64,000 nucleotides of DNA from Heptranchias perlo. Its lineage: Eukaryota. This document shows positions 1-64,000 of the stretch, one piece after another; positions within the stretch are counted from its first letter, which is position 1, and each line of letters starts with the position of its first letter. Both the position numbers and the translations under genes were made by a program. A model generated the notes under the pieces. It was not told where the DNA came from. It saw nothing but the letters and a program-made list of their open reading frames with translations, and did not search any database. The stretch lies in assembly GCF_035084215.1 (NCBI RefSeq), contig NC_090363.1, positions 13,268,001-13,332,000 of the forward strand. Direction: 5' to 3'.

Positions 1-150
1 GAACTCATCCACAAAACGGTGAAAGTGTATATTTAACCACAAGGGCAGGTATATGGAGTTGGATCACAGATCAGCCATGGTCTTATCAAATGGCGGAGCA
101 GGCACGAGGGGCTGAATGGCCTACTCCTGTTCCTAAGTTCCTAAGTTATC
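1..150 (+). mobile_element. CR1 LINE 3' end fragment
   Basis: 'agatcagccatg...gaggggctgaatggcctactcctgttcct' tail matches other CR1 3' ends in the window (e.g. 19640-19710). Confidence 0.7.
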
Positions 151-392
151 AGGGTTCTTGGGGCCCTCTAAGGGCTCGATTGATAAACTGGTTGCTTGGT
201 GGGTTACCACCAGGGGATGGCTCCAGATTCAATTCTATCCTGAGTTGGCCAATGTACGTATGTGAGCGATTATGTGAGTCAGTCAGTCTATAGCCCGAGC
301 AGGTTCCAGTTTGGCTGTGATGCCATCCAAGCATCCAAGGTGCAATAGCCTGGCTGTCCAGACCCCGCACACTTACAACGTCCAGTTGAGGT

Positions 393-845
393 GTCAGCCT
401 TGGCTCAGTGGGTAGCACTCTCGCCTCAGGGTCAGAAGGTCGTGGGTTCGAGCCCCACTCCACAGACTTGATTGAGCACATAACCCAGGCTGGCACTCTC
501 AGTGCAGTACGGAGGGAGGTGCTGCACTGTCAGAGGTGCCGTTTTGCAGAGGAGACATTAAACCGAGGCCCCGTCTGCCTTCTCAGGTGGACGCAAAAGA
601 TCCATGGCACTATTTCGAAAAACAGCAGGGGAGTTCTGCCTGGTGTTCTGGCCAATATTTATCCCTCAACCAACATCACTAAAAAATAAGATTATCACAT
701 TGCTGTTTGTGGGATCTTGCTGTGCGCAAATTGGCTGCCATGTTTCCTACATTACAACAGTGACTACACTTGAAAAGTACTTCATTGGCTGTAAAGCGCT
801 TTGGGACGTCCAGAGGTTGTGAAAGACACTTTATAAATCCAAGTT
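393..845 (+). mobile_element. tRNA-derived Deu-domain SINE (SacSINE1-like), near full length
   Basis: A-box 'tggctcagtgg', B-box 'ggttcgagcc', conserved body and L2-like tail; many copies in the window. Confidence 0.8.
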
Positions 846-932
846 CTTTTCAGTTGAGGGAGGTATTGAGGGGCCGCAGATGTCGGGAATCTGATTGCCC
901 AGTTTAGTGCTTGGCAAGAAGGTCGGATCGTA

Positions 933-1120
933 GGCAAAATACTGCGGACTCTGGAAATCTGAAATAAAAACAGAAAATGCTGGAGAAGCTCAGCAAGTGA
1001 GGCAGCCTCTGTGGAGAGAGAGAAACAGAGTTGACGACAGGTCTTCGAGCTGAAACATTAACTGTCTTGTTTCTTGCTCCACAGAGGCTGCCCCACTTTT
1101 GCTGAGCTTCTCTGTCTTTT
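933..1120. repeat. Short foldback repeat, possibly a Penelope-derived inverted pLTR remnant
   Basis: 'gaagctcagcaa..gcagcctctgtggag' and its reverse complement 'ctccacagaggctgc..ttgctgagcttc' flank a short spacer; related fragments near 4245-4330 and 57445-57482. Confidence 0.5.
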
Positions 1121-1261
1121 AAAAGGTCAGATCATAACAGCACTGCTTCTAGTGAAGCGATCCAGCATCCTAATTCACATTTAGAACTGCTAAACCAATT
1201 TAAAATTACATCTTGCTGGGATCCCAATGCAAAGGTTCTGTTTGGGGACTGGACCCATTCA

Positions 1262-1820
1262 GCCCCACGGTTGTACCCCACAGTTAGTTACACCCCCCCG
1301 GTTGTACCCCACAGTTAGTTACACCCCCCGGTTGTACCCCACAGTTAGTTACACCCCCCGGTTGTACCCCACAGTTAGTTACACCCCCCGGTTGTACCCC
1401 ACAGTTAGTTACACCCCCCGGTTGTACCCCACAGTTAGTTACACCCCCCGGTTGTACCCCACAGTTAGTTACACCCCCCGGTTGTACCCCACAGTTAGTT
1501 ACACCCCCAGGTTGTACCCCACAGTTAGTTACACCCCCCGGTTGTACCCCACAGTTAATTACACCCCCCGGTTGTACCCCACAGTTAGTTACACCCCCCG
1601 GTTGTACCCCACAGTTAGTTACACCCCCCCGGTTGTACCCCACAGTTAATTACACCCCCCGGTTGTACCTCACAGTTAGTTACACCCCCCGGTTGTACCC
1701 CACAGTTAGTTACACCCCCCCGGTTGTACCCCACAGTTAATTACACCCCCCGGTTGTACCTCACAGTTAGTTACAGCCCCCGGTTGTACCCCACAGTTAG
1801 TTACACCCCCCGGTTGTACC
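1262..1820. repeat. 30-bp minisatellite, about 18 copies
   Basis: unit cacagttagttacaccccccggttgtaccc. Confidence 0.95.
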
Positions 1821-2469
1821 GTGCATGCACTGATTTCCTGTAATTGTCATGATGTCCCAGGCTCAGCTGGAGCTTGTCTGCTGCTCAGTCCCGCCCTGTC
1901 CCACACTCTCTCAGTCCTTAAGGGATTGTTATTTTCTTTTTAAAAAGCAGCATTTTTTTCCCCCACGGTATATTTCGGGGTTCAAGGAAAACACGGGTGC
2001 CCTTACCGGCGGATGCAGTCGAGAAACCCACAGTGTTCATGGCAGGGAGAGCTCCGGGATTTGGCCGGTCAGACAAGACTCCAACTTCAAATCGCAAACT
2101 TCCTCGTCAATATAATCCCCCCCCCCAACTAAACCAATCACAATACAAACATCCTAACGCGTAAGGAGTTCCCATGGAGTAAAATTCAATGAAATTGCAA
2201 AACAGTTCTACCATTTGCTCCTCTGGGAACTTTATTCACTCCCAGTAGTTTAAATCTCTCTGTATTTCCCCTCCCATCGTGAGATTATTAATTACAAATG
2301 CATCAAGCAGTCCCTGTGATCTTCCTTGCTCGGCTATTCCAAGGTATTCGTCTGCTTATTTTAAATCAATATAGTGAATATAATTTTACACCTGCACATA
2401 TTTCCTGTCGCTACAAATTCACATTTCTAACAGAAACTGCCTATGTAAACATGTCACGCTTGTAATTAC

Positions 2470-3107
2470 ACCCTCCCCTTGCTGACCTACATTGGCTCCC
2501 GGTCCGGGAACGCTTCAGTTTTCAAATTCTCATTCTTGTTTTCAAATCCCTCCATGGCCTCGCCCCCTCCCTATCTCTGTCACCTCCTCCAGCCCCTACA
2601 ACCCTCTGAGATCTCTGCATTCCTTTAAGTCTGGCCTCTTGCGCATCCCCAATTTTAATCACTCCACCATTGGCGGCCGTGCCTTCAGCTGCCTCAACCC
2701 TAAGCTCTGGAATTCCCTCTCCTCCTTTAAGTCGCACCTTAAAAGCTACCTCTTTGATCATAGGAACAGGAGTAGGCCATTCAGCCCCTCAGCCCCTCGA
2801 GCCTGTTCGCTACTCAGTGAGAGCATGGCTGATCTGTATCCTAACTCTATTTACCCACCTTGGCTCCATATCCCTTAATACCCTTGGAGTTCAAAAATCT
2901 ATCGGTCTCCGGTTTAAAAATTATTAATTGAGCTGGCATCTGCTGCTTTTTGTGGGAGAGGGTTCCACACTCCTACCAGCTTTTGGTCACCTGTCCTAAT
3001 GTCTCCTTATATGGCTCGGTGCCAAAATTGCCTGATAGCGCTCCTGTGAAGCACCTTGGGAGGTTTTATTGCATTAAAGGCACTATATAAATGCAAGTTG
3101 TTGTTGT
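2470..3107 (+). mobile_element. L2 LINE 3' end, interrupted by a minus-strand CR1 3' fragment (about 2758-2980)
   Basis: LHWLPV..FKILILVFKSLHGLAP-type coding remnant and 'aaggcactatataaatgcaagttgttg' tail; CR1 'ggaacaggagtaggccattcagcccc' inside. Confidence 0.75.
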
Positions 3108-3284
3108 TTAATATCTGATCTCCACTGATTTCAGCCACAGTGCTGTGGGGGAAATAACTTTGGGCTAATTGCCCCAGGGATCCATGAGATGAGAAAACAG
3201 CCAGGGTCAATGTGCCTGCTCATCATTCAGTGACTCCTGCGGACACAATGTGAGGACGTGAATCAGACCCGGAGTTAATGGTCC

Positions 3285-3903
3285 CAACAGTGGCTACGAG
3301 AGCAGGTCAGAGGCTGGGTATTCTGCGGCGAGTGGCTCATCTCCTGACTCCCCAAAGCCTCTCCACCATCTACAAGGCACAAGTCAGGAGTGTGATGGAA
3401 TACTCTCCACTTGCCTGGATGAGTGCAGCTCCAACAACACTCAAGAAGCTCGACAACATCCAGGACAAAGCAGTCCGCTTGATTGGCACCCCATCTACCA
3501 CCCTAAACATTCACTCCCTTCACCACCGGCGCACTGTGGCTGCAGTGTGTACCATCCACAGGATGCACTGCAGCAACTCGCCAAGGCTTCCTCGACAGCA
3601 CCTCCCAAACCCGCGACCTCTACCACCTAGATGGACAAGGGCAGCAGGCACATGGGAACAACACCACCTGCACGTTCCCCTCCAAGTCACACACCATCCC
3701 GACTTGGAAATATATCGCCGTTCCTTCATCGTCGCTGGGTCAAAACCCTGAAACTCCCCTCCTAACAGCACTGTGGGAGAACCTTCACCACACGGACTGC
3801 AGCGGTTCAAGAAGGCGGCTCACCACCACCTTCTCAAGGGCAATCAGGGATGGGCAATAAATGCTGGCCTCGCCAGCGATGCCCACATCCCATGAAAAAA
3901 AAA
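3285..3903 (+). mobile_element. CR1-group LINE (family B) 3' fragment with A tail
   Basis: ORF2 C-terminal region GQRLGILRRV..IYKAQVRSVMEYSPLAW; about 7 copies in the window. Confidence 0.85.
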
Positions 3904-4414
3904 AGCTATCCAATCATTATTCTATATACAAACCATTTGAACTGCGAGGTATCTGTTGCTGTCTCTGGGTGGGATAATTTCTATATGCTGTGTAACTCTA
4001 ATGGATCCTTTCTGAGATTAATGTTTGGTATTTACGGTGATGTGACTGTTTTTTTTTTCCTGCCCGAGTATCATTTGTGCTTTGACACCAACTTTTAAGG
4101 TGCAGTCATATTAAAGGAGCGTGGGCTGAGCGGGACTGAGCAACACAATGAGGAAGTGCAGTTTGGATCGCATTGGGGGCGGTGTTGGGCTGAAATTGTT
4201 GAACATTCGCAAGAGTTTTCGGAACCCAATCTGTTCCTGAAGTGACGAGAGCCTGAGACAGGATTAACGTTGCCTGTTCTGTCTAACAGGTGCTGACTGA
4301 CCTGCTGTGTGTCTCCAGCATTGTCTGTTGCCCTTTTGAAATCGTGTTTGGAATATCTCCTTTCAAGTACAGAAAGCGGTGCGTTGTTATATTTTGGTGA
4401 TTGAGGGTTAAGGT

Positions 4415-4426
4415 GAAAGTGAAAGT
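4415..4426 (+). promoter_or_regulatory. ISRE/IRF element upstream of the TRIM ATG
   Basis: GAAAGTGAAAGT is a perfect tandem GAAA IRF consensus; ETS-like GAGGAAGTG at 4150 and GC box at about 4174. Confidence 0.6.
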
Positions 4427-4438
4427 CAACTGGGGAAG

Positions 4439-4834
4439 ATGGCTTTGAGTTTCAATGAGAGTTTACTGTGCTCCATCTGTATTGAGCTCCTGAATGATGC
4501 GACCACCCTGGACTGTGGGCACAGTTACTGCACGTCCTGCATCACCGAATACTGGGACAACCAGCACCCCAAAGTTTCCTGTCCCGACTGCCGGGTGAGC
4601 TTTCCACGCAGGAGCCTGAAGGCGGTCCACGCCCTGAGGAATGAGGTGGAGAGAATCCGGGGGGATCAGGCTGCGAGGCAGGGCCGGCGGGGAGATCAGT
4701 GCCGGCAGCACGGCCGGCCGCTCACCTGGTTCTGTGAGACTGACATGAAGGCGATCTGTGCGGAGTGTGGAGAGGGAGCAGCTCACCCTCAGCACACACT
4801 GAGGGCCATCAGTGACGCTGTTACTGTTTACAAG
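4439..4834 (+). CDS. TRIM (TRIM39/A33-like) exon 1: RING + B-box2
   Basis: C3HC4 RING CSIC..CGHSYCTSC..CPDC; B-box CRQH..FCETD..ICAEC..HPQH; donor AAG|GT, 396 bp, phase 0. Confidence 0.95.
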
Positions 4835-4864
4835 GTGGGGGTTACATTTCAACATTAGTGTGAT

Positions 4865-5585
4865 GTATGTCTGTGTTTAAAGTGTGTATATGTGTATGTC
4901 TGTGTTTAAAGTGTGTATATGTGTATGTCTGTGTTTAAAGTGTGTATATGTGTATGTCTGTGTTTAAAGTGTGTATATGTGTATGTCTGTGTTTAAAGTG
5001 TGTATATGTGTATGTCTGTGTTTAAAGTGTGTATATGTGTATGTCTGTGTTTAAAGTGTGTATATGTGTATGTCTGTGTTTAAAGTGTGTATATGTGTAT
5101 GTCTGTGTTTAAAGTGTGTATATGTGTATGTCTGTGTTTAAAGTGTGTGTAAAAGTGTATGTCTGTGTTTAAAGTGTGTATATGTGTATGTCTGTGTTTA
5201 AAGTGTGTATATGTGTATGTCTGTGTTTAAAGTGTGTATATGTGTATGTCTGTGTTTAAAGTGTGTGTAAAAGTGTATGTCTGTGTTTAAAGTGTGTATA
5301 TGTGTATGTCTGTGTTTAAAGTGTGTATATGTGTATGTCTGTGTTTAAAGTGTGTATATGTGTATGTCTGTGTTTAAAGTGTGTATATGTGTATGTCTGT
5401 GTTTAAAGTGTGTGTAAAAGTGTATGTCTGTGTTTAAAGTGTGTATATGTGTATGTCTGTGTTTAAAGTGTGTATATGTGTATGTCTGTGTTTAAAGTGT
5501 GTATATGTGTATGTCTGTGTTTAAAGTGTGTATATGTGTATGTCTGTGTTTAAAGTGTGTATATGTGTATGTCTGTGTTTAAAGT
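4865..5585. repeat. 29-bp minisatellite, about 25 copies
   Basis: unit gtgtgtatatgtgtatgtctgtgtttaaa, starts about 30 bp after the exon 1 donor. Confidence 0.95.
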
Positions 5586-7345
5586 CTCTACATATATGTG
5601 TGTGCGTGAGATACAGTATATGTGTGTATATTCTGAATATATGCATGAGTGTGTGATACATGATATGTGTATATATATATTCTGTACATATACATGTGTG
5701 GTTGATACAGTATGTGTATGTGTATATTCTGTACATATACAGAATATGTGTGTATGATACCATATGTGTATATTCCGTACATGCACACATGTGTGATACA
5801 ATGCATGTGTACATTCTGTACATATACATGTGTGCGTGATACTGTATATGTGTATATGTGTATTCTGTACATATATGTGTGTGGTTGATACAGTATGTGT
5901 ATGTGTATATTCTGTACATATACAGAATATGTGTGTATGATACCATATGTGTATATTCTGTACATACACACGTGTGTGATACAACATATGTGTACATTCT
6001 GTACATATACACATGTGATACAGTATATGTGTATATGTATATTCTGCACGTGTATATGTGTGATACTTTATATGTGCATGTATATTCTGTGGATATACAT
6101 GTGTGTATGTGTGATACAGTATATGTGTATATTCTGTACCTATACATGTGTGTGATAGAGTATATGTGTATGTGTATATTCTGTACATACAGAATCATAG
6201 AATCTTACAGCTCAGAAGGAGGCCATTCGGCCCATCGTGCCTGTGCCTGCTCTTTCAAAGAGCTGTACAATTTAGTCCCACATCCCAGCTTTTCCTCGTA
6301 GCCCTGCAAATCAGTCCTCTTCAAGTACATGTCCGATTGCCTTTTGAAAGTTCCTATGGAATCTATTTCCACCACCCTTTCAGGTCGTGCGTTCCAGATC
6401 TTAACAACCCTCTGTGGAAAAAATCTCTCCTCATTTCCCCTCTAGTTCTGTGCCAATTTGCCAATTATTTTAAATCTGGTTAACGACCCACTTGCCAGAG
6501 GAATCAGTTTCTCCCTATTTGCTCCATCAAAACCCCTAATTATCAGGTCTCCCCTTAACCTTCTCTGTTCTAAGGAGAGCAATCCCAGCTTCTCCAGTCT
6601 CTCCACATAACTGAAGTCCCTCATCCCTGGAACCATTCTAGTAAATCTCTTCTGCATCCTCTCTAAGGCCTTCACATCCTTCCTGGAGTGCGGTGCCCAG
6701 AATTGGACACAATACTCCAGCTGAGGCCTAACCAGTGTTTTATAAAGGTTTAGCATAACTTCCTTGTTTTTGTATTCAATTCCCCTATTTACGAAGCCAA
6801 GTATCCCATACACTTTCTTAACCACCGCATCAACTTGCCCTGCCACCTTCAAAGATTTGTGAATATCCATGTGCGTGTGTGATACATTATGTGTATATTC
6901 TATACATGTCCATATGTGTGTGATAGAGTATGTGTATATTCTGTACATATGCATGTGTGCAATACAATATATGTGCATGTGTATATTCTGTACATGTCCA
7001 TGTGTGTCTGTGATACAGTATGTGTATATTCTGTACAAATACATGATACAATATATGTGTGTGTGTATATTCTGTAAGCATCCATGTGTGTGTGATACAG
7101 TATGTGTATATTCTGTACCTATCCATATGCGTGTGATACAGTATATGTGTATACTCTGTACATGTCCACACGTGTGTGTGATATAGTATATGTGTAGATT
7201 CTGTATATGTCCATGCGTGTGTGTGATACAGTATATGTATATATTCTGTACATATACATGTGTGTGATACAGTACATGTATATATTCTGTACATATACAT
7301 GTGTGTGATACAGTATATGTGTATATTCTGTACATATACATGTGC
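5586..7345. repeat. Degenerate TG/TA satellite split by a CR1 insertion
   Basis: recurrent 'tatattctgtacatatac..tgtgtgatacag' on both sides of the CR1. Confidence 0.85.
6192..6868 (-). mobile_element. CR1 LINE 3' fragment
   Basis: LYKTLVRPQLEYCVQFWAP..LEQRRLRGDL; (ttctatga)n tail. Confidence 0.9.
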
Positions 7346-7883
7346 GCATATGGCCTTACAATGTGCTAGCTTTGCTCCATTTGTAGCATTTGTCCCTTTG
7401 GGACAGAAGATTGTGGATTTGAGCCCTCCTATCAGGACCTGGGCTGATAATGCATTGTAGAGGCGCTGTCATTTAGATGAGATGCTAAACATCTTTCAAC
7501 AACAACTTGATTTATATAGTGCCTTTAAAGTGGAGAAAGGTCCCAAGGTGCTTCACAGAGGGATAAGGGGAAAAAATAGATGCTAAACCAAAAAAGGAGA
7601 TATTAGGGAGGGTGACCAAAAGCTTAGACAAAGAGGTGGGTTTGAAGGAACAGCTTAAAGGAGGAGCAAGGTGGAGGGATTTAATGGAGGTGTTCAGGGA
7701 AGGAATTATTGAGCAGGGGGTCTAAGCATGGCCATCAATGGTGGGGTGAAGTGAGGAAGAGGTTGGAGTCAGAGGAATGGAGAATTTGGGGAGGAGTGGG
7801 GGGGGGCAAAAGTTACAGAGTCACTGCATATTGAAGTGATGCTCAAGCTGTTGGGTTGGTATCCTGGGAGGTCAAATCTCTGT

Positions 7884-9102
7884 GTCAGCTGTGGCTCAGT
7901 GGGTAGCACTCTCGCCTCTGAGTCTGAAAGGTTGTGGGTTCAAGTCCCACTCCAGATCCTTGAGCACCTAATCTAGGCTGACATTCGCAGTGCAATACTG
8001 AGGGAGGTGCTGCATTGTCAAGAGGTGCCATCTCTCAGATGAGGCATTAAACCGAGGCCCCATCTGTCCCTCTCAGGTGGATGTAAAAGATCCCATGGCC
8101 ACTATTTCGAAGAAGAGCAGGGGATTTCACCCCTGGTGTCCGAGTCCAATATTTATCCCTCAACCAACAGATTATCTGGACATCATCACATTGCTGTTTG
8201 TGGGACCTTGCTGTAGGCAAGTAATATTTGCACCAGATAAGTGCCAGGCAATGACCATCTCCAACAAGAGAGAGTCTAACGACGTCCCCTTGACATTCAA
8301 CGGCATTACCATCGCCGAATGCCCCACCATCAACATCCTAGGGGTCACCATTGACCAGAAATTTAACTGGACCAGCCATATAAATACCGTGGCTATGAGA
8401 GCAGGTCAGAGGCTGGGTATTCTGTGGCGAGTGACTCACCTCCTGACTCCCCAAAGCCTTTCCACCATCTACAAGGCACAAGTCAGGAGTGTGATGGGAT
8501 ACTCTCCACTTGCCTGGATGAGTGCAGCTCTAACAACATTCAAGAAGCTTGACACAATCCAGGACAAAGCGGCCCGTTTGATTGGCACCCCATCCACCAC
8601 CCTAAACATTCACTCCCGGCACACAGTGGCTGCAGTGTGTACCATCCACAGGATGCACTGCAGCAACTCGCCAAGGCTTCTTCGACAGCACCTCCCAAAC
8701 CCGCGACCTCTACCACCTAGAAGGACAAGAGCAGCAGGTACATGGGAACAACACCACCTGCACGTTCCCCTCCAAGTCACAAACCATCCCGACTTGAAAA
8801 TATATCGCCGTTCCTTCATCGTCGCTGGGTCAAAATCCTGGAACTCGCTTCCTAACAGCACTGTGGGAGAACCTTCACCACACGGACTGCAGCGGTTCAA
8901 GAAGGCGGCTCACCACCACTTTCTCAAGGGCAATTAGGGATGGGCAATAAATGCCGGCCTCGCCAGCGACACCCACTTCCCATGAACGAATAAAAAAAAA
9001 GGCTACAATACAACAGTGACTACAATTCAAAAGTACTTCATTGGCTGTAAAGCACTTTGGGACATCCTGAGGTCATGAAAGGCGCTATAGAAATGTAAGT
9101 CT
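7884..9102 (+). mobile_element. Deu SINE interrupted by family B LINE (about 8214-9000)
   Basis: SINE head 7884-8213 and tail 9001-9102 flank an ORF2 3' fragment ending in poly-A. Confidence 0.85.
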
Positions 9103-9488
9103 TATAAGGTAGGGAGAGGCGGAGGGATTTAATTGGCGGTGGGGGAGGGAGGTGGGTTTAGGGGAGGAATTCCAGAGCGTGGGGCCTAAGCATCTGAAGG
9201 CACAACAGCCAATGGTGGGGTGAAGTGAGAAAGTGTGGCTGCACAAGAGGTTGGAGTCAGGTGGATGGAGAATTGGGGGAGTTGTGGGGCCCGAGGATAT
9301 GGAGTCTGCCTATTTAGAATCATAGAGCGGTTACAGCACGGAAGGAGGCCATTCGGCCCATCGAGTCCGCGCCGGCAATTGATGTTGAAGCTGTAGGGTT
9401 GGTGTCCTGGGAGGTCAAATGAGCTGACGTGCCTCTCCGTCCGAACCCACCTCGTGGTTTTATTTGACCATGTCCTGTTTGACTGTAG

Positions 9489-9584
9489 GGCGAGCTGAAG
9501 GAATCTTTGGACAGACTGAAGGAGGACGAGGAAGTCATCAACCGGGTTCAACTTAAACAAAAACACAACATTTCAGAGATCGAA
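9489..9584 (+). CDS. TRIM exon 2 (coiled coil)
   Basis: tag|GGC..GAA|gtaagt, 96 bp, the typical TRIM-B30.2 exon size. Confidence 0.9.
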
Positions 9585-9673
9585 GTAAGTTCAGGAGGTG
9601 TTGCTCTCACTGTTACTGAGCTACTTGTCCCCACGCTTTCCACTGTAAATATTCGGCTTTCCCTCCTGTGCAG

Positions 9674-9907
9674 AAAGTCTATGCGTCTGAGATGAACCAC
9701 ATCGAACAAGATTTCACTGAAATGAGCCAGTTCCTCAGAGCAAAAGAGCAAAGACTGGTGGAAGAACTGGAGGAAAAGAAGGACGAAATTGTGAAAAGGA
9801 TGGAATTAAGATTGGGGGAAATCCAGGAATGTCTGACATCCACTGGAGCGGAAATCGTAAAGAGGGAGAAACAGATGGAGGAACAAGACAACTTTATATT
9901 CCTGCAG
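9674..9907 (+). CDS. TRIM exon 3 (coiled coil)
   Basis: cag|AAA..CAG|gta, 234 bp, FTEMSQFLRAKEQRLVEELEE. Confidence 0.9.
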
Positions 9908-10199
9908 GTATAGAGGTGGAGAGAACGGGGCTGAGAGTTACAGATTGGTGTGTGTGCGCGTGCGTGTGTGTGTGTGTGTGTGTTTGTGTTACGTGTGTGT
10001 GCATGTGTGTGCATGTGAGTGCGTGTGTGTGTGTGTGTATCAAGGATCTGGTTTCAGGCTCATGTTAATTGCTTGCCAAAATATAATTTCAACCACCTAC
10101 TACTTAAGCAGTCAATCAAACAAACTATGTGATATGTCTAGACAGGGTAACTAAATCTTTTAATGTGGGTTCAACTAATTTTCTTTTCTTTCTTTGAAG

Positions 10200-10222
10200 G
10201 AATTCAGTTTTCTAAGGCAGAG
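10200..10222 (+). CDS. TRIM exon 4 (23-bp mini-exon)
   Basis: polypyrimidine tract, aag|GAATTC..AG|gtatgt; 23 bp as in other TRIM-B30.2 genes. Confidence 0.85.
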
Positions 10223-10320
10223 GTATGTATTTTATTTTAGCCCTGGAAAAACGCCCAAGAGATTAAATGTTGGGACAGCTGCTTCACTTCAGAGGTGCTA
10301 ACGTGTTTTTATATGTACAG

Positions 10321-10436
10321 GCCTCCGGAAGACTTTAAGGCACCAGGTGATATATCTGAAGATCTCTCCTTGGAGATATTAAAAGGCCCTTTACAATACA
10401 GCGTGTGGAAAGAATTGAGGGACGCCATCAGACCAG
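10321..10436 (+). CDS. TRIM exon 5 (linker)
   Basis: cag|G..CCAG|gtga; encodes KGPLQYSVWKEL, a motif typical of fish/shark TRIMs; phases consistent. Confidence 0.9.
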
Positions 10437-11616
10437 GTGAATTGTTAGAAAGAAAGTAAGGCTTGCATTTATATAGCGCCTTTCATGACCTGGTTTGGTA
10501 ACACGGAGCGATCGATTGCCATTTGGAGAATGACTGCAGCAAGAAGGGTCATTTCAAAAAGCATTCTGAGATCTTGAGGCTGATCAGTCTGCCTCCCTTC
10601 CCTCCCCTCTCCCCCTGACTGACTGGCAAGATGGCCTTGATGTATATGAACCTGCCCTCAAGATTTAGTCATGGGTCCGAAACCAGGCCAGAATGGCGGT
10701 CCCAAGTTCTGCTCCATCTTATTTCCGGCAGCAGATCGGGGATCCTGGGATTTCAGGGCATGATCCCATTATTGCACTGCTTTAAGATTGATGGGTAGAA
10801 ATCTGAACGGTTGGAATGAAGAGCTGGATAATGGATCAATCTTAGGAATGTCAGGGTGTAAACACACAGCTCCGAAATCTAGGCCCTGAATTTCGGCGGG
10901 GATAACGCCATTCACCCGTCCTACCAACGGCGAGAGACCGGGAGAATCCCTACGGAAATTCAGGATCCTGGGGCCTGGAGATTGCTTTCCATGGAAGAAC
11001 CGTCACTCAACTCAATCCAACCAATTTGGAGGTTAACCCAGTCCAATCCACACTTAATGGTTCACTGCAACTTTCCCAGATTATCGTTAGTCTGAGCCAG
11101 GACCTTACCCGAGGGCAAATGAGATCAATCCATTCTTACTGATCCTGCTATTCCCTCCTCATCCCCTTATGTTGCTCCGACCAATGCTCTAGATCATTCT
11201 GCTGGCTCAGATGTCTGCAGGACAGAATTCTGGTGGTTGGACGGATTCTAGGGGTGGGTGGATTCTGGGGGGGCGGGTGACTGGTTGGCTGGTGGTAGTG
11301 GGCTGTCTAGCTGGCCCACTTCAAATGGGGGCAGGCTAGCCTTCGATGGCTGACTGCCCCAAGTCTCTGCTCTGCTGTTCCCAGTCTCTAATCCACCTCA
11401 TCGAGCGCTATAAGCATTTGGTTCTCTCTTAAATTTCTGATGTTTATTTTGATTAATCTAAAAGTTGTTTCTGTTCTACTCTCCCTAAGATATAAATGTG
11501 TGACAATCAATTGATAATCATGTTGCAGAAATTGACCTTGAGGTGTCATGGAATTTTTGGTGGCCTTGAATAAATGATGTCTAATATCTTCTTGATCTAT
11601 TTCTGTTTTGTTACAG

Positions 11617-12983
11617 GCCCTGCCTCGCTGACTCTAAACCCTGTCACGGCAAATCCGTGGCTTACTTTGTCTGAGGACCTGACAAGCGTGAGACATGGGA
11701 GTGAGGAGCAGCGATTCCCTGACAACCCTCAGAGATTTGACCTGTGTCCCTGTGTCCTCAGCTCTGACGGATTCACATCGGGGAAGCACTACTGGGAGGT
11801 GAGAGTGGGGAACAAGACCACCTGGACTGTGGGGGTGGCCCGCGAGTCAATCAACAGGAAGGGGGAAATCATACTATCGCCTTCCAATGGATACTGGGCG
11901 GTGGGACTGAGGAACGGGTCTAAATACAAGGCGTTTACCCCATCGCTGACTGATCTCTGCCTGGATATGAAACCCAGGGAGATTGGAGTTTACCTGGACT
12001 ATGAGGGAGGACAAGTATCCTTTTATAATGCTGGTGACATGTCCCATCTTCACACCTTCAGTGACACATTCACTGAGAAGCTCTTTGCTTTCTTCAGTCC
12101 AGGGTTGAATCATGGCAGTAAAAATGCTGAACCCCTTCAGCTGCTTCACTCGATCGTTACAAATCCCAACACCGAGGAGGATGGAACTAGTTCCTGCCCA
12201 GATCTTGAAAGGGAAGATGCAACAATCACCACTTCCAAGGGGAATGCTGTCCACTTGGATCGGAGAGTGTGGCAATGGGCTTGGCTGTGCTTTGGCTTAT
12301 TGGTCTTACTGGGAGCCGCCTCACCAGGAAACGCTAATTTCACGGAGATATACTTGGTGTGTTGTAGTATGCTGGGATTTGTTGGTTTATGCTGGTCGCT
12401 GCTGGATAACAAAAGTCTTGCAGGGATTTCCTGGGTGTACTGCGGCGTACTGGGCTACGCTGGGATGTGTTGCTTACTGCTGGCTCATGCTGGACTTGTT
12501 GGAATCTGCTTGGTTACGTTGAGCTTACTTGGGTTGTGTGTTGCTTCAAAAAGTTACATTGGGCCGCTCTGTGTGGTGCTGAGCTATGCAAGCCTTGTTG
12601 GACTATTATGGTTATTGGACAATGATATTTGGATGTGGTGGGTCTGCTGTGGCTTGCTGGGGCATGCTGGCTCATGCTTGTCTTCGTTAGGCTATGACAA
12701 TGGTGCTGAGATTTGCTGGTGGTGTTGTGGTACAAAGGGGTACGTTGGATTGTGTCTTCTACTGGTGAGCTTTTATGGACTTGTTGGTTTATGCTGGATT
12801 ACAGTGGGCATCATTGGGCTATGCTTGGCTCTGACAGGCTACGTTCGGAACCATTGGATTACGGCTGGCTTGCTGGGCTACAGTGGCGTATGGTGTGTCT
12901 TGGTGGGCAACGCTGAGCTTTCTGCAGTTACACTGGGCGTCGCTAGTTTCTCATGGTCATGTTGGTCCTATTATTCCCACTAA
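11617..12983 (+). CDS. TRIM exon 6: PRY/SPRY (B30.2) plus long multi-TM C-terminal extension
   Basis: [44 protein letters not shown]; frame stays open about 280 aa further to TAA; spliced CDS 2232 nt = 743 aa. Confidence 0.9.
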
Positions 12984-13314
12984 GTTTGGTTTGTACAACT
13001 ACCCTGCCCTTGAGTTCTACGCAGATTGATAAACCTGTACTGTCCATTGCTTTTTGCCAACCTAAACCACAACTACATAAACATGCAGTGGGACTTAATC
13101 TGGACCTTTACTCCGTATCTCTGGACCATCTGTGTTCCTGCCTGTGACCATGTGCTTTCTCAGCCAACACCAGTTGTCCTATCATTCAATTTCTAAATTT
13201 GTTGGTGAAAGTAGGACCAGCCATCTTTTAAGAGATTCATCCCTTTTACGTTTTCTCTCCAATTTTCTCTCCTTTCTTTTAAAAGACTAATGAAAAAGTA
13301 TTTTTGATTACAAT

Positions 13315-13690
13315 TTCTGTCTCTCTCTGTCTGTGGCCCTCGCTGTCTTGGTCTGTCTGTCTGTGGCCCTCGCTGTCTCTGTCTGTCTGTCTATGGCCCT
13401 CGCTGTCTCTATCTGTCTGTCTGTGGCCCTCGCTGTCTCTATCTGTCTGTCTGTGGCCCTCGCTGTCTCTATCTGTCTGTCTGTGGCCCTCGCTGTCTCT
13501 ATCTGTCTGTGGCCCTCGCTGTCTCTATCTGTCTGTCTGTGGCCCTCGCTGTCTCTGTCTGTCTGTGGCCCTCACTGTCTCTGTCTGTCTGTGGCCCTCG
13601 CTGTCTCTATCTGTCTGTCTGTGGCCCTCACTGTCTCTGTCTGTCTGTCTGTGGCCCTCACTGTCTCTGTCTGTCTGTCTGTGGCTCTCA
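13315..13690. repeat. About 30-bp CT-rich minisatellite
   Basis: unit gtctgtctgtctgtggccctcgctgtctct. Confidence 0.9.
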
Positions 13691-14154
13691 TATCTTCTTT
13701 ATACCTTTCTCTCTCAGCCCCTCGCTAGCACTCTCCACTGCTCTCCGCTTGCGCTCTGCCTCTCTCGCTCTCTGATCCGTCTGTCTTTAGTCTCTCTGGG
13801 CATCGGACACCCTCGTTTCAGATGTCCAAAAATTTCAATTTAAACCAGAGATTAAAAATCTTGAGTAAGGTCAGATTGCCTGAAGCATAATTTCAATATT
13901 TAGTAAGTGACAATATTTAAGCTCAAACGTTGCAGAAAAGAGACCACAGAAAAGTTATTACAGGTTCATGTTGGAACATAAGGTGAGGAAGAAAGTTATA
14001 TAGCAGGTTGTGTGAAGAACGTAGCACTAGAAAACGAAGATTGCCACTGAAAGAAGAAGACTGCTTCGGACTCCCGAGGAGAGACTCCAAAAGCTTGAAC
14101 CAACATGTAAAACCATCGGGATTCACCGCACAGAAGGAGGCCATTTGGTCCATT

Positions 14155-14393
14155 GGGGGTGATTTTAAACCCCAAAAACGGGTGGGTTGGGGGTGGGCGG
14201 GAGTTGAAAATAGTTGTTTTTTTGGGACCGCAAAATTTTCGGACTTTGCATTCCCAGTGTGAAGCCTGGACTTTTCCGCCCCGACGTTAAACCCGGAAAT
14301 AAAGCCGGGTTGCGGTCGCGACCCAAAAAAACAACTATTTTCAACTCCCGCCCGCCCCCAACCCACCTGTCCTTGGGGTTTAAAATCACCCCC
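14155..14393. mobile_element. Palindromic MITE (non-autonomous DNA transposon)
   Basis: about 70-bp TIRs GGGGGTGATTTTAAACCCCAA.. / ..TTGGGGTTTAAAATCACCCCC; second copy at about 51237-51471. Confidence 0.8.
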
Positions 14394-14929
14394 TCTTGAC
14401 GTAGCTTTTCCCAATTCAACCTGTCAAAACCCTGAAGTCATTGTGGCAAAAGTGATGTATATTTCCAGTGCTTTCTTTAAAACTCGCCGTTGTTCCAGGG
14501 AGTTTAAAGGGCGCGGTAGAGCCAGGTTTTGGCAGCAGGCCTGCTCTAAAACAATGTTTGAAGGTATTTTTTGATGTGGGCCCTCCCTGCTAACGATCTT
14601 GAGAGAGAGTCTAACACGCAGTCCTGCAAGTACGCGCAGATTCTGTGATTGGTTCAGTTTGCCGTGAATTTGAGAGGTCAAATATTCGAAATCCCAGGGG
14701 TCCCAATTTCCAGGATCTATTAAAGGAAAGTGGTGGTTTGTCCAAATGAACAGTTGGCAGTTAGCAGAGAGGCGAAGAGAAGATTTGACCATCTCAGAAG
14801 AGACAGGTTGAGAAACCTGAAAGAGAGAGAAATACACTGGCAGTAAAATTCAACCTCGGCAGAGGCACAAAACTGGTGGTTGCGGATCACCCGCCTGTTA
14901 CGTGCCCCACCAATTACGTGCCCCACCAA

Positions 14930-15620
14930 TTATGCGCCCCACCCGTTACATGCCCACCAGTTATACACCGCTCCCTATCATGCGCCCACCCGTCATACGC
15001 CCCCCGTCATACGCCCACCCGTTATACGCCGCCCTTCATACACCCCGTCATACGCCCCCCGTCATACGCCCACCCGTCATACGCCCACCCGTCATACACC
15101 CCGTCATACGCCCACCCGTTATACGCCGCCCTTCATACACCCCGTCATACGCCCACCCGTTATACGCCGCCCTTCATACACCCCGTCATACGCCCCCCGT
15201 CATACGCCCACCCGTCATACGCCCACCCGTCATACACCCCGTCATACGCCCACCCGTTATACGCCGCCCTTCATACACCCCGTCATACGCCCACCCGTTA
15301 TACGCTGCCCTTCATACACCCCGTCATACGCCCCCCGTCATGTGCCCACCCGTTATACGCTGCCCTTCATACACCCCCCGTCATACGCCCACCCGTCATA
15401 CAGCCTCCCGTTATACAACCTCCCGTCATACATCCCGCCCGTCATACGCCCACCCATCATATGCCCGCCCGTCATACGCCCATCTGTCATTCATCAACCC
15501 GTCATACATCCCGCCCGTCATACGCCCACCCATCATACGCCCGCCCGTCATACGCCCACCCATCATACGCCCGCCCGTCATACGCCCACCCATCATATGC
15601 CCGCCCGTCATACACCCCTC
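14930..15620. repeat. Degenerate C-rich minisatellite
   Basis: ccgtcatacgcccacc-type units. Confidence 0.9.
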
Positions 15621-16564
15621 CCATTCACCTTTACATTTGAAGTCAACGGATAGGACAACCAGGCAGGTGTGCAAAAGGCAGCTAATACACTACTGCCCAT
15701 TACTTGCCCCCTGCTGGAGTTAAGTTTTACTCCCCCTGCGCACTTCAAAATCATTTTTAAAAGTTTAGCTCAGTTCTGCTTTATTAATTATTTTATTATA
15801 CTTAAAGACTTCCTACGGATGGGTATATAACTGTCGTATCAAAACCTCGCAATGCTCTCCTGAAGACAAATTTAAACATACACGCTTTTGAAGGCTGAAG
15901 TGAGATCTGAAGGAAAAGTGAGGTGATCCAGTACCTTAGAGCAAGTATCAAGCAGGGTTTGATGCTCGTTCATCCAGATGCTGCAGGAAAATCTTACCAG
16001 ATCTCAAAACAAAGATTGATCCTCTTGATGATTTGGGACTCACCCATGAGTGATCTGAGATATGAGTCAAAACAATCTCCAATACAAAGGTTTAAAAAGA
16101 CCCAAAAATGTAACAGAGAGAGACACTGATCTGTTTCGATATATAGTTACCTGATCAAAGCAATCCTGTGTCTTTATATTTCATCCAAGCTAACATTTAA
16201 TGCTGGAATTATGAGTTGTGTTATACAAACTACAAGAGTTAACTGTGCAAAACTCATGCTGTAACCCTGCAAATTGCCTCTCACTGTTTTGATGTGTTAG
16301 ATCGAACCCAGCTTAAGCTGTGCAACTTGTGAAAAACAAGTTTATTCCTGTGTTTATGATGATTTGATTTGTGTTGCTTCATGCTAAGTATTAGGTGACC
16401 TTGGAGACTGAATGTTGCAATGGAGGTGCTTATGATTAATATGCCCACAGCTGGAGTGTTGTACATATACTGAAATAAAGTACTGATTCCGAGGGACCCA
16501 GAGTGTTGTGCAAAGTTCTTGAGGAATACTTAGTGGATTAGTGGCCTCCATGAACTTAAGCTCA

Positions 16565-17035
16565 TTCTGCTGACCTTTTCCTAACTCGCACCAAGTCCCG
16601 TTCACCCATCACTCCCTGTGCTCGCTGACCAACATTGGCTCCCGGTCCCCGAACTCCTCCGTTTAAAAAAATCACATCCTGGTTTTCAAATCCCTCCATG
16701 GCCTCGCCCCTCCCTATCTCTGTAACCTCCTCCAGCCCCGCAACCCTCCGAGGTCTGCGCTCCTCCGACTCTGGCCTCTTGCGCATCCCCGATTTTCGTC
16801 GTTCCACCATTGGTAGCCGTGCCTTCAGCCGCCTCGGCCCCAAACTCTGGAATTCCCTCCCTAAACCTCTCCGCCTCTCTCTCCTCCTTAAAACCTACCT
16901 CTTTGGCCAAGCTTTTGGTCACCTGTCCTAATATCTCCTTATGCGGCTCTGTGTCAAATTTTATTTGATAATCGCTCCTGTGAAGCGCCTTGGGACGTTT
17001 TACTACGTTAAAGGCGCTATATAAATGCAACTTGT
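16565..17035 (+). mobile_element. L2 LINE 3' end
   Basis: same sequence family as 2470-3107; tail aaggcgctatataaatgcaa. Confidence 0.8.
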
Positions 17036-17129
17036 GTCTGTTTTAGATTGCTTCTCATAACTGTCCATTCCACAGAATCCTGGATTTCTTTTCTATTGCT
17101 CCCATCCCGCTGTTCCACAAACTCCATCT

Positions 17130-18349
17130 CTTTGGCTCTCCCATTCCACAGATCCCTCCTCTCTCTCCCATTCCACAGATCCCTCCTCTCCCATTCCACA
17201 GATCCCTCCCCTCGTCCCATTCCACAGATCCCTCCTCTCTCCCATTCCACAGATCCCTCCTCTCTCCCCATTCCACAGATCCCCCCTCTCTCCCATTCCT
17301 CAGATCCCTCCCCTCTCTCCCATTCCACAGATCCCTCCTCTCTCTCCCATTCCTCAGATCCCTCCTCTCTCCCATTCCACAGATCCCTCCTCTCTCTCCC
17401 ATTCCTCAGATCCCTCCCCTCTCTCCCATTCCACAGATCCCTCCTCTCTCTCCCATTCCACAGATCCCTCCTCTCTCTCCCATTCCACAGATCCCTCCTC
17501 TCCCATTCCACAGATCCCTCCCTCGTCCCATTCCACAGATCCCTCCTCTCTCCCATTCCACAGATCCCTCCTCTCTCCCATTCCACAGATCCCTCCCCTC
17601 TCCCATTCCACAGATTCCTCCTCTCTCTCCCCATTCCACAGATCCCTCCTCTCTCTCCCATTCCACAGATCCCTCCTCTCTCCCATTCCACAGATCCCTC
17701 CTCTCTCCCCATTCCTCAGATCCCTCCTCTCTCCCATTCCACAGATCCCTCCCCTGTCTCCCATTCCACAGATCCCTCCTCTCTCCCCCATTCCACAGAT
17801 CCCTCCTCTCTCTCCCATTCCACAGATCCCTCCTCTCTCCCATTCCACAGATCCCTCCTCTCTCTCCCATTCCTCAGATCCCTCCTCTCTCCCATTCCAC
17901 AGATCCCTCCCTCTCTCTCCCATTCCACAGATCCCTCCTCTCTCTCCCATTCCACAGATCCCTCCTCTCTCCCCATTCCACAGATCCCTCCTCTCTCTCC
18001 CATTCCACAGATCCCTCCTCTCTCTCCCATTCCACAGATCCCTCCCCTCTCTCCCCATTCCACAGATCCCTCCCTCTCTCCCATTCCACAGATCCCTCCT
18101 CTCTCCCATTCCACAGATCCCTCCTCTCTCCCATTCCACAGATCCCTCCCCTCTCCCATTCCACAGATCCCTCCTCTCTCCCCCATTCCACAGATCCCTC
18201 CTCTCTCCCATTCCACAGATCCCTCCTCTCTCTCCCATTCCTCAGATCCCTCCCCTCTCCCGAGTGCCTCAGATCCCTCCTCTCTCTCCCATTCCACAGA
18301 TCCCTCTCTCTCTTCGCCATTCTCACAGATCCTCTCCTCTCTCTCGAGA
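17130..18349. repeat. About 26-30-bp pyrimidine-rich minisatellite running into the gap
   Basis: unit ccattccacagatccctcctctctct. Confidence 0.95.
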
Positions 18350-18549
18350 NNNNNNNNNNNNNNNNNNNNNNNNNNNNNNNNNNNNNNNNNNNNNNNNNNN
18401 NNNNNNNNNNNNNNNNNNNNNNNNNNNNNNNNNNNNNNNNNNNNNNNNNNNNNNNNNNNNNNNNNNNNNNNNNNNNNNNNNNNNNNNNNNNNNNNNNNNN
18501 NNNNNNNNNNNNNNNNNNNNNNNNNNNNNNNNNNNNNNNNNNNNNNNNN
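18350..18549. other. Assembly gap (200 N)
   Basis: run of n; the round length suggests a placeholder of unknown true size. Confidence 1.
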
Positions 18550-18757
18550 TTAATATTTTTTAATTCATTCGTGGGATGTGGGCGTCGCTGGCAAGGCCAG
18601 CATTTATTGCCCATCCCGAACTGCCCTTGACATTAACCTGCCCATTTCTCTCTTCAGCTGCTGACCGGCCTTGGAGGCATTTCCTCTTTTAATTCTGTTT
18701 CCTTCCTTTCTGCACACGCCCTCGCTGACCCTTGACTCTGGAACTGTGTCTCCGCAG

Positions 18758-18853
18758 GGTACGTTCCTGGTGACCCAGGCTGTTGCCAAAGCGCTGATCG
18801 CCAGCGGTGCCAAGAAGGGCGCCATCATCAACCTGGGGAGCATTGTGGGTAAG
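18758..18853 (+). CDS. HSD17B8: HSD17B8 exon 4 (first visible)
   Basis: GTFLVTQAVAKAL..GAIINLGSIVGK, cag|..|gtac. Confidence 0.92.
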
Positions 18854-19109
18854 GTACGGACAGATGGCATGATGCCAAGGCTCTGGGGCTGGCGCCTTTA
18901 TTCACCGTTCTGTTGTAAATGGTAGAGGGGGGGAAATGCTCACATTGTGTGTCTCTCTTTTCCTTCTCCCCGCTCTACATTTCCCTCCCCTGAAGCCTCC
19001 TTGCTGGGGTTTTTGTTCCAGGTGATGGGCTCCCTCCAGTGCATTATCCGAGTGACCAATCTTCGAGGGTGTGGGCCTGGACCCATGCGTGTTTACAAGC
19101 TGCATTTCA

Positions 19110-19712
19110 CTGCTTTTCGTGACAGAGAGGCGGAAGTTATACTCCAGCTCTGGTTAGACCCCATCTGGAGAGCCGCCTTCAGTTCTGGGCTCCGCAACTC
19201 AGTCTGGATATATTGGCCTTGGAGGGGGTGCAGCACAGATTCACCAGAATGATACTGGGGCTTAGAGGGTTAAATTGACAACAGGTTGCATAGACTGGGC
19301 TTGTGTTCACTCGAGTGTAGAAGATTAAGGGGTGATCTAATTGAGGTGTTTAAGACGATTAAAGGACTTGATAGCGTTGATAGAGAGAAACTATTTCCTC
19401 TGGTGGGGGGAGTCCAGAACAAGGAGGCATGGCCTTAAAATTAGAGCTGGGCTGTTCAGGGGTGATGCCAGGAAGCACTTCTTCACACAAAGGGGAGTGG
19501 AAATCTGGAACTCTCTTCCCCCAAAAAGCTGTTGAGGCTGGGGGTCAATTGAAAATTTCAAAACTGAGATTGATGGATTTTTATTAGGTAAGGGTATTAA
19601 GGGTTACAGAACCAAGACGGGTAGATGGAGTTAAGATACAGATCAGCCATGATCTAATTGAATGGCGGAACAGGCTCGAGGGGCTGAATGGCCTCCTCCT
19701 GTCCCTATTCCT
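19110..19712 (+). mobile_element. CR1 LINE 3' fragment, degraded
   Basis: HFFTQRGVEIWNSLP; CR1 3' UTR. Confidence 0.8.
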
Positions 19713-20084
19713 TTTTATTTGTGCTTATAAAGGTGAGGGATGTTGGTGCTGGGGATCGGGCACTCAGGCAGATATAAAGTAAAGCGCCCTCTACACTGTC
19801 CCAAAAACACGCCTGGGCCCCAGCCTCAGTACATTCCCCCTTTGGCCCAAGTGTGGCATTTTCAACCTCCCGAGATTTACAGGCAAATCTGGGGTCGTTT
19901 TGTGCTGTGGGCCCAGACCACTGGTTTGAGGGCTTCCTAATTTATGAGTTCAACATATTACTTTATTAGTCAAAAGTCCATGCAAACTTAATTAGACACT
20001 ACATTAATCGACAGTTAACAAGAATCTACCAGACCTATTCTAATACAAGCGACAATTAAACAGTTGACTGCATAGAAAGAACTT

Positions 20085-20330
20085 GCATTTATATAGCGCC
20101 TTTCACAACCTCAGGATGCCCCAAAGCACTTTACAGCCACTGAAGTACTTTGGAAGTGCAGTCACTGTTGTAATGTAGGAAACGCGGCAGCCGATCTGCG
20201 CACAGCAAGATCCCATAAACAGCAATGTGGTAAATGACCAGATCATCTGTTTTTTTTTTGAAGTGAAGTTGTTGAGGGATAAATATTGGCCCCAGGACAC
20301 CGGGGAGAGCTCCCCTGCTCTTCAAATAGT
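20085..20330 (-). mobile_element. Deu SINE 3' half
   Basis: reverse complement of the SINE tail. Confidence 0.75.
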
Positions 20331-20889
20331 GTCGACTCGTGCTTGAGACTCTTGGCTGGGTTCAGATGCCTCTCCTGTTCATATTTCAAGAGCCTTTTCT
20401 CTCTAACTATTTTGAACCGTCACATTTCCACCCCAAATGGTCACCTTTGTGACTTCTACACTTCACTTAAGTCAGCATGTTTCAGCTTGTGACCCGTAGG
20501 TTTTTAAGTTTAACTTTGCTGTGTGTCTTCTGACTCTCTGGTCGTCGAACAGATTGCTGAACAGACACAACCTGATACCGCTAATCAGTTCCCTGTCACA
20601 TTGTCTAAAGTGACCATCCTTTTAGAGAGAGGTCGAGTACCTTTCATTCCACAAGTCCCTGCCGCGTACCTGCCTGGCAGCTGGTAAATTAGCTGAAATG
20701 TTCTTGCTGTGTGGTTTGCTCAAGATATTTTCATCCCGAGTTAAGGAATTCAGAAAGGCTAACTTTATTTACCCAACATGGCTACATTTTATCCTACCCA
20801 TAATTCAAGTATTAACTGTTGCCTTGGTTTCAGTTTTTTAAAAAACCGACAAAAGCAAATGTATACTTGCTGCAACAAGGCTTTTATCA

Positions 20890-21270
20890 GTGATCTGATG
20901 GAGGTCTTTAAAACTATGAAAGGGTTTGGTAGGGTAGACGAAGAGAAGATGTTTCCACTTGCAGAGGAGACCAGAACTAGGGGCCATAAATATGAGATGG
21001 CCACTAATAAATCCAATGGGAAATTCAGGAGAAACTTCTTCACCCAGAGAGTGGTGAGAATGTGGAACTCGCTCCCACAAGGAGTAGTTGAGGTGAATAT
21101 CATAGATGCATTTAAGGGGAAGCTCGATAAACACATGAGGGAGAAAGGAATAGAAGGATATGCTGATAGGGTGAGATGAAGAGAAGTGGGAGGAGGCTCG
21201 TGCGGAGTATAAACACAGGCATAGACCAGTCGGGCCGAATGGCCTGTTTCTGTGCTGTTAATTCTGTGTA
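20890..21270 (+). mobile_element. CR1 LINE 3' fragment
   Basis: RRNFFTQRVVRMWNSLP. Confidence 0.85.
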
Positions 21271-21609
21271 ATTTATCCCATCAGCCTGGGCTCGATTTGA
21301 ATCGAGTGTCTGATCCACGGTACCTCCCAGCCCTCTGTTCGGGGCTTTCTTGTGCTTCACTGTCTTGTTTGAGGACGAAGCAAATCACTTGGGAACAAAA
21401 GTGCCCGACAGTGCCCGACCAGTGATCGTTCAGTGGGTTTAACACACGGCTGAAGAAAGATTGCTCCACGCAGCTCGGCTGGGTTCCGTTCTGACAGTGC
21501 CCCCGCTGTGAGTGGGATTGGACTGGCTCTGGACTGGCTCTGGGGTGGGTGGGCGGGGTGCTGCTCTATGTGAGAGGAGATTTACTCTACCGTTGAAATG
21601 TTCTGGCAG

Positions 21610-21695
21610 GTTGGAAATCTGGGACAGGCAAATTACACAGCATCCAAAGCTGGAGTGGTGGCTCTGACAAAGACCAGTGCGAAAGAACTGGCCAG
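21610..21695 (+). CDS. HSD17B8: HSD17B8 exon 5 (catalytic YxxxK)
   Basis: [29 protein letters not shown]. Confidence 0.93.
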
Positions 21696-22124
21696 GTACT
21701 CAGTATTGTGTGTCACTGGGGGTGTGTGTGTGTGTGTGTCACTGGGTATTACAAGGTCTGCCTTATACTGTGCATGTTATAGGGTGTGCGTTATACTGTG
21801 TGCCTGTTACAGGGTGTGCGTTATACCATGTGTTACGGGATGTGTGTTACACTGTGTTACTGTGTGTGCGTTATACTATGTATTACTGTGTGTGTTATAG
21901 GGTGTGCGTTATACTGTGTTACTGGGTGTGTGTTAGTGTATTACTGTGTGTGTTACAGGGTGTGCATATTACTGTGTGTTACTGTATGTGTTACAGAGTG
22001 TGCATTATACTATGTGTTACGTTGTGTGTTAGTGTGTATTACGTTGTGTGTTACAGTGTGAGTTACAGATCAGCTGTTGCATTCAGTGTATTACAATGCC
22101 ACCGTGTGTGTTATGATGTGTTTT

Positions 22125-22600
22125 TTTTGTTCGTTCATGGGATGTGGGCGTCGCTGGCAAGGCCGGCATTTATTGCCCATCCTTAATTGCCCTTGAGAAG
22201 GTGGTGGTGAGCCGCCGCCTTGAACCGCTGCAGTCCGTGTGGTGAAGGTTCTCCCACATTGCTGCTGGGTAGGGAGTTCCAGGATTTTGACCCAGCGATG
22301 ATGAAGGAACGGCGATATATTTCCAAGTCGGGATGGTGTGCGACTTGGAGGGGAACGTGCAGGTGGTGTTGTTCCAATGTTCCTGCTGCCCTTGTCCTTC
22401 TAGGTGGTAGAGGTCGCGGGTTTGGGAGGTGCTGTCGAAGAAGCCTTGGTGAGTTGCTGCAGTGCATCCTGTAGATGGTACACACTGCAGCCACGGTGCA
22501 CCGGTGGTGAAGGGAGTGAATGTTTAGGGTGGTGGATGGGGTGCCAATTAAGCAAACTGCTTTGTCCTGGATCGTGTCAAGCTTCTTGAGTGTTGTTGGA
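22125..22600 (-). mobile_element. Family B LINE 3' fragment inside TG-rich low complexity
   Basis: matches 3285-3903 in reverse. Confidence 0.85.
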
Positions 22601-22667
22601 ACACACCGTGTTACGTTGTGTGTTACAGTATGTCAATGTGGTCACATCAGCCATTCTGTCTGACTGG

Positions 22668-25600
22668 ACATACAGCCCCTCGAGCCTGCTCCGCCATTCA
22701 ATAAGATCATGGCTGATCTTCGACCTCAACTCCACTTTCCCGCCCGATCCCCATATCCCTTGATTTCCTTAGAGTCCAAAATTTTATCTATCTCAGCCTT
22801 GAATATATTCAGTGACTCAGCATCCACAGCCCTCTCAGGTAGAGAATTCCAAAGATTCACAACCCTCTGAGTGAAGAAATTCCTCCTCATCTCAGTCCTA
22901 AATGGCCGACCCCTTATCCTGAGACTATGCCCCCTCCAGCCAGGGGAAACAGTCTCTCAGCATCTACCCTGTCAAGCCCCCTCAGAATCTTTTATTTTTC
23001 AATGAGATCACTTCTCATTCTTCTAAACTCCAGAGAGTATAGGTCAGTCCTTCTCAGTCTCTCCTCATAGGACAATCCTCTCATTTCCAGGAATTAATCT
23101 AGTGAACCTTCATTGCACCTACTCCAAAGCAAGTATATCCTTCCTTAGATAAGGAGACCAAAACTGTACACAGTATTCCAGGTGAGATCTCACCAAAGTC
23201 CTGTACAATTGTAGCAAGACTTCCTTACTCTTTACTCCAACCCCCTTGCAATAAAGGCCAACATACCATTTGCCTTCCTAATTGCTCGCTGAACCTGCAT
23301 GTTAACTTTCTGTGTTTCGTGGACAAGGACATCCAAATCCCTCCGAACACCAACATTAATAGTTTCTCACCATTTAAAAACTATTCTGTTTTTTTATTCT
23401 TCCTACCAAAGTGAATAACCTCACATTTCCCCACATTATATTCCATCTGCCACCTCCTTGCCCTCTCACTTAATCTGTCTGTATCCCTTTGCAGACTCTT
23501 TGCATCCTCCTCACAGCTCACTTTCCCACCTAGCTTTGTATCCTCAGCAAACTTGGATACATTACACTCGGTTCCTTCATCTAAGTCATTAATATAGATT
23601 GTAAATAGCTGAGGCCCAAGCACCAATCCTTGTGGCACCCCACTAGTTACAGCCTGCCACCCTGAAAATGACCTGTTTATCCCTACTTGCTGTTTTCTGT
23701 CCGTTAACCAATCCTCTATCCATGCTAATATATTACCCCCAACCCCATGAGCCCTTATCTTGTGTAACAACCTTTTGTGTGGCACCTTATCGAATGCCTT
23801 TTGAAAATCCAAATATACTACATCCACTGGTTCCCCTTTATCTACCCTGCTCGTTACATCCTCAAAAAACTCTTAATAGATTTGTCAACACGATTTCCCT
23901 TTCATAAAACCATGTTGACTCTGCCTAATATGATTTTCTAAGTACCCTGTTACCACTTCCTTTACCAATAATGGATTCCAGCGTTTTCCCGACGACTGAT
24001 GTCAGGCTAACTGGCCTGTACGTAAGAACATAAGAAATAGGAGCAGGAATAGGCCATATGGCCCCTCGAACCTGCTCCTTCATTCACTAAGATCATGGCT
24101 GATCTTCGACCTGAACTTCACTTTCCCGCCCGATCCCCATATCCCTTGATTCCCCTAGAGTCCAAAAATGTATCTATCTCAGCCTTGAATATCCTCAACG
24201 ACTGAGGTGGAGAATTCCAAAGATTCACAACCCTCTGAGTGAAGAAATTCCTTCTCATCTCAGACTTAAATGGCTGACCCCTTATCCTGAGACTATGCTC
24301 CCTAGTTCTAGACTCTCCAACCTCTCAATATCTACCCTGTCAAGCCCTCTCAGAATCTTATATGTTTCAACGAGGTCACCTCTCATTTTTCTAAACTCCA
24401 GAGAGTAGAGGCCCATTCTACTCAATCTCTCCTCATAGAACAACCCTCTCATTCCTGTAGTTCCCTGTTTTCTCTCTCCCTCCTTTCTTGAATAGCGGGG
24501 TTACATTTGCCACCTTCCAATCCACTGGGACCGTTAAAGAATCTAGGGAATTTCGGAAGATCAGAACCAATGCAACCACTATCTCTACAGCCACCTCTTT
24601 TAGAACCCTAGGATGTAGGCCATCAGGTCCAGGGGATTTATCGGCTTTTAGTCCCATTAATTTCTCCAGTACCTTTTCTTTACTAATATTAATTAATTTA
24701 AGTTCCTCACTCTCAGGCCCATTTAGTTCCCCACTATTTCTGGTTTGCTTTTTGTGTCTTCTACTGTGAAGACAAATACAAAATATTTGTTTAACATCTC
24801 TGCCATTCCTTCCCCATTATAATTTCTCCTGTCTCAGCCTCCAAGTAACCCATGTTTACTTTCGCTAATCTCTTCCTTTTTACGTACTTGTAGAAGCTCT
24901 GACAATCTGTTTTTATATTTCTTGCTAGTTTACTCTCATATTCTATTTTCTCCCTTTTTATGAGTTTTTGGTCATCCTTTGCTGGTTTCTAAAACTCTCC
25001 CAATCCTCAGGCTTACTACTATTCTTCACATCATTATAGGCCTCTTCTTTTAATCCAATACTCTCCTTAACTTCTTTAGTTAGCCACGGATAGATCACTT
25101 TTCCGCTGGAGTTTTTATTTCCCAGTGGAATCATAGAATCATGGAAGTTTACAACATGGAAACAGGCCCTTCGGCTCAACATGTCCATGTCGCACAGTTT
25201 ATACCACTAAGCTAGTCCCAATTTCCTGCACTTGGCCCATATCCCTCTATACCCATCTTACCCATGTAACTGTCCAAATGCTTTTTAAAAGACAAAATTG
25301 TACCCGCCTCTACTACTGCCTCTGGCAGCTCGTTCCAGACACTCACCACCCTTTGAGTGAAAAAATTGCCCCTCTGGACCCTTTTGTATCTCTCCCCTCT
25401 CACCTTAAATCTATGTCCCCTCGTTATAGACGCCCCTACCTTTGGGAAAAGATTTTGACTATCTACCTTATCTATGCCCCTCATTATTTTGTAGACTTCT
25501 ATAAGACCACCCCTTAACCTCCTACTCTCCAGGGAAAAAAGTCCCAGTCTATCTAACCTCTCCCTATAAGTCAAACCATCAAGTCCCGGTAGCATCCTAG

Positions 25601-26322
25601 TAAATCTTTTCTGCACTCTTTCTAGTTTAATAATATCCTTTCTATAATAGGGTGACCAGAACTGTACACAGTATTCCAAGTGTGGCCTTACTAATGTCTT
25701 GTACAACTTCAACAAGACATCCCAACTCCTGTATTCAATGTTCTGACCAATGAAACCAAGCATGCCGAATGCCTTCTTCACCACCCTATCCACCTGTGAC
25801 TCCACTTTCAAGGAGCTACGAACCTGTACTCCTAGATCTCTTTGTTCTATAACTCTCCCCAACGCCCTACCATTAACGGAGTAGGTCCTGGCCCGATTCG
25901 ATCTACCAAAATGCATCACCTCACATTTATCTAAATTAAACTCCATCTGCCATTCATCGGCCCACTGGCCCAATTTATCAAGATACCGTTGCAATCCTAG
26001 ATAACCTTCTTCACTGTCCACAATGCCACCAATCTTGGTGTCATCTGCAAACTTACTAACCATGCCTCCTAAATTCTCATCCAAATCATTAATATAAATA
26101 ACAAATAACAGCGGACCCAGCACCGATCCCTGAGGCACACCGCTGGACACAGGCCTCCAGTTTGAAAAACAACCCTCTACAACCACCCTCTGTCTTCTGT
26201 CGTCAAGCCAATTTTGTATCCAATTGCCTACCTCACCTTGGATCCCGTGAGATTTAACCTTATGTAACAACCTACCATGCGGTACCTTGAATGTATGTTC
26301 ATTGAGAATATTTCTTTAAATG
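22668..26322 (-). mobile_element. Nested CR1 complex: host CR1 with inserts at 24021-24453 and 25132-26288
   Basis: RT motifs YLDFQKAFDKVPH, GVPQG, FADD; flanking duplications cctgta (24015/24454) and gaat (25128/26289). Confidence 0.85.
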
Positions 26323-26438
26323 TGGAGTTGAGGTCGAAGATCAGCCACGATTTGATTGAATGGCGGCACAGGCTCGAGGGGCCGAATGGCCTACTCCTGC
26401 TCCTATTTCTTATGTTATCACTGTCTCTCTTGCTGCAG

Positions 26439-26523
26439 GTATGGAATCAGATGCAACACCATCCTCCCAGGATTCATCGACACACCAATGGCGGCTAAAG
26501 TCCCTCAGAAGGTGCTGGATATG
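26439..26523 (+). CDS. HSD17B8: HSD17B8 exon 6
   Basis: [28 protein letters not shown], |gtaag. Confidence 0.93.
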
Positions 26524-26659
26524 GTAAGACCAGATCCCAGTGTAAACGTACAGTGTAAACATTGTCTAGATTGTATTTCAGGATTTTTGAAAGACGTTTC
26601 CCTCTCCATGTTTTCCTGTTTCTCTCCCCTCCTTCCCTATAAGTACTAACTCGCACAGA

Positions 26660-26950
26660 GGACGGTTCCGGGGGTCACTCCCGCGGGGGACGGTTCCGGG
26701 GGTCACTCCCGCGGGGGACGGTTCCAGGGGTCACTCCCGCGGGGGACGGTTCCAGGGGTCACTCCCGCGGGGGACGGTTCCAGGGGTCACTCCCGCGGGG
26801 GACGGTTCCAGGGGTCACTCCCGCGGGGGACGGTTCCAGGGGTCACTCCCGCGGGGGACGGTTCCAGGGGTCACTCCCGCGGGGGACGGTTCCAGGGGTC
26901 ACTCCCGCGGGGGACGGTTCCAGGGGTCACTCCCGCGGGGGACGGCCCCG
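26660..26950. repeat. 28-bp CpG-rich minisatellite, about 10 copies
   Basis: unit gggggacggttccaggggtcactcccgc. Confidence 0.95.
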
Positions 26951-27187
26951 GGGCCTCGCCCTCGCCCTCGCGGGGGACGGCCCGGCCCCGGGGCTCACTC
27001 ACACCGGATACTGTTCCACGAGGACCGAGCGCCTTTAACCAAATGGCTATTCTTGATCTGAGTCAGGCAGTGAGTATTTTCAGGGTTACTGGGTAGCGAT
27101 TACGAGCAGGATTTGGTTTTTTTTCTCTGCCCTTTATTTGAGGCCATGAAATGAGTGCACCCTGGGCATCGAGCCTGGGATCTTACA

Positions 27188-28545
27188 ATCATAGAAAGTT
27201 ACGGTACAGAAGGAGTCCATTCGGCCCATCATGTCCACGCCGGCCGCAAAAGAGCCATTCAGCTCAATCCTACTTTCCAGCACTTGGTCCGTAGCCCTGT
27301 AGGTTACGGCACTTCAAGCGCACGTCCAAGTACTTTTTAAATGAGTTGAGGGTTTCTGCCTCTATCACCCTCTCGGGCAGTGAGTTCCAGACCCCCACCA
27401 CCCTCCGGGTGAAAAAAATTCTCCTCAGCTCCCCTCTAATCCTTCAACCAATTACTTGATATCTAGGCCCCCTGGTCACTGAGCTTTCTGCTAAGGGAAA
27501 TAGGTCCTCCCTATCCACTCTATCTGGTCCCATCGTAATTTTATACACCTCAATTAAATCTCTCCTCAGCATCCTCTGTTCCACAGAAAACAACCTCAGC
27601 CTATCCAATCTTTTCTCATAGCTGCAATTCTCCTGTCCTGGCAACATCCTTGTACATCTCTTCTGTACCCTGTCTAGTGCAATCACATCTTTCCTGTAAT
27701 GTGGTGACCAGAACTGTACACAGAACTCAAGTTGTGGCCTAACTAGTATTTTATACAGTTCCAGCATAACCTCCCTGTCCTTCATATTCTTTGCCTCGGC
27801 TAATAAAGGAAAGTATCCCGTATGCCTTTTTAACCACCTTATCTACCTGTCCTGCTCCCTTCAAGGATCCGTGGACATGCTCTCCAAGGTTCCTTTGTTC
27901 CTCTCAGTATCCTCCCATTTATTGTGTATTCCCTTGTCTTGTTTGCCCTCCACAAATACATTACCTCACACTTCTCCGGATTGAATTCCATTTGGCACTT
28001 TTCTGCCCACCTGACCAGTCCATTGATATCTTCCTGCAGTCTACAGCTTTCCTCCTCACTATCCAACCACATGGCCAATTTTTGTATCATCTGCAAACTT
28101 CTTGATCAAGCCCCCCAACATTCAAGTCCAAATCATTAATATATAACCACAAAAAACAAGGGACCCAGTACTGAGCCCTGCAGAACCCCACTGGAAACAG
28201 CCTTCCAGTCACAAAAACACCCATCAATCATTACCCTTTGCTTCCTGCCACTGAGCCAATTTTGGATCCAACTTGCCACTTTCCCTTGGATCCCAGGGCT
28301 TTTATTTTTTTGACCAGTCTGCCATGTGGGACCTTGTAAAAAGCCTTGCTAAAATCCATGTAGACTACATCAAACGTTACATTACTCTCATTGACCCTCC
28401 TTGTTACTGCCTCAAAAAATTCAATCAAGTTAGTCAGACACGACCTTCCCTTAACAAATCCATGCTGACTGTTCTTGATTAACCCGTGCCTTTCAAAATG
28501 TCGATTTATGCTGTCCCTCAGAATTGATTCCAATAATTTGCCCCT
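27188..28545 (-). mobile_element. CR1 LINE fragment (RT to 3' end), frameshifted
   Basis: SQHGFVKGRSCLTNL, YMDFSKAF, LVRPQLEFCVQFWSP. Confidence 0.9.
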
Positions 28546-29689
28546 TGTGGTACATTTGGCTCAGTGCTACCCCACGCAGAAACACTTGTTAATAACCGTA
28601 CCTGTTAATATAAAGCGAGGGGCTCGACTCACATTGTTACATTGGTAACTAACAGGTTGGTATTTTGGGCAGGTCAGGATATGTCCCAGTAATCTGCTGC
28701 TGCTGTACACACTGGGTATAGACTTTGATACCCCACAGTTTGGCAGGAGTAGGTTATTGATTGCCGTGTCAGGGACTGAGTAGGTTTGCATTAGGCTAGG
28801 ACGGTGTATAGCACAAGAAATATTTCCCTCATGCCTGAGCGAGGCCTCTCTATGAACCAGAAGTATGTGCCCAGTATGTGGTAATGTAACGAGCTGAGTG
28901 GGTCCAACACAAACACATATCACTGTATTTACTTTACTGGATTTGTCACCAGCCCTACAATGTTCTCCTGGACTTTGTGCACATGAAAGCAGTAAAATAT
29001 TAACACTAAACTAGGGAACAGGTTTATTCTTGGTTAATTTCCCGTGGCATTGCACACAGGAAGTGGGCCAAGTGTAATCTTCAAGTGAAGTGGGGTTAGA
29101 GGGCAGGGGTTAACTGGACCCACGATGTGCAGAAGTCTTTCAACCTCCCTTTTAAAATGATACATTCTGTCCTTATTTTTATATTTCCATTACAAATTCC
29201 CATGTTCACGGTCATAATGGGAAGGCCCTATGTAAACAGGTCACGCTGTAATTGCACCCTCCCACCAACATTGGCGCTGTAGTTCGGCTAGCTGTGTTAC
29301 CTGAGTTGATGGCTTTCACCCGGTCCCAGTCCGGTTCAAATATATTCATCACTCAGCCGGTCGGTCTGCTCAATCCTGGTGAGTTTGGTACCTCAGTTGC
29401 GTAAAGTCTGTACCCAGCCAGGGTGCCAAGGTTGCCCAGATTGTATAGACCGACTCCCTCACAGATAGGCATCAGGGAGCACCCTCTGGTCAAATCAATG
29501 CTGATGAGTTTGCAGTTAACCATTACTAACACCTAAAAGCCACCTGGTGCCATGATAAATGGATGAGTCTGTGCTTGTCTGTGGGCCTGGCCGAGCTGTT
29601 TCTAACCGCACCTAACGTGGGCTCTGACTCAACCCAGACAATCACACAAGTCGCCTTTCATAAATACATATCAAAACATGTATCGACTG

Positions 29690-30005
29690 CTCCCTCTCTC
29701 TGTAACCTCCTCCAGCCCTCCGAGATCTCTGCGTGCCTCTTGTCCATCCCCGATTTTCATCGCTCCACCATTGGCGGCCGTGGCCTTCAGCCGCCCAGGC
29801 CCTAAGCTCTGGAATCCCCTCCCTAAACCTCCCCGCCTCTCTCTCCTCCTTTTAAGACGCTCCTTAAAACCTACCTCTTTGACCGAGCTTTTGGTCACCT
29901 AATGTCTCCTTGTGTGGCTCGGTGTCAAATTTTGCCCGATAATCGCTGCTGTGAAGCACCTCGGGACGTTTTAGTACGTTAAAGGCGCTATATAAATGCA
30001 AAGTT
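29690..30005 (+). mobile_element. L2 LINE 3' end
   Basis: same family as 16565-17035. Confidence 0.8.
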
Positions 30006-30208
30006 GTGGCATCAGGCTCACCTGCGATGCCTCCTGTGGCCGAATTGCCTACTGACATTCACTGTCAAGGCTCACACGTGAAGAACAGCCCACCTGGACT
30101 GCACGGCAGCACCCCCAGCACTGGGAGACAATTAGAGGCCGAAGGTAAGCCTGATCGATTTGCAGTGCATTATTTATGGAATATAATTCTTTCCCCCCCC
30201 CCCTCCAG

Positions 30209-30251
30209 ATTTTGCAGCTGGTGCCCATGGGACGTCTGGGAGACCCCGACG
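30209..30251 (+). CDS. HSD17B8: HSD17B8 exon 7
   Basis: ILQLVPMGRLGDPD, 43 bp, |gtgagt. Confidence 0.9.
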
Positions 30252-30396
30252 GTGAGTAAGACTGCTTACTGGATTCCTTCATGTGCAGCAGAGCCTCTGG
30301 AAAACAAACCTCTGAGGGGGGAGTGGGGGGCTGGTGTATTTCGAGGGTGGTACTTGTTCCCCTGGGACCCCAGTGGGAGGCCCATCTCTGTCACAG

Positions 30397-31000
30397 AAAT
30401 CATAGAAAATTTGGGGCACAGAAGGAGGCCATTCGGCCCATCGTGTCCACGTCGGCCGAAAATGAGCCACCCAACCTAATCCCACTTTCCAGCACTTGGT
30501 CCGTAGCCCTGTAGGTTACGGCACTTCAAGTGCACGTCCAAGTACTTTTAAAATGCGATGAGGGTTTCTGCCTCTACCACCCTTTCAGGCAGTGAGTTCC
30601 AGGCCCCCACCACCCTCTGGGTGAAAACATTTTTCCTCAGCTCCCCTCTAATCCTTCTACCAATCACTTTAAATCTATGCCCCCTGGTTATTGACCTCTC
30701 TGCTAAGGGAAGTAGGTCCTTCCTGTCCACTCTATCGAGGCCCCTCATAATTTTATATACCTCAATTAAATCTTCCCTCAGCCTCCTCCGTTCCAAAGAA
30801 AACAACCCCAGCCTATCCAATCTTTCCTCATAGCTAAAATTCTCCAGTCCTGGCAACATCATCATAAATCTCCTCTGTATCCTCTCTGGTGCAATCACAT
30901 CTTTCCTGTAATGTGGTGACCAGAACTGTACACAGTACTCAAGCTGTGGCCTAACCAGTGTTTTATACAGTTTGAGCATAACCTCCCTGTCCTTATATTC
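30397..31000 (-). mobile_element. CR1 LINE 3' fragment
   Basis: LYKTLVRPQLEYCVQFWSP. Confidence 0.9.
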
Positions 31001-31019
31001 GCCGTCACCGTATTTAAAG

Positions 31020-31325
31020 AAAGAACTTGCATTTATATAGCGCCTTTCACGACCTCAGGACGTCCCGAAACGCTTTACAGCCAATGAAGTACTTTTTGAA
31101 GTGTAGTCACTGTTGTAATGTTGGAAACGCGGCAGCCAATTTGCGCACAGCAAGATCCCACAAACAGCAATGTGATAAATCACCAGATAATCTGTTTTAG
31201 TGATGTTGGTTGAGAAGCAGATATTGGGTTGGGAGAACTCCCCTGCTCTTCTTCGAATAGTGGCCGTGGGATCTATTACATCCATCTGAGAGGGGCAGAC
31301 GGGGCCTCGGTTTAACATCTCATCC
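31020..31325 (-). mobile_element. Deu SINE 3' part
   Basis: reverse complement of SINE body and tail. Confidence 0.8.
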
Positions 31326-31549
31326 AATGATTCTCCCATCCCTCCTCTCCCGGAGGAGCTGACTCTGGCTGGGTAGAGCTGCTATCCTCTGGTATCTACC
31401 CACATCTTGAAACGGAAATGCTACTTGTGAGTGAAAGTCTGTTCATGGAGCTCTCAAACCCTGGAGGAAATAAACTCCTGCTGCTGCAGTCTACGCAAAG
31501 ATAAGTGCTGAGCAGTTACAGTCAGCTTCAGCACCTCTCCGAAAGAAAG

Positions 31550-32020
31550 TGTCAGCCGTGGCTCAGTGGGCAGCACTCTCGCCTCGGAGTCAGCAGGACG
31601 TGGGTTCGAGTCCCCGCTCCACAGACTTGAGCACAGAATCCGGGCCGACACTCCCAGCGCAGTACTGAGGGAGGTGCTGCACTGTCGGAGGTGCCGTCTT
31701 TCGGATGAGACGTTAAACCGAGGCCCCGTCTGCCCCTCTCTGCTGGACGTAAAAGATCCCACGGCCACTATTCGAAGAAGATCGGGGGGAGTTCTCCCCT
31801 GTGTCGTGGCCGATATTTATCCCTCAACCAACATCGCTAAAACAGATGATCTGGTCATTATCACGTTGCTGTCTGTGGGAGCTTGCTGTGCACAAATTGG
31901 CTGCCGCGTTTCCTACATTACAACAGTGACTGCGCTTTGAAAGTTCTTCATTGGCTGTAAAGTGCTTTGGGATGTCCTGAGGTCGTAGGTCGTGAAAGGC
32001 GCTATATAAATGCAAGTCCT
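31550..32020 (+). mobile_element. Deu SINE, full length
   Basis: A box, B box ggttcgagtcc, tail aaggcgctatataaatgcaag. Confidence 0.85.
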
Positions 32021-32718
32021 TCCTCTTTCTTTCTGGATTAAGGAGATGTAAAAAAAAATCAGCCACTCCCGATCGCTATCCAGTGACCCCTGCCAGAAAG
32101 TGCGCCCCTGGGGCCGGAGGTCGCAGAAAACAGCATGGGGGTTGGCTGCGATGCCTTCTTTGGTCGAATAGCCTGCTGAAGCGTTCACAGGGTCGCCTGT
32201 GAAGAATGGCCTTTAGGACGAGTTACTGGAGGGTGTCTGGCAACTGTGGAAGCTGTAGCCTAGCAAGGAGGGGAGGGCAGAAAAAGAAATAAGTGGGGTG
32301 GGGGGGGGGGGGGAAGAAAAGAGATTGGAAAGCAAAACAGCTGACTGGTTAATGGCCTCTGCCGGGATCAGTGCCTCGCTGTAAATGGAGAGAGTGACAG
32401 GGATAATACTACAGACTGTTAGCCAGGGATTGTTCTGCAGAGAAGGTTAAGGGAATTGGATAAATACTTGAAGGGGAAAAAATTTGTCGGGTTATGGGGA
32501 AAGAGCAGAGGAATGGGACTAATTGGATAGCTCTTTCAAAGGGCCAGCACAGGCGCGATGGGCCGAATGGCCTCTTTCTGTTCTGTACGATTCTACGACA
32601 CTTGAATGGTGTATCTACACTGCTGCTGTTTCTCCTGTAAGTGTATGTAGCGCCATAGGTCAATGTTAAACTAGCACCTTGTCCTGTCTGTGGTCACTAA
32701 CTCTGTATCCCTCCGCAG

Positions 32719-32793
32719 AGGTGGCCAATGTCTGTGCCTTCTTGGCCTCCGACGACAGCAGCTATATCACAGGAGCCAGCCTGGAGGTGACAG
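32719..32793 (+). CDS. HSD17B8: HSD17B8 exon 8
   Basis: EVANVCAFLASDDSSYITGASLEVT, |gtaag. Confidence 0.93.
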
Positions 32794-34310
32794 GTAAGAA
32801 TCACCTGGGGGTGAGGGGTAAGAGAGACACCTGGTCCTGTCCTGGGAGTGATGATAAGAGAGACACCTGGTCCTCTCAGTCCTGGGGGGTGATGGTGAGA
32901 GAGACACCTGGTCCTCTCAGTCCTGGGGGTGATGGTGAGAGAGACACCTGGTCCTCTCAGTCCTGGGGGTGATGGTGAGAGAGACACCTGGTCCTCTCAG
33001 TCCTGGGGGTGAGGGGTAAGAGACACCTGGTCCTCTCAGTCCTGGGGGTGAGGGGTAAGAGACACCTGGCCCTCTCAGTCCTGGGGGTGATGGTGAGAGA
33101 GACACCTGGTCCTCACAGTCCTGGGGGTGATGGTGAGAGAGACACCTGGTCCTCTCAGTCCTGGGGGTGAGGGGTAAGAGACACCTGGTCCTCTCAGTCC
33201 TGGGGGTGAGGGGTAAGAGACACCTGGTCCTCTCAGTCCTGGGGGTGAGGGGTAAGAGACACCTGGTCCTCACAGTCCTGGGGGTGAGGGGTAAGAGACA
33301 CCTGGTCCTCACAGTCCTGGGGGTGAGGGGTAAGAGACACCTGGCCCTCTCAGTCCTGGAGGTGAGGGGTAAGAGAGACACCTGGTCCTCTCAGTCCTGG
33401 GGGTGAGGGGTAAGAGACACCTGGTCCTCTCAGTCCTGGGGGTGAGGGGTAAGAGACACCTGGTCCTCTCAGTCCTGGGGGTGAGGGGTAAGAGACACCT
33501 GGTCCTCTCAGTCCTGGGGGTGAGGGGTAAGAGACACCTGGTCCTCTCAGTCCTGGGGGTGAGGGGTAAGAGACACCTGGTCCTCTCAGTCCTGGGGGTG
33601 ATGGTGAGAGAGACACCTGGTCCTCACAGTCCTGGGGGTGAGGGGTAAGAGACACCTGGCCCTCTCAGTCCTGGAGGTGAGGGGTAAGAGAGACACCTGG
33701 TCCTCTCAGTCCTGGGGGTGAGGGGTAAGAGACACCTGGTCCTCTCAGTCCTGGGGGTGAGGGGTAAGAGACACCTGGTCCTCTCAGTCCTGGGGGTGAG
33801 GGGTAAGAGACACCTGGTCCTCTCAGTCCTGGGGGTGAGGGGTAAGAGACACCTGGTCCTCTCAGTCCTGGGGGTGAGGGGTAAGAGACACCTGGTCCTC
33901 TCAGTCCTGGGGGTGAGGGGTAAGAGACACCTGGTCCTCTCAGTCCTGGAGGTGAGGGGTAAGAGAGACACCTGGTCCCCTCAGTCCTGGGGGTGAGGGG
34001 TAAGAGACACCTGGTCCTCTCAGTCCTGGGGGTGAGGGGTAAGAGACACCTGGTCCTCTCAGTCCTGGGGGTGAGGGGTAAGAGACACCTGGTCCTCTCA
34101 GTCCTGGGGGTGACGGTGAGAGAGACACCTGGTCCTCTCAGTCCTGGGGGTGAGGGGTAAGAGACACCTGGTCCTCTCAGTCCTGGGGGTGAGGGGTAAG
34201 AGACACCTGGTCCTCTCAGTCCTGGGGGTGAGGGGTAAGAGACACCTGGTCCTCTCAGTCCTGGGGGTGAGGGGTAAGAGAGGCTTCTGGTCCTGCCAGT
34301 CCTGGGGGTG
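32794..34310. repeat. About 39-bp G-rich minisatellite, about 38 copies
   Basis: unit ggggtgaggggtaagagacacctggtcctctcagtcctg, begins at the exon 8 donor. Confidence 0.95.
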
Positions 34311-35419
34311 ACGGCAGGCCGGGGGGTCGAAGAACATCTCATTCAAGCAGACCAGAGTGTCTCGCAGTCAGGCCTTTCTGCTGGGCCATGGCTCTCAGGG
34401 AGCTGTAAGAGTGTTGTGGCCACAGAGTTTTGCTTCCTCACTAATCTTTCCCTCCTCTCCTGAAGACACGGACTTGTGACGAGGCCACTCACCAAAGTGG
34501 CCATTCTTCATGTGTGAGTCTAGCCACTCAGTGTGGACAGGCTATTCCATTATTGAGGCATCACAGCCAAGACCCAGCCTCACCTAAGCAATAATCAGAG
34601 GTCAACAACTGTGTGTGGACCCGAGGCCCACCTACTGATTGTAAAAAAAAAAGATATATTTTTATATTATTTTAATCAGAATTGGTTTAAACTGTGTGCT
34701 CGCCAGTCCTATCTTTTGATCACGCTGACACTGATTATATTGGAGAAGGATGAACAGAATTTCATGGCCAAAGACATTGTACTCTGTAAGGACAGGTACG
34801 TATAGATTATTAAATAGAATAAGCTAATTTGCCTCAGATAGAATTACATAATATTGAGCTAAATTAAAACACGCTGGAGAGAAGGACACACTCAGAGCTG
34901 AAAGGGACGGGCTCTTATCACAGCTGGGGGAAGTGTGTTGAAGGAATTTCGATAGCCAGTGTGGATAAGAGAATACGTTTCCTTTGGGGTAAAGATTGGA
35001 AGGGATGAGACGTCAAAAGCGAACACGAGAAAGGATAACAGCAAACGTGTCAACAGGACACACACAGGGAGGGAGGGACGATTTCTCATCCCCACATTTG
35101 CCCTACGTAACGAAACACACAAGAATACAACGTTCTGAAACTCAAGAGTTAAAAAAAGGGAACTCTCCACTCTCCACTTTCTGAGGCTAGCAGAAACGAT
35201 ATCTCCTGGGTATGGGAGTATAATTGGGACCTTTATCTCATATACACTGCATTAAGGGGTTATATTTTACTATCTCATTAATACTCTTAATTAAAGCAAG
35301 TCAATCCGACATTTTCAGTGTTTCCCCACTCCTCAAATTTGTATTAGCGATAAAGAATATGTGGCAATATCCTAGAATATAATACAAGGGCAATAGGGAT
35401 ATATGACAATATCCCAGAA

Positions 35420-37525
35420 TAAGGACATAAGAAACAGGAGCAGGAGTAGGCCATACAGCCCCTCGAGCCTGCTCCGCCATTCAATAAGATCATGGCTGAT
35501 CTTCGACCTCAACTCCACTTTCCGGCCCGATCCCCATATCCCTTGATTCCCTTAGAGCCCAAAAATCCATCGATCTCAGCCTTGAATGTACTCAACGACT
35601 CAACATCCACAGCCCTCTGAGGTAGAGAATTCCAACCCTCTGAGTGAAGAAATTCCTCCACATCTCAGTCTTAAATGGCCGATCCCTTATCCTGAGACTA
35701 TGCCTCCTAATTCTAGACTCTCCTGCCAGAGGGACAATCTCTCAGCATCTACCCTGTCGAGCCCTCTCAGAATCTTATTTGTTTCAATGAGATCACCTCT
35801 CATTCTTCTAAACTCCAGAGAGAATAGGCCCATTCTACTCAACCTCTCCTCATAGGACAACCCTCTCATCCCAGGAATTAATCTAGTGAACCTTCGCTGC
35901 ACCGCCTCTAAGGCAAGTATATCCTTCCTTAGATAAGGAGACCAAAACTGTACACAGTACTCCAGATGTGGTCTCACCAAAGTCCTGTACAATTGTAGCA
36001 AGACTTCCTTACTCTTGTACTCCAAACCCCTTGCAATAAAGGCCAACATTCCATTTGCCTTCCTAATTGGATGTTGTACCTGCTTGTTAACTTTTTGTGT
36101 TTCTTGTACCCGGAAGTCCCAAGTCTCTCTGAACACCAACATTTAATAGTTTCTCACCATTTAAAAAAAATTCTGCTTTTCTATTCTTCCTATCAAAGTA
36201 AATAACCTCACATTTCCCCACATTATACTCCATCTGCCACCTTCTTGCCCACTCGCTTAACCTGTCTGTATCCCTTTGCAGATGCTTTGTATCCTCCTCA
36301 GAGCTTACTTTCCCACCTAGCTTTGTATTGTCAGCAAACTTGGATACATTACACACGGTCCCTTCATCTAAGTCATTAATATAGATTGTAAATAGCTGGG
36401 GCCCAAGCACTGATCCTTGCGGTACCCCACTAGTTACAGCCTGCCAACCTGAAAATGACCTGTTTATTCCTACTCTCTGTTTTCTGTCCGTTAACCAATC
36501 CTCAATCCATGCAAATATATTACCCCCAACCCCATGAGCCCTTATCTTGCATAACAACCTTTTATGTGGCACCTTATCGAATGCCTTTGGAAAATCCAAA
36601 TATACTACATCCACTGGTTCCCCTTTATCCTGCTAGTTACACCCTCAAAAAACTCTAATAAATTTGTCAGACACGATTTCCCTTTCATAAAACTATGTTG
36701 ACTCTGCCTAATCATATTATGATTTTCTAAGTGCTCTGTTACCACTGCCTTAATAATAGATTCCAGCATTTTCCCGACGACTGATGTCAGGCTAACTGGC
36801 CTGTAGTTCCCTGTTTTCTCTCTCCCTCCTTTCTTGAATAGCGGGGTTACATTTGCTACCGTCCAATCTGCTGGGACCATTCTAGAATCTAGGGAATTTT
36901 GAAAGATCAAAACCAATGCACCCACTATCTCTGCAGCCACCTCTTTTCGAACCCTAGGATGTAGGCCATCAGGTCCAGGGGATTTATAGGCTTTTAGTCC
37001 CATTAGTTTCTCCAGTACTTTTTCTCTACTGATAATAATTACTTTAATCCTCACTCTCATTTGCCCCTTGATTCCCCACTATTCCTAGTATGCTTTTTGT
37101 GTCTTCCACTGTGAAGACAGATACAAAATATTTGTTTAACATCTCTGCCATTTCCTTATTCCTGATTATAATTTCTCCTGTCTCAGCCTCTAAGGGACCA
37201 ACGTTTACTTTCGCTAATCTCTTCCTTTTTATATACTTGTCGAAGCTCTTACAATCCGTTTTTATATTTCTTGCTGGTTTACTCTCATATTCTATTTTCT
37301 CCCTTTTTATGAGTTTTTGGTCATCCTTTGCTGGTTTCTAAAACTCTCCCAATCCTCAGGTTTACTACTATTCTTCACATCATTATAGGCCTCTTCTTTT
37401 AATCTAATACTAAAATTAACTTCCTTAGTTCGCCACGGGTGGATCACTTTTCCTGTGGAGTTTTTATTTCTCAATAGAATGTTTATTTGTTGAGAATATT
37501 GAAATATTTCTTTAAATGTTTGCCA
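35420..37525 (-). mobile_element. CR1 LINE fragment of about 2.1 kb
   Basis: KSPGPDGLHPRV, GNYRPVSLTS, GVPQGSVLGP; same subfamily as the 22668 host. Confidence 0.9.
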
Positions 37526-37870
37526 TAATATCCCACATAAGGGCAATAGAGATATATGACAATACCCTATAATATCCCACATAAGGGCAATAGGATATAT
37601 GACAATACCCTATAATATCCCACATAAGGGCAATAGGATATATGACAATACCCTATAATATCCCACATAAGGGCAATAGGATATATGAAAATATCCCATA
37701 ATATCCCACATAAGGGCAATAGGGATATATGAAAATATCCCATAATATCCCACATAAGGGCAATAGGGATATATGAAAATATCCCATAATATCCCACATA
37801 AGGGCAATAGGGATATATGAAAATATCCCATAATATCCCACATAAGGGCAATAGGATATATGACAATATC
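37525..37870. repeat. 43-44-bp AT-rich minisatellite
   Basis: unit tataatatcccacataagggcaataggatatatgacaataccc; a related unit at about 35365-35420 on the far side of the CR1. Confidence 0.9.
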
Positions 37871-39064
37871 CTCTATAAACCCAACAGATGTTGACCTCTG
37901 ATTATTGCTGTGGTTTGGCTCGTTTTATAACATACATTCACATGTTCTTTATTACATGTATCAAGTGTTCTTTATCACAGATGTTCACACTGTATCACAT
38001 GTATCATGTTTATTACACGTTCTTTTCATTATATACATCACTTATTATACATCACCTATTACATATTGTCACATGTTGTTTACTTACATTGTGTTATTTT
38101 TATGATATAAATATCACATTGTTTTATTATGTACATCACGTGTCCATTTAATTCGATCCATGGCTGTGTCTTTGTGCTCGTTTCCCCAGTTTACCCTTGT
38201 GGTGCACTACATTTTGCAGTTTGTTTTGTACAGCTTTCCCAGGTGTGTACCTGTGTAGTGTAGGGGTGTTGGCACAGTCGCACACGCTGGTGGAGTGGGT
38301 GGCGTGGGAGCTTGAGGGGAAGGTGGCAGGCCATGGGGGCGAGCAACCTTTCCTGGGGTGAGTCCTGGAGAGGGCAGAGAGCTCGGTCTTAGCTCAGGCC
38401 TGGAGCTGGGCGGGGAGGTCTTGCCTTATCGGAACAGGAAGAGGCCATTTAGCCCCTCGAGCCTGTTCCAACATTCAATGAGATCATTACTGATCTGTGA
38501 CCTAACTCCATATACCGTAGCCCCATATCCCTTAATACCTTTGGAGGACAAAAGTCTATTCTCAGATTGAAAATTAACAATTGAACTACCATTTGCAGAA
38601 GAGAGTTCTAAACTTCTCCCACCCTTTGTGTGTAGAAGTGTTTCCTGACTTCACTCCTGAAAGTCCTGGCTCTAATTTTTAGGCTATGTCCCCTAGTCCT
38701 GGATTCCCCAACCATTACCTCTTGCTCTCCCAATTGAATCAAACTCATCAAAAACTAGCGGGATTTGAAGAAAAGCAGCCAGATTTATCTCCACCCCACC
38801 AGCTGCGCCGGGAGAGCAAGGGGCCGACAGGGCTGCTTGGGGTCTTTTCGGTATCCCTGAGCAGAACGATCAGGTTGGCTGCAGCAGCAGGTTGGCTGTC
38901 GATGAGTGCTGGTCCAGGGGCTCCCAGCACTGTGCCAGCTACAGACTCTGTGTCCCTGTATCTCGTTCTGCTTCCAGGAAACCTCAGTTAGAATCTGTTC
39001 ATGATTTCTCAGGCATTTTTGCACTATTATAACGTGCGCACGTCACAGAATAGAAGAGGGAGTA

Positions 39065-40210
39065 AACAACAATCTGCATTTACATAGCGCCTTGAACGGA
39101 GTAAAACGTCCCAAGGCGCTTCACAGGAGCGATTATCAAACAAAATTTGACACCGAGCCACATCATGAGATATTAGGACAGGTGATCAAATACTTGGTCA
39201 AAGAGGTAGGTTTTGAAGGAGGAGAGAGAGGTAGAGAGGCTGAGAGGTATAGGGAGGGAATTCCAGAGCTTAGGGCCCAGGCAGCTGAAGGCACGGCCGC
39301 CAACGGTGGAGCGAAGGAAAATCGGACATACACAAGAGGCAAGAATTGGAGGAGCAGAGATCTCAGAGGGTTGTAGGGCTGGAGGAGGTTACAGAGATAG
39401 GGAGGGGCGAGGCCATGGAGGAGGTTACAGAGATAGGGAGGGGCGAGGCCATGGAGGAGGTTACAGAGATAGGGAGGGGCGAGACCAGGGAGGAGGTTAC
39501 AGAGATAGGGAGGGGCGAGGCCATGGAGGAGGTTACAGAGATAGGGAGGGGCGAGGCCATGGAGGAGGTTACAGAGATAGGGAGGGGCGAGGCCATGGAG
39601 GAGGTTACAGAGATAGTGAGGGGCGAGGCCATGGAGGAGGTTACAGAGATAGGGAGGGGCGAGGCCATGGAGGAGGATACAGAGATAGTGAGGGGCGAGG
39701 CCATGGAGGAGGTTACAGAGATAGGGAGGGGCGAGGCCATGGAGGAGGTTACAGAGATAGGGAGGGGCGAGGCCATGGAGGAGGTTACAGAGATAGGGAG
39801 GGGCGAGGCCATGGAGGAGGTTACAGAGATAGTGAGGGGCGAGGCCATGGAGGAGGTTACAGAGATAGGGAGGGGCGAGGCCATGGAGGAGGTTACAGAG
39901 ATAGGGAGGGGCGAGGCCATGGAGGAGGTTACAGAGATAGGGAGGGGCGAGGCCATGGAGGAGGTTACAGAGATAGGGAGGGGCGAGGCCATGGAGGAGG
40001 TTACAGAGATAGGGAGGGGGCTCGGCCATGGAGGAGGTTACAGAGATAGGGAGGGGCGAGACCATGGAGGAGGTTACAGAGATAGGGAGGGGGCTCGGCC
40101 ATGGAGGAGGTTACAGAGATAGGGAGGGGGCTCGGCCATGGAGGAGGTTACAGAGATAGGGAGGGGCGAGGCCATGGAGGAGGTTACAGAGATAGGGAGG
40201 GGCGAGACCA
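39065..40210 (-). mobile_element. L2 3' end with an internal 36-bp tandem expansion (about 39380-40210)
   Basis: unit encodes the L2 ORF2 peptide LHGLAPPYLCNL, about 23 copies. Confidence 0.9.
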
Positions 40211-40625
40211 AGAGAATAAATTACCTCTTGCTCTCCCAATTGAATCAAACTCATCAAAAACTAGCGGGCAAAAATCAGGACATCACTAACAAAACTTCCA
40301 GTGTTGGCAGTGCTGAGATTCCTTGCAAAGGTCCTGCATTTCCTGATCACAGCTCTCAGGAACACTCAAAGTGCCTCACACACACTGAATGACCTCGCGG
40401 TGCAGCCACTGTCGCTCTGCGGCCAAAGCTGCAGCCATTTTGTGCACGGTGAGATCCCACGGATGCTTTTATTTCTGGTCGGGGGGGTTTGGTCACAGAA
40501 ATGGACGTGGATCCGCGGTCTTGTCCGATCTGAGTGCGTCTGGGCTCACGCTGAAAGGGACGGGGCTGTGGGCAGAACCTGCTGCTCCCGAACTGACGCC
40601 TTTTTGTACAAACTGTCTGTTACAG

Positions 40626-40642
40626 GGGGCCTTTTCATGTGA
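40626..40642 (+). CDS. HSD17B8: HSD17B8 exon 9 (terminal)
   Basis: tacag|GG GGC CTT TTC ATG TGA gives GGLFM*, the recalled mammalian C-terminus; phase fits. Confidence 0.85.
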
Positions 40643-41440
40643 CGCTAAACTCCGAGCAACACCACGCAGCAGGAGATCGTCTGCGGGAGGCCGAGGATCA
40701 CAGGGATATCAAGGCCGGAACTGGCAACACGGGGGCGACTCGCTTGGATTCTGCTTGTGGACACTTTGCTGTGTGAACGGCTGGAGCTACTGAGAAGCAC
40801 AGGAGGGAGGGCACTCACAAATAAGAGTCACTCCTTTGTATTTCAGGGGTTGTCTCTTCTCCCCTACCCTCCCTCCCTCCCTCCCACTGGGGTACTGTTC
40901 CCCAAAAGCTGCAAACTCTCCCCTTGCCCACCGGACTATTTGACCGTGGGAGACATCACTGGAGCCTGCTCTTGTCCTCGCCTGATGTGCTGTTTCCAGT
41001 GGAGTGCCTCCAGGTCTGCCTTTCCCCACCTTTAGCCTGTGGGCACAGAGGACGACGAGTGCTGCAATCGTTAACCCTGGCTCGGCACAGAACAGGGGTC
41101 AGAGCTGAGGCCCCTCCTGGCTCACGTACTCGCTGGGTAAACTCATCGAACCCACTGCGAGCATCCCCTGATATCATCGTATGTGAACGGGAGCAGTCAC
41201 CTCCCTCTCACCAGTCTATTACTGAGAGGAGAGTCCACCTGATGGTAAATAAGCAGGAAATCCTGGCCCAGCAGTAGGGTCTGATCTCTGGTCCACACAG
41301 CAGCCTGTTCCTATCCAGGGCAAGTCATCTATCCACTGCCTCTGGGACTGTTTACACAACACTGGGCACGAGGGCAGGAAATAATACTCAGGGGAGGGGG
41401 ATATTATGTTACTCCATCGCTTGGTTTGCTTACAGTACCC

Positions 41441-41817
41441 GTGACTCAGCTCTTGGCCGTGCACTAGTGCTCGTGACTCAGCTCTGTGCCCTGCACCAGT
41501 GCTCGTGACTCAGCTCTGTGCCCTGCACCAGTGCTCGTGACTCAGCTCTGTGCCCTGCACCAGTGCTCGTGACTCAGCTCTGTGCCCTGCACCAGTGCTC
41601 GTGACTCAGCTCTGTGCCCTGCACCAGTGCTCGTGACTCAGCTCTGTGCCCTGCACCAGTGCTCGTGACTCAGCTCTGTGCCCTGCACTCGTGCTCGTGA
41701 CTCAGCTCTGTGCCCTGCACCAGTGCTCGTGACTCAGCTCTGTGCCCTGCACCAGTGCTCGTGACTCAGCTCTGTGCCCTGCACCAGTGCTCGTGACTCA
41801 GCTCTGTGCCCTGCACC
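41441..41817. repeat. 32-bp minisatellite, 12 copies, each with TGACTCAGC
   Basis: unit gtgactcagctctgtgccctgcaccagtgctc. Confidence 0.95.
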
Positions 41818-41902
41818 ACCACCCGTGCCTTTGGTGCCTCGATATTAATGACCTGTAACAACCCACTGTGCAATTATGGAATTTTATTATTGAAACATCG
41901 AT

Positions 41903-41908
41903 AATAAA
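41903..41908 (+). terminator. Candidate HSD17B8 polyadenylation signal
   Basis: AATAAA about 1.26 kb after the stop, in AT-rich context. Confidence 0.45.
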
Positions 41909-41944
41909 CTAATTGATGAACTGAAATTGTCTGATTAATACTGA

Positions 41945-43432
41945 CTATGTATCTCACTGTACGGGGAGTGTCTGGTACTGGGTCCGTGTATCTCACTGTA
42001 CAGGGAGAGTCTCTGGTACTGGGTCTGTGTACCTCACTGTACAGGGAGAGTCTCTGGTACTGGGTCTGTGTACCTCACTATAGGGAGAGTCTCTGGTACT
42101 GGGTCTGTGTACCTCACTATAGGGAGAGTCTCTGGTACTGGGTCTGTGTACCTCACTGTACAGGGAGAGTCTCTGGTACTGGGTCTGTGTATCTCACTGT
42201 ACAGGGAGAGTCTCTGGTACTGGGTCTGTGTATCTCACTGTACAGGGAGAGTCTCTGGTACTGGGTCTGTGTACCTCACTGTACAGGGAGAGTCTCTGGT
42301 ACTGGGTCTGTGTACCTCACTGTACAGGGAGAGTCTCTGGTACTGGGTCTGTGTACCTCACTGTACAGGGAGAGTCTCTGGTACTGGGTCTGTGTACCTC
42401 ACTGTACGGGGAGAGTCTCTGGTACTGGGTCTGTGTACCTCACTGTACAGGGAGAGTCTCTGGTACTGGGTCTGTGTACCTCACTATAGGGAGTCTCTGG
42501 TACTGGGTCTGTGTACCTCACTATAGGGAGTCTCTGGTACTGGGTTTGTGTACCTCACTGTACAGGGAGAGTCTCTGGTACTGGGTTTGTGTACCTCACT
42601 GTACGGGGAGAGTCTCTGGTACTGGGTCTGTGTACCTCACTGTACGGGGAGAGTCTCTGGTACTGGGTCTGTGTACCTCACTGTACGGGGAGAGTCTCTG
42701 GTACTGGGTCTGTGTACCTCACTGTACAGGGAGAGTCTCTGGTACTGGGTCTGTGTACCTCACTATAGGGAGTCTCTGGTACTGGGTCTGTGTACCTCAC
42801 TGTACAGGGAGAGTCTCTGGTACTGGGTTTGTGTACCTCACTGTACAGGGAGAGTCTCTGGTACTGGGTTTGTGTACCTCACTGTACGGGGAGAGTCTCT
42901 GGTACTGGGTCTGTGTACCTCACTATAGGGAGTCTCTGGTACTGGGTCTGTGTACCTCACTATAGGGAGTCTCTGGTACTGGGTTTGTGTACCTCACTGT
43001 ACAGGGAGAGTCTCTGGTACTGGGTTTGTGTACCTCACTGTACGGGGAGAGTCTCTGGTACTGGGTCTGTGTACCTCACTATAGGGAGTCTCTGGTACTG
43101 GGTCTGTGTACCTCACTATAGGGAGTCTCTGGTACTGGGTCTGTGTACCTCACTGTACAGGGAGAGTCTCTGGTACTGGGTCTGTGTACCTCACTGTACG
43201 GGGAGAGTCTCTGGTACTGGGTCTGTGTACCTCACTGTACAGGGAGAGTCTCTGGTACTGGGTCTGTGTACCTCACTGTACAGGGAGAGTCTCTGGTACT
43301 GGGTCTGTGTACCTCACTGTACAGGGAGAGTCTCTGGTACTGGGTCTGTGTACCTCACTGTACAGGGAGAGTCTCTGGTACTGGGTCTGTGTACCTCACT
43401 ATAGGGAGTCTCTGGTACTGGGTCTGTGTACC
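41945..43432. repeat. 37-41-bp minisatellite
   Basis: unit gtacctcactgtacagggagagtctctggtactgggtctgt. Confidence 0.95.
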
Positions 43433-43952
43433 TTTCTGTCCTCACCTGATGACCACGTATACACGACGAGGACTATCCACCTGCACCTTGTTGATTTGTA
43501 CGCCTCAGTTGGACACTGGGGGCCCACCATTGACCAACTGGGCCATATACTCCCGTTTGCTGCTTATAATCCACCCACTCATGGAGACTGTCAGCTCACG
43601 CCCAAACAGTGACTCTCCTCCTTGGGGAGGGAGAGGGGAAGTGGAGTGGGGGGAGTGGAGATCTGTACAGGGACAGAGTGTGCATTCCATATGGCTGTGT
43701 GGGTGGGGGTATGTGTGTGAGGGTACGTGTGTGTGTGTGTGTGGGTGTGTCAGACACAACTGGCCAACAGAAAACTGTACAAACTCAATCCATACAGAAT
43801 TTTTGTCCCCGCTGGGACTTTAAATATTCTAACGACCCCTCAGGTGTGGGGTCCCTCCCTCTTTCTCTCCCTCCCTCCCTCTCTCCCTCTCTCTCCCTCT
43901 CTCTCCCTCCCTCCCTCCCTCCGTCCCTCCCTTTCATTCTTCTGGTCATTTG

Positions 43953-43958
43953 TTTATT
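43953..43958 (-). terminator. Candidate BBS10 polyadenylation signal
   Basis: TTTATT (AATAAA on minus) about 710 bp past the stop. Confidence 0.45.
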
Positions 43959-44164
43959 CTTTTATAAAAATTCCCGGTTTAAATTCTCCAGGAGTTGGAT
44001 AAATGCTTGAAAAGGAGAAATTTGCAGGGCTTACGGGAAAGAGCAGAGGGAGGGCGACTAATTGGATAGCTCTTGCAGAGAGCCGGCACAGGCAAAATGG
44101 GCCAAATGGCCTCGTTCTGTGGTGTGAGATTCTACAAGACTGCAGTTTTTTGTTTTACAGAAGG

Positions 44165-44660
44165 GTGTCGGGCCCGCCCGGTGATGGGTTCGCCCCGGTG
44201 TCGGCCTCTCCTGGTGTCGGGCCCGCCCGGTGATGGACTCTCCCTGGTGTCGGCCTATCCTGGTGTCGGACTCTCCCCGGTGATGGACTCTCCCTGGTGT
44301 CGGCCTCTCTTGGTGTCGGGCCCGCCCGGTGATGGACTCTCCCTGGTGTCGGCCTCTCCTGGTGTCGGCGCTCTCCCCAGTGATGGACTCTCCCCGGTGT
44401 CGGCTTCTCCTGGTGTCGGGCCTGTCCGGTGATGGACTCTCCCTGGCGTTGGCCTCTCCCCGGTGTCGGCCTCTCCCCGGTGACGGCATGCTCCTGGTGT
44501 CGGCCTCTCCCCGGTGACGGCATGCTCCTGGTGTCGGCCTCGCCCGGTGACGGCATGCTCCTGGTGTCGGCCTCGCCCGGTGACCCCTCTAACCCTCTGC
44601 GTTGGGCTCTCCCGGTGACGGCCCTCTCCCCGGTGATGCCTCGCCCGGTGACGGCCCCGG
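44165..44660. repeat. Degenerate GC-rich tandem repeat in the putative BBS10 3' UTR
   Basis: ggtgtcggcctctcc / ccggtgatggactctcc units. Confidence 0.85.
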
Positions 44661-44668
44661 ATTCCAGC

Positions 44669-46340
44669 CTACTCGGATTCCTCGCTCGCCGGCTGCGGTT
44701 TCTTCCCGAGTTTGCCCCGGACGGCGATGGCTCGGTCGACGGTCAGCAGGCTCCTCAGGCACTGCAGCGCCGAAATCAGCAGGTGCCGTTTGGAGGCCAC
44801 CACCTCCAGGGGCCCCTCGTTCACCGGCGGCCCCCCTCCCGCCCCGAGACCGGCGGTGAAGTCGGCGTGAAGCCGGAGGAAGTCCCGGCCCCGCCCGGCC
44901 TGGGAGTGAACGTGCCGGGGGATGTTGAGCAAGGCGTCCGCCACCACGGTGCACGCCGCCCTGGTGTCGGGCCGCTGCCGGCTCTCGGCGTCACGCCGGA
45001 GGTAGTGGTGCATCAGGAACTCAAAGGCGCCGCCCGGGGGCAGCACGCTCCCGGCAGGCACGGCACCATCGCTCGGGTCCCCCTCCCGGGCACTGGCTGC
45101 CGGATCTGCCGACCGGCAGCGGTCGACTCCCTCTGCCGGAGTCTCGGACTCGGTGTCCTGGATCCTCTTGCTGTTGGCACCCGCCTGGCCCTCCGTTTCA
45201 TCTTCGGCTCTCCCCAGCTCCCCGGCCCCGCGTCTCTCGCTCCCCTTCCCCAGCCCGCTGTCTTTCCCCCTCGCCCCCGACTCCGGCGGCAGCAGCAGCC
45301 GCAGCAGCTTGAAGGCCCCGTGGACTGCGTCGCGATGCTGCGCGGCCTGCCCCTGGACCGGGGCGCACAGCACCAGGCAGTGGGGTCTGAAACCGTCCCT
45401 GGCCTGGAATCCCACCAGAACCTGCCCGAGCGGCCCTGGCCGGCAGAAGGTGGCCAGGACGGTGTGGGAGAGCTGAGCCCCCCTGGCCCGAGAGAGGGGG
45501 GCCGCGCCCGTCAGCCTCCTCACCAGGCCCAGCTCCTCCCCCGACAGGCCCTGAACCACCGAGACCCCGTGTTGCTGGGCTAACTCGAGCACGCAGCCCG
45601 GCTGCTGGGGGCCTGAGAGCAGCAGCCGCACCCCCAGCCCCCGCAGGCCAGCCACGGCCTCCTCTGCCCTACTCCGGGCCCAGGCTCGGGCCTCCGCCAG
45701 GTCCTGGGCCCTCTCCAGCCTCAAGGTGCAGCCAGCCTGGCTCAGGGGGGGCAGCAGGCTGCAGGTGACCACCAGCACCCTCATCTCCCCCTCGGCCTGG
45801 CAGAGCACGGCCAGGCCCCGGCCCAGCGCCAGGCCCTCCAGCACCCTGGTGCGGCCCACGGGGAGGCCGGTCACCGTGCAGTGCAGGCCTGAGAAGCATT
45901 CGTCGGCGAGGCCCAGGGCCGTCTCCACGCCCCCCTCAGGGGGAGCCAGGCAGCCCAGGAGCTCGAGGGTGACCCGGGTGAGGACGGGGCCGTGGGCACT
46001 GCCCGCCTTGCCGCTGAAGTAAGGCCCCAGCACCCGGGCCGCCTGCCCCCTGGGGAGCTGGGACCGGCCCCGGGAGAAGGAGAGGGCCGAGGAGCAGTGA
46101 GGGGCCAGCTGACGCCCCATCACCCGGTCCAGGACCTCCACCTCCAGCCTGGCCAGGCCCAACGCCAGCCTGGCCTGCTGCGCTCGGGCTCTCTGCCCTC
46201 TGCTCCCCCCCACCCCAGCGGGGCCTTCCCCTCCCGTCTGGGCCTGCACTCCCCGCAGCAACGCGGCCAGCAGCAGGATGAAGGACTTGGCTCCGTCTCC
46301 AGTCGAGCTGCAGTGGGCTAACACACACTGAACCATCAAC
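44669..46340 (-). CDS. BBS10: BBS10 chaperonin-like protein, last coding exon
   Basis: LMVQCVLAHCSSTGDGAKSFILLL, LVLCAPVQG, VLPPGGAFEFLMHHYL, PLEVVASK; acceptor ttttccccag|G. Confidence 0.93.
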
Positions 46341-46540
46341 CTGGGGAAAACAAGGAGAATTACACCGAGTTACATTGAATGCACAGCACAGAAACAGGCC
46401 ATTCGGCCCAACTGGTCTATGCTGTTGTTTATGCTCCACACGAGCCTCCTCCCTCCCGAATTCATCTCACCCTGTCACCTTATCCTTCTATTCCTTTCTC
46501 CCTCATGTGTTTATCCAGCTTCCCCTTAAATGTATCTATG

Positions 46541-48285
46541 TGCGGAACCACAAGAGATGGGTGAGATCCTGAATGAATATTTCACATCGGTATTTACGGT
46601 TGAGAAAGGCATGGATGTTAGGGAACTTGGGGAAATAAATAGTGATGTCTTGAGGAGTGTACATATTACAGAGAGGGAGGTGCTGGAAGTCTTAACGCGC
46701 ATCAAGGTAGATAAATCTCCGGGACCTGATGAAATGTATCCCAGGACGTTATGGGAGGTTAGGGAGGAAATTGCGGGTCCCCTAGCAGAGATATTTGAAT
46801 CATCCACCGCTACAGGTGAGGTGCCTGAAGATTGGAGGGTAGCAAATGTTGTGCCTTTGTTTAAGAAGGGCGGCAGGGAAAAGCCTGGGAACTACAGACC
46901 GGTGTGCCTGACATCTGTAGTGGGTAAGTTGTTCGAGGGTATTCTGAGGGACAGGATCGACAGGCATTTGGAGAGGCAGGGACTGATCAGGAACAGTCAG
47001 CATGGTTTTGTGAGAGGAAAATCATGTCTCACGAATTTGATTGAGTTTTTTGAAGGGGTAACCAAGAAGATAGATGAGGGCTGTGCAGTAGACGTGGTCT
47101 ACATGGACTTCAGCAAAGCATTTGACAAGGTACCACATGGTAGGTTGTTACATAAGGTTAAATCTCATGGGATCCAAGGTGAGGTAGCCAATTGGATACA
47201 AAATTGGATTGACGACAGAAGACAGAGGGTGGTTGTAGAGGGTTGTTTTACAAACTGGAGGCCTGTGACCAGCGGTGTGCCTCAGGGATTGGTGCTGGGT
47301 CCGTTGTTATTTGTTATTTATATTAATGATTTGGATGAGAATTTAGGAGGCATGGTTAGTAAGTTTGCAGATGACACCAAGATTGGTGGCATTGTGGACA
47401 GTGAAGAAGGTTATCTAGGATTGCAACGGGATCTTGATAAATTGGGCCAGTGGGCCGATGAATGGCAGATGGAGTTTAATTTAGATAAATGTGAGGTGAT
47501 GCATTTTGGTAGATCGAATCGGGCCAGGACCTACTCCGTTAATGGTAGGGCGTTGGGGAGAGTTATAGAACAAAGAGATCTCGGAGTACAGGTTCATAGC
47601 TCCTTGAAAGTGGAGTCACAGGTGGATAGGGTGGTGAAGAAGGCATTCAGCATGCTTGGTTTCATTGGTCAGAACATTGAATACAGGAGTTGGGATGTCT
47701 TGTTGAAGTTGTACAGGACATTAGTAAGGCCACACTTGGAATACTGTGTACAGTTCTGGTCACCCTATTATAGAAAGGATATTATTAAACTAGAAAGAGT
47801 GCAGAAAAGATTTACTAGGATGCTACCGGGACTTGATGGTTTGACTTATAGGGAGAGGTTGGATAGACTGAGACTTTTTTCCCTGGAGAGTAGGAGGTTT
47901 AGGGGTGATCTTATAGAAGTCTATAAAATAATGAGGGGCATAGATAAGGTAGATAGTCAAAATCTTTTCCCAAAGGTAGGGGAGTCTATAACGAGGGGGC
48001 ATAGATTTAAGGTGAGAGGGGAGAGATACAAAAGGGTCCAGAGGGGCAATTTTTTCACTCAAAGGGTGGTGAGTGTCTGGAACGAGCTGCCAGAGGCAGT
48101 AGTAGAGGCGGGTATAATTTTGTCTTTTAAAAAGCATTTGGACAGTTACACGGATAAGATGGGTATAGAGGGATATGGGCCAAGTGCAGGCAATTGGGAC
48201 GAGCTTGGTGGTATAAACTGGGCGACATGGACATGTTGGGCCGAAGGGCCTGTTTCCATGTTGTAAACTTCTATGATTCTATGAT
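46541..48285 (+). mobile_element. Young 5'-truncated CR1 LINE with uninterrupted RT frame, nested in an older minus-strand CR1 3' fragment (about 46365-48365)
   Basis: 578-aa ORF with YMDFSKAFDKVPH, GVPQG, FADD; near-identical to 25132-26288. Confidence 0.95.
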
Positions 48286-48429
48286 ATTCGCCTCAACCAT
48301 TCCCTGTGATAGTGAGTTCCCCACTCTCACCACTCTCTGGATAAACAAGTTTCTCCTGAATTCTCTGGAAAATATATCAGTCCCTGAGATTGTGAGCCCA
48401 GGGGGGTTTGATCAATAGGGGTACAGAGT

Positions 48430-49190
48430 TTTTTTTTATTCGTTCATAGGATGTGGGCGTCGCTGACGAGGCCGGCATTTATTGCCCATCCCTAATTGCC
48501 CTTGAGAAGGTGGTGGTGAGCCGCCTTCTTGAACCGCTGCAGTCCGTGTGGTGACGGTTCTCCCACAGTGCTGTTAGGAAGGGAGTTCCAGGATTTTGAC
48601 CCAGCGACGATGAAGGAACGGCGATATATTTCCAAGTCGGGATGGTGTGTGACTTGGAGGGGAACGTGCAGGTGGTGTTGTTCCCATGTGCCTGCTGCCC
48701 TTGTCCTTCTAGGTGGTAGAGGTCGCGGGTTTGGGAGGTGCTGTCGAAGAAGCCTTGGCGAGTTGCTGCAGTACATCCTGTGGATGGTACACACTGCAGC
48801 CACTGTGCGCCGGTGGTGAAGGGAGTGAATGTTTAGGGTGGGGGAGGGAGCGGGTTTTTAAAATGGGGGAACCAACACGAGGGAAAAACCGACTTGACCT
48901 CGTCCTCACCAATTTACCTATCGCAGATGCACCTGTCCATGACAGTATTGGAAGGAGTGAACTCCAAGTCACACACCATCCCGACTTGGAAATATATCGC
49001 CGTTCCTTCATCGTCGCTGGGTCAAAATCCTGGAACTCCCTTCCTAACAGCACTGTGGGAGAACCTTCACCACACGGACTGCAGCGGTTCAAGAAGGCGG
49101 CTCACCACCACCTTCTCAAGGGCAATTAGGGATGGGCAATAAATGTTGGCCTTGCCAGCCCACACCCCAAGAATTAATAATAATAAAGAA
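48430..49190. mobile_element. Rearranged family B LINE: two outward-facing 3' ends around an endonuclease fragment
   Basis: minus copy 48430-48840; PTRGKNRLDLVLTN piece; plus copy about 48962-49190. Confidence 0.8.
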
Positions 49191-49509
49191 AAATTTGTAC
49201 AAAACACTGGTGAGGCCACAGTTTAGAGTGGGGTGTGCCATTTTGGGTGCTCCGGGACTATTAAGCCATAGAGAGCGTACAGTGTAGATTCAGGATGGAG
49301 AACTATACCAGTCTCAGACTAGAGAGTGGGATGATTCCTGGAAGTCTAAGAGGAGATTTAATCGAGGTTTTCTTGACTCACCGCACTCTGTGTGGTGAAG
49401 ATGCTCCCATGGTGCTGATATGATGTGGAGATGCCGGTGATGGACTGGGGTTGACAAATGTAAGGAATCTTACAACACCAGGTTATAGTCCAACTGTTTT
49501 ATTTGAAAA

Positions 49510-49546
49510 TCACAAGCTTTCGGAGGCTTTCTCCTTCGTCAGGTGA
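49510..49546 (-). ncRNA. Minimal type I hammerhead ribozyme motif
   Basis: reverse complement of 50379-50415. Confidence 0.65.
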
Positions 49547-50378
49547 GCGAGTGTGGGATTCCATGGAAGGTTACCGCATTTATATTCAGAGAACAATACC
49601 TGGTGATTACAGATAATCTTTCCAACTGCCTGTTGTCAAGGCAATCAAAGTGTTCAGACAGAGTGATGTTACCTACAGGACCACCGAGTACACAAACGGC
49701 CAGAACACAAAACAGAGAGAGAGAGGGAGAGAAACATCCGAAAGGAAGAGAAAGACAGAGAATGACCCGTTGTATTAAAAACAGATAACTTTTTTTGCTG
49801 GTGGGGTTACGTGTAGCGTGACATGAACCCAAGATCCCGGTTGAGGCCGTCCTCATGGGTGCGGAACTTGGCTATCAATTTCTGTTCGACGATTTTGCGT
49901 TGTCGTGTGTCTCGAAGGCCGCCTTGGAGTACGCTTACCCGAAGATCGGTGGCTGAATGTCCTTGACTGCTGAAGTGTTCCCCGACTGGGAGGGAACCCT
50001 CCTGCCTTCGAGACACACGACAACGCAAAATCGTCGAACAGAAATTGATAGCCAAGTTCCGCACCCATGAGGACGGCCTCAACCGGGATCTTGGGTTCAT
50101 GTCACGCTACACGTAACCCCACCAGCAAAAAAAAGTTATCTGTTTTTAGCACAACGGGTCATTCTCTGTCTTTCTCTTCCTTTCAGATGTTTCTCTCTCC
50201 CTCTCTCTCTCTGTTTTGTGTTCTGGCCGTTTGTGTACTCGGTGGTCCTGTAGGTAACATCACTCTGTCTGAACACTTTGATTGCCTTGACAACGGGCAG
50301 TTGGAAAGATTATCTGTAATCACCAGGTATTGTTCTCTGAATATAAATGTGGTAACCTTCATGGAATCCCACACTCGC

Positions 50379-50415
50379 TCACCTGACGAAGGAGAAAGCC
50401 TCCGAAAGCTTGTGA
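50379..50415 (+). ncRNA. Minimal type I hammerhead ribozyme motif
   Basis: UCAC-CUGACGA-A-GGAG(AAAGC)CUCC-GAAA-G-CUU-GUGA. Confidence 0.65.
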
Positions 50416-50970
50416 TTTTCAAATAAAACAGTTGGACTATAACCTGGTGTTGTAAGATTCCTTACAATGGTGCTGATAGGCGGGGACTTGTTCATTGTCG
50501 CCATTTAATACAATGGAGTGGCTCAGTGGGATATTTCAACCATGATGGTGTGGGACTGGAGTCACAAGTAGGCCCAGACCGGGTAAAGACGGCAGGTTTC
50601 CTTCCCCAAAGGGGATTAGTGACCCAGTTGGGTTTTGACCACAATCTGGCAGCTTCACAGTCACTTTTACTGATATCAGCTTCTTAAATCATCAGATTTT
50701 TGAAACTGAATTCAGATTCTCAAACTACCCTGGTGGGATTTGAACCTGTGATCTCCAGAGGCCTGGATTACGAGTCCAGTGATGTCACCGCTACACCGCC
50801 CTATAACGCAGGCGACAGGGGTCGTGGACAGAGCCGAGGGAAGGATTGAACCTCAGACCACAAGTTTGGCCGCAGCCCTGTGCTCTCAGATACCCTGAGG
50901 AGTGACTGCTCCCGACAGACAGAGCTCAGGCCTGGGCCCCCCCCCCGCCTGGACTGGTAGCACGAGTTAC

Positions 50971-51176
50971 CTGGCTGCAGGGTGCTCGAGCAGCAGGGAC
51001 TGCAAAATCCAGCTCCCGTCCCTGGTGATGAGGATCTCTCCGCAGGCTCTGACGAACAGCACCTGGCCTGCGTCAGGCCCAAAGCAGCGCGCGACGATGT
51101 TCTCCAGGGTTTCTGCTATGTGAACCAGGCTTCCAATGTCCATCACACACTCGGGCTGCATCTCCACACAACACAT
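50971..51176 (-). CDS. BBS10: BBS10 first coding exon
   Basis: IAETLENIVARCFGPDAGQVLF..GEILITRDG..LEHPAAR, donor AG|gtaac in phase 2; ATG at 51176 (alternatives 51161, 51143); about 625 aa in total; a splice acceptor precedes position 51183. Confidence 0.9.
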
Positions 51177-51236
51177 TCCCAACCTGGAGAAAAAGAACAG
51201 AGGAAACCTGCTCACTGGGGTGCGGGGCAGAGTCAT

Positions 51237-51471
51237 GGGGGGGTGATTTTAAACCCCAAGGACGGGTGGGTTGGGGGCGGGCGGGCGGGAGTTGAAAATA
51301 GTTGTTTTTTGGGTCACGACCGCAACCCCGGCTTTATTTCCGGGTTTAACGTCGGCGAGTAAAAGTCCAGGCTTCTCACCGGGAACGCAAAGTCCGAAAA
51401 TTTTGCGGTCGCCACCCAAAAAAACAACTATTTTCAACTCCCGCCCGCCCCCAACCCACCTGTTCTTGGGG
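51237..51471. mobile_element. MITE, second copy in reverse orientation, one TIR truncated
   Basis: matches 14155-14393. Confidence 0.8.
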
Positions 51472-51526
51472 ATCTTGCACTTGTCACAGTGAGACCTGAC
51501 AGTGCTGGGGACTGGAAGAGTTGAAC

Positions 51527-53455
51527 CACTGTCCCATCAAACACTCCCAGAGCAGGTACAGCACGGGTTCGATACAGAGTAAAGCTCCCTCTACACTGTC
51601 CCATCAAACACTCCCAGGGCAGGTACAGCATGGGTTCGATACAGAGTAAAGCTCCCTCTACACTGTCCCATCAAACACTCCCAGGGCAGGAACAGCACGG
51701 GTTCGATACAGAGTAAAGCTCCCTCTACACTGTCCCATGAAACACTCCCAGGGCAGGAACAGCACGGGTTCGATACAGAGTAAAGCTCCCTCTACACTGT
51801 CCCATCAAACACTCCCAGGGCAAGTACAGCACGGGTTAGATACAGAGTAAAGCTCCCTCTACACTGTCCCATCAAACACTCCCAGGGCAGGTACAGCACG
51901 GGTTAGATACAGAGTAAAGCTCCCTCTACACTGTCCCATCAAACACTCCCAGGGCAGGTACAGCACGGGTTCGATACAGAGTAAAGCTCCCTCTACACTG
52001 TCCCATCAAACACTCCCAGGGCAAGTACAGCATGGGTTAGATACAGAGTAAAGCTCCCTCTACACTGTCCCATCAAACACTCCCAGGGCAGGTACAGCAC
52101 GGGTTAGATACAGAGTAAAGCTCCCTCTACACTGTCCCATCAAACACTCCCAGGGCAGATACAGCCCGGGTTAGATACAGAGTAAAGCCCCCTCTGCACT
52201 GTCCCATCAAACACTCCCAGGGCAGGTACAGCACGGGTTCGATACAGAGTAAAGCTCCCTCTACACTGTCCCATCAAACACTCCCAGGGCAGGTACAGCA
52301 CGGGTTAGATACAGAGTAAAGCTCCCTCTACACTGTCCCATCAAACACTCCCAGGGCAGGTACAGCACGGGTTCGATACAGAGTAAAGCTCCCTCTACAC
52401 TGTCCCATCAAACACTCCCAGGGCAGGTACAGCACGGGTTCGATACAGAGTAAAGCTCCCTCTACACTGTCCCATCAAACACTCCCAGGGCAGGTACAGC
52501 ACGGGTTAGATACAGAGTAAAGCTCCCTCTACACTGTCCCATCAAACACTCCCAGGGCAGATACAGCCCGGGTTAGATACAGAGTAAAGCCCCCTCTGCA
52601 CTGTCCCATCAAACACTCCCAGGGCAGGTACAGCACGGGTTCGATACAGAGTAAAGCTCCCTCTACACTGTCCCATCAAACACTCCCAGGGCAGGTACAG
52701 CACGGGTTAGATACAGAGTAAAGCTCCCTCTACACTGTCCCATCAAACACTCCCAGGGCAGGTACAGCACGGGTTAGATACAGAGTAAAGCTCCCTCTAC
52801 ACTGTCCCATCAAACACTCCCAGGGCAGGTACAGCACGGGTTCGATACAGAGTAAAGCTCCCTCTACACTGTCCCATCAAACACTCCCAGGGCAGGTACA
52901 GCACGGGTTCGATACAGAGTAAAGCTCCCTCTACACTGTCCCATCAAACACTCCCAGGGCAGGTACAGCACGGGTTAGATACAGAGTAAAGCTCCCTCTA
53001 CACTGTCCCATCAAACACTCCCAGGGCAGATACAGCCCGGGTTAGATACAGAGTAAAGCCCCCTCTGCACTGTCCCATCAAACACTCCCAGGGCAGGTAC
53101 AGCACGGGTTAGATACAGAGTAAAGCTCCCTCTACACTGTCCCATCAAACACTCCCAGGGCAGGTACAGCACGGGTTAGATACAGAGTAAAGCCCCCTCT
53201 GCACTGTCCCATCAAACACTCCCAGGGCAGGTACAGCACGGGTTAGATACAGAGTAAAGCCCCCTCTGCACTGTCCCATCAAACACTCCCAGGGCAGGTA
53301 CAGCACGGGTTAGATACAGAGTAAAGCTCCCTCTACACTGTCCCATCAAACACTCCCAGGGCAGGTACAGCACGGGTTAGATACAGAGTAAAGCTCCCTC
53401 TGCACTGTCCCACCAAACACTCCCAGGGCAGGTACAGCACAGGTTCGATACAGAG
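51527..53455. repeat. 67-bp minisatellite, about 29 copies
   Basis: unit gtaaagctccctctacactgtcccatcaaacactcccagggcaggtacagcacgggttagatacaga. Confidence 0.95.
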
Positions 53456-54086
53456 TGTCTTGGGTAGTGATCAAGAGGGGAAATGTTTGCTGATTGCTCC
53501 CCTCACCCCCGATACCCAGGGGTCTGAACCACTTTGGGGGGTAATGGCAGTTCCCACAGGTAGCTCACCTCCGCACTCAGAGAAAGTGTTGGCGAGAACT
53601 GTTCCCAACAGGTCAGCTGATGCCTCACCGTTGTCAGGCCGGCGATGATATCCTGTGCTGGCAGTTAGATTCAAAAGTCACTCTATCCAGTCTGTGAAAA
53701 ATAAAATCACAAGTGAGACTCGATTATGAAAACATTTCATCGAAAAAGAAATTGCATTTGTATAGCGCCTTCCTCGACCTCAGGATGTCCCAAAGCATTT
53801 TTCAGCCAATGACGTACTTTTGAAATGTAGTTACCGTTGTAATGCTGGAAACATGGTGCCAATTTACGCACAGCAAGATCCCACAAACAGCCATGTGATA
53901 ATGACCGGATAATCTGTGTTAGCGAAGGGATAAATATTGGCCCAGGACACTGGGGGGGGTGCAGGGCAGGGGAGGGAACTCCCCTGCTCTTCTTCGAAAT
54001 GATGTGGAGATGCCGGTGATGGACTGGGGTGGACAAATGTAAGGAATCTTACAACACCAGGTTATAGTCCAACAAATTTATTTTAA

Positions 54087-54127
54087 AATCACAAGCTTTC
54101 GGAGATTATCTCCTTCGTCAGATGATT
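54087..54127 (-). ncRNA. Minimal type I hammerhead ribozyme motif
   Basis: reverse complement of 54843-54883. Confidence 0.65.
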
Positions 54128-54842
54128 GAATGAAAAGGTTCTCAAATCGCATATCTTATACGATGTTGGGACAGCATCACACCAATCAAAAGGTGTCGTT
54201 GTTATTCAAACAGGCCAGTCACGGAGAACAGAACGTCCCAGTACACTCGATATACATTGTGTCTTTTACACAGGCAAGCAGAAAGAAACTTAAAATGGCA
54301 GAGAGAGAGAGAGAATTTTAAAAAACATATAAATTTTTTCCCCCTTTTTGCTGGTGGGGTTACGTGTAGCGTGACATGAACCCAAGATCCCGGTTGAGGC
54401 CGTCCTCATGGGTGCGGAACTTGGCTATCAACTTCTGCTCGACGATTTTGCGTTGTCGTGTGTCTCGAAGGCCGCCTTGGAGAACGCTTACCCGAAGATC
54501 GGTGGCTGAATGTCCTTGACTGCTAAAGTGTTCCCCGACTGGGAGGGAACCCTCCTGTTTGGCGATTGTTGCGCGGTGTCCGTTCATCCGTTGTCGCAGC
54601 GTCTGCATGGTCTCGCCAATGTACCATGCTCCGGGGCATCCTTTCCTGCAACGTATGAGGTAAACAACGTTGGCCGAGTCACAGGAGTATGAACCATGTA
54701 CCTGGTGGGTGGTGTCCTCTCGTGTGAACTGGGACGTTCTGTTCTCCGTGACTGGCCTGTTTGAATAACAACGACACCTTTTGATTGGTGTGATGCTGTC
54801 CCAACATCGTATAAGATATGCGATTTGAGAACCTTTTCATTC

Positions 54843-54883
54843 AATCATCTGACGAAGGAGATAATCTCCGAAAGCTTGTGATT
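54843..54883 (+). ncRNA. Minimal type I hammerhead ribozyme motif
   Basis: AAUCAU-CUGACGA-A-GGAGA(UAA)UCUCC-GAAA-G-CUU-GUGAUU. Confidence 0.65.
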
Positions 54884-55579
54884 TTAAAATAAATTTGTTG
54901 GACTATAACCTGGTGTTGTAAGATTCCTTACATTCTTCGAAATAGCAGCCGTGAGATCTTTTACGTCCACCTGAGAGGGGCAGACGGCGGGGGGCCTCGG
55001 TTTGACGCCTCATCCGAAAAGCGGCACCTCCGACAGTGCGGCACCTCCCTCGGTACCGGCACCGGTGGAGCCTCAGCCTGGATGTCGCGCTCGAGTCTCC
55101 GGAGCGATCCCTGAACCCACGACCTCCGGTCTCAGAGGCGAGAGCGCCGCCCGCCGAGCGGCTGACAGCCCCGTTGGTCAGTCGGTTGGCAGAAGCGAAG
55201 GGGGTTTTTTTTTTAAAAAAATCGGGTTCGCCAGAGAGGTCAATAGCGGCGCTCGGGTGGGGGACGGCCCTTCAGCACCGCCTCCGGTATTTGGTCGACG
55301 GGGCACACGGGAGATATTCGACTCGGGGAGGCAGCGCCGAGAGGAGCGAGCGAGCGGCAGAGAACTGAGTTACGGGAAACAACCACCTGCGTTTATGTAG
55401 CGCCTTTGACGGAGGACAACGTCCCGGGGCGGTTCGCGGGGGCGATTATCAGACAACATTCGACACCGAGCCACATAAGGAGACATTAGGTCAGGTGAGC
55501 CAAAGATTGGTCAAGGTGAGAGAGGCTGGGAGGGAATTCCAGAGCTCAGGGCCCCAGTGCCTCATCAAAGGGTGAATTT

Positions 55580-56160
55580 GACACCGGCCGATCGCCGAAT
55601 TAAACCCCCTGGGGCCCCGGGCGCGGCCTTTTCCCCCAGGCCGCCGCTGACCTTTCACCTCAGGCCGCCGCCTCTGACCCCGGTGAATTTGACCCAATTT
55701 GTTTCCTTCGCTCAGGCGGCTCCCCGGACAGCCCGGCTCGGCACGTGACCGAGGCGCGACGTCATGGATTCGTCACGTGACGGACCCTGCGCTCTTCACC
55801 GCCATCTTAGTACAGGAGAGAACGGGCAAAGGGCGCTGGGGAAGCCATATTCGTAAAGGGTGCGTGCCCGCCATGTTGGTAAAGGGCGATTGGCAGCCAT
55901 GTTCATAAAGGACAGGGAGCAGCCATGTTCGTCAAGGGCGATTGGCAGCCATGTTAAGGGCGCTGGGCCGCCATGTTCGTAAAGGACGCTGTGCCAGCCA
56001 TGTTGGTAAAGGGTAATTGGCAGCCATGTTCATAAAGGACAGGGAGCAGCCATGTTCGTCAAGGGCGATTGTCAGCTCTGTTGAGAGCGCTGGGCAGCCA
56101 TGTTGGTAAAGGGCGATGTGCCGCCATGTTGGTAAAGGCAGTGGGCAGCCTTGTTCACAA
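55580..56160. promoter_or_regulatory. CpG-island promoter, probably of BBS10
   Basis: CACGTGAC 55742, GACGTCA 55758, CGTCACGTGACG 55771-55782, CGCCATCTT 55800, then repeated GCCATGTT. Confidence 0.65.
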
Positions 56161-56274
56161 AGGGAGGCCCAGCCTTCAGCGGCCAGGTTAGTGAAGAAAG
56201 TCAATAATTTATGCCTGAAAAGTTAATCTGCCTACAGATGCTTTTTCTAAATTAAAACAACAAGGAGACACAGG

Positions 56275-56480
56275 GTTGCCCCAGTGTCATCAAACAAAAA
56301 CAAAGTAAGGTGCCCCCTTTTTAGAGGGGCACAACTAACATAAAACAAAATCATAAAACTAAGAAAAATTCCAACTTAACTAATAATATTATTCCCGGTG
56401 GGCACCAAACCCTCCAGTTCCTGCGGTGCCCATCAGTCGTGGAAGGCCTCGAGCCTCTACACATGCTGACTGACCCACCG
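56275..56480 (-). mobile_element. Possible Tx1/L1-clade LINE 3' remnant
   Basis: minus strand reads RLEAFHD*WAPQELEGLV, followed by a T-rich UTR. Confidence 0.45.
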
Positions 56481-56744
56481 AGTGAATTTTCAGGTTTTGT
56501 TTGGGATTTCCAACGTCTGCGTTCTTTTGGTAAAGGGAGACTCCTCCGTGCCACCAATAACCTGCAAGAGAGAAGCTCAGAGATCCAAATTGAAAGTCCA
56601 CCCATCTCTACAGGAGGTTGTTGAATAGAACATGGTCCCAAGACTCTCCAGTTGATAGAAGCACAGAAGGATGGGACTGGGTTGACAGAAACAGGCAGTT
56701 TTGAGTAGTTGAGAGACCATAGATGCAAGATTTGGAAAAAGAAA

Positions 56745-57142
56745 GAAAGACGTGTATTTCTACAGCAGGACATCCCAAAGCGCTTTACAGCCAATTAAGT
56801 ACTTTTGAAGTATAGTAGCGGCAGCCAATTTGCACACAGCAAGATCCCACAAACAGCAATGCGATAAATGGCCAGGTAATCTGTTGTTTTAGTGATGCTG
56901 GTTGAGGAATAAATATTGGCCAGGACACTGGGGAGAACTCCCCTGCTCTTCTTCAAAATAGTGCCATGGGATCTTTTACAGCCACCTGAGAGGGCAGACA
57001 GGGCCTCAGTTTAACATCGCATCTGAAAGACAGCATCTCTGACAGTGGAGCGTCTGCATGGATTTTGTGCTTAAGTCTCTAGAGTGGGACTTGAACCCAT
57101 AAATCTTCTGACTCGGAGGTGGCACTGAGCCACGACTGACAC
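56745..57142 (-). mobile_element. Deu SINE with internal deletions
   Basis: reverse complement of the SINE. Confidence 0.8.
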
Positions 57143-58089
57143 CACAGAAAACCATGGCCAGTTGTGAGGATGCAGAATTTACTTCTCGGGTTAGTGGTTG
57201 AGGCAGACACTATGTCAGGTGGAAGAAGGAAAAGGGGGTGAAGGCATGTGGGAACAGGGTGGGTAAATGTGATTAGGACTATTTGCTCTCATGGTAAATG
57301 CTGACACGGACTGGTCGGGCCGAATGGCCTGTTTCCATTGTGACTTGTGTGCATTATCCGGCATTGAGCGGCCAAGTTAGTAATGGGGACCAGTGCAATC
57401 CTGAAACGTGAATCTGTCTTTTATCTTTTTAGTTGTTGATGTACCTGTTGTATAATTCCAGCAACTTCTGTTTTTATTTCAGGCCTCCGTCATTGGTAAA
57501 GAGAGGCCCCCCTCTCTTCCTCACCTGCATGCTGCCCCTCGGCAACATGATCCAAATCCATGGGGTTAGTTTCCTTCTGTATTAAATCCGACCCTGACTC
57601 CTCGTGGGGGGTGAAGAGTTCTTTATTGAGGTGATCAAACCAAGCACAAATGAAAATCATTACAACACTCATGCCATACTTAACAGAAGAAAATGAGCCC
57701 ATTCTCTTCTGAGTGGAGATGCTCGACCTGCTAAGATGTTTCCTTCTCCTTTGTGGCTTCTTCCTTACCTCAGGACCTCTTACAAATCACCTGTACTTAC
57801 ACTGGTCTTGTAATCGGTACTGGCCCGACCTTTTGCACCTGGAGCCTCAAAATGTGACGTTTTTCCAACATAACAAGGTCAGGGAAGACAAGGTTGATTG
57901 GTTATTGTCAGCTGGATGAGTTTGGACTGGAGGGAGACGAGGCCAATCAACCACGAGCGGCTTATCTCAACAGGCCAATTTCTTTAAGAGACAGGACATT
58001 GTCCAGAGCTACAGTGATTAAGATAAGGCGGGTCGACCATGAGCAGCTTATCTCAACAAAGCATTCTTACTAAATTCTTTTAAAGATAT

Positions 58090-58360
58090 TGCATCGAAAC
58101 CACAGCACAGCAACAGGCCATTCGGCCCAACTGGTCTATGCCAGCTTCTATGCTCCATACGAGCCTCCTCCCTCCCTACTTCATCTAACCCTATTGGTTT
58201 ATCCTTCTATTCCTTTCCCCCTCATTTGCTTACCTAGTTTCCCCTTAAATGCCCCTATGCTATTTGCCTGAACTACTCCTTGTGGGAGCGAGTTCCACAT
58301 TCTCACCACTCTCTGGGTAAAGATGTTTCTCCAGAATTCCTTATTGGATTTATTATCTAT
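58090..58360 (-). mobile_element. CR1 3' fragment
   Basis: NIFTQRVVRMWNSLP. Confidence 0.8.
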
Positions 58361-58569
58361 AACCTTTACTTTTGGACTCATCCACAACTGTTTCATTGCC
58401 AGGCATATTAAAATGATATGTGCTTCACAACTCCCTGGGCTCTTGCTTGAAAGTTCCTTGACCTGGTCATACTTACACTTTGTATGATGTTGACATGCAC
58501 TCGACCCCTGCACTATGCCCCTTGACCTCTCTTGACGCTCAGTCCGACATTGGAACGTGGTCATGGGAT

Positions 58570-58987
58570 AAAGGAAACGTTGCCAACACCTCCAGGATTG
58601 CCCGGGAGTCTCCAGGAATTGTAGATCAATCTCCAGGACACTGCAGTGAGCAAATCCGGGTGAAAAGTTATAAGGGGCATTAAAAAAATGTTTCAAAAAT
58701 AATTTTTCTTTGTCCACTTTTTTCTCTTAACAATTTTATTAGTTATAAAAATTTCGGTCATGGGGAAATCAAGGCTGTTTGACGGACAGTGAATAATCAT
58801 CCAATCGGAATGATTATTAAGAATGAAGAATCTGTTCGTTGGGCAATTGGCCGTGGGAAGGCGGGGCTTCCTGAGGATGGACATATCGGGCGACCAATGG
58901 AGGGAGTGTAGGGGGCGGGGCAGTTGAAGGTGGGAGGTCATGAGATGAAACCTCCAGGAATTCGTCCAACCAGAGTTGGCGGTCTTC
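58570..58987. mobile_element. Old non-autonomous DNA transposon, possibly hAT-Blackjack-like
   Basis: degenerate TIRs gttgccaac.. / ..gttggcggtc; subterminal ctccagga repeats. Confidence 0.4.
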
Positions 58988-59559
58988 GGTGGAGAGGTAG
59001 GTGAGGAAAACTGCTGGTATACACACGGAAGCTGATGCTGTCGCCCTGGGTGGGGGGCAGCACGTCGCGGAGGAAGAGGAGGGGTCTCGAGGGGAGGGGA
59101 GCTGGTTTTTGCCTGGTGTAAGTTCCATGGAGCAGTGGAGGAGAGTGGCCAGGACCACCCTGTCAAACTCTGCGGAGGGCTTGAGGGGGAGAAATAAGGG
59201 CATCGTACCTCATTCCCATTGAGGAAAGGTTTGGAACGTCAAGCGGACTCTGTTACGCTGGAGGTCTCCTCACCTTATTGTCCAGAAGATGATTCTGAGC
59301 CCATGCTGTCCGCAGATCGGACTCTGGCTCCTTTACTCAGGTTCCTCCTACCATAATCTGTTGATGCTTCACCAAGATATTAATTGGTTCTGTGAGACCT
59401 GACGGAGATTCAGATTGGTATCGAACTCAGCTGCTGTCATGATATAAGTGGCTTTCATGCTAATGTGGATTGGCAGTCCCGTTACCAGAAGCTGCCTGAA
59501 ATTGGGAATATCTAGAACCCTTTGCAGCTGCTTTAATTTCCCAGCTCCCTGAAAGAAAA

Positions 59560-59995
59560 AAAAACTTGCATTTATATAGCACCTTTCACCACCTCAGGAT
59601 GTCCCAAAGCACCTTGCAGTCAATGAAGTACTTTTTGAAGTGTAGTCACTGTTGTAATATAGGAAACGCGGCAGCCAATTTGCGCACAGCAAGCTCCCAC
59701 AAACAATGACCAGATAACCTGTTTTTTTAGTGATATTGGTTGAGGGATAAAAGTTGACCTGAGTACCAGTGAACACTCACCTGCTCTTCTTTGAAATAGT
59801 GCTATGGGATCTTTTACATCCACCTGCAGGGCCTTTAGCATCTCAACCAAAAGACAGCATCTCCAACAGTGCAGCACCTCCCTCAGTATTGCACTGGAGT
59901 CTCAGCCTGGATTATGTGCTGAAGGCTCTGGAGTGGGATTTGAACCCATAACCTTCTGACTCAGAGACAAACTACTACTTACTGAGCCACAGCAA
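59560..59995 (-). mobile_element. Deu SINE
   Basis: reverse complement of the SINE including the B box. Confidence 0.8.
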
Positions 59996-60957
59996 CACTT
60001 GTATAGGTAGTGGGCATAATGAGGGACTCCATGAAGGTTCAGTCCTTATGTAAAGTCGTTTGTCATGATACAAAGTAAACAGCTGAGATTTTTGGAACTT
60101 TTATTGCTTTGGAACAGATGGTGTAAACTTAAGTGATGTATTGTAATGTGCTGATCCAGTTTTGTTTCTATAATCTTACCTCTTGATTGACATGAATTAG
60201 TGCTTCTTAGCCTGAACGACTGAGTCTAGCTGTGCCATGTTTTCTGTCAGAGTGGGGAGATCCGGAGCATTTGGAAGGTAAGCCATGGGTAAGGAGCATT
60301 TGGACATGGGCCTGAATTGTAACAGTGGATTATTTCAAACATCTTGGCATTCTTTTCTTGATGTCTATCCTAAAAAATTTTTAAAAATGAAACCGAGCCC
60401 AGACTGAGGGGATGAAAGTTTCCTTTGTTTGGCGGCTGTACACGAAGTGAGTTTGGGGAACTCTTGAACAAGTTCTAACTGAGCGCAGGCCCACAGAACG
60501 AAACTATTCCTAAAATTAGTACCGTGGAAAATGAAATTTATATCGAACCTTGGTTGGACCATACTTGAAGTGCTGGGTGCAGTTCTGGTCTCCATACTCC
60601 AAAAATTAGCATTGAAAGAAAGACTTGCATTTATATAGTGGCTTTCATGGCCTCAGGACGCCCCAAAGCGCTTTACAGCCAATGAGGTATTTTTGAAGTG
60701 TAGTAACTGTTGTAATGTAGGAAACACCGGGAAAAGTGCGGAAAAGATGTACAAGGAAATTTAACTTAGTTTAAACTTAGTTAAATAACTTTAAAAAGCT
60801 GCAAGTCAGTGGCAATTAATAGTTAACGGACAATCAGCTATAAGTAAGTTCCTGACTGGATGTTAGTTGTTGTGGCTGGAAGTTGACGAACCAATTGTAA
60901 CTAGGGTGTGTCAGAAAGATATATCGTACAAGGATCTTTGCAAAAGCACGGAGGTAT

Positions 60958-62132
60958 TTTATTTATTCGTTCATGGGATGTGGGCGTCGCTGGCGAGGCC
61001 GGCATTTACTGCCCATCCCTAATTGCCCTTGAGAAGGTGGTGGTGAGCCGCCTTCTTGAACCGCTGCAGTCCGTGTGGTGAAGGTTCTCCCACAGTGCTG
61101 TTAGGAAGGGAGTTCCAGGATTTTGACCCAGCGACGATGAAGGAACGGCGATATATTTCCAAGTCGGGATGGTGTGTGACTTGGAGGGGAACGTGCAGGT
61201 GGTGTTGTTCCCATGTGCCTGCTGCCCTTGTCCTTCTGGGTGGTAGAGGTCGCAGGTTTGGGAGGTGCTGTCAAAGAAGCCTTGGCGAGTTGCTGCAGTG
61301 CATCCTGTGGATGGTACACACTGCAGCCACAGTGCGGCGGTGGTGAATGGAGTGAATGTTTAGGGTGGTGGATGGGGTGCCAATCAAGCGGGCTACTTTG
61401 TCCTGGATGGTGTCGAGCTTCTTGAGTGTTGTTTGAGCTGCACTCATCCAGGCAAGTGGAGAGTATTCCATCACACTCCTGACTTGTGCCTTGTAGATGG
61501 TGAAAAGGCTTTGGGGAGTCAGGAGGTGAGTCACTCGCCACAGAATACCCAGCCTCTGACCTGCTCTTGTAGCCACAGTATTTATGTGGCTGGTCCAGTT
61601 AAGTTTCTGGTCAATGGTGACCCCCAGGATGTTGATGGTGGGGGGATTCGGCGATGGTAATGCCGTTGAATGTCAAGGGGAGGTGGTTAGACTCTTTCTT
61701 GTTGGAGATGGTCATTGCCTGGCACTTGTCTGGCGTGAATGTTACTTGCCACTTATGAGCCCAAGCCTGGATGTTGTCCAGGCCTTGCTGCATGCGGGCT
61801 CGGACTGCTTCATTATCTGAGGGGTTGCGAAAGGAACTGAACACTGTGCAATCATCAGCGAACATCCCCATTTCTGACCTTATGATGGAGGGAAGGTCAT
61901 TGATGAAGCAGCTGAAGATGGTTGGGCCTAGGACACTGCCCTGAGGAACTCCTGCAGCAATGTCCTGGGGCTGAGATGATTGGCCTCCAACAACCACTAC
62001 CATCTTCCTTTGTGCTAGGTATGACTCCAGCCACTGGAGAGTTTTCCCCCTGATTCCCATTGACTTCAATTTTACTCGGGCTCCTTGGTCAAATGCTGCC
62101 TTGATGTCAAGGGCAGTCACTCTCACCTCACC
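60958..62132 (-). mobile_element. Family B LINE fragment (RT to 3' end)
   Basis: ALDIKAAFD, GVPQGSVLGP, MFADD. Confidence 0.9.
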
Positions 62133-62134
62133 TG

Positions 62135-64000
62135 CACAGAGCTTGAGAAAGACAGAGAGTGAATCTTTATCAGAGTGAAGACTTTCAACTGGGAATTTGG
62201 TGAGTGTGGGAATTAGGTGCAGAGGGCGGAGGAGGTGCTAACTGATTTAAACCAAGGGGCTATACACTAATCCATCAACTTTTAAAACTTAAATTTAAAA
62301 AAAAATTATATATTTTTTAAAAAGCTAAGACTGAGGAATCAAAAAATCAAGAAAAAGTTAAAAGTGACATCACGAGACAAGTAGGCATGCTGAGGGTAAG
62401 TTAGTATTTAGTCATTGGTTAGTGTCTTTAGTGGTTAGTTAGTGTTCTTTAGTGGTTAGTGTTTTAGTGTTCGACAAACAGTAAAGTGCCTTAAAACCAA
62501 ACAAACAGTTTAAATATCTGTTCGATGACATGGCAGGATGACTGGGGCCCGTCTCAAGCACATCCTGTACCATGTGGGAACTCCAGAACACTTTGTGTGT
62601 CCTGGAAAACCACATGTGCAGGAAGTGCCGCCAACTGCTAGAGTTCAGAGTTTCTGAGCCTGGGGGTACGGCTGGCGTCACGACAGTGCACACGGGAAGC
62701 TGAGAGGTTCGTGGATAGCACGCTTCAGGAGATGGTCACCCCGCAGCTACAGAGAGTTCAGGCTGAGAGGGAGTGACTAGGAGGAACAGGCAGGCAGTGC
62801 AGGAATCCCCACGGCTACATAGAGGGGCAAAAGAAATGCAGTTGTTATAGGGGATTCGATAGTCAGGGGGATGGACAGGCGTTTCTGCAGCTGCAGACAT
62901 GAGTCCCACATGGTGTGTTGCCTCCCTCGTGTCAGGGTAAAGGACATCACTGAGAGGATGCAGGACATTCTAAGGGGGAAAGGGGAACAGCCAGAAGTCG
63001 TGGTCCATGTGGGAACCAATGACATAGGAAGTAAAAGGGTTGAGGTCCTGCATTTCAGGTGCTAGTGAGGACGTGCATGACCTCAAAGGTAGTAATCTCC
63101 AGATTACTCCCAGCGCCATGCGCTAGTGAGTATAGGACAGGTTAATGCGTGGCTGGAGAAACGGTGCAGGAGGGAGGACTTCAGATTCCTGGGGCATTGG
63201 GACCAGTTCTGGGGCAGGAGGGATCTGTTCAAGATGGACCTCAACAGAGCTGGGACCAATGTCCTCGTGGGGAGGTTAACTAGCGCTGTAGGGGAGGGTT
63301 TAAACTAATTTGGCAGGGGGATGGGCACAAGGATGAAACATTATAGAGGAGAAACAAGGCGTGCAGAGGACTGGGAGGGACATGTAGTACTAGAGTAAAG
63401 AACAGTTCAGAAATAGGAGGAACCAGACAGGGAGCAAATGCAAGGTAGACTAAGAGATTGGAGTGCATGTGCGTAAATGTACGTAGTGTGGTAAATAAGG
63501 TCGGTGAGCTGCAGACACAAGTCACCACATGGGACTATGATATAGTGGCATAACAGAGAGCTGGCTCAAAGAAGGGGAGGATTGGGGACTTAATATTCCT
63601 GGCTACAAGGTATTCAGGAAAGATAGGAGTGGGCTGGGGTGGCAGTATTGATCAAAGAAACTATTATAACACTAGAAAGGGATGATGTAGTTGAGGGGTC
63701 AAAGACAGAATCTATATGGTTAGAATTAAGGAACAATAGAGGAGCTATTACACTACTGGGTGTGGACGATAGGCCACCGAATAGTGGGAAGGAGATAGAG
63801 GAGCAAATTTGCAGGCAAATTTCAGAAATATGCAAGAACTATAGAGTAGTGATAATGGGGGACTTCAATTATCCCAATATAGACTGGGATAGTAACAGGG
63901 TAAAGGGCAAAGAGGGGGAGGAATTCCTGAAATGTGTACAAGAGAACTTTCTGGAACAGTTTGTTCCCAGCCCAACCAGGAAGGAAGCAGTGCTGGATCT
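62135..64000 (+). mobile_element. 5' part of a CR1 LINE: 5' UTR, degraded ORF1 (Zn finger + esterase) and ORF2 APE endonuclease start; runs off the window
   Basis: CRKC; AVVIGDSIVRG..CCLP..VVVHVGTNDIG; NVRSVVNK, MGDFNYPNIDW; frameshifts and stops. Confidence 0.85.

Follow-up and report, generated by a model that had tools for sequence, protein, structure and literature searches.

An elasmobranch TRIM-B30.2 protein with a predicted multi-pass membrane tail of probable repeat-DNA origin

A B30.2 exon of the shark Heptranchias perlo is continued in frame by a long hydrophobic stretch, which raises the question whether a TRIM protein has here gained a membrane domain, where such a domain came from and what the protein does with it. 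The exon lies in the window, that is, the whole 64,000-nt stretch of contig NC_090363.1 that was analysed and to which all coordinates refer unless stated otherwise. A sequence-only reading of this DNA had proposed a membrane-embedded RING/PRY-SPRY ligase of an undescribed architecture. As far as the literature goes this description stands, since a search found no paper on this shark TRIM protein; most subscription journals lay outside the search.

Gene structure and transcription

The gene was modelled as six exons, all with AG/GT ends, which join to a protein of 743 aa. Its translation is identical to P0001, the automatic NCBI 'TRIM39-like' model for Heptranchias perlo. The features of the gene are as follows:

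4439..4834, + strand: coding exon 1, RING (C3HC4) and B-box 2 (Pfam zf-C3HC4 and zf-B_box, over cut-off)
9489..9584, + strand: coding exon 2, 96 nt, coiled coil (AG/GT ends; the joined model equals P0001)
9674..9907, + strand: coding exon 3, 234 nt, coiled coil (exon model; Pfam TRIM_CC at residues 155-267)
10200..10222, + strand: coding exon 4, 23 nt (contigs from 3 of 4 runs show a GT..AG splice to exon 5)
10321..10436, + strand: coding exon 5, 116 nt (contigs from 4 of 4 runs show a GT..AG splice to exon 6)
11617..12149, + strand: first part of exon 6, B30.2 (PRY-SPRY; Pfam PRY E 2.8e-22, SPRY E 2.1e-27)
12150..12260, + strand: acidic linker in exon 6, about 37 aa, poorly conserved (33% mean pairwise identity; no 10-base signal)
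12261..12980, + strand: orphan hydrophobic domain in exon 6, 240 aa, 8-10 predicted membrane helices (composition, hydropathy, models, profile search)
12336..12905, + strand: apparent decayed 10-base minisatellite under the domain core, about 57 units of 9-10 nt (lag-10 z 7.4; tiling; TRF)
12348-12590 and 12633-12875, + strand: two copies of an about 95-aa (285-nt) four-helix unit (hhalign; DNA self-match)
12981..13290, + strand: TAA stop and start of the 3' UTR (transcript contigs extend about 90 nt past 13290)

Exon 6 spans 11617-12983 and belongs to a single open frame (11574-12983, + strand) that runs through B30.2, with PRY at 11628-11774 and SPRY at 11784-12122, and closes at the TAA at 12981-12983. 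As first read from the letters, there is no stop after PLQLL. About 37 acidic or polar residues come next and are followed by 240 hydrophobic ones. A Pfam scan of the 743-aa protein placed RING at residues 11-51, B-box at 85-122, TRIM_CC at 155-267, PRY at 293-341 and SPRY at 345-457, and reported no family C-terminal to SPRY. The 240 residues of the tail include 13 charged ones (5.4%) and consist of 19% Leu, 13% Gly, 9% Cys and 7% Trp. Polar residues cluster at a spacing of 20-26 positions, and ten hydrophobic segments with mean Kyte-Doolittle values of 1.3-2.1 can be distinguished, in line with the roughly ten hydrophobic stretches of little charge noted at the outset. The recurring motif C-G-x-x-G-[FYH]-x-G-x-C, also noted then, is present in exactly three copies (tail residues 61, 130 and 156), with looser copies in other helices.

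Transcription was assessed with contigs of four runs, out of eight listed, from two organisms. The runs are not recorded as RNA; we take the contigs to be transcripts because their spliced joints, not the run label, show it. In two runs of one sample, exon 4 is spliced to exon 5 and exon 5 to exon 6 at GT..AG within single contigs, 2828 and 2870 nt long. The contigs of this sample skip the intron (depth 0 over 10570-11514) and show 0 differences over 11614-13290; they may underlie the NCBI model and so are not independent of P0001. Two runs of a second organism, from another study, gave spliced contigs of about 93% identity, which reach from exon 5 through B30.2 to 12620 and 12349 and carry 6 additional nt, in frame, in the linker; the rest of the tail is covered by other contigs, of which none spans it whole. 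At 12150 itself the contigs read across with no stop or indel, and none ends or is spliced near 12260, as expected if the continuous frame was read correctly. The TRIM39-like gene is transcribed with its tail as one piece.

By every sequence test applied the protein is a TRIM that falls outside both class C-IV and class C-XI. RING, B-box and TRIM_CC, the features of the TRIM (RBCC) family, all score over the Pfam cut-off, and PRY-SPRY (B30.2) lies C-terminal to the coiled coil as in class C-IV. With class C-IV TRIMs (at NCBI TRIM39-like, TRIM69-like, A33-like and nuclear factor 7-like) the protein shares all four domains, the exon sizes of 96/234/23/116 nt and a B30.2 gene cluster in a probable MHC region. 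Here, however, B30.2 is not the last domain: 280 residues follow it, whereas 48 of 48 excised paralogous B30.2 exons stop 1-25 aa after B30.2, and an integral membrane protein is predicted. TRIM13 and TRIM59 of class C-XI are single-pass proteins, whereas the shark protein keeps B30.2 and has 8-10 predicted passes; it is most closely related to B30.2 genes of the same scaffold that have no tail. The likeness to class C-XI consists in a tripartite motif combined with a C-terminal transmembrane region (PMC10445537, PMC4021871), which in the shark protein is a predicted one, but class C-XI TRIMs are described in the accessible text of PMC4021871 as having no SPRY or other C-terminal domain. MHC-linked TRIMs and class C-XI are both covered in PMC10445537. 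The combination of B30.2 with a predicted multi-pass membrane domain is an undescribed TRIM architecture, real and new. Database entries of the gene carry misleading automatic names, and no domain is called on the tail.

Distribution and origin of the tail

Protein database searches found the tail in 16 species, comprising 12 sharks (Heptranchias, Pristiophorus, Heterodontus, Cetorhinus, Carcharodon, two Scyliorhinus, Stegostoma, Rhincodon, two Chiloscyllium and Hemiscyllium) and four batoids (Pristis, Hypanus, Hemitrygon and Leucoraja). The orthologous tails are whole in all 16, as a functional domain would imply, with 46-74% identity to the window, near-constant length and few indels. Mean pairwise identity among nine proteins is 65% for B30.2, 59% for the coiled coil, 57% for the tail, 54% for RING-B-box and 33% for the linker. 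A profile of ten tails was run against 1.84 billion proteins and gave two matches, both orthologs; these proteins are cluster representatives, so relatives within 50% identity are hidden inside the clusters. Searches of 90% clusters returned no chimaera or bony fish protein with the tail. Among the proteins searched the tail thus appears to be restricted to elasmobranchs, absence from chimaeras being not proven, and the term 'chondrichthyan' used in the sequence-only reading should read elasmobranch.

Could the tail nevertheless be a non-functional or merely destabilising read-through product, or an artefact of assembly or annotation? Its apparent origin from repeat DNA, described below, and the lack of a homolog outside one orthogroup would fit. 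A whole frame of near-constant length that keeps 46-74% identity in 16 species while the linker next to it drifts to 14-68%, together with spliced transcripts in two organisms, largely refutes this explanation, which we now hold to be very improbable.

In the Heptranchias perlo genome the tail matches once, i.e. the gene is single-copy, and none of the others among 150 listed B30.2 matches has a frame that could accommodate a comparable tail. One neighbouring B30.2, whose open frame measures 386 aa, was considered as a second long tail and rejected, its extra length being upstream intron. All 15 tail-bearing B30.2 domains group in a single clade (FastTree 0.994), which is nested within genes of the same contig that lack the tail; this argues for one gain of the tail, predating the divergence of sharks and rays roughly 250-300 million years ago. 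Heptranchias, catshark, sawfish and stingray share the same upstream neighbour TRIM. Compared over the same species, B30.2 identity is 60-71% for the membrane TRIM versus 79-83% for this neighbour; the membrane TRIM therefore changes faster, consistent with relaxed constraint or with a ligand that changes. The neighbour lies at G000:C42:13238493-13239005 (L003), its B30.2 being 79-83% identical to the catshark and ray orthologs, and in Pristis, Hemitrygon and one Scyliorhinus model automatic annotation has joined it to the membrane TRIM.

The DNA of the tail matches itself at lags of 10, 20, 30 and 40 nt (z 7.0, 5.2, 4.4 and 3.4). Helical (3.6-residue) periodicity was considered as the source of this signal and rejected, because the self-match is flat at the in-frame helical lags 9, 12, 21 and 33. 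The lag-10 signal is confined to 12336-12905, with z about 5 in each half, and drops to at most 1.3 in the first and last helix, the linker and the UTR. Over the core it reaches z 7.4, whereas none of 48 paralogous B30.2 exons exceeds 1.2 and a different coding region of the window stays at or below 2.2. Tiling of the core with 57 units of 9-10 nt scores 153 versus 5-28 in 12 codon shuffles, TRF reports period 10 at 12645-12678, and a hexamer common to the units occurs in all three codon phases. When the protein is held fixed and synonymous sites alone are scored, lag 10 is still the top lag, marginally so (z 3.4 versus a null 95% maximum of 3.2); a 4-mer version of this analysis reached 3.7, under its mark of 4.0.

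Three units correspond to ten codons. The peptide they encode matches the helices in 8 of 8 orthologs, scoring 241-338 versus shuffle maxima of 162-197; as the decamer consensus was learnt from the same DNA, the fit to the window protein is partly circular, and the non-triplet period is the independent fact. All 24 of 24 variants of the consensus are stop-free in every frame. At a larger scale the tail contains 26/23-residue sub-repeats and an internal duplication of 95 residues (hhalign probability 98.8%, 38% identity over 81 columns; best of 30 shuffles 3%), with a DNA match of 0.565 at lag 285. Live 10-base arrays with the same 6-base core were found at five loci of the genome (26 overlapping matches versus 0 in the reversed control), and their translations give similar Cys/Trp/Leu/Val/Ala/Gly peptides. 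These loci (L010 on G000:C20, L011 on G000:C30, and others on C35, C38 and C1142) sit towards the ends of their contigs, around the first or last megabases, or on a small scaffold.

Taken together, it is likely that the tail arose de novo from a 10-base minisatellite before the shark-ray split. In the simplest history the frame of an ancestral tail-less TRIM would, after loss of the stop codon, have continued into a T/G-rich decamer array in its 3' UTR. Having no stop in any frame, such an array would yield a hydrophobic repeat of the Tyr-Ala-Gly-Leu-Cys-Trp type, and duplications of 78 nt and 285 nt with selection for short polar loops may have led to a helical bundle. Expansion of the decamer inside an already extended frame is a possible second route. 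Downstream of the stop, 48 paralogs show neither a decamer array nor DNA similarity to the tail, i.e. the non-coding ancestor was not seen there.

Formation of new C-termini by stop loss (PMC4494051), transmembrane-first emergence from T-rich DNA (PMC7005711) and the origin of antifreeze glycoproteins and mucins from tandem repeats (PMC12776774) have been described. The shark tail resembles these cases in the recruitment of non-coding or repeat DNA into protein and in a hydrophobic product from T-rich DNA. As far as the accessible texts describe them, however, they are short and recent or consist of unfolded, glycosylated repeats of triplet units, and repeat units of non-3n length typically disrupt coding (PMC12776774). 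In contrast, a 10-base unit in three frames apparently gave a 240-aa helical domain that has been kept since the shark-ray split. For protein evolution this represents an unusually clean test case, since the source DNA unit of a large membrane domain is seemingly legible after a few hundred million years. It allows asking directly if the translation product of a minisatellite enters membranes and folds there, and which later changes (polar loops, duplications) turned it into a domain.

Membrane topology of the tail

AlphaFold2 with 10 sequences predicted an all-helical tail of ten helices (pLDDT 50, pTM 0.31). With 15 sequences the model was again all-helical (pLDDT 65, pTM 0.59), with helices 3 and 4 fused into one 47-residue helix; the other four models of this run had pLDDT 47-54. 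With loop limits taken from the first model, K/R totals over 10 orthologs, which are not independent of each other, amount to 61 on the predicted cytosolic side versus 12 on the other. Loops 2, 4, 6 and 8 each exceed loops 1, 3, 5, 7 and 9 in K/R, which is rank 1 of 126 arrangements; by net loop charge alone the rank is 8 of 126. Loops 1, 5 and 9 are acidic. The N-terminus was placed in the cytosol because RING and B30.2 require it. We read the tail as crossing the membrane 8-10 times with both ends in the cytosol, as modelled, and on hydropathy, loop charges and models it is very likely a multi-pass membrane domain. The membrane-embedded TRIM-B30.2 of the sequence-only reading is borne out as a real, expressed and elasmobranch-wide fusion, its membrane part being probably multi-pass by prediction.

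Loop 3 does not follow the pattern, being weakly polar with 9 K/R in 15 sequences although predicted luminal. This, the very short loops and the unbroken 47-residue helix of the better model would suit a tail of reticulon- or oleosin-like hairpins in one leaflet, with fewer than ten true crossings, that targets lipid droplets or curved ER. We give such hairpins a slim chance, as the alternation of acidic loops 1, 5 and 9 with K/R-rich loops 2, 4, 6 and 8 is the one expected of true crossings.

Searches for relatives of the multi-pass domain agreed with the early impression that it matches no described domain. Pfam returned 0 families for the window tail and one chance match (E 0.31) in one of 10 orthologs, and a PDB sequence search with the tail returned 0 at E 10. 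In the ESM Atlas the best value for the tail was 0.77, under the lead mark, and the whole protein led to ordinary TRIM clusters. Foldseek against PDB and viral sets gave 0 at E 0.001 for tail models of modest confidence, and the best hits of VIA-align wide (Z 8.4 and 5.7) are within the background for helical bundles. A lack of sequence or fold matches to these models does not by itself show a new fold.

The Gly-zipper/Cys-rich helices had initially been taken for a pore or oligomerisation module. On the argument given, this interpretation lacks support, the motif being the three-frame translation of a 10-base repeat: C-G-x-x-G-Y-x-G-x-C is what the decamer unit encodes and hence weak evidence for a pore. 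It is quite improbable that the tail itself is a channel, pore or small-solute transporter, built of two four-helix repeats around a pseudo-two-fold axis and gated or turned over by the TRIM head. Internal duplication is common to many transporters and is present here over 95 aa, and a few conserved polar residues lie in or beside helices (E29 and D120, invariant in 10 sequences, and K/Q/H at 159). But the DNA unit accounts for the Gly/Cys pattern, there are almost no polar residues along the helices, and 57 of the 58 invariant positions, i.e. other than one Pro, form no recognisable pore motif and are mostly Leu, Gly, Trp and Cys. An N-F-T glycosylation sequon at 12339-12347 (tail residues 27-29) falls into predicted luminal loop 1 and is shared by 4 of the 10 tails aligned; this loop is probably not long enough for its use.

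Ligase function, related proteins and genomic context

All eight C3HC4 zinc ligands of RING are present in the Heptranchias perlo protein. A complete RING occurs in 9 of 12 shark species, the models of the remaining three being N-terminally short, and the full B-box pattern is kept in 4 of the 9 RING-bearing species. RING precedes the coiled coil in 0 of 4 ray and skate models, with a 10-residue remnant in sawfish. These models (P0006, P0007, P0019 and P0011) have no RING or B-box ahead of the membrane TRIM coiled coil. The RING ligase proposed at the outset thus stays a candidate for the sharks with a complete RING, and ligase activity may not be universal; judged from the models, RING loss across the ray lineage is possible.

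On balance we favour an expressed, single-copy elasmobranch TRIM-B30.2 with a predicted multi-pass tail, probably repeat-born, that would act as a ubiquitin ligase tethered to a membrane of the secretory pathway and facing the cytosol. Judging from TRIMs in general, the coiled coil would dimerise the protein, B30.2 would bind a cytosol-facing target and RING would ubiquitinate it for degradation or signalling. The tail would fix the dimer in ER or endosome and may select membrane substrates within the bilayer. HRD1, TRC8/RNF139 and the MARCH family likewise carry a cytosolic RING on a multi-pass anchor, a functional analogy, and MARCH1/8 control MHC II and CD86 (PMC4021871). They differ in having no tripartite motif or B30.2, and their membrane domains are unrelated to the tail by Pfam, HMMER and fold search. 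A membrane-tethered TRIM ubiquitin ligase with B30.2 as receptor, functionally like HRD1, TRC8 and MARCH, has a somewhat better than even chance of being the mechanism.

Butyrophilins are MHC-linked membrane proteins with a cytosolic coiled coil and B30.2. They differ from the shark TRIM in being type I single-pass proteins with a signal peptide, extracellular Ig domains and a C-terminal B30.2, whereas here B30.2 precedes the membrane domain, no ectodomain is present, the Pfam scan shows no Ig family and the N-terminus is a RING. The main rival to a tethered ligase is a butyrophilin turned round: a ligase-independent membrane sensor or scaffold with a core of coiled coil, B30.2 and membrane domain and with RING as an ancestral extra, in which the cytosolic B30.2 would sense a ligand and the membrane part would relay the signal or recruit partners. 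The absence of RING from all four ray and skate models, whose tails are whole, favours a ligase-independent role there; the B-box decays in several sharks, and RING-B-box is the least conserved folded part (54%). As a general account we nevertheless find it unlikely, because the RING ligands are intact in 9 shark species of five or more orders. In addition, the ray models are automatic, two being fused to the neighbour gene and one tail-only, and the missing RING may reflect a gap in annotation or assembly.

Predicted transmembrane segments have been reported before for TRIM-family proteins of fish with B30.2-type relatives (PMC3137616, PMC10048487). Zebrafish btr31 has the order RING-TM-B30.2, with one transmembrane segment between RING and B30.2 that replaces B-box and coiled coil (PMC3137616), and carp CcTrim29, 480 aa long and hydrophilic overall, has a predicted transmembrane segment (PMC10048487). 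Both differ from the present case in being single-lineage predictions, and they show no sequence relation to the shark tail.

The genomic surroundings of the TRIM suggest a link to the MHC. An HSD17B8 exon lies at 18761-18853 (+ strand), 5.8 kb downstream of the TRIM (best PDB match human HSD17B8, E 1e-5), and a ZIP-family gene, presumably SLC39A7, about 0.45 Mb upstream. In elasmobranchs hsd17b8 and slc39a7 have been placed in the MHC, with HSD17B8 as an extended class II marker, and the main text of the same paper makes no mention of TRIM or B30.2 (PMC10751288). A search of the genome for MHC class I and class II alpha exons matched other, small scaffolds only and none on the TRIM contig, and a class II beta search gave no match; several of the matching small scaffolds also carry close B30.2 paralogs. 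By hand count, about 79 B30.2 exons are situated on the 21-Mb contig, among 150 matches listed. The large B30.2 assembly on G000:C42 and small scaffolds constitutes an undescribed shark TRIM cluster. MHC linkage of the membrane TRIM is probable. Given this likely location the role of the protein would probably be in immunity, genomic context being the one argument for an innate-immune function.

We cautiously incline to regard the protein as a member of a new polytopic TRIM class that would monitor or degrade membrane proteins, with a folded domain of about ten passes derived de novo from a minisatellite read in three frames, MHC-linked and kept since the shark-ray split. For immunology and ubiquitin research it adds an undescribed TRIM architecture, probably encoded within the MHC, from the oldest vertebrates that possess adaptive immunity.

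Some further elements were noticed during mapping. B30.2 genes are interleaved with MHC class I-like exons on scaffolds C1080, C1097, C1101, C1105, C1406 and C1424. A second HSD17B8-like short-chain dehydrogenase exon was read by eye at about 21611-21696 (+ strand). At 44669-46369 (- strand) a GC-rich open frame of 566 aa matches Cpn60/TCP-1 and is an odd neighbour for an MHC region; we take it to resemble BBS10. Long reverse-transcriptase frames are located at 46530-48266 (+ strand, 578 aa) and 25212-26315 (- strand, 367 aa) and presumably represent CR1/L2-type LINEs.

Follow-up and report, generated by a model that had tools for sequence, protein, structure and literature searches.

How non-coding DNA gives rise to new structured protein domains is an open question; ancient examples seldom keep traces of their source. 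A locus in the sevengill shark Heptranchias perlo raises this question: in the 64,000-nucleotide stretch of contig NC_090363.1 analysed here (the window, whose positions are used throughout), an open frame at 11574-12983 encodes 469 residues in which PRY and SPRY domains are followed by a long hydrophobic tail. We think it probable that the gene is a TRIM of sharks and rays whose tail derives from a decayed decamer repeat, likely non-coding when it was captured, and from a later duplication of 285 bases, and that this tail forms about ten anchoring helices.

The window carries a six-exon TRIM gene, whose joined exons translate exactly to RefSeq model P0002, all with AG/GT boundaries. NCBI names P0002 TRIM39-like (Heptranchias perlo), and its orthologs appear in RefSeq as TRIM69-like, A33-like or NF7-like. 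The parts of the gene are the following:

4439..4834, + strand: coding exon 1, with the start codon, a C3HC4 RING (4469-4591) and a B-box (4691-4804)
9489..9584, + strand: exon 2, 96 bases, coiled coil (TRIM_CC 155-267)
9674..9907, + strand: exon 3, coiled coil (six-exon translation identical to P0002)
10200..10222, + strand: exon 4, 23 bases (six-exon translation identical to P0002)
10321..10436, + strand: exon 5, 116 bases (six-exon translation identical to P0002)
11617..12983, + strand: last coding exon, with PRY-SPRY, linker and tail in a single open frame; stop at 12981-12983
11628..12122, + strand: PRY (11628-11774) and SPRY (11784-12122), Pfam E 2.8e-22 and 2.1e-27
12147..12269, + strand: acidic, indel-rich, poorly conserved linker, starting where the inspected paralogs stop
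12270..12980, + strand: hydrophobic tail of 237 residues, rich in Leu, Gly, Ala, Cys and Trp, in no Pfam family

Pfam detects the RING (zf-C3HC4, residues 11-51, 37.2 bits against a cut-off of 21), the B-box (zf-B_box, 85-122, 32.9 bits against 24.1) and the coiled coil (TRIM_CC, 155-267), which in a full-length structural model corresponds to a helix at 122-247. The resulting order of RING, B-box, coiled coil and PRY-SPRY is that of the class C-IV TRIMs, expansions of which have been described (PMC3137616, PMC10445537), and like them this gene sits inside a large PRY-SPRY cluster. Unlike in class C-IV, the PRY-SPRY is not the C-terminal domain, and because 278 residues come after it the gene is, by its sequence, a C-IV-derived variant rather than a plain member of the class. 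In two runs of a related organism, presumed to be RNA, contigs extend from 11614, beside the exon acceptor, to 13114 and leave the intron uncovered; over the tail their pieces differ from this genome at 40 of 509 and 38 of 487 bases, with zero gaps. Two runs of H. perlo itself, presumed to be RNA, yielded no near-identical contig, which speaks neither for nor against expression since a filter drops some records. No RING was seen in ray models (P0007, P0019 and the second part of P0022) and no B-box match in zebra shark model P0008, while PRY-SPRY and tail persist in all of these. Such absences could mean that some lineages have lost ligase function or that the models are faulty, so E3 activity of the tail-bearing TRIM may not be general across lineages.

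PRY-SPRY matches number at least 151 in this genome, where 150 of 317 candidates were scored and 150 matches listed. Among the 149 other listed matches none has a comparable C-terminal extension, their frames measuring 94-279 residues plus one of 386. The paralog with this longest frame, 54 kb upstream, was considered as a second C-terminally extended gene and rejected, its frame extending upstream instead. Direct reading of 15 paralogs placed their stop 113-142 residues past the YWE motif; in this gene it lies 398 residues past HYWEV. Dozens of the 150 listed matches form a very large PRY-SPRY exon cluster on this contig, at about 1.9-14.6 Mb, and further near-identical groups sit on small contigs. 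Just upstream of the window lies a tail-less TRIM (L018:1200, L017:370-1029), with an orthologous neighbour in catsharks, stingrays and sawfish. In a tree of 33 PRY-SPRY domains (midpoint-rooted for drawing only), built without skate P0011, which lacks a full SPRY, and without the near-duplicates P0012, P0014, P0016 and P0020, the 13 tail-bearing domains form one group with a branch support of 100/100. Public models P0015, P0019 and P0022 fuse the tail-less neighbour with the tail-bearing gene, probably in error.

The tail is present in proteins of 16 shark and ray species and was not found elsewhere. The sharks are the sevengill, sawshark, horn, basking, white, zebra, whale and epaulette sharks, two catsharks and two bamboo sharks, and the rays are two stingrays, one sawfish and one skate. 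A profile of 10 tails had two matches among 1.84 billion 50% representatives, and searches at the level of 90% clusters gave 11 clusters (about 8000 candidates scored per search), in both cases exclusively elasmobranch; searches of longer and of similar-length proteins (about 8000 candidates scored each) brought in the sawfish only. No match in chimaeras or bony vertebrates appeared in the profile searches, in which 50% clusters could hide a chimaera ortholog, and this hints faintly at an absence of the tail from those groups. Pfam, run on 10 tails at E<=1, returned one chance match (E 0.31). In the openly accessible main texts searched, we found no description of the gene, the tail or the repeat, nor of the TRIM repertoire of cartilaginous fishes; shark genome papers may mention the gene.

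Could such a frame be a neutral read-through or an annotation artefact devoid of function? A stop-free repeat, as described below, tolerates frameshifts, and the open frame alone therefore says little; nor did the listing of sequencing runs contain one recorded as RNA. Against this, the tail frame is of near-constant length in sharks and rays (234-238 residues over the aligned stretches), the lineages having split some 250-300 million years ago. Its identity to the 15 orthologs is 46-75%, compared with 51-83% for PRY-SPRY (14 orthologs with the full domain), 49-69% for the coiled coil and 12-63% for the linker, so that it is conserved about as much as the coiled coil and far above the adjoining linker. 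Within it 41 residues are invariant, among them 6 Cys and 8 Trp. By these comparisons purifying selection acts on the tail at the protein level; because it is conserved about like the coiled coil it is not accidental read-through, as the initial annotation of this DNA had argued, and a functionless frame seems to us hardly credible. Its first helix, with a small-residue turn and an N-F-T sequon (12270-12344), has the look of a signal peptide, the sequon being present in 4 of the 16 species.

The same annotation had taken the tail DNA not to be an obvious tandem repeat. The DNA is repetitive, with a period of 10 bases, and constitutes a decayed tandem array:

12345..12980, + strand: decayed array of about 65 decamer units with consensus GCTATGCTGG; of 619 bases aligned, 427 agree with it

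Identity to the consensus GCTATGCTGG is 69%, with 42 units of 10 bases, 14 of 9 and 5 of 11; a weaker decamer signal extends back to about 12231, and the fit to the decamer is weak over the first 25 residues of the tail. The autocorrelation of the tail DNA at 10 bases is 0.403, against 0.279 in codon-shuffled sequences (z 7.0, the 99th percentile of the null maximum being 4.1) and 0.351 in synonymous-shuffled ones (0 of 1000 reaching the observed value), with harmonics near 20, 30, 39, 49, 59, 69 and 78 bases (z 6.0 at offset 78). There is no enrichment at the in-frame offset of 9 in the tail DNA (z 1.0), and the autocorrelation control on the SPRY DNA is free of the 10-base periodicity. When periods of 6-14 were compared by wrap-around alignment the decamer scored best, with 294 against 188 for the next, period 9, and 12 codon shuffles scored from -32 to 38. 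A scan of the window for the unit placed the top six of 1276 200-base windows all on the tail (scores 74-94; next 28). Tandem Repeats Finder at a score of 50 listed no array on the tail, because the array is too decayed.

The repeat can also be recovered from silent sites. With third positions hidden, the first two codon positions yielded a unit that predicted 52 of 104 fourfold-degenerate bases correctly, against 33.8-37.2 under four stratified nulls (p<=0.0002). Both halves of the tail passed separately (p 0.001-0.022), and the controls were null, with 21 of 84 sites right in the SPRY and 14 of 56 in the RING exon. Three other sources were considered and rejected: helical glycine spacing as the source of the period (the signal is present at silent sites, with no enrichment at offset 9), CpG avoidance as the source of the silent-site signal (ruled out by stratifying on the next base), and a protein-driven artefact as the source of the decamer, against which the masked prediction argues. 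A pure array would read C-W-A-M-L-G-Y-A-G-L, stop-free, in all three forward frames, the peptide being the same in each since 3 does not divide 10; the opposite strand has one stop per ten codons. This decapeptide corresponds to the motif CG..GY.G.C noticed earlier by eye, and it fits in order in all 10 ortholog tails tested (z 4.2-8.1), with scores reached by 0 of 200 permuted peptides in nine tails and by 1 of 200 in the other.

Superimposed on the array is a longer duplication, with a period of 95 residues or 285 bases:

12345..12563, + strand: copy A, with three predicted helices
12630..12848, + strand: copy B, likewise with three predicted helices, at boundaries displaced by about 95 residues

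The initial annotation had aligned the 73 residues of the two copies without gaps and counted 31 identities by hand. The number is exactly 31 of 73; in 2000 composition shuffles of a 212-residue stretch of the tail, the strongest ungapped 73-residue self-match at any offset averaged 14.6 identities (sd 1.3, maximum 21). The underlying period of about 26 residues that it described was recovered as well (39 of 186 identities at offset 26), and the duplication is indeed old, with 20-32 identities in 67-73 positions between the copies in 16 of 16 species. As DNA the copies are identical at 134 of 219 bases, with 42, 48 and 44 of 73 at codon positions 1, 2 and 3, and their silent sites are alike at offset 285 (0.524 against 0.445 in synonymous shuffles, 0 of 1000). 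Arrays that decayed independently gave a best 219-base self-match of 91.7 +/- 5.7 (maximum 113, n=500) against the 134 observed, and the next-best offset in the tail itself gave 102. Of 186 in-phase sites, 36 differ from the consensus in both copies, where 20.6 are expected, and 22 of these have the same base in A and B; because the copies share these departures, the duplication is later than the decay of the array. The 13- and 26-residue periods would then be 10-base units with occasional 1-base losses, since 39 bases are four units minus 1 and 78 are eight units minus 2.

In the reading of the initial annotation, the copies go back to an old protein-level duplication of a helical membrane unit; selection for pseudo-symmetry would have kept them similar, and the DNA underneath would not be a repeat. 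The 31 of 73 identities agree with this, as do the helix boundaries, which match between copies in one weak model (the full-length one, with three helices per copy at boundaries about 95 residues apart, at low confidence), a between-copy dN/dS of 0.54 (dN 0.46, dS 0.86) and the better conservation in orthologs of positions identical between copies (0.70 against 0.54, p=0.005). However, the out-of-frame 10-base period and the silent-site prediction contradict it, the bootstrap interval of pN/pS (0.46-1.03) includes 1, and the conservation excess loses significance once stratified by residue type (p=0.19). The dN/dS falls below 1, as had been expected of the copies, but the pN/pS interval reaches 1.03; protein-level conservation stood for the tail as a whole, which is under purifying selection, but not as the explanation of the likeness between copies, whose silent sites are alike too; and purifying selection for pseudo-symmetry was not borne out. 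Selection keeping the two copies alike is thus at best weakly suggested by the sequences, and as an account of origin this reading is largely refuted and, in our estimation, very improbable.

If the tail is repeat-derived, it could have been coding beforehand, in a mobile element or a lost gene, and have been fused to the TRIM afterwards. The weak decamer fit of its first 25 residues would suit such a fusion, and so would the failure to find an intact non-coding array in this genome, where the assembly holds 0 exact two-unit matches and a DNA search returned the self match only. On the other hand, SPRY and tail share one exon with no splice junction between them, and the tail is single-copy in the genome, a second copy being found neither as protein (150 of 197 candidates scored) nor by DNA search (self match only). 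Nor is there a stand-alone homolog among the 1.84 billion representatives, where both matches are elasmobranch, and the sole short match, skate P0011, starts with residues left over from the end of SPRY and is apparently a partial model. We regard a fusion as improbable.

Capture of a non-coding repeat, which we consider likely from the sequence, would have proceeded in four steps. An ordinary PRY-SPRY TRIM would first have been extended, by loss of its stop, into a decamer array on its 3' side; tail-less paralogs end about where the linker of this gene begins. Gains of units and 1-base slips would then have left the frame open and hydrophobic, because a pure array gives the stop-free decapeptide in every forward frame. 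Next the array decayed and 285 bases of it were duplicated, as the departures shared by the copies show. All of this predates the split of sharks and rays, since orthologs in both share the tail, which selection has kept ever since.

The surroundings of the gene are themselves repetitive. The window is rich in young minisatellites (61 rows, e.g., 1263-1820, 4864-7346, 13322-13689, 17136-18345, 32804-34311 and 51527-53456), none with the unit of the tail, and one of them begins about 340 bases past the stop of this gene. Reverse transcriptase fragments (RVT_1) at 23381-23872, 25212-26315, 36087-37078 and 61611-62237 (- strand) and at 46530-48266 (+ strand) are likely LINE remnants, and a weak, below cut-off GIY-YIG match at 54360-54836 (- strand) is possibly Penelope-like. 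A GC-rich frame of 566 residues at 44669-46369 (- strand), with a Cpn60_TCP1 match (E 1.5e-13), serves as downstream synteny marker; by its look we take it to be the large exon of a BBS10-type chaperonin-like gene.

What the tail does can be approached from its composition and from structural models. It contains only 11 charged residues in 237, together with 21 Cys. The tail model and the full-length model are both all-helical, with nine or ten helices and short loops, the former at a weak pLDDT of 65.5 and pTM of 0.61; the five tail models span pLDDT 47.6-65.5, and the full-length model, at 47.9, is too weak for domain contacts. From these predictions we infer a multi-pass anchor of about ten helices in an internal membrane, which would likely tether an E3 ligase to membranes. 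Fold searches with the weak tail model gave no clear match, a result that tells neither a new fold nor a known one: Foldseek had a best E of 0.29, VIA-align a best Z of 8.0 (a three-helix bundle, rmsd 2.3 over 71 residues, within the background for helical models), and ESM Atlas a best score of 0.80 to uninformative bacterial hypothetical clusters.

The main rival to a multi-pass anchor is binding at the membrane surface. With the same repeat origin, the tail would form palmitoylated hairpins on a membrane surface or on lipid droplets, or else cross-link or cluster TRIMs through its cysteines. There are 16-21 Cys per tail across the 16 species, with CC and WWCC motifs; the 6 Cys and 8 Trp among the 41 invariant residues point the same way, and half of the helices are marginal on an insertion scale (5 of 10 segments at or below +1.5 kcal/mol and so favourable or nearly so, 5 of 10 at +2.8 to +5.5; a rough, position-independent scale). 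Yet the ten predicted helices, of 16-27 residues and separated by short loops, look membrane-spanning, conserved polar residues lie at helix ends (P525, E532, D623 and E722), and the Cys content is already accounted for by the codons of the decamer. A surface-bound or cross-linking tail is thus unlikely, if still worth serious thought. For the multi-pass anchor, general TRIM biology would suggest a protein that dimerises through its coiled coil, binds a target with its PRY-SPRY on the cytosolic face and ubiquitinates it by means of the RING; the tail would hold this assembly on the ER or an endosome, much as TRIM13 is held by its single transmembrane segment. The paired Cys residues of the tail would likely carry palmitate.

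TRIM13 and TRIM59, of class C-XI, carry no PRY-SPRY and have a short anchor; they resemble the present protein as TRIMs with a C-terminal hydrophobic anchor (a predicted one here), but this gene has a PRY-SPRY. No sequence similarity of the tail to either appeared in the profile searches, which found elasmobranch proteins only, and by analogy the gene would resemble class C-XI in its working while standing outside it. In TRIM13 the C-terminal hydrophobic segment is needed for ER location and ERAD, according to a review that limits such segments to TRIM13 and TRIM59 (PMC7479839). Zebrafish btr31 has a transmembrane segment in place of B-box and coiled coil (PMC3137616), a position different from that of this C-terminal tail. 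Judged from two reviews, the combination of PRY-SPRY with a multi-helix hydrophobic tail lies outside the eleven TRIM classes.

As to the origin, the tail is built from tandem short units, and no homolog outside the lineage was found in the searches made, as is the case for repeat-born coding sequences. Ohno reportedly proposed that primordial coding sequences came from oligomer repeats, in which a unit not divisible by three encodes one periodic peptide in all frames. The decamer consensus is a frame-independent, frameshift-resistant unit of this kind; his claim, however, concerned the earliest genes, whereas the shark tail would be a datable vertebrate case. The codfish antifreeze glycoprotein gene was built from a non-coding 9-base unit (PMC6410882); like the shark tail it is a coding sequence made of tandem short DNA units, and it was joined to an open frame by mutation, as is proposed for the shark. 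In the codfish the unit is in frame and encodes a single tripeptide, its repetition is still obvious, and a non-coding ancestor has been demonstrated, whereas the shark tail has a 10-base unit decayed to 69%, predicted membrane helices and a putative non-coding ancestor. Read-through into downstream DNA is also known from the yeast Pis1 stop-loss, which adds 59 residues and one predicted transmembrane helix (PMC4494051), and from human orf143, where repeat-mediated elongation reads into a tandem array (PMC12888051). These extensions are recent, short or of unproven protein function, unlike the extension of about 278 residues described here, which is conserved across sharks and rays.

We lean, by a modest degree, towards the fuller view that a ten-helix membrane domain arose from a non-coding, frameshift-proof 10-base minisatellite and defines a shark-and-ray class of membrane-tethered PRY-SPRY TRIM sensors. 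The steps from repeat to domain are directly testable, because the source repeat is retained at silent sites, sharks and rays alike have orthologs, and paralogs without the tail lie next to the gene. If true, the birth of a folded multi-pass membrane domain from frameshift-proof repeat DNA could here be dated in a vertebrate.
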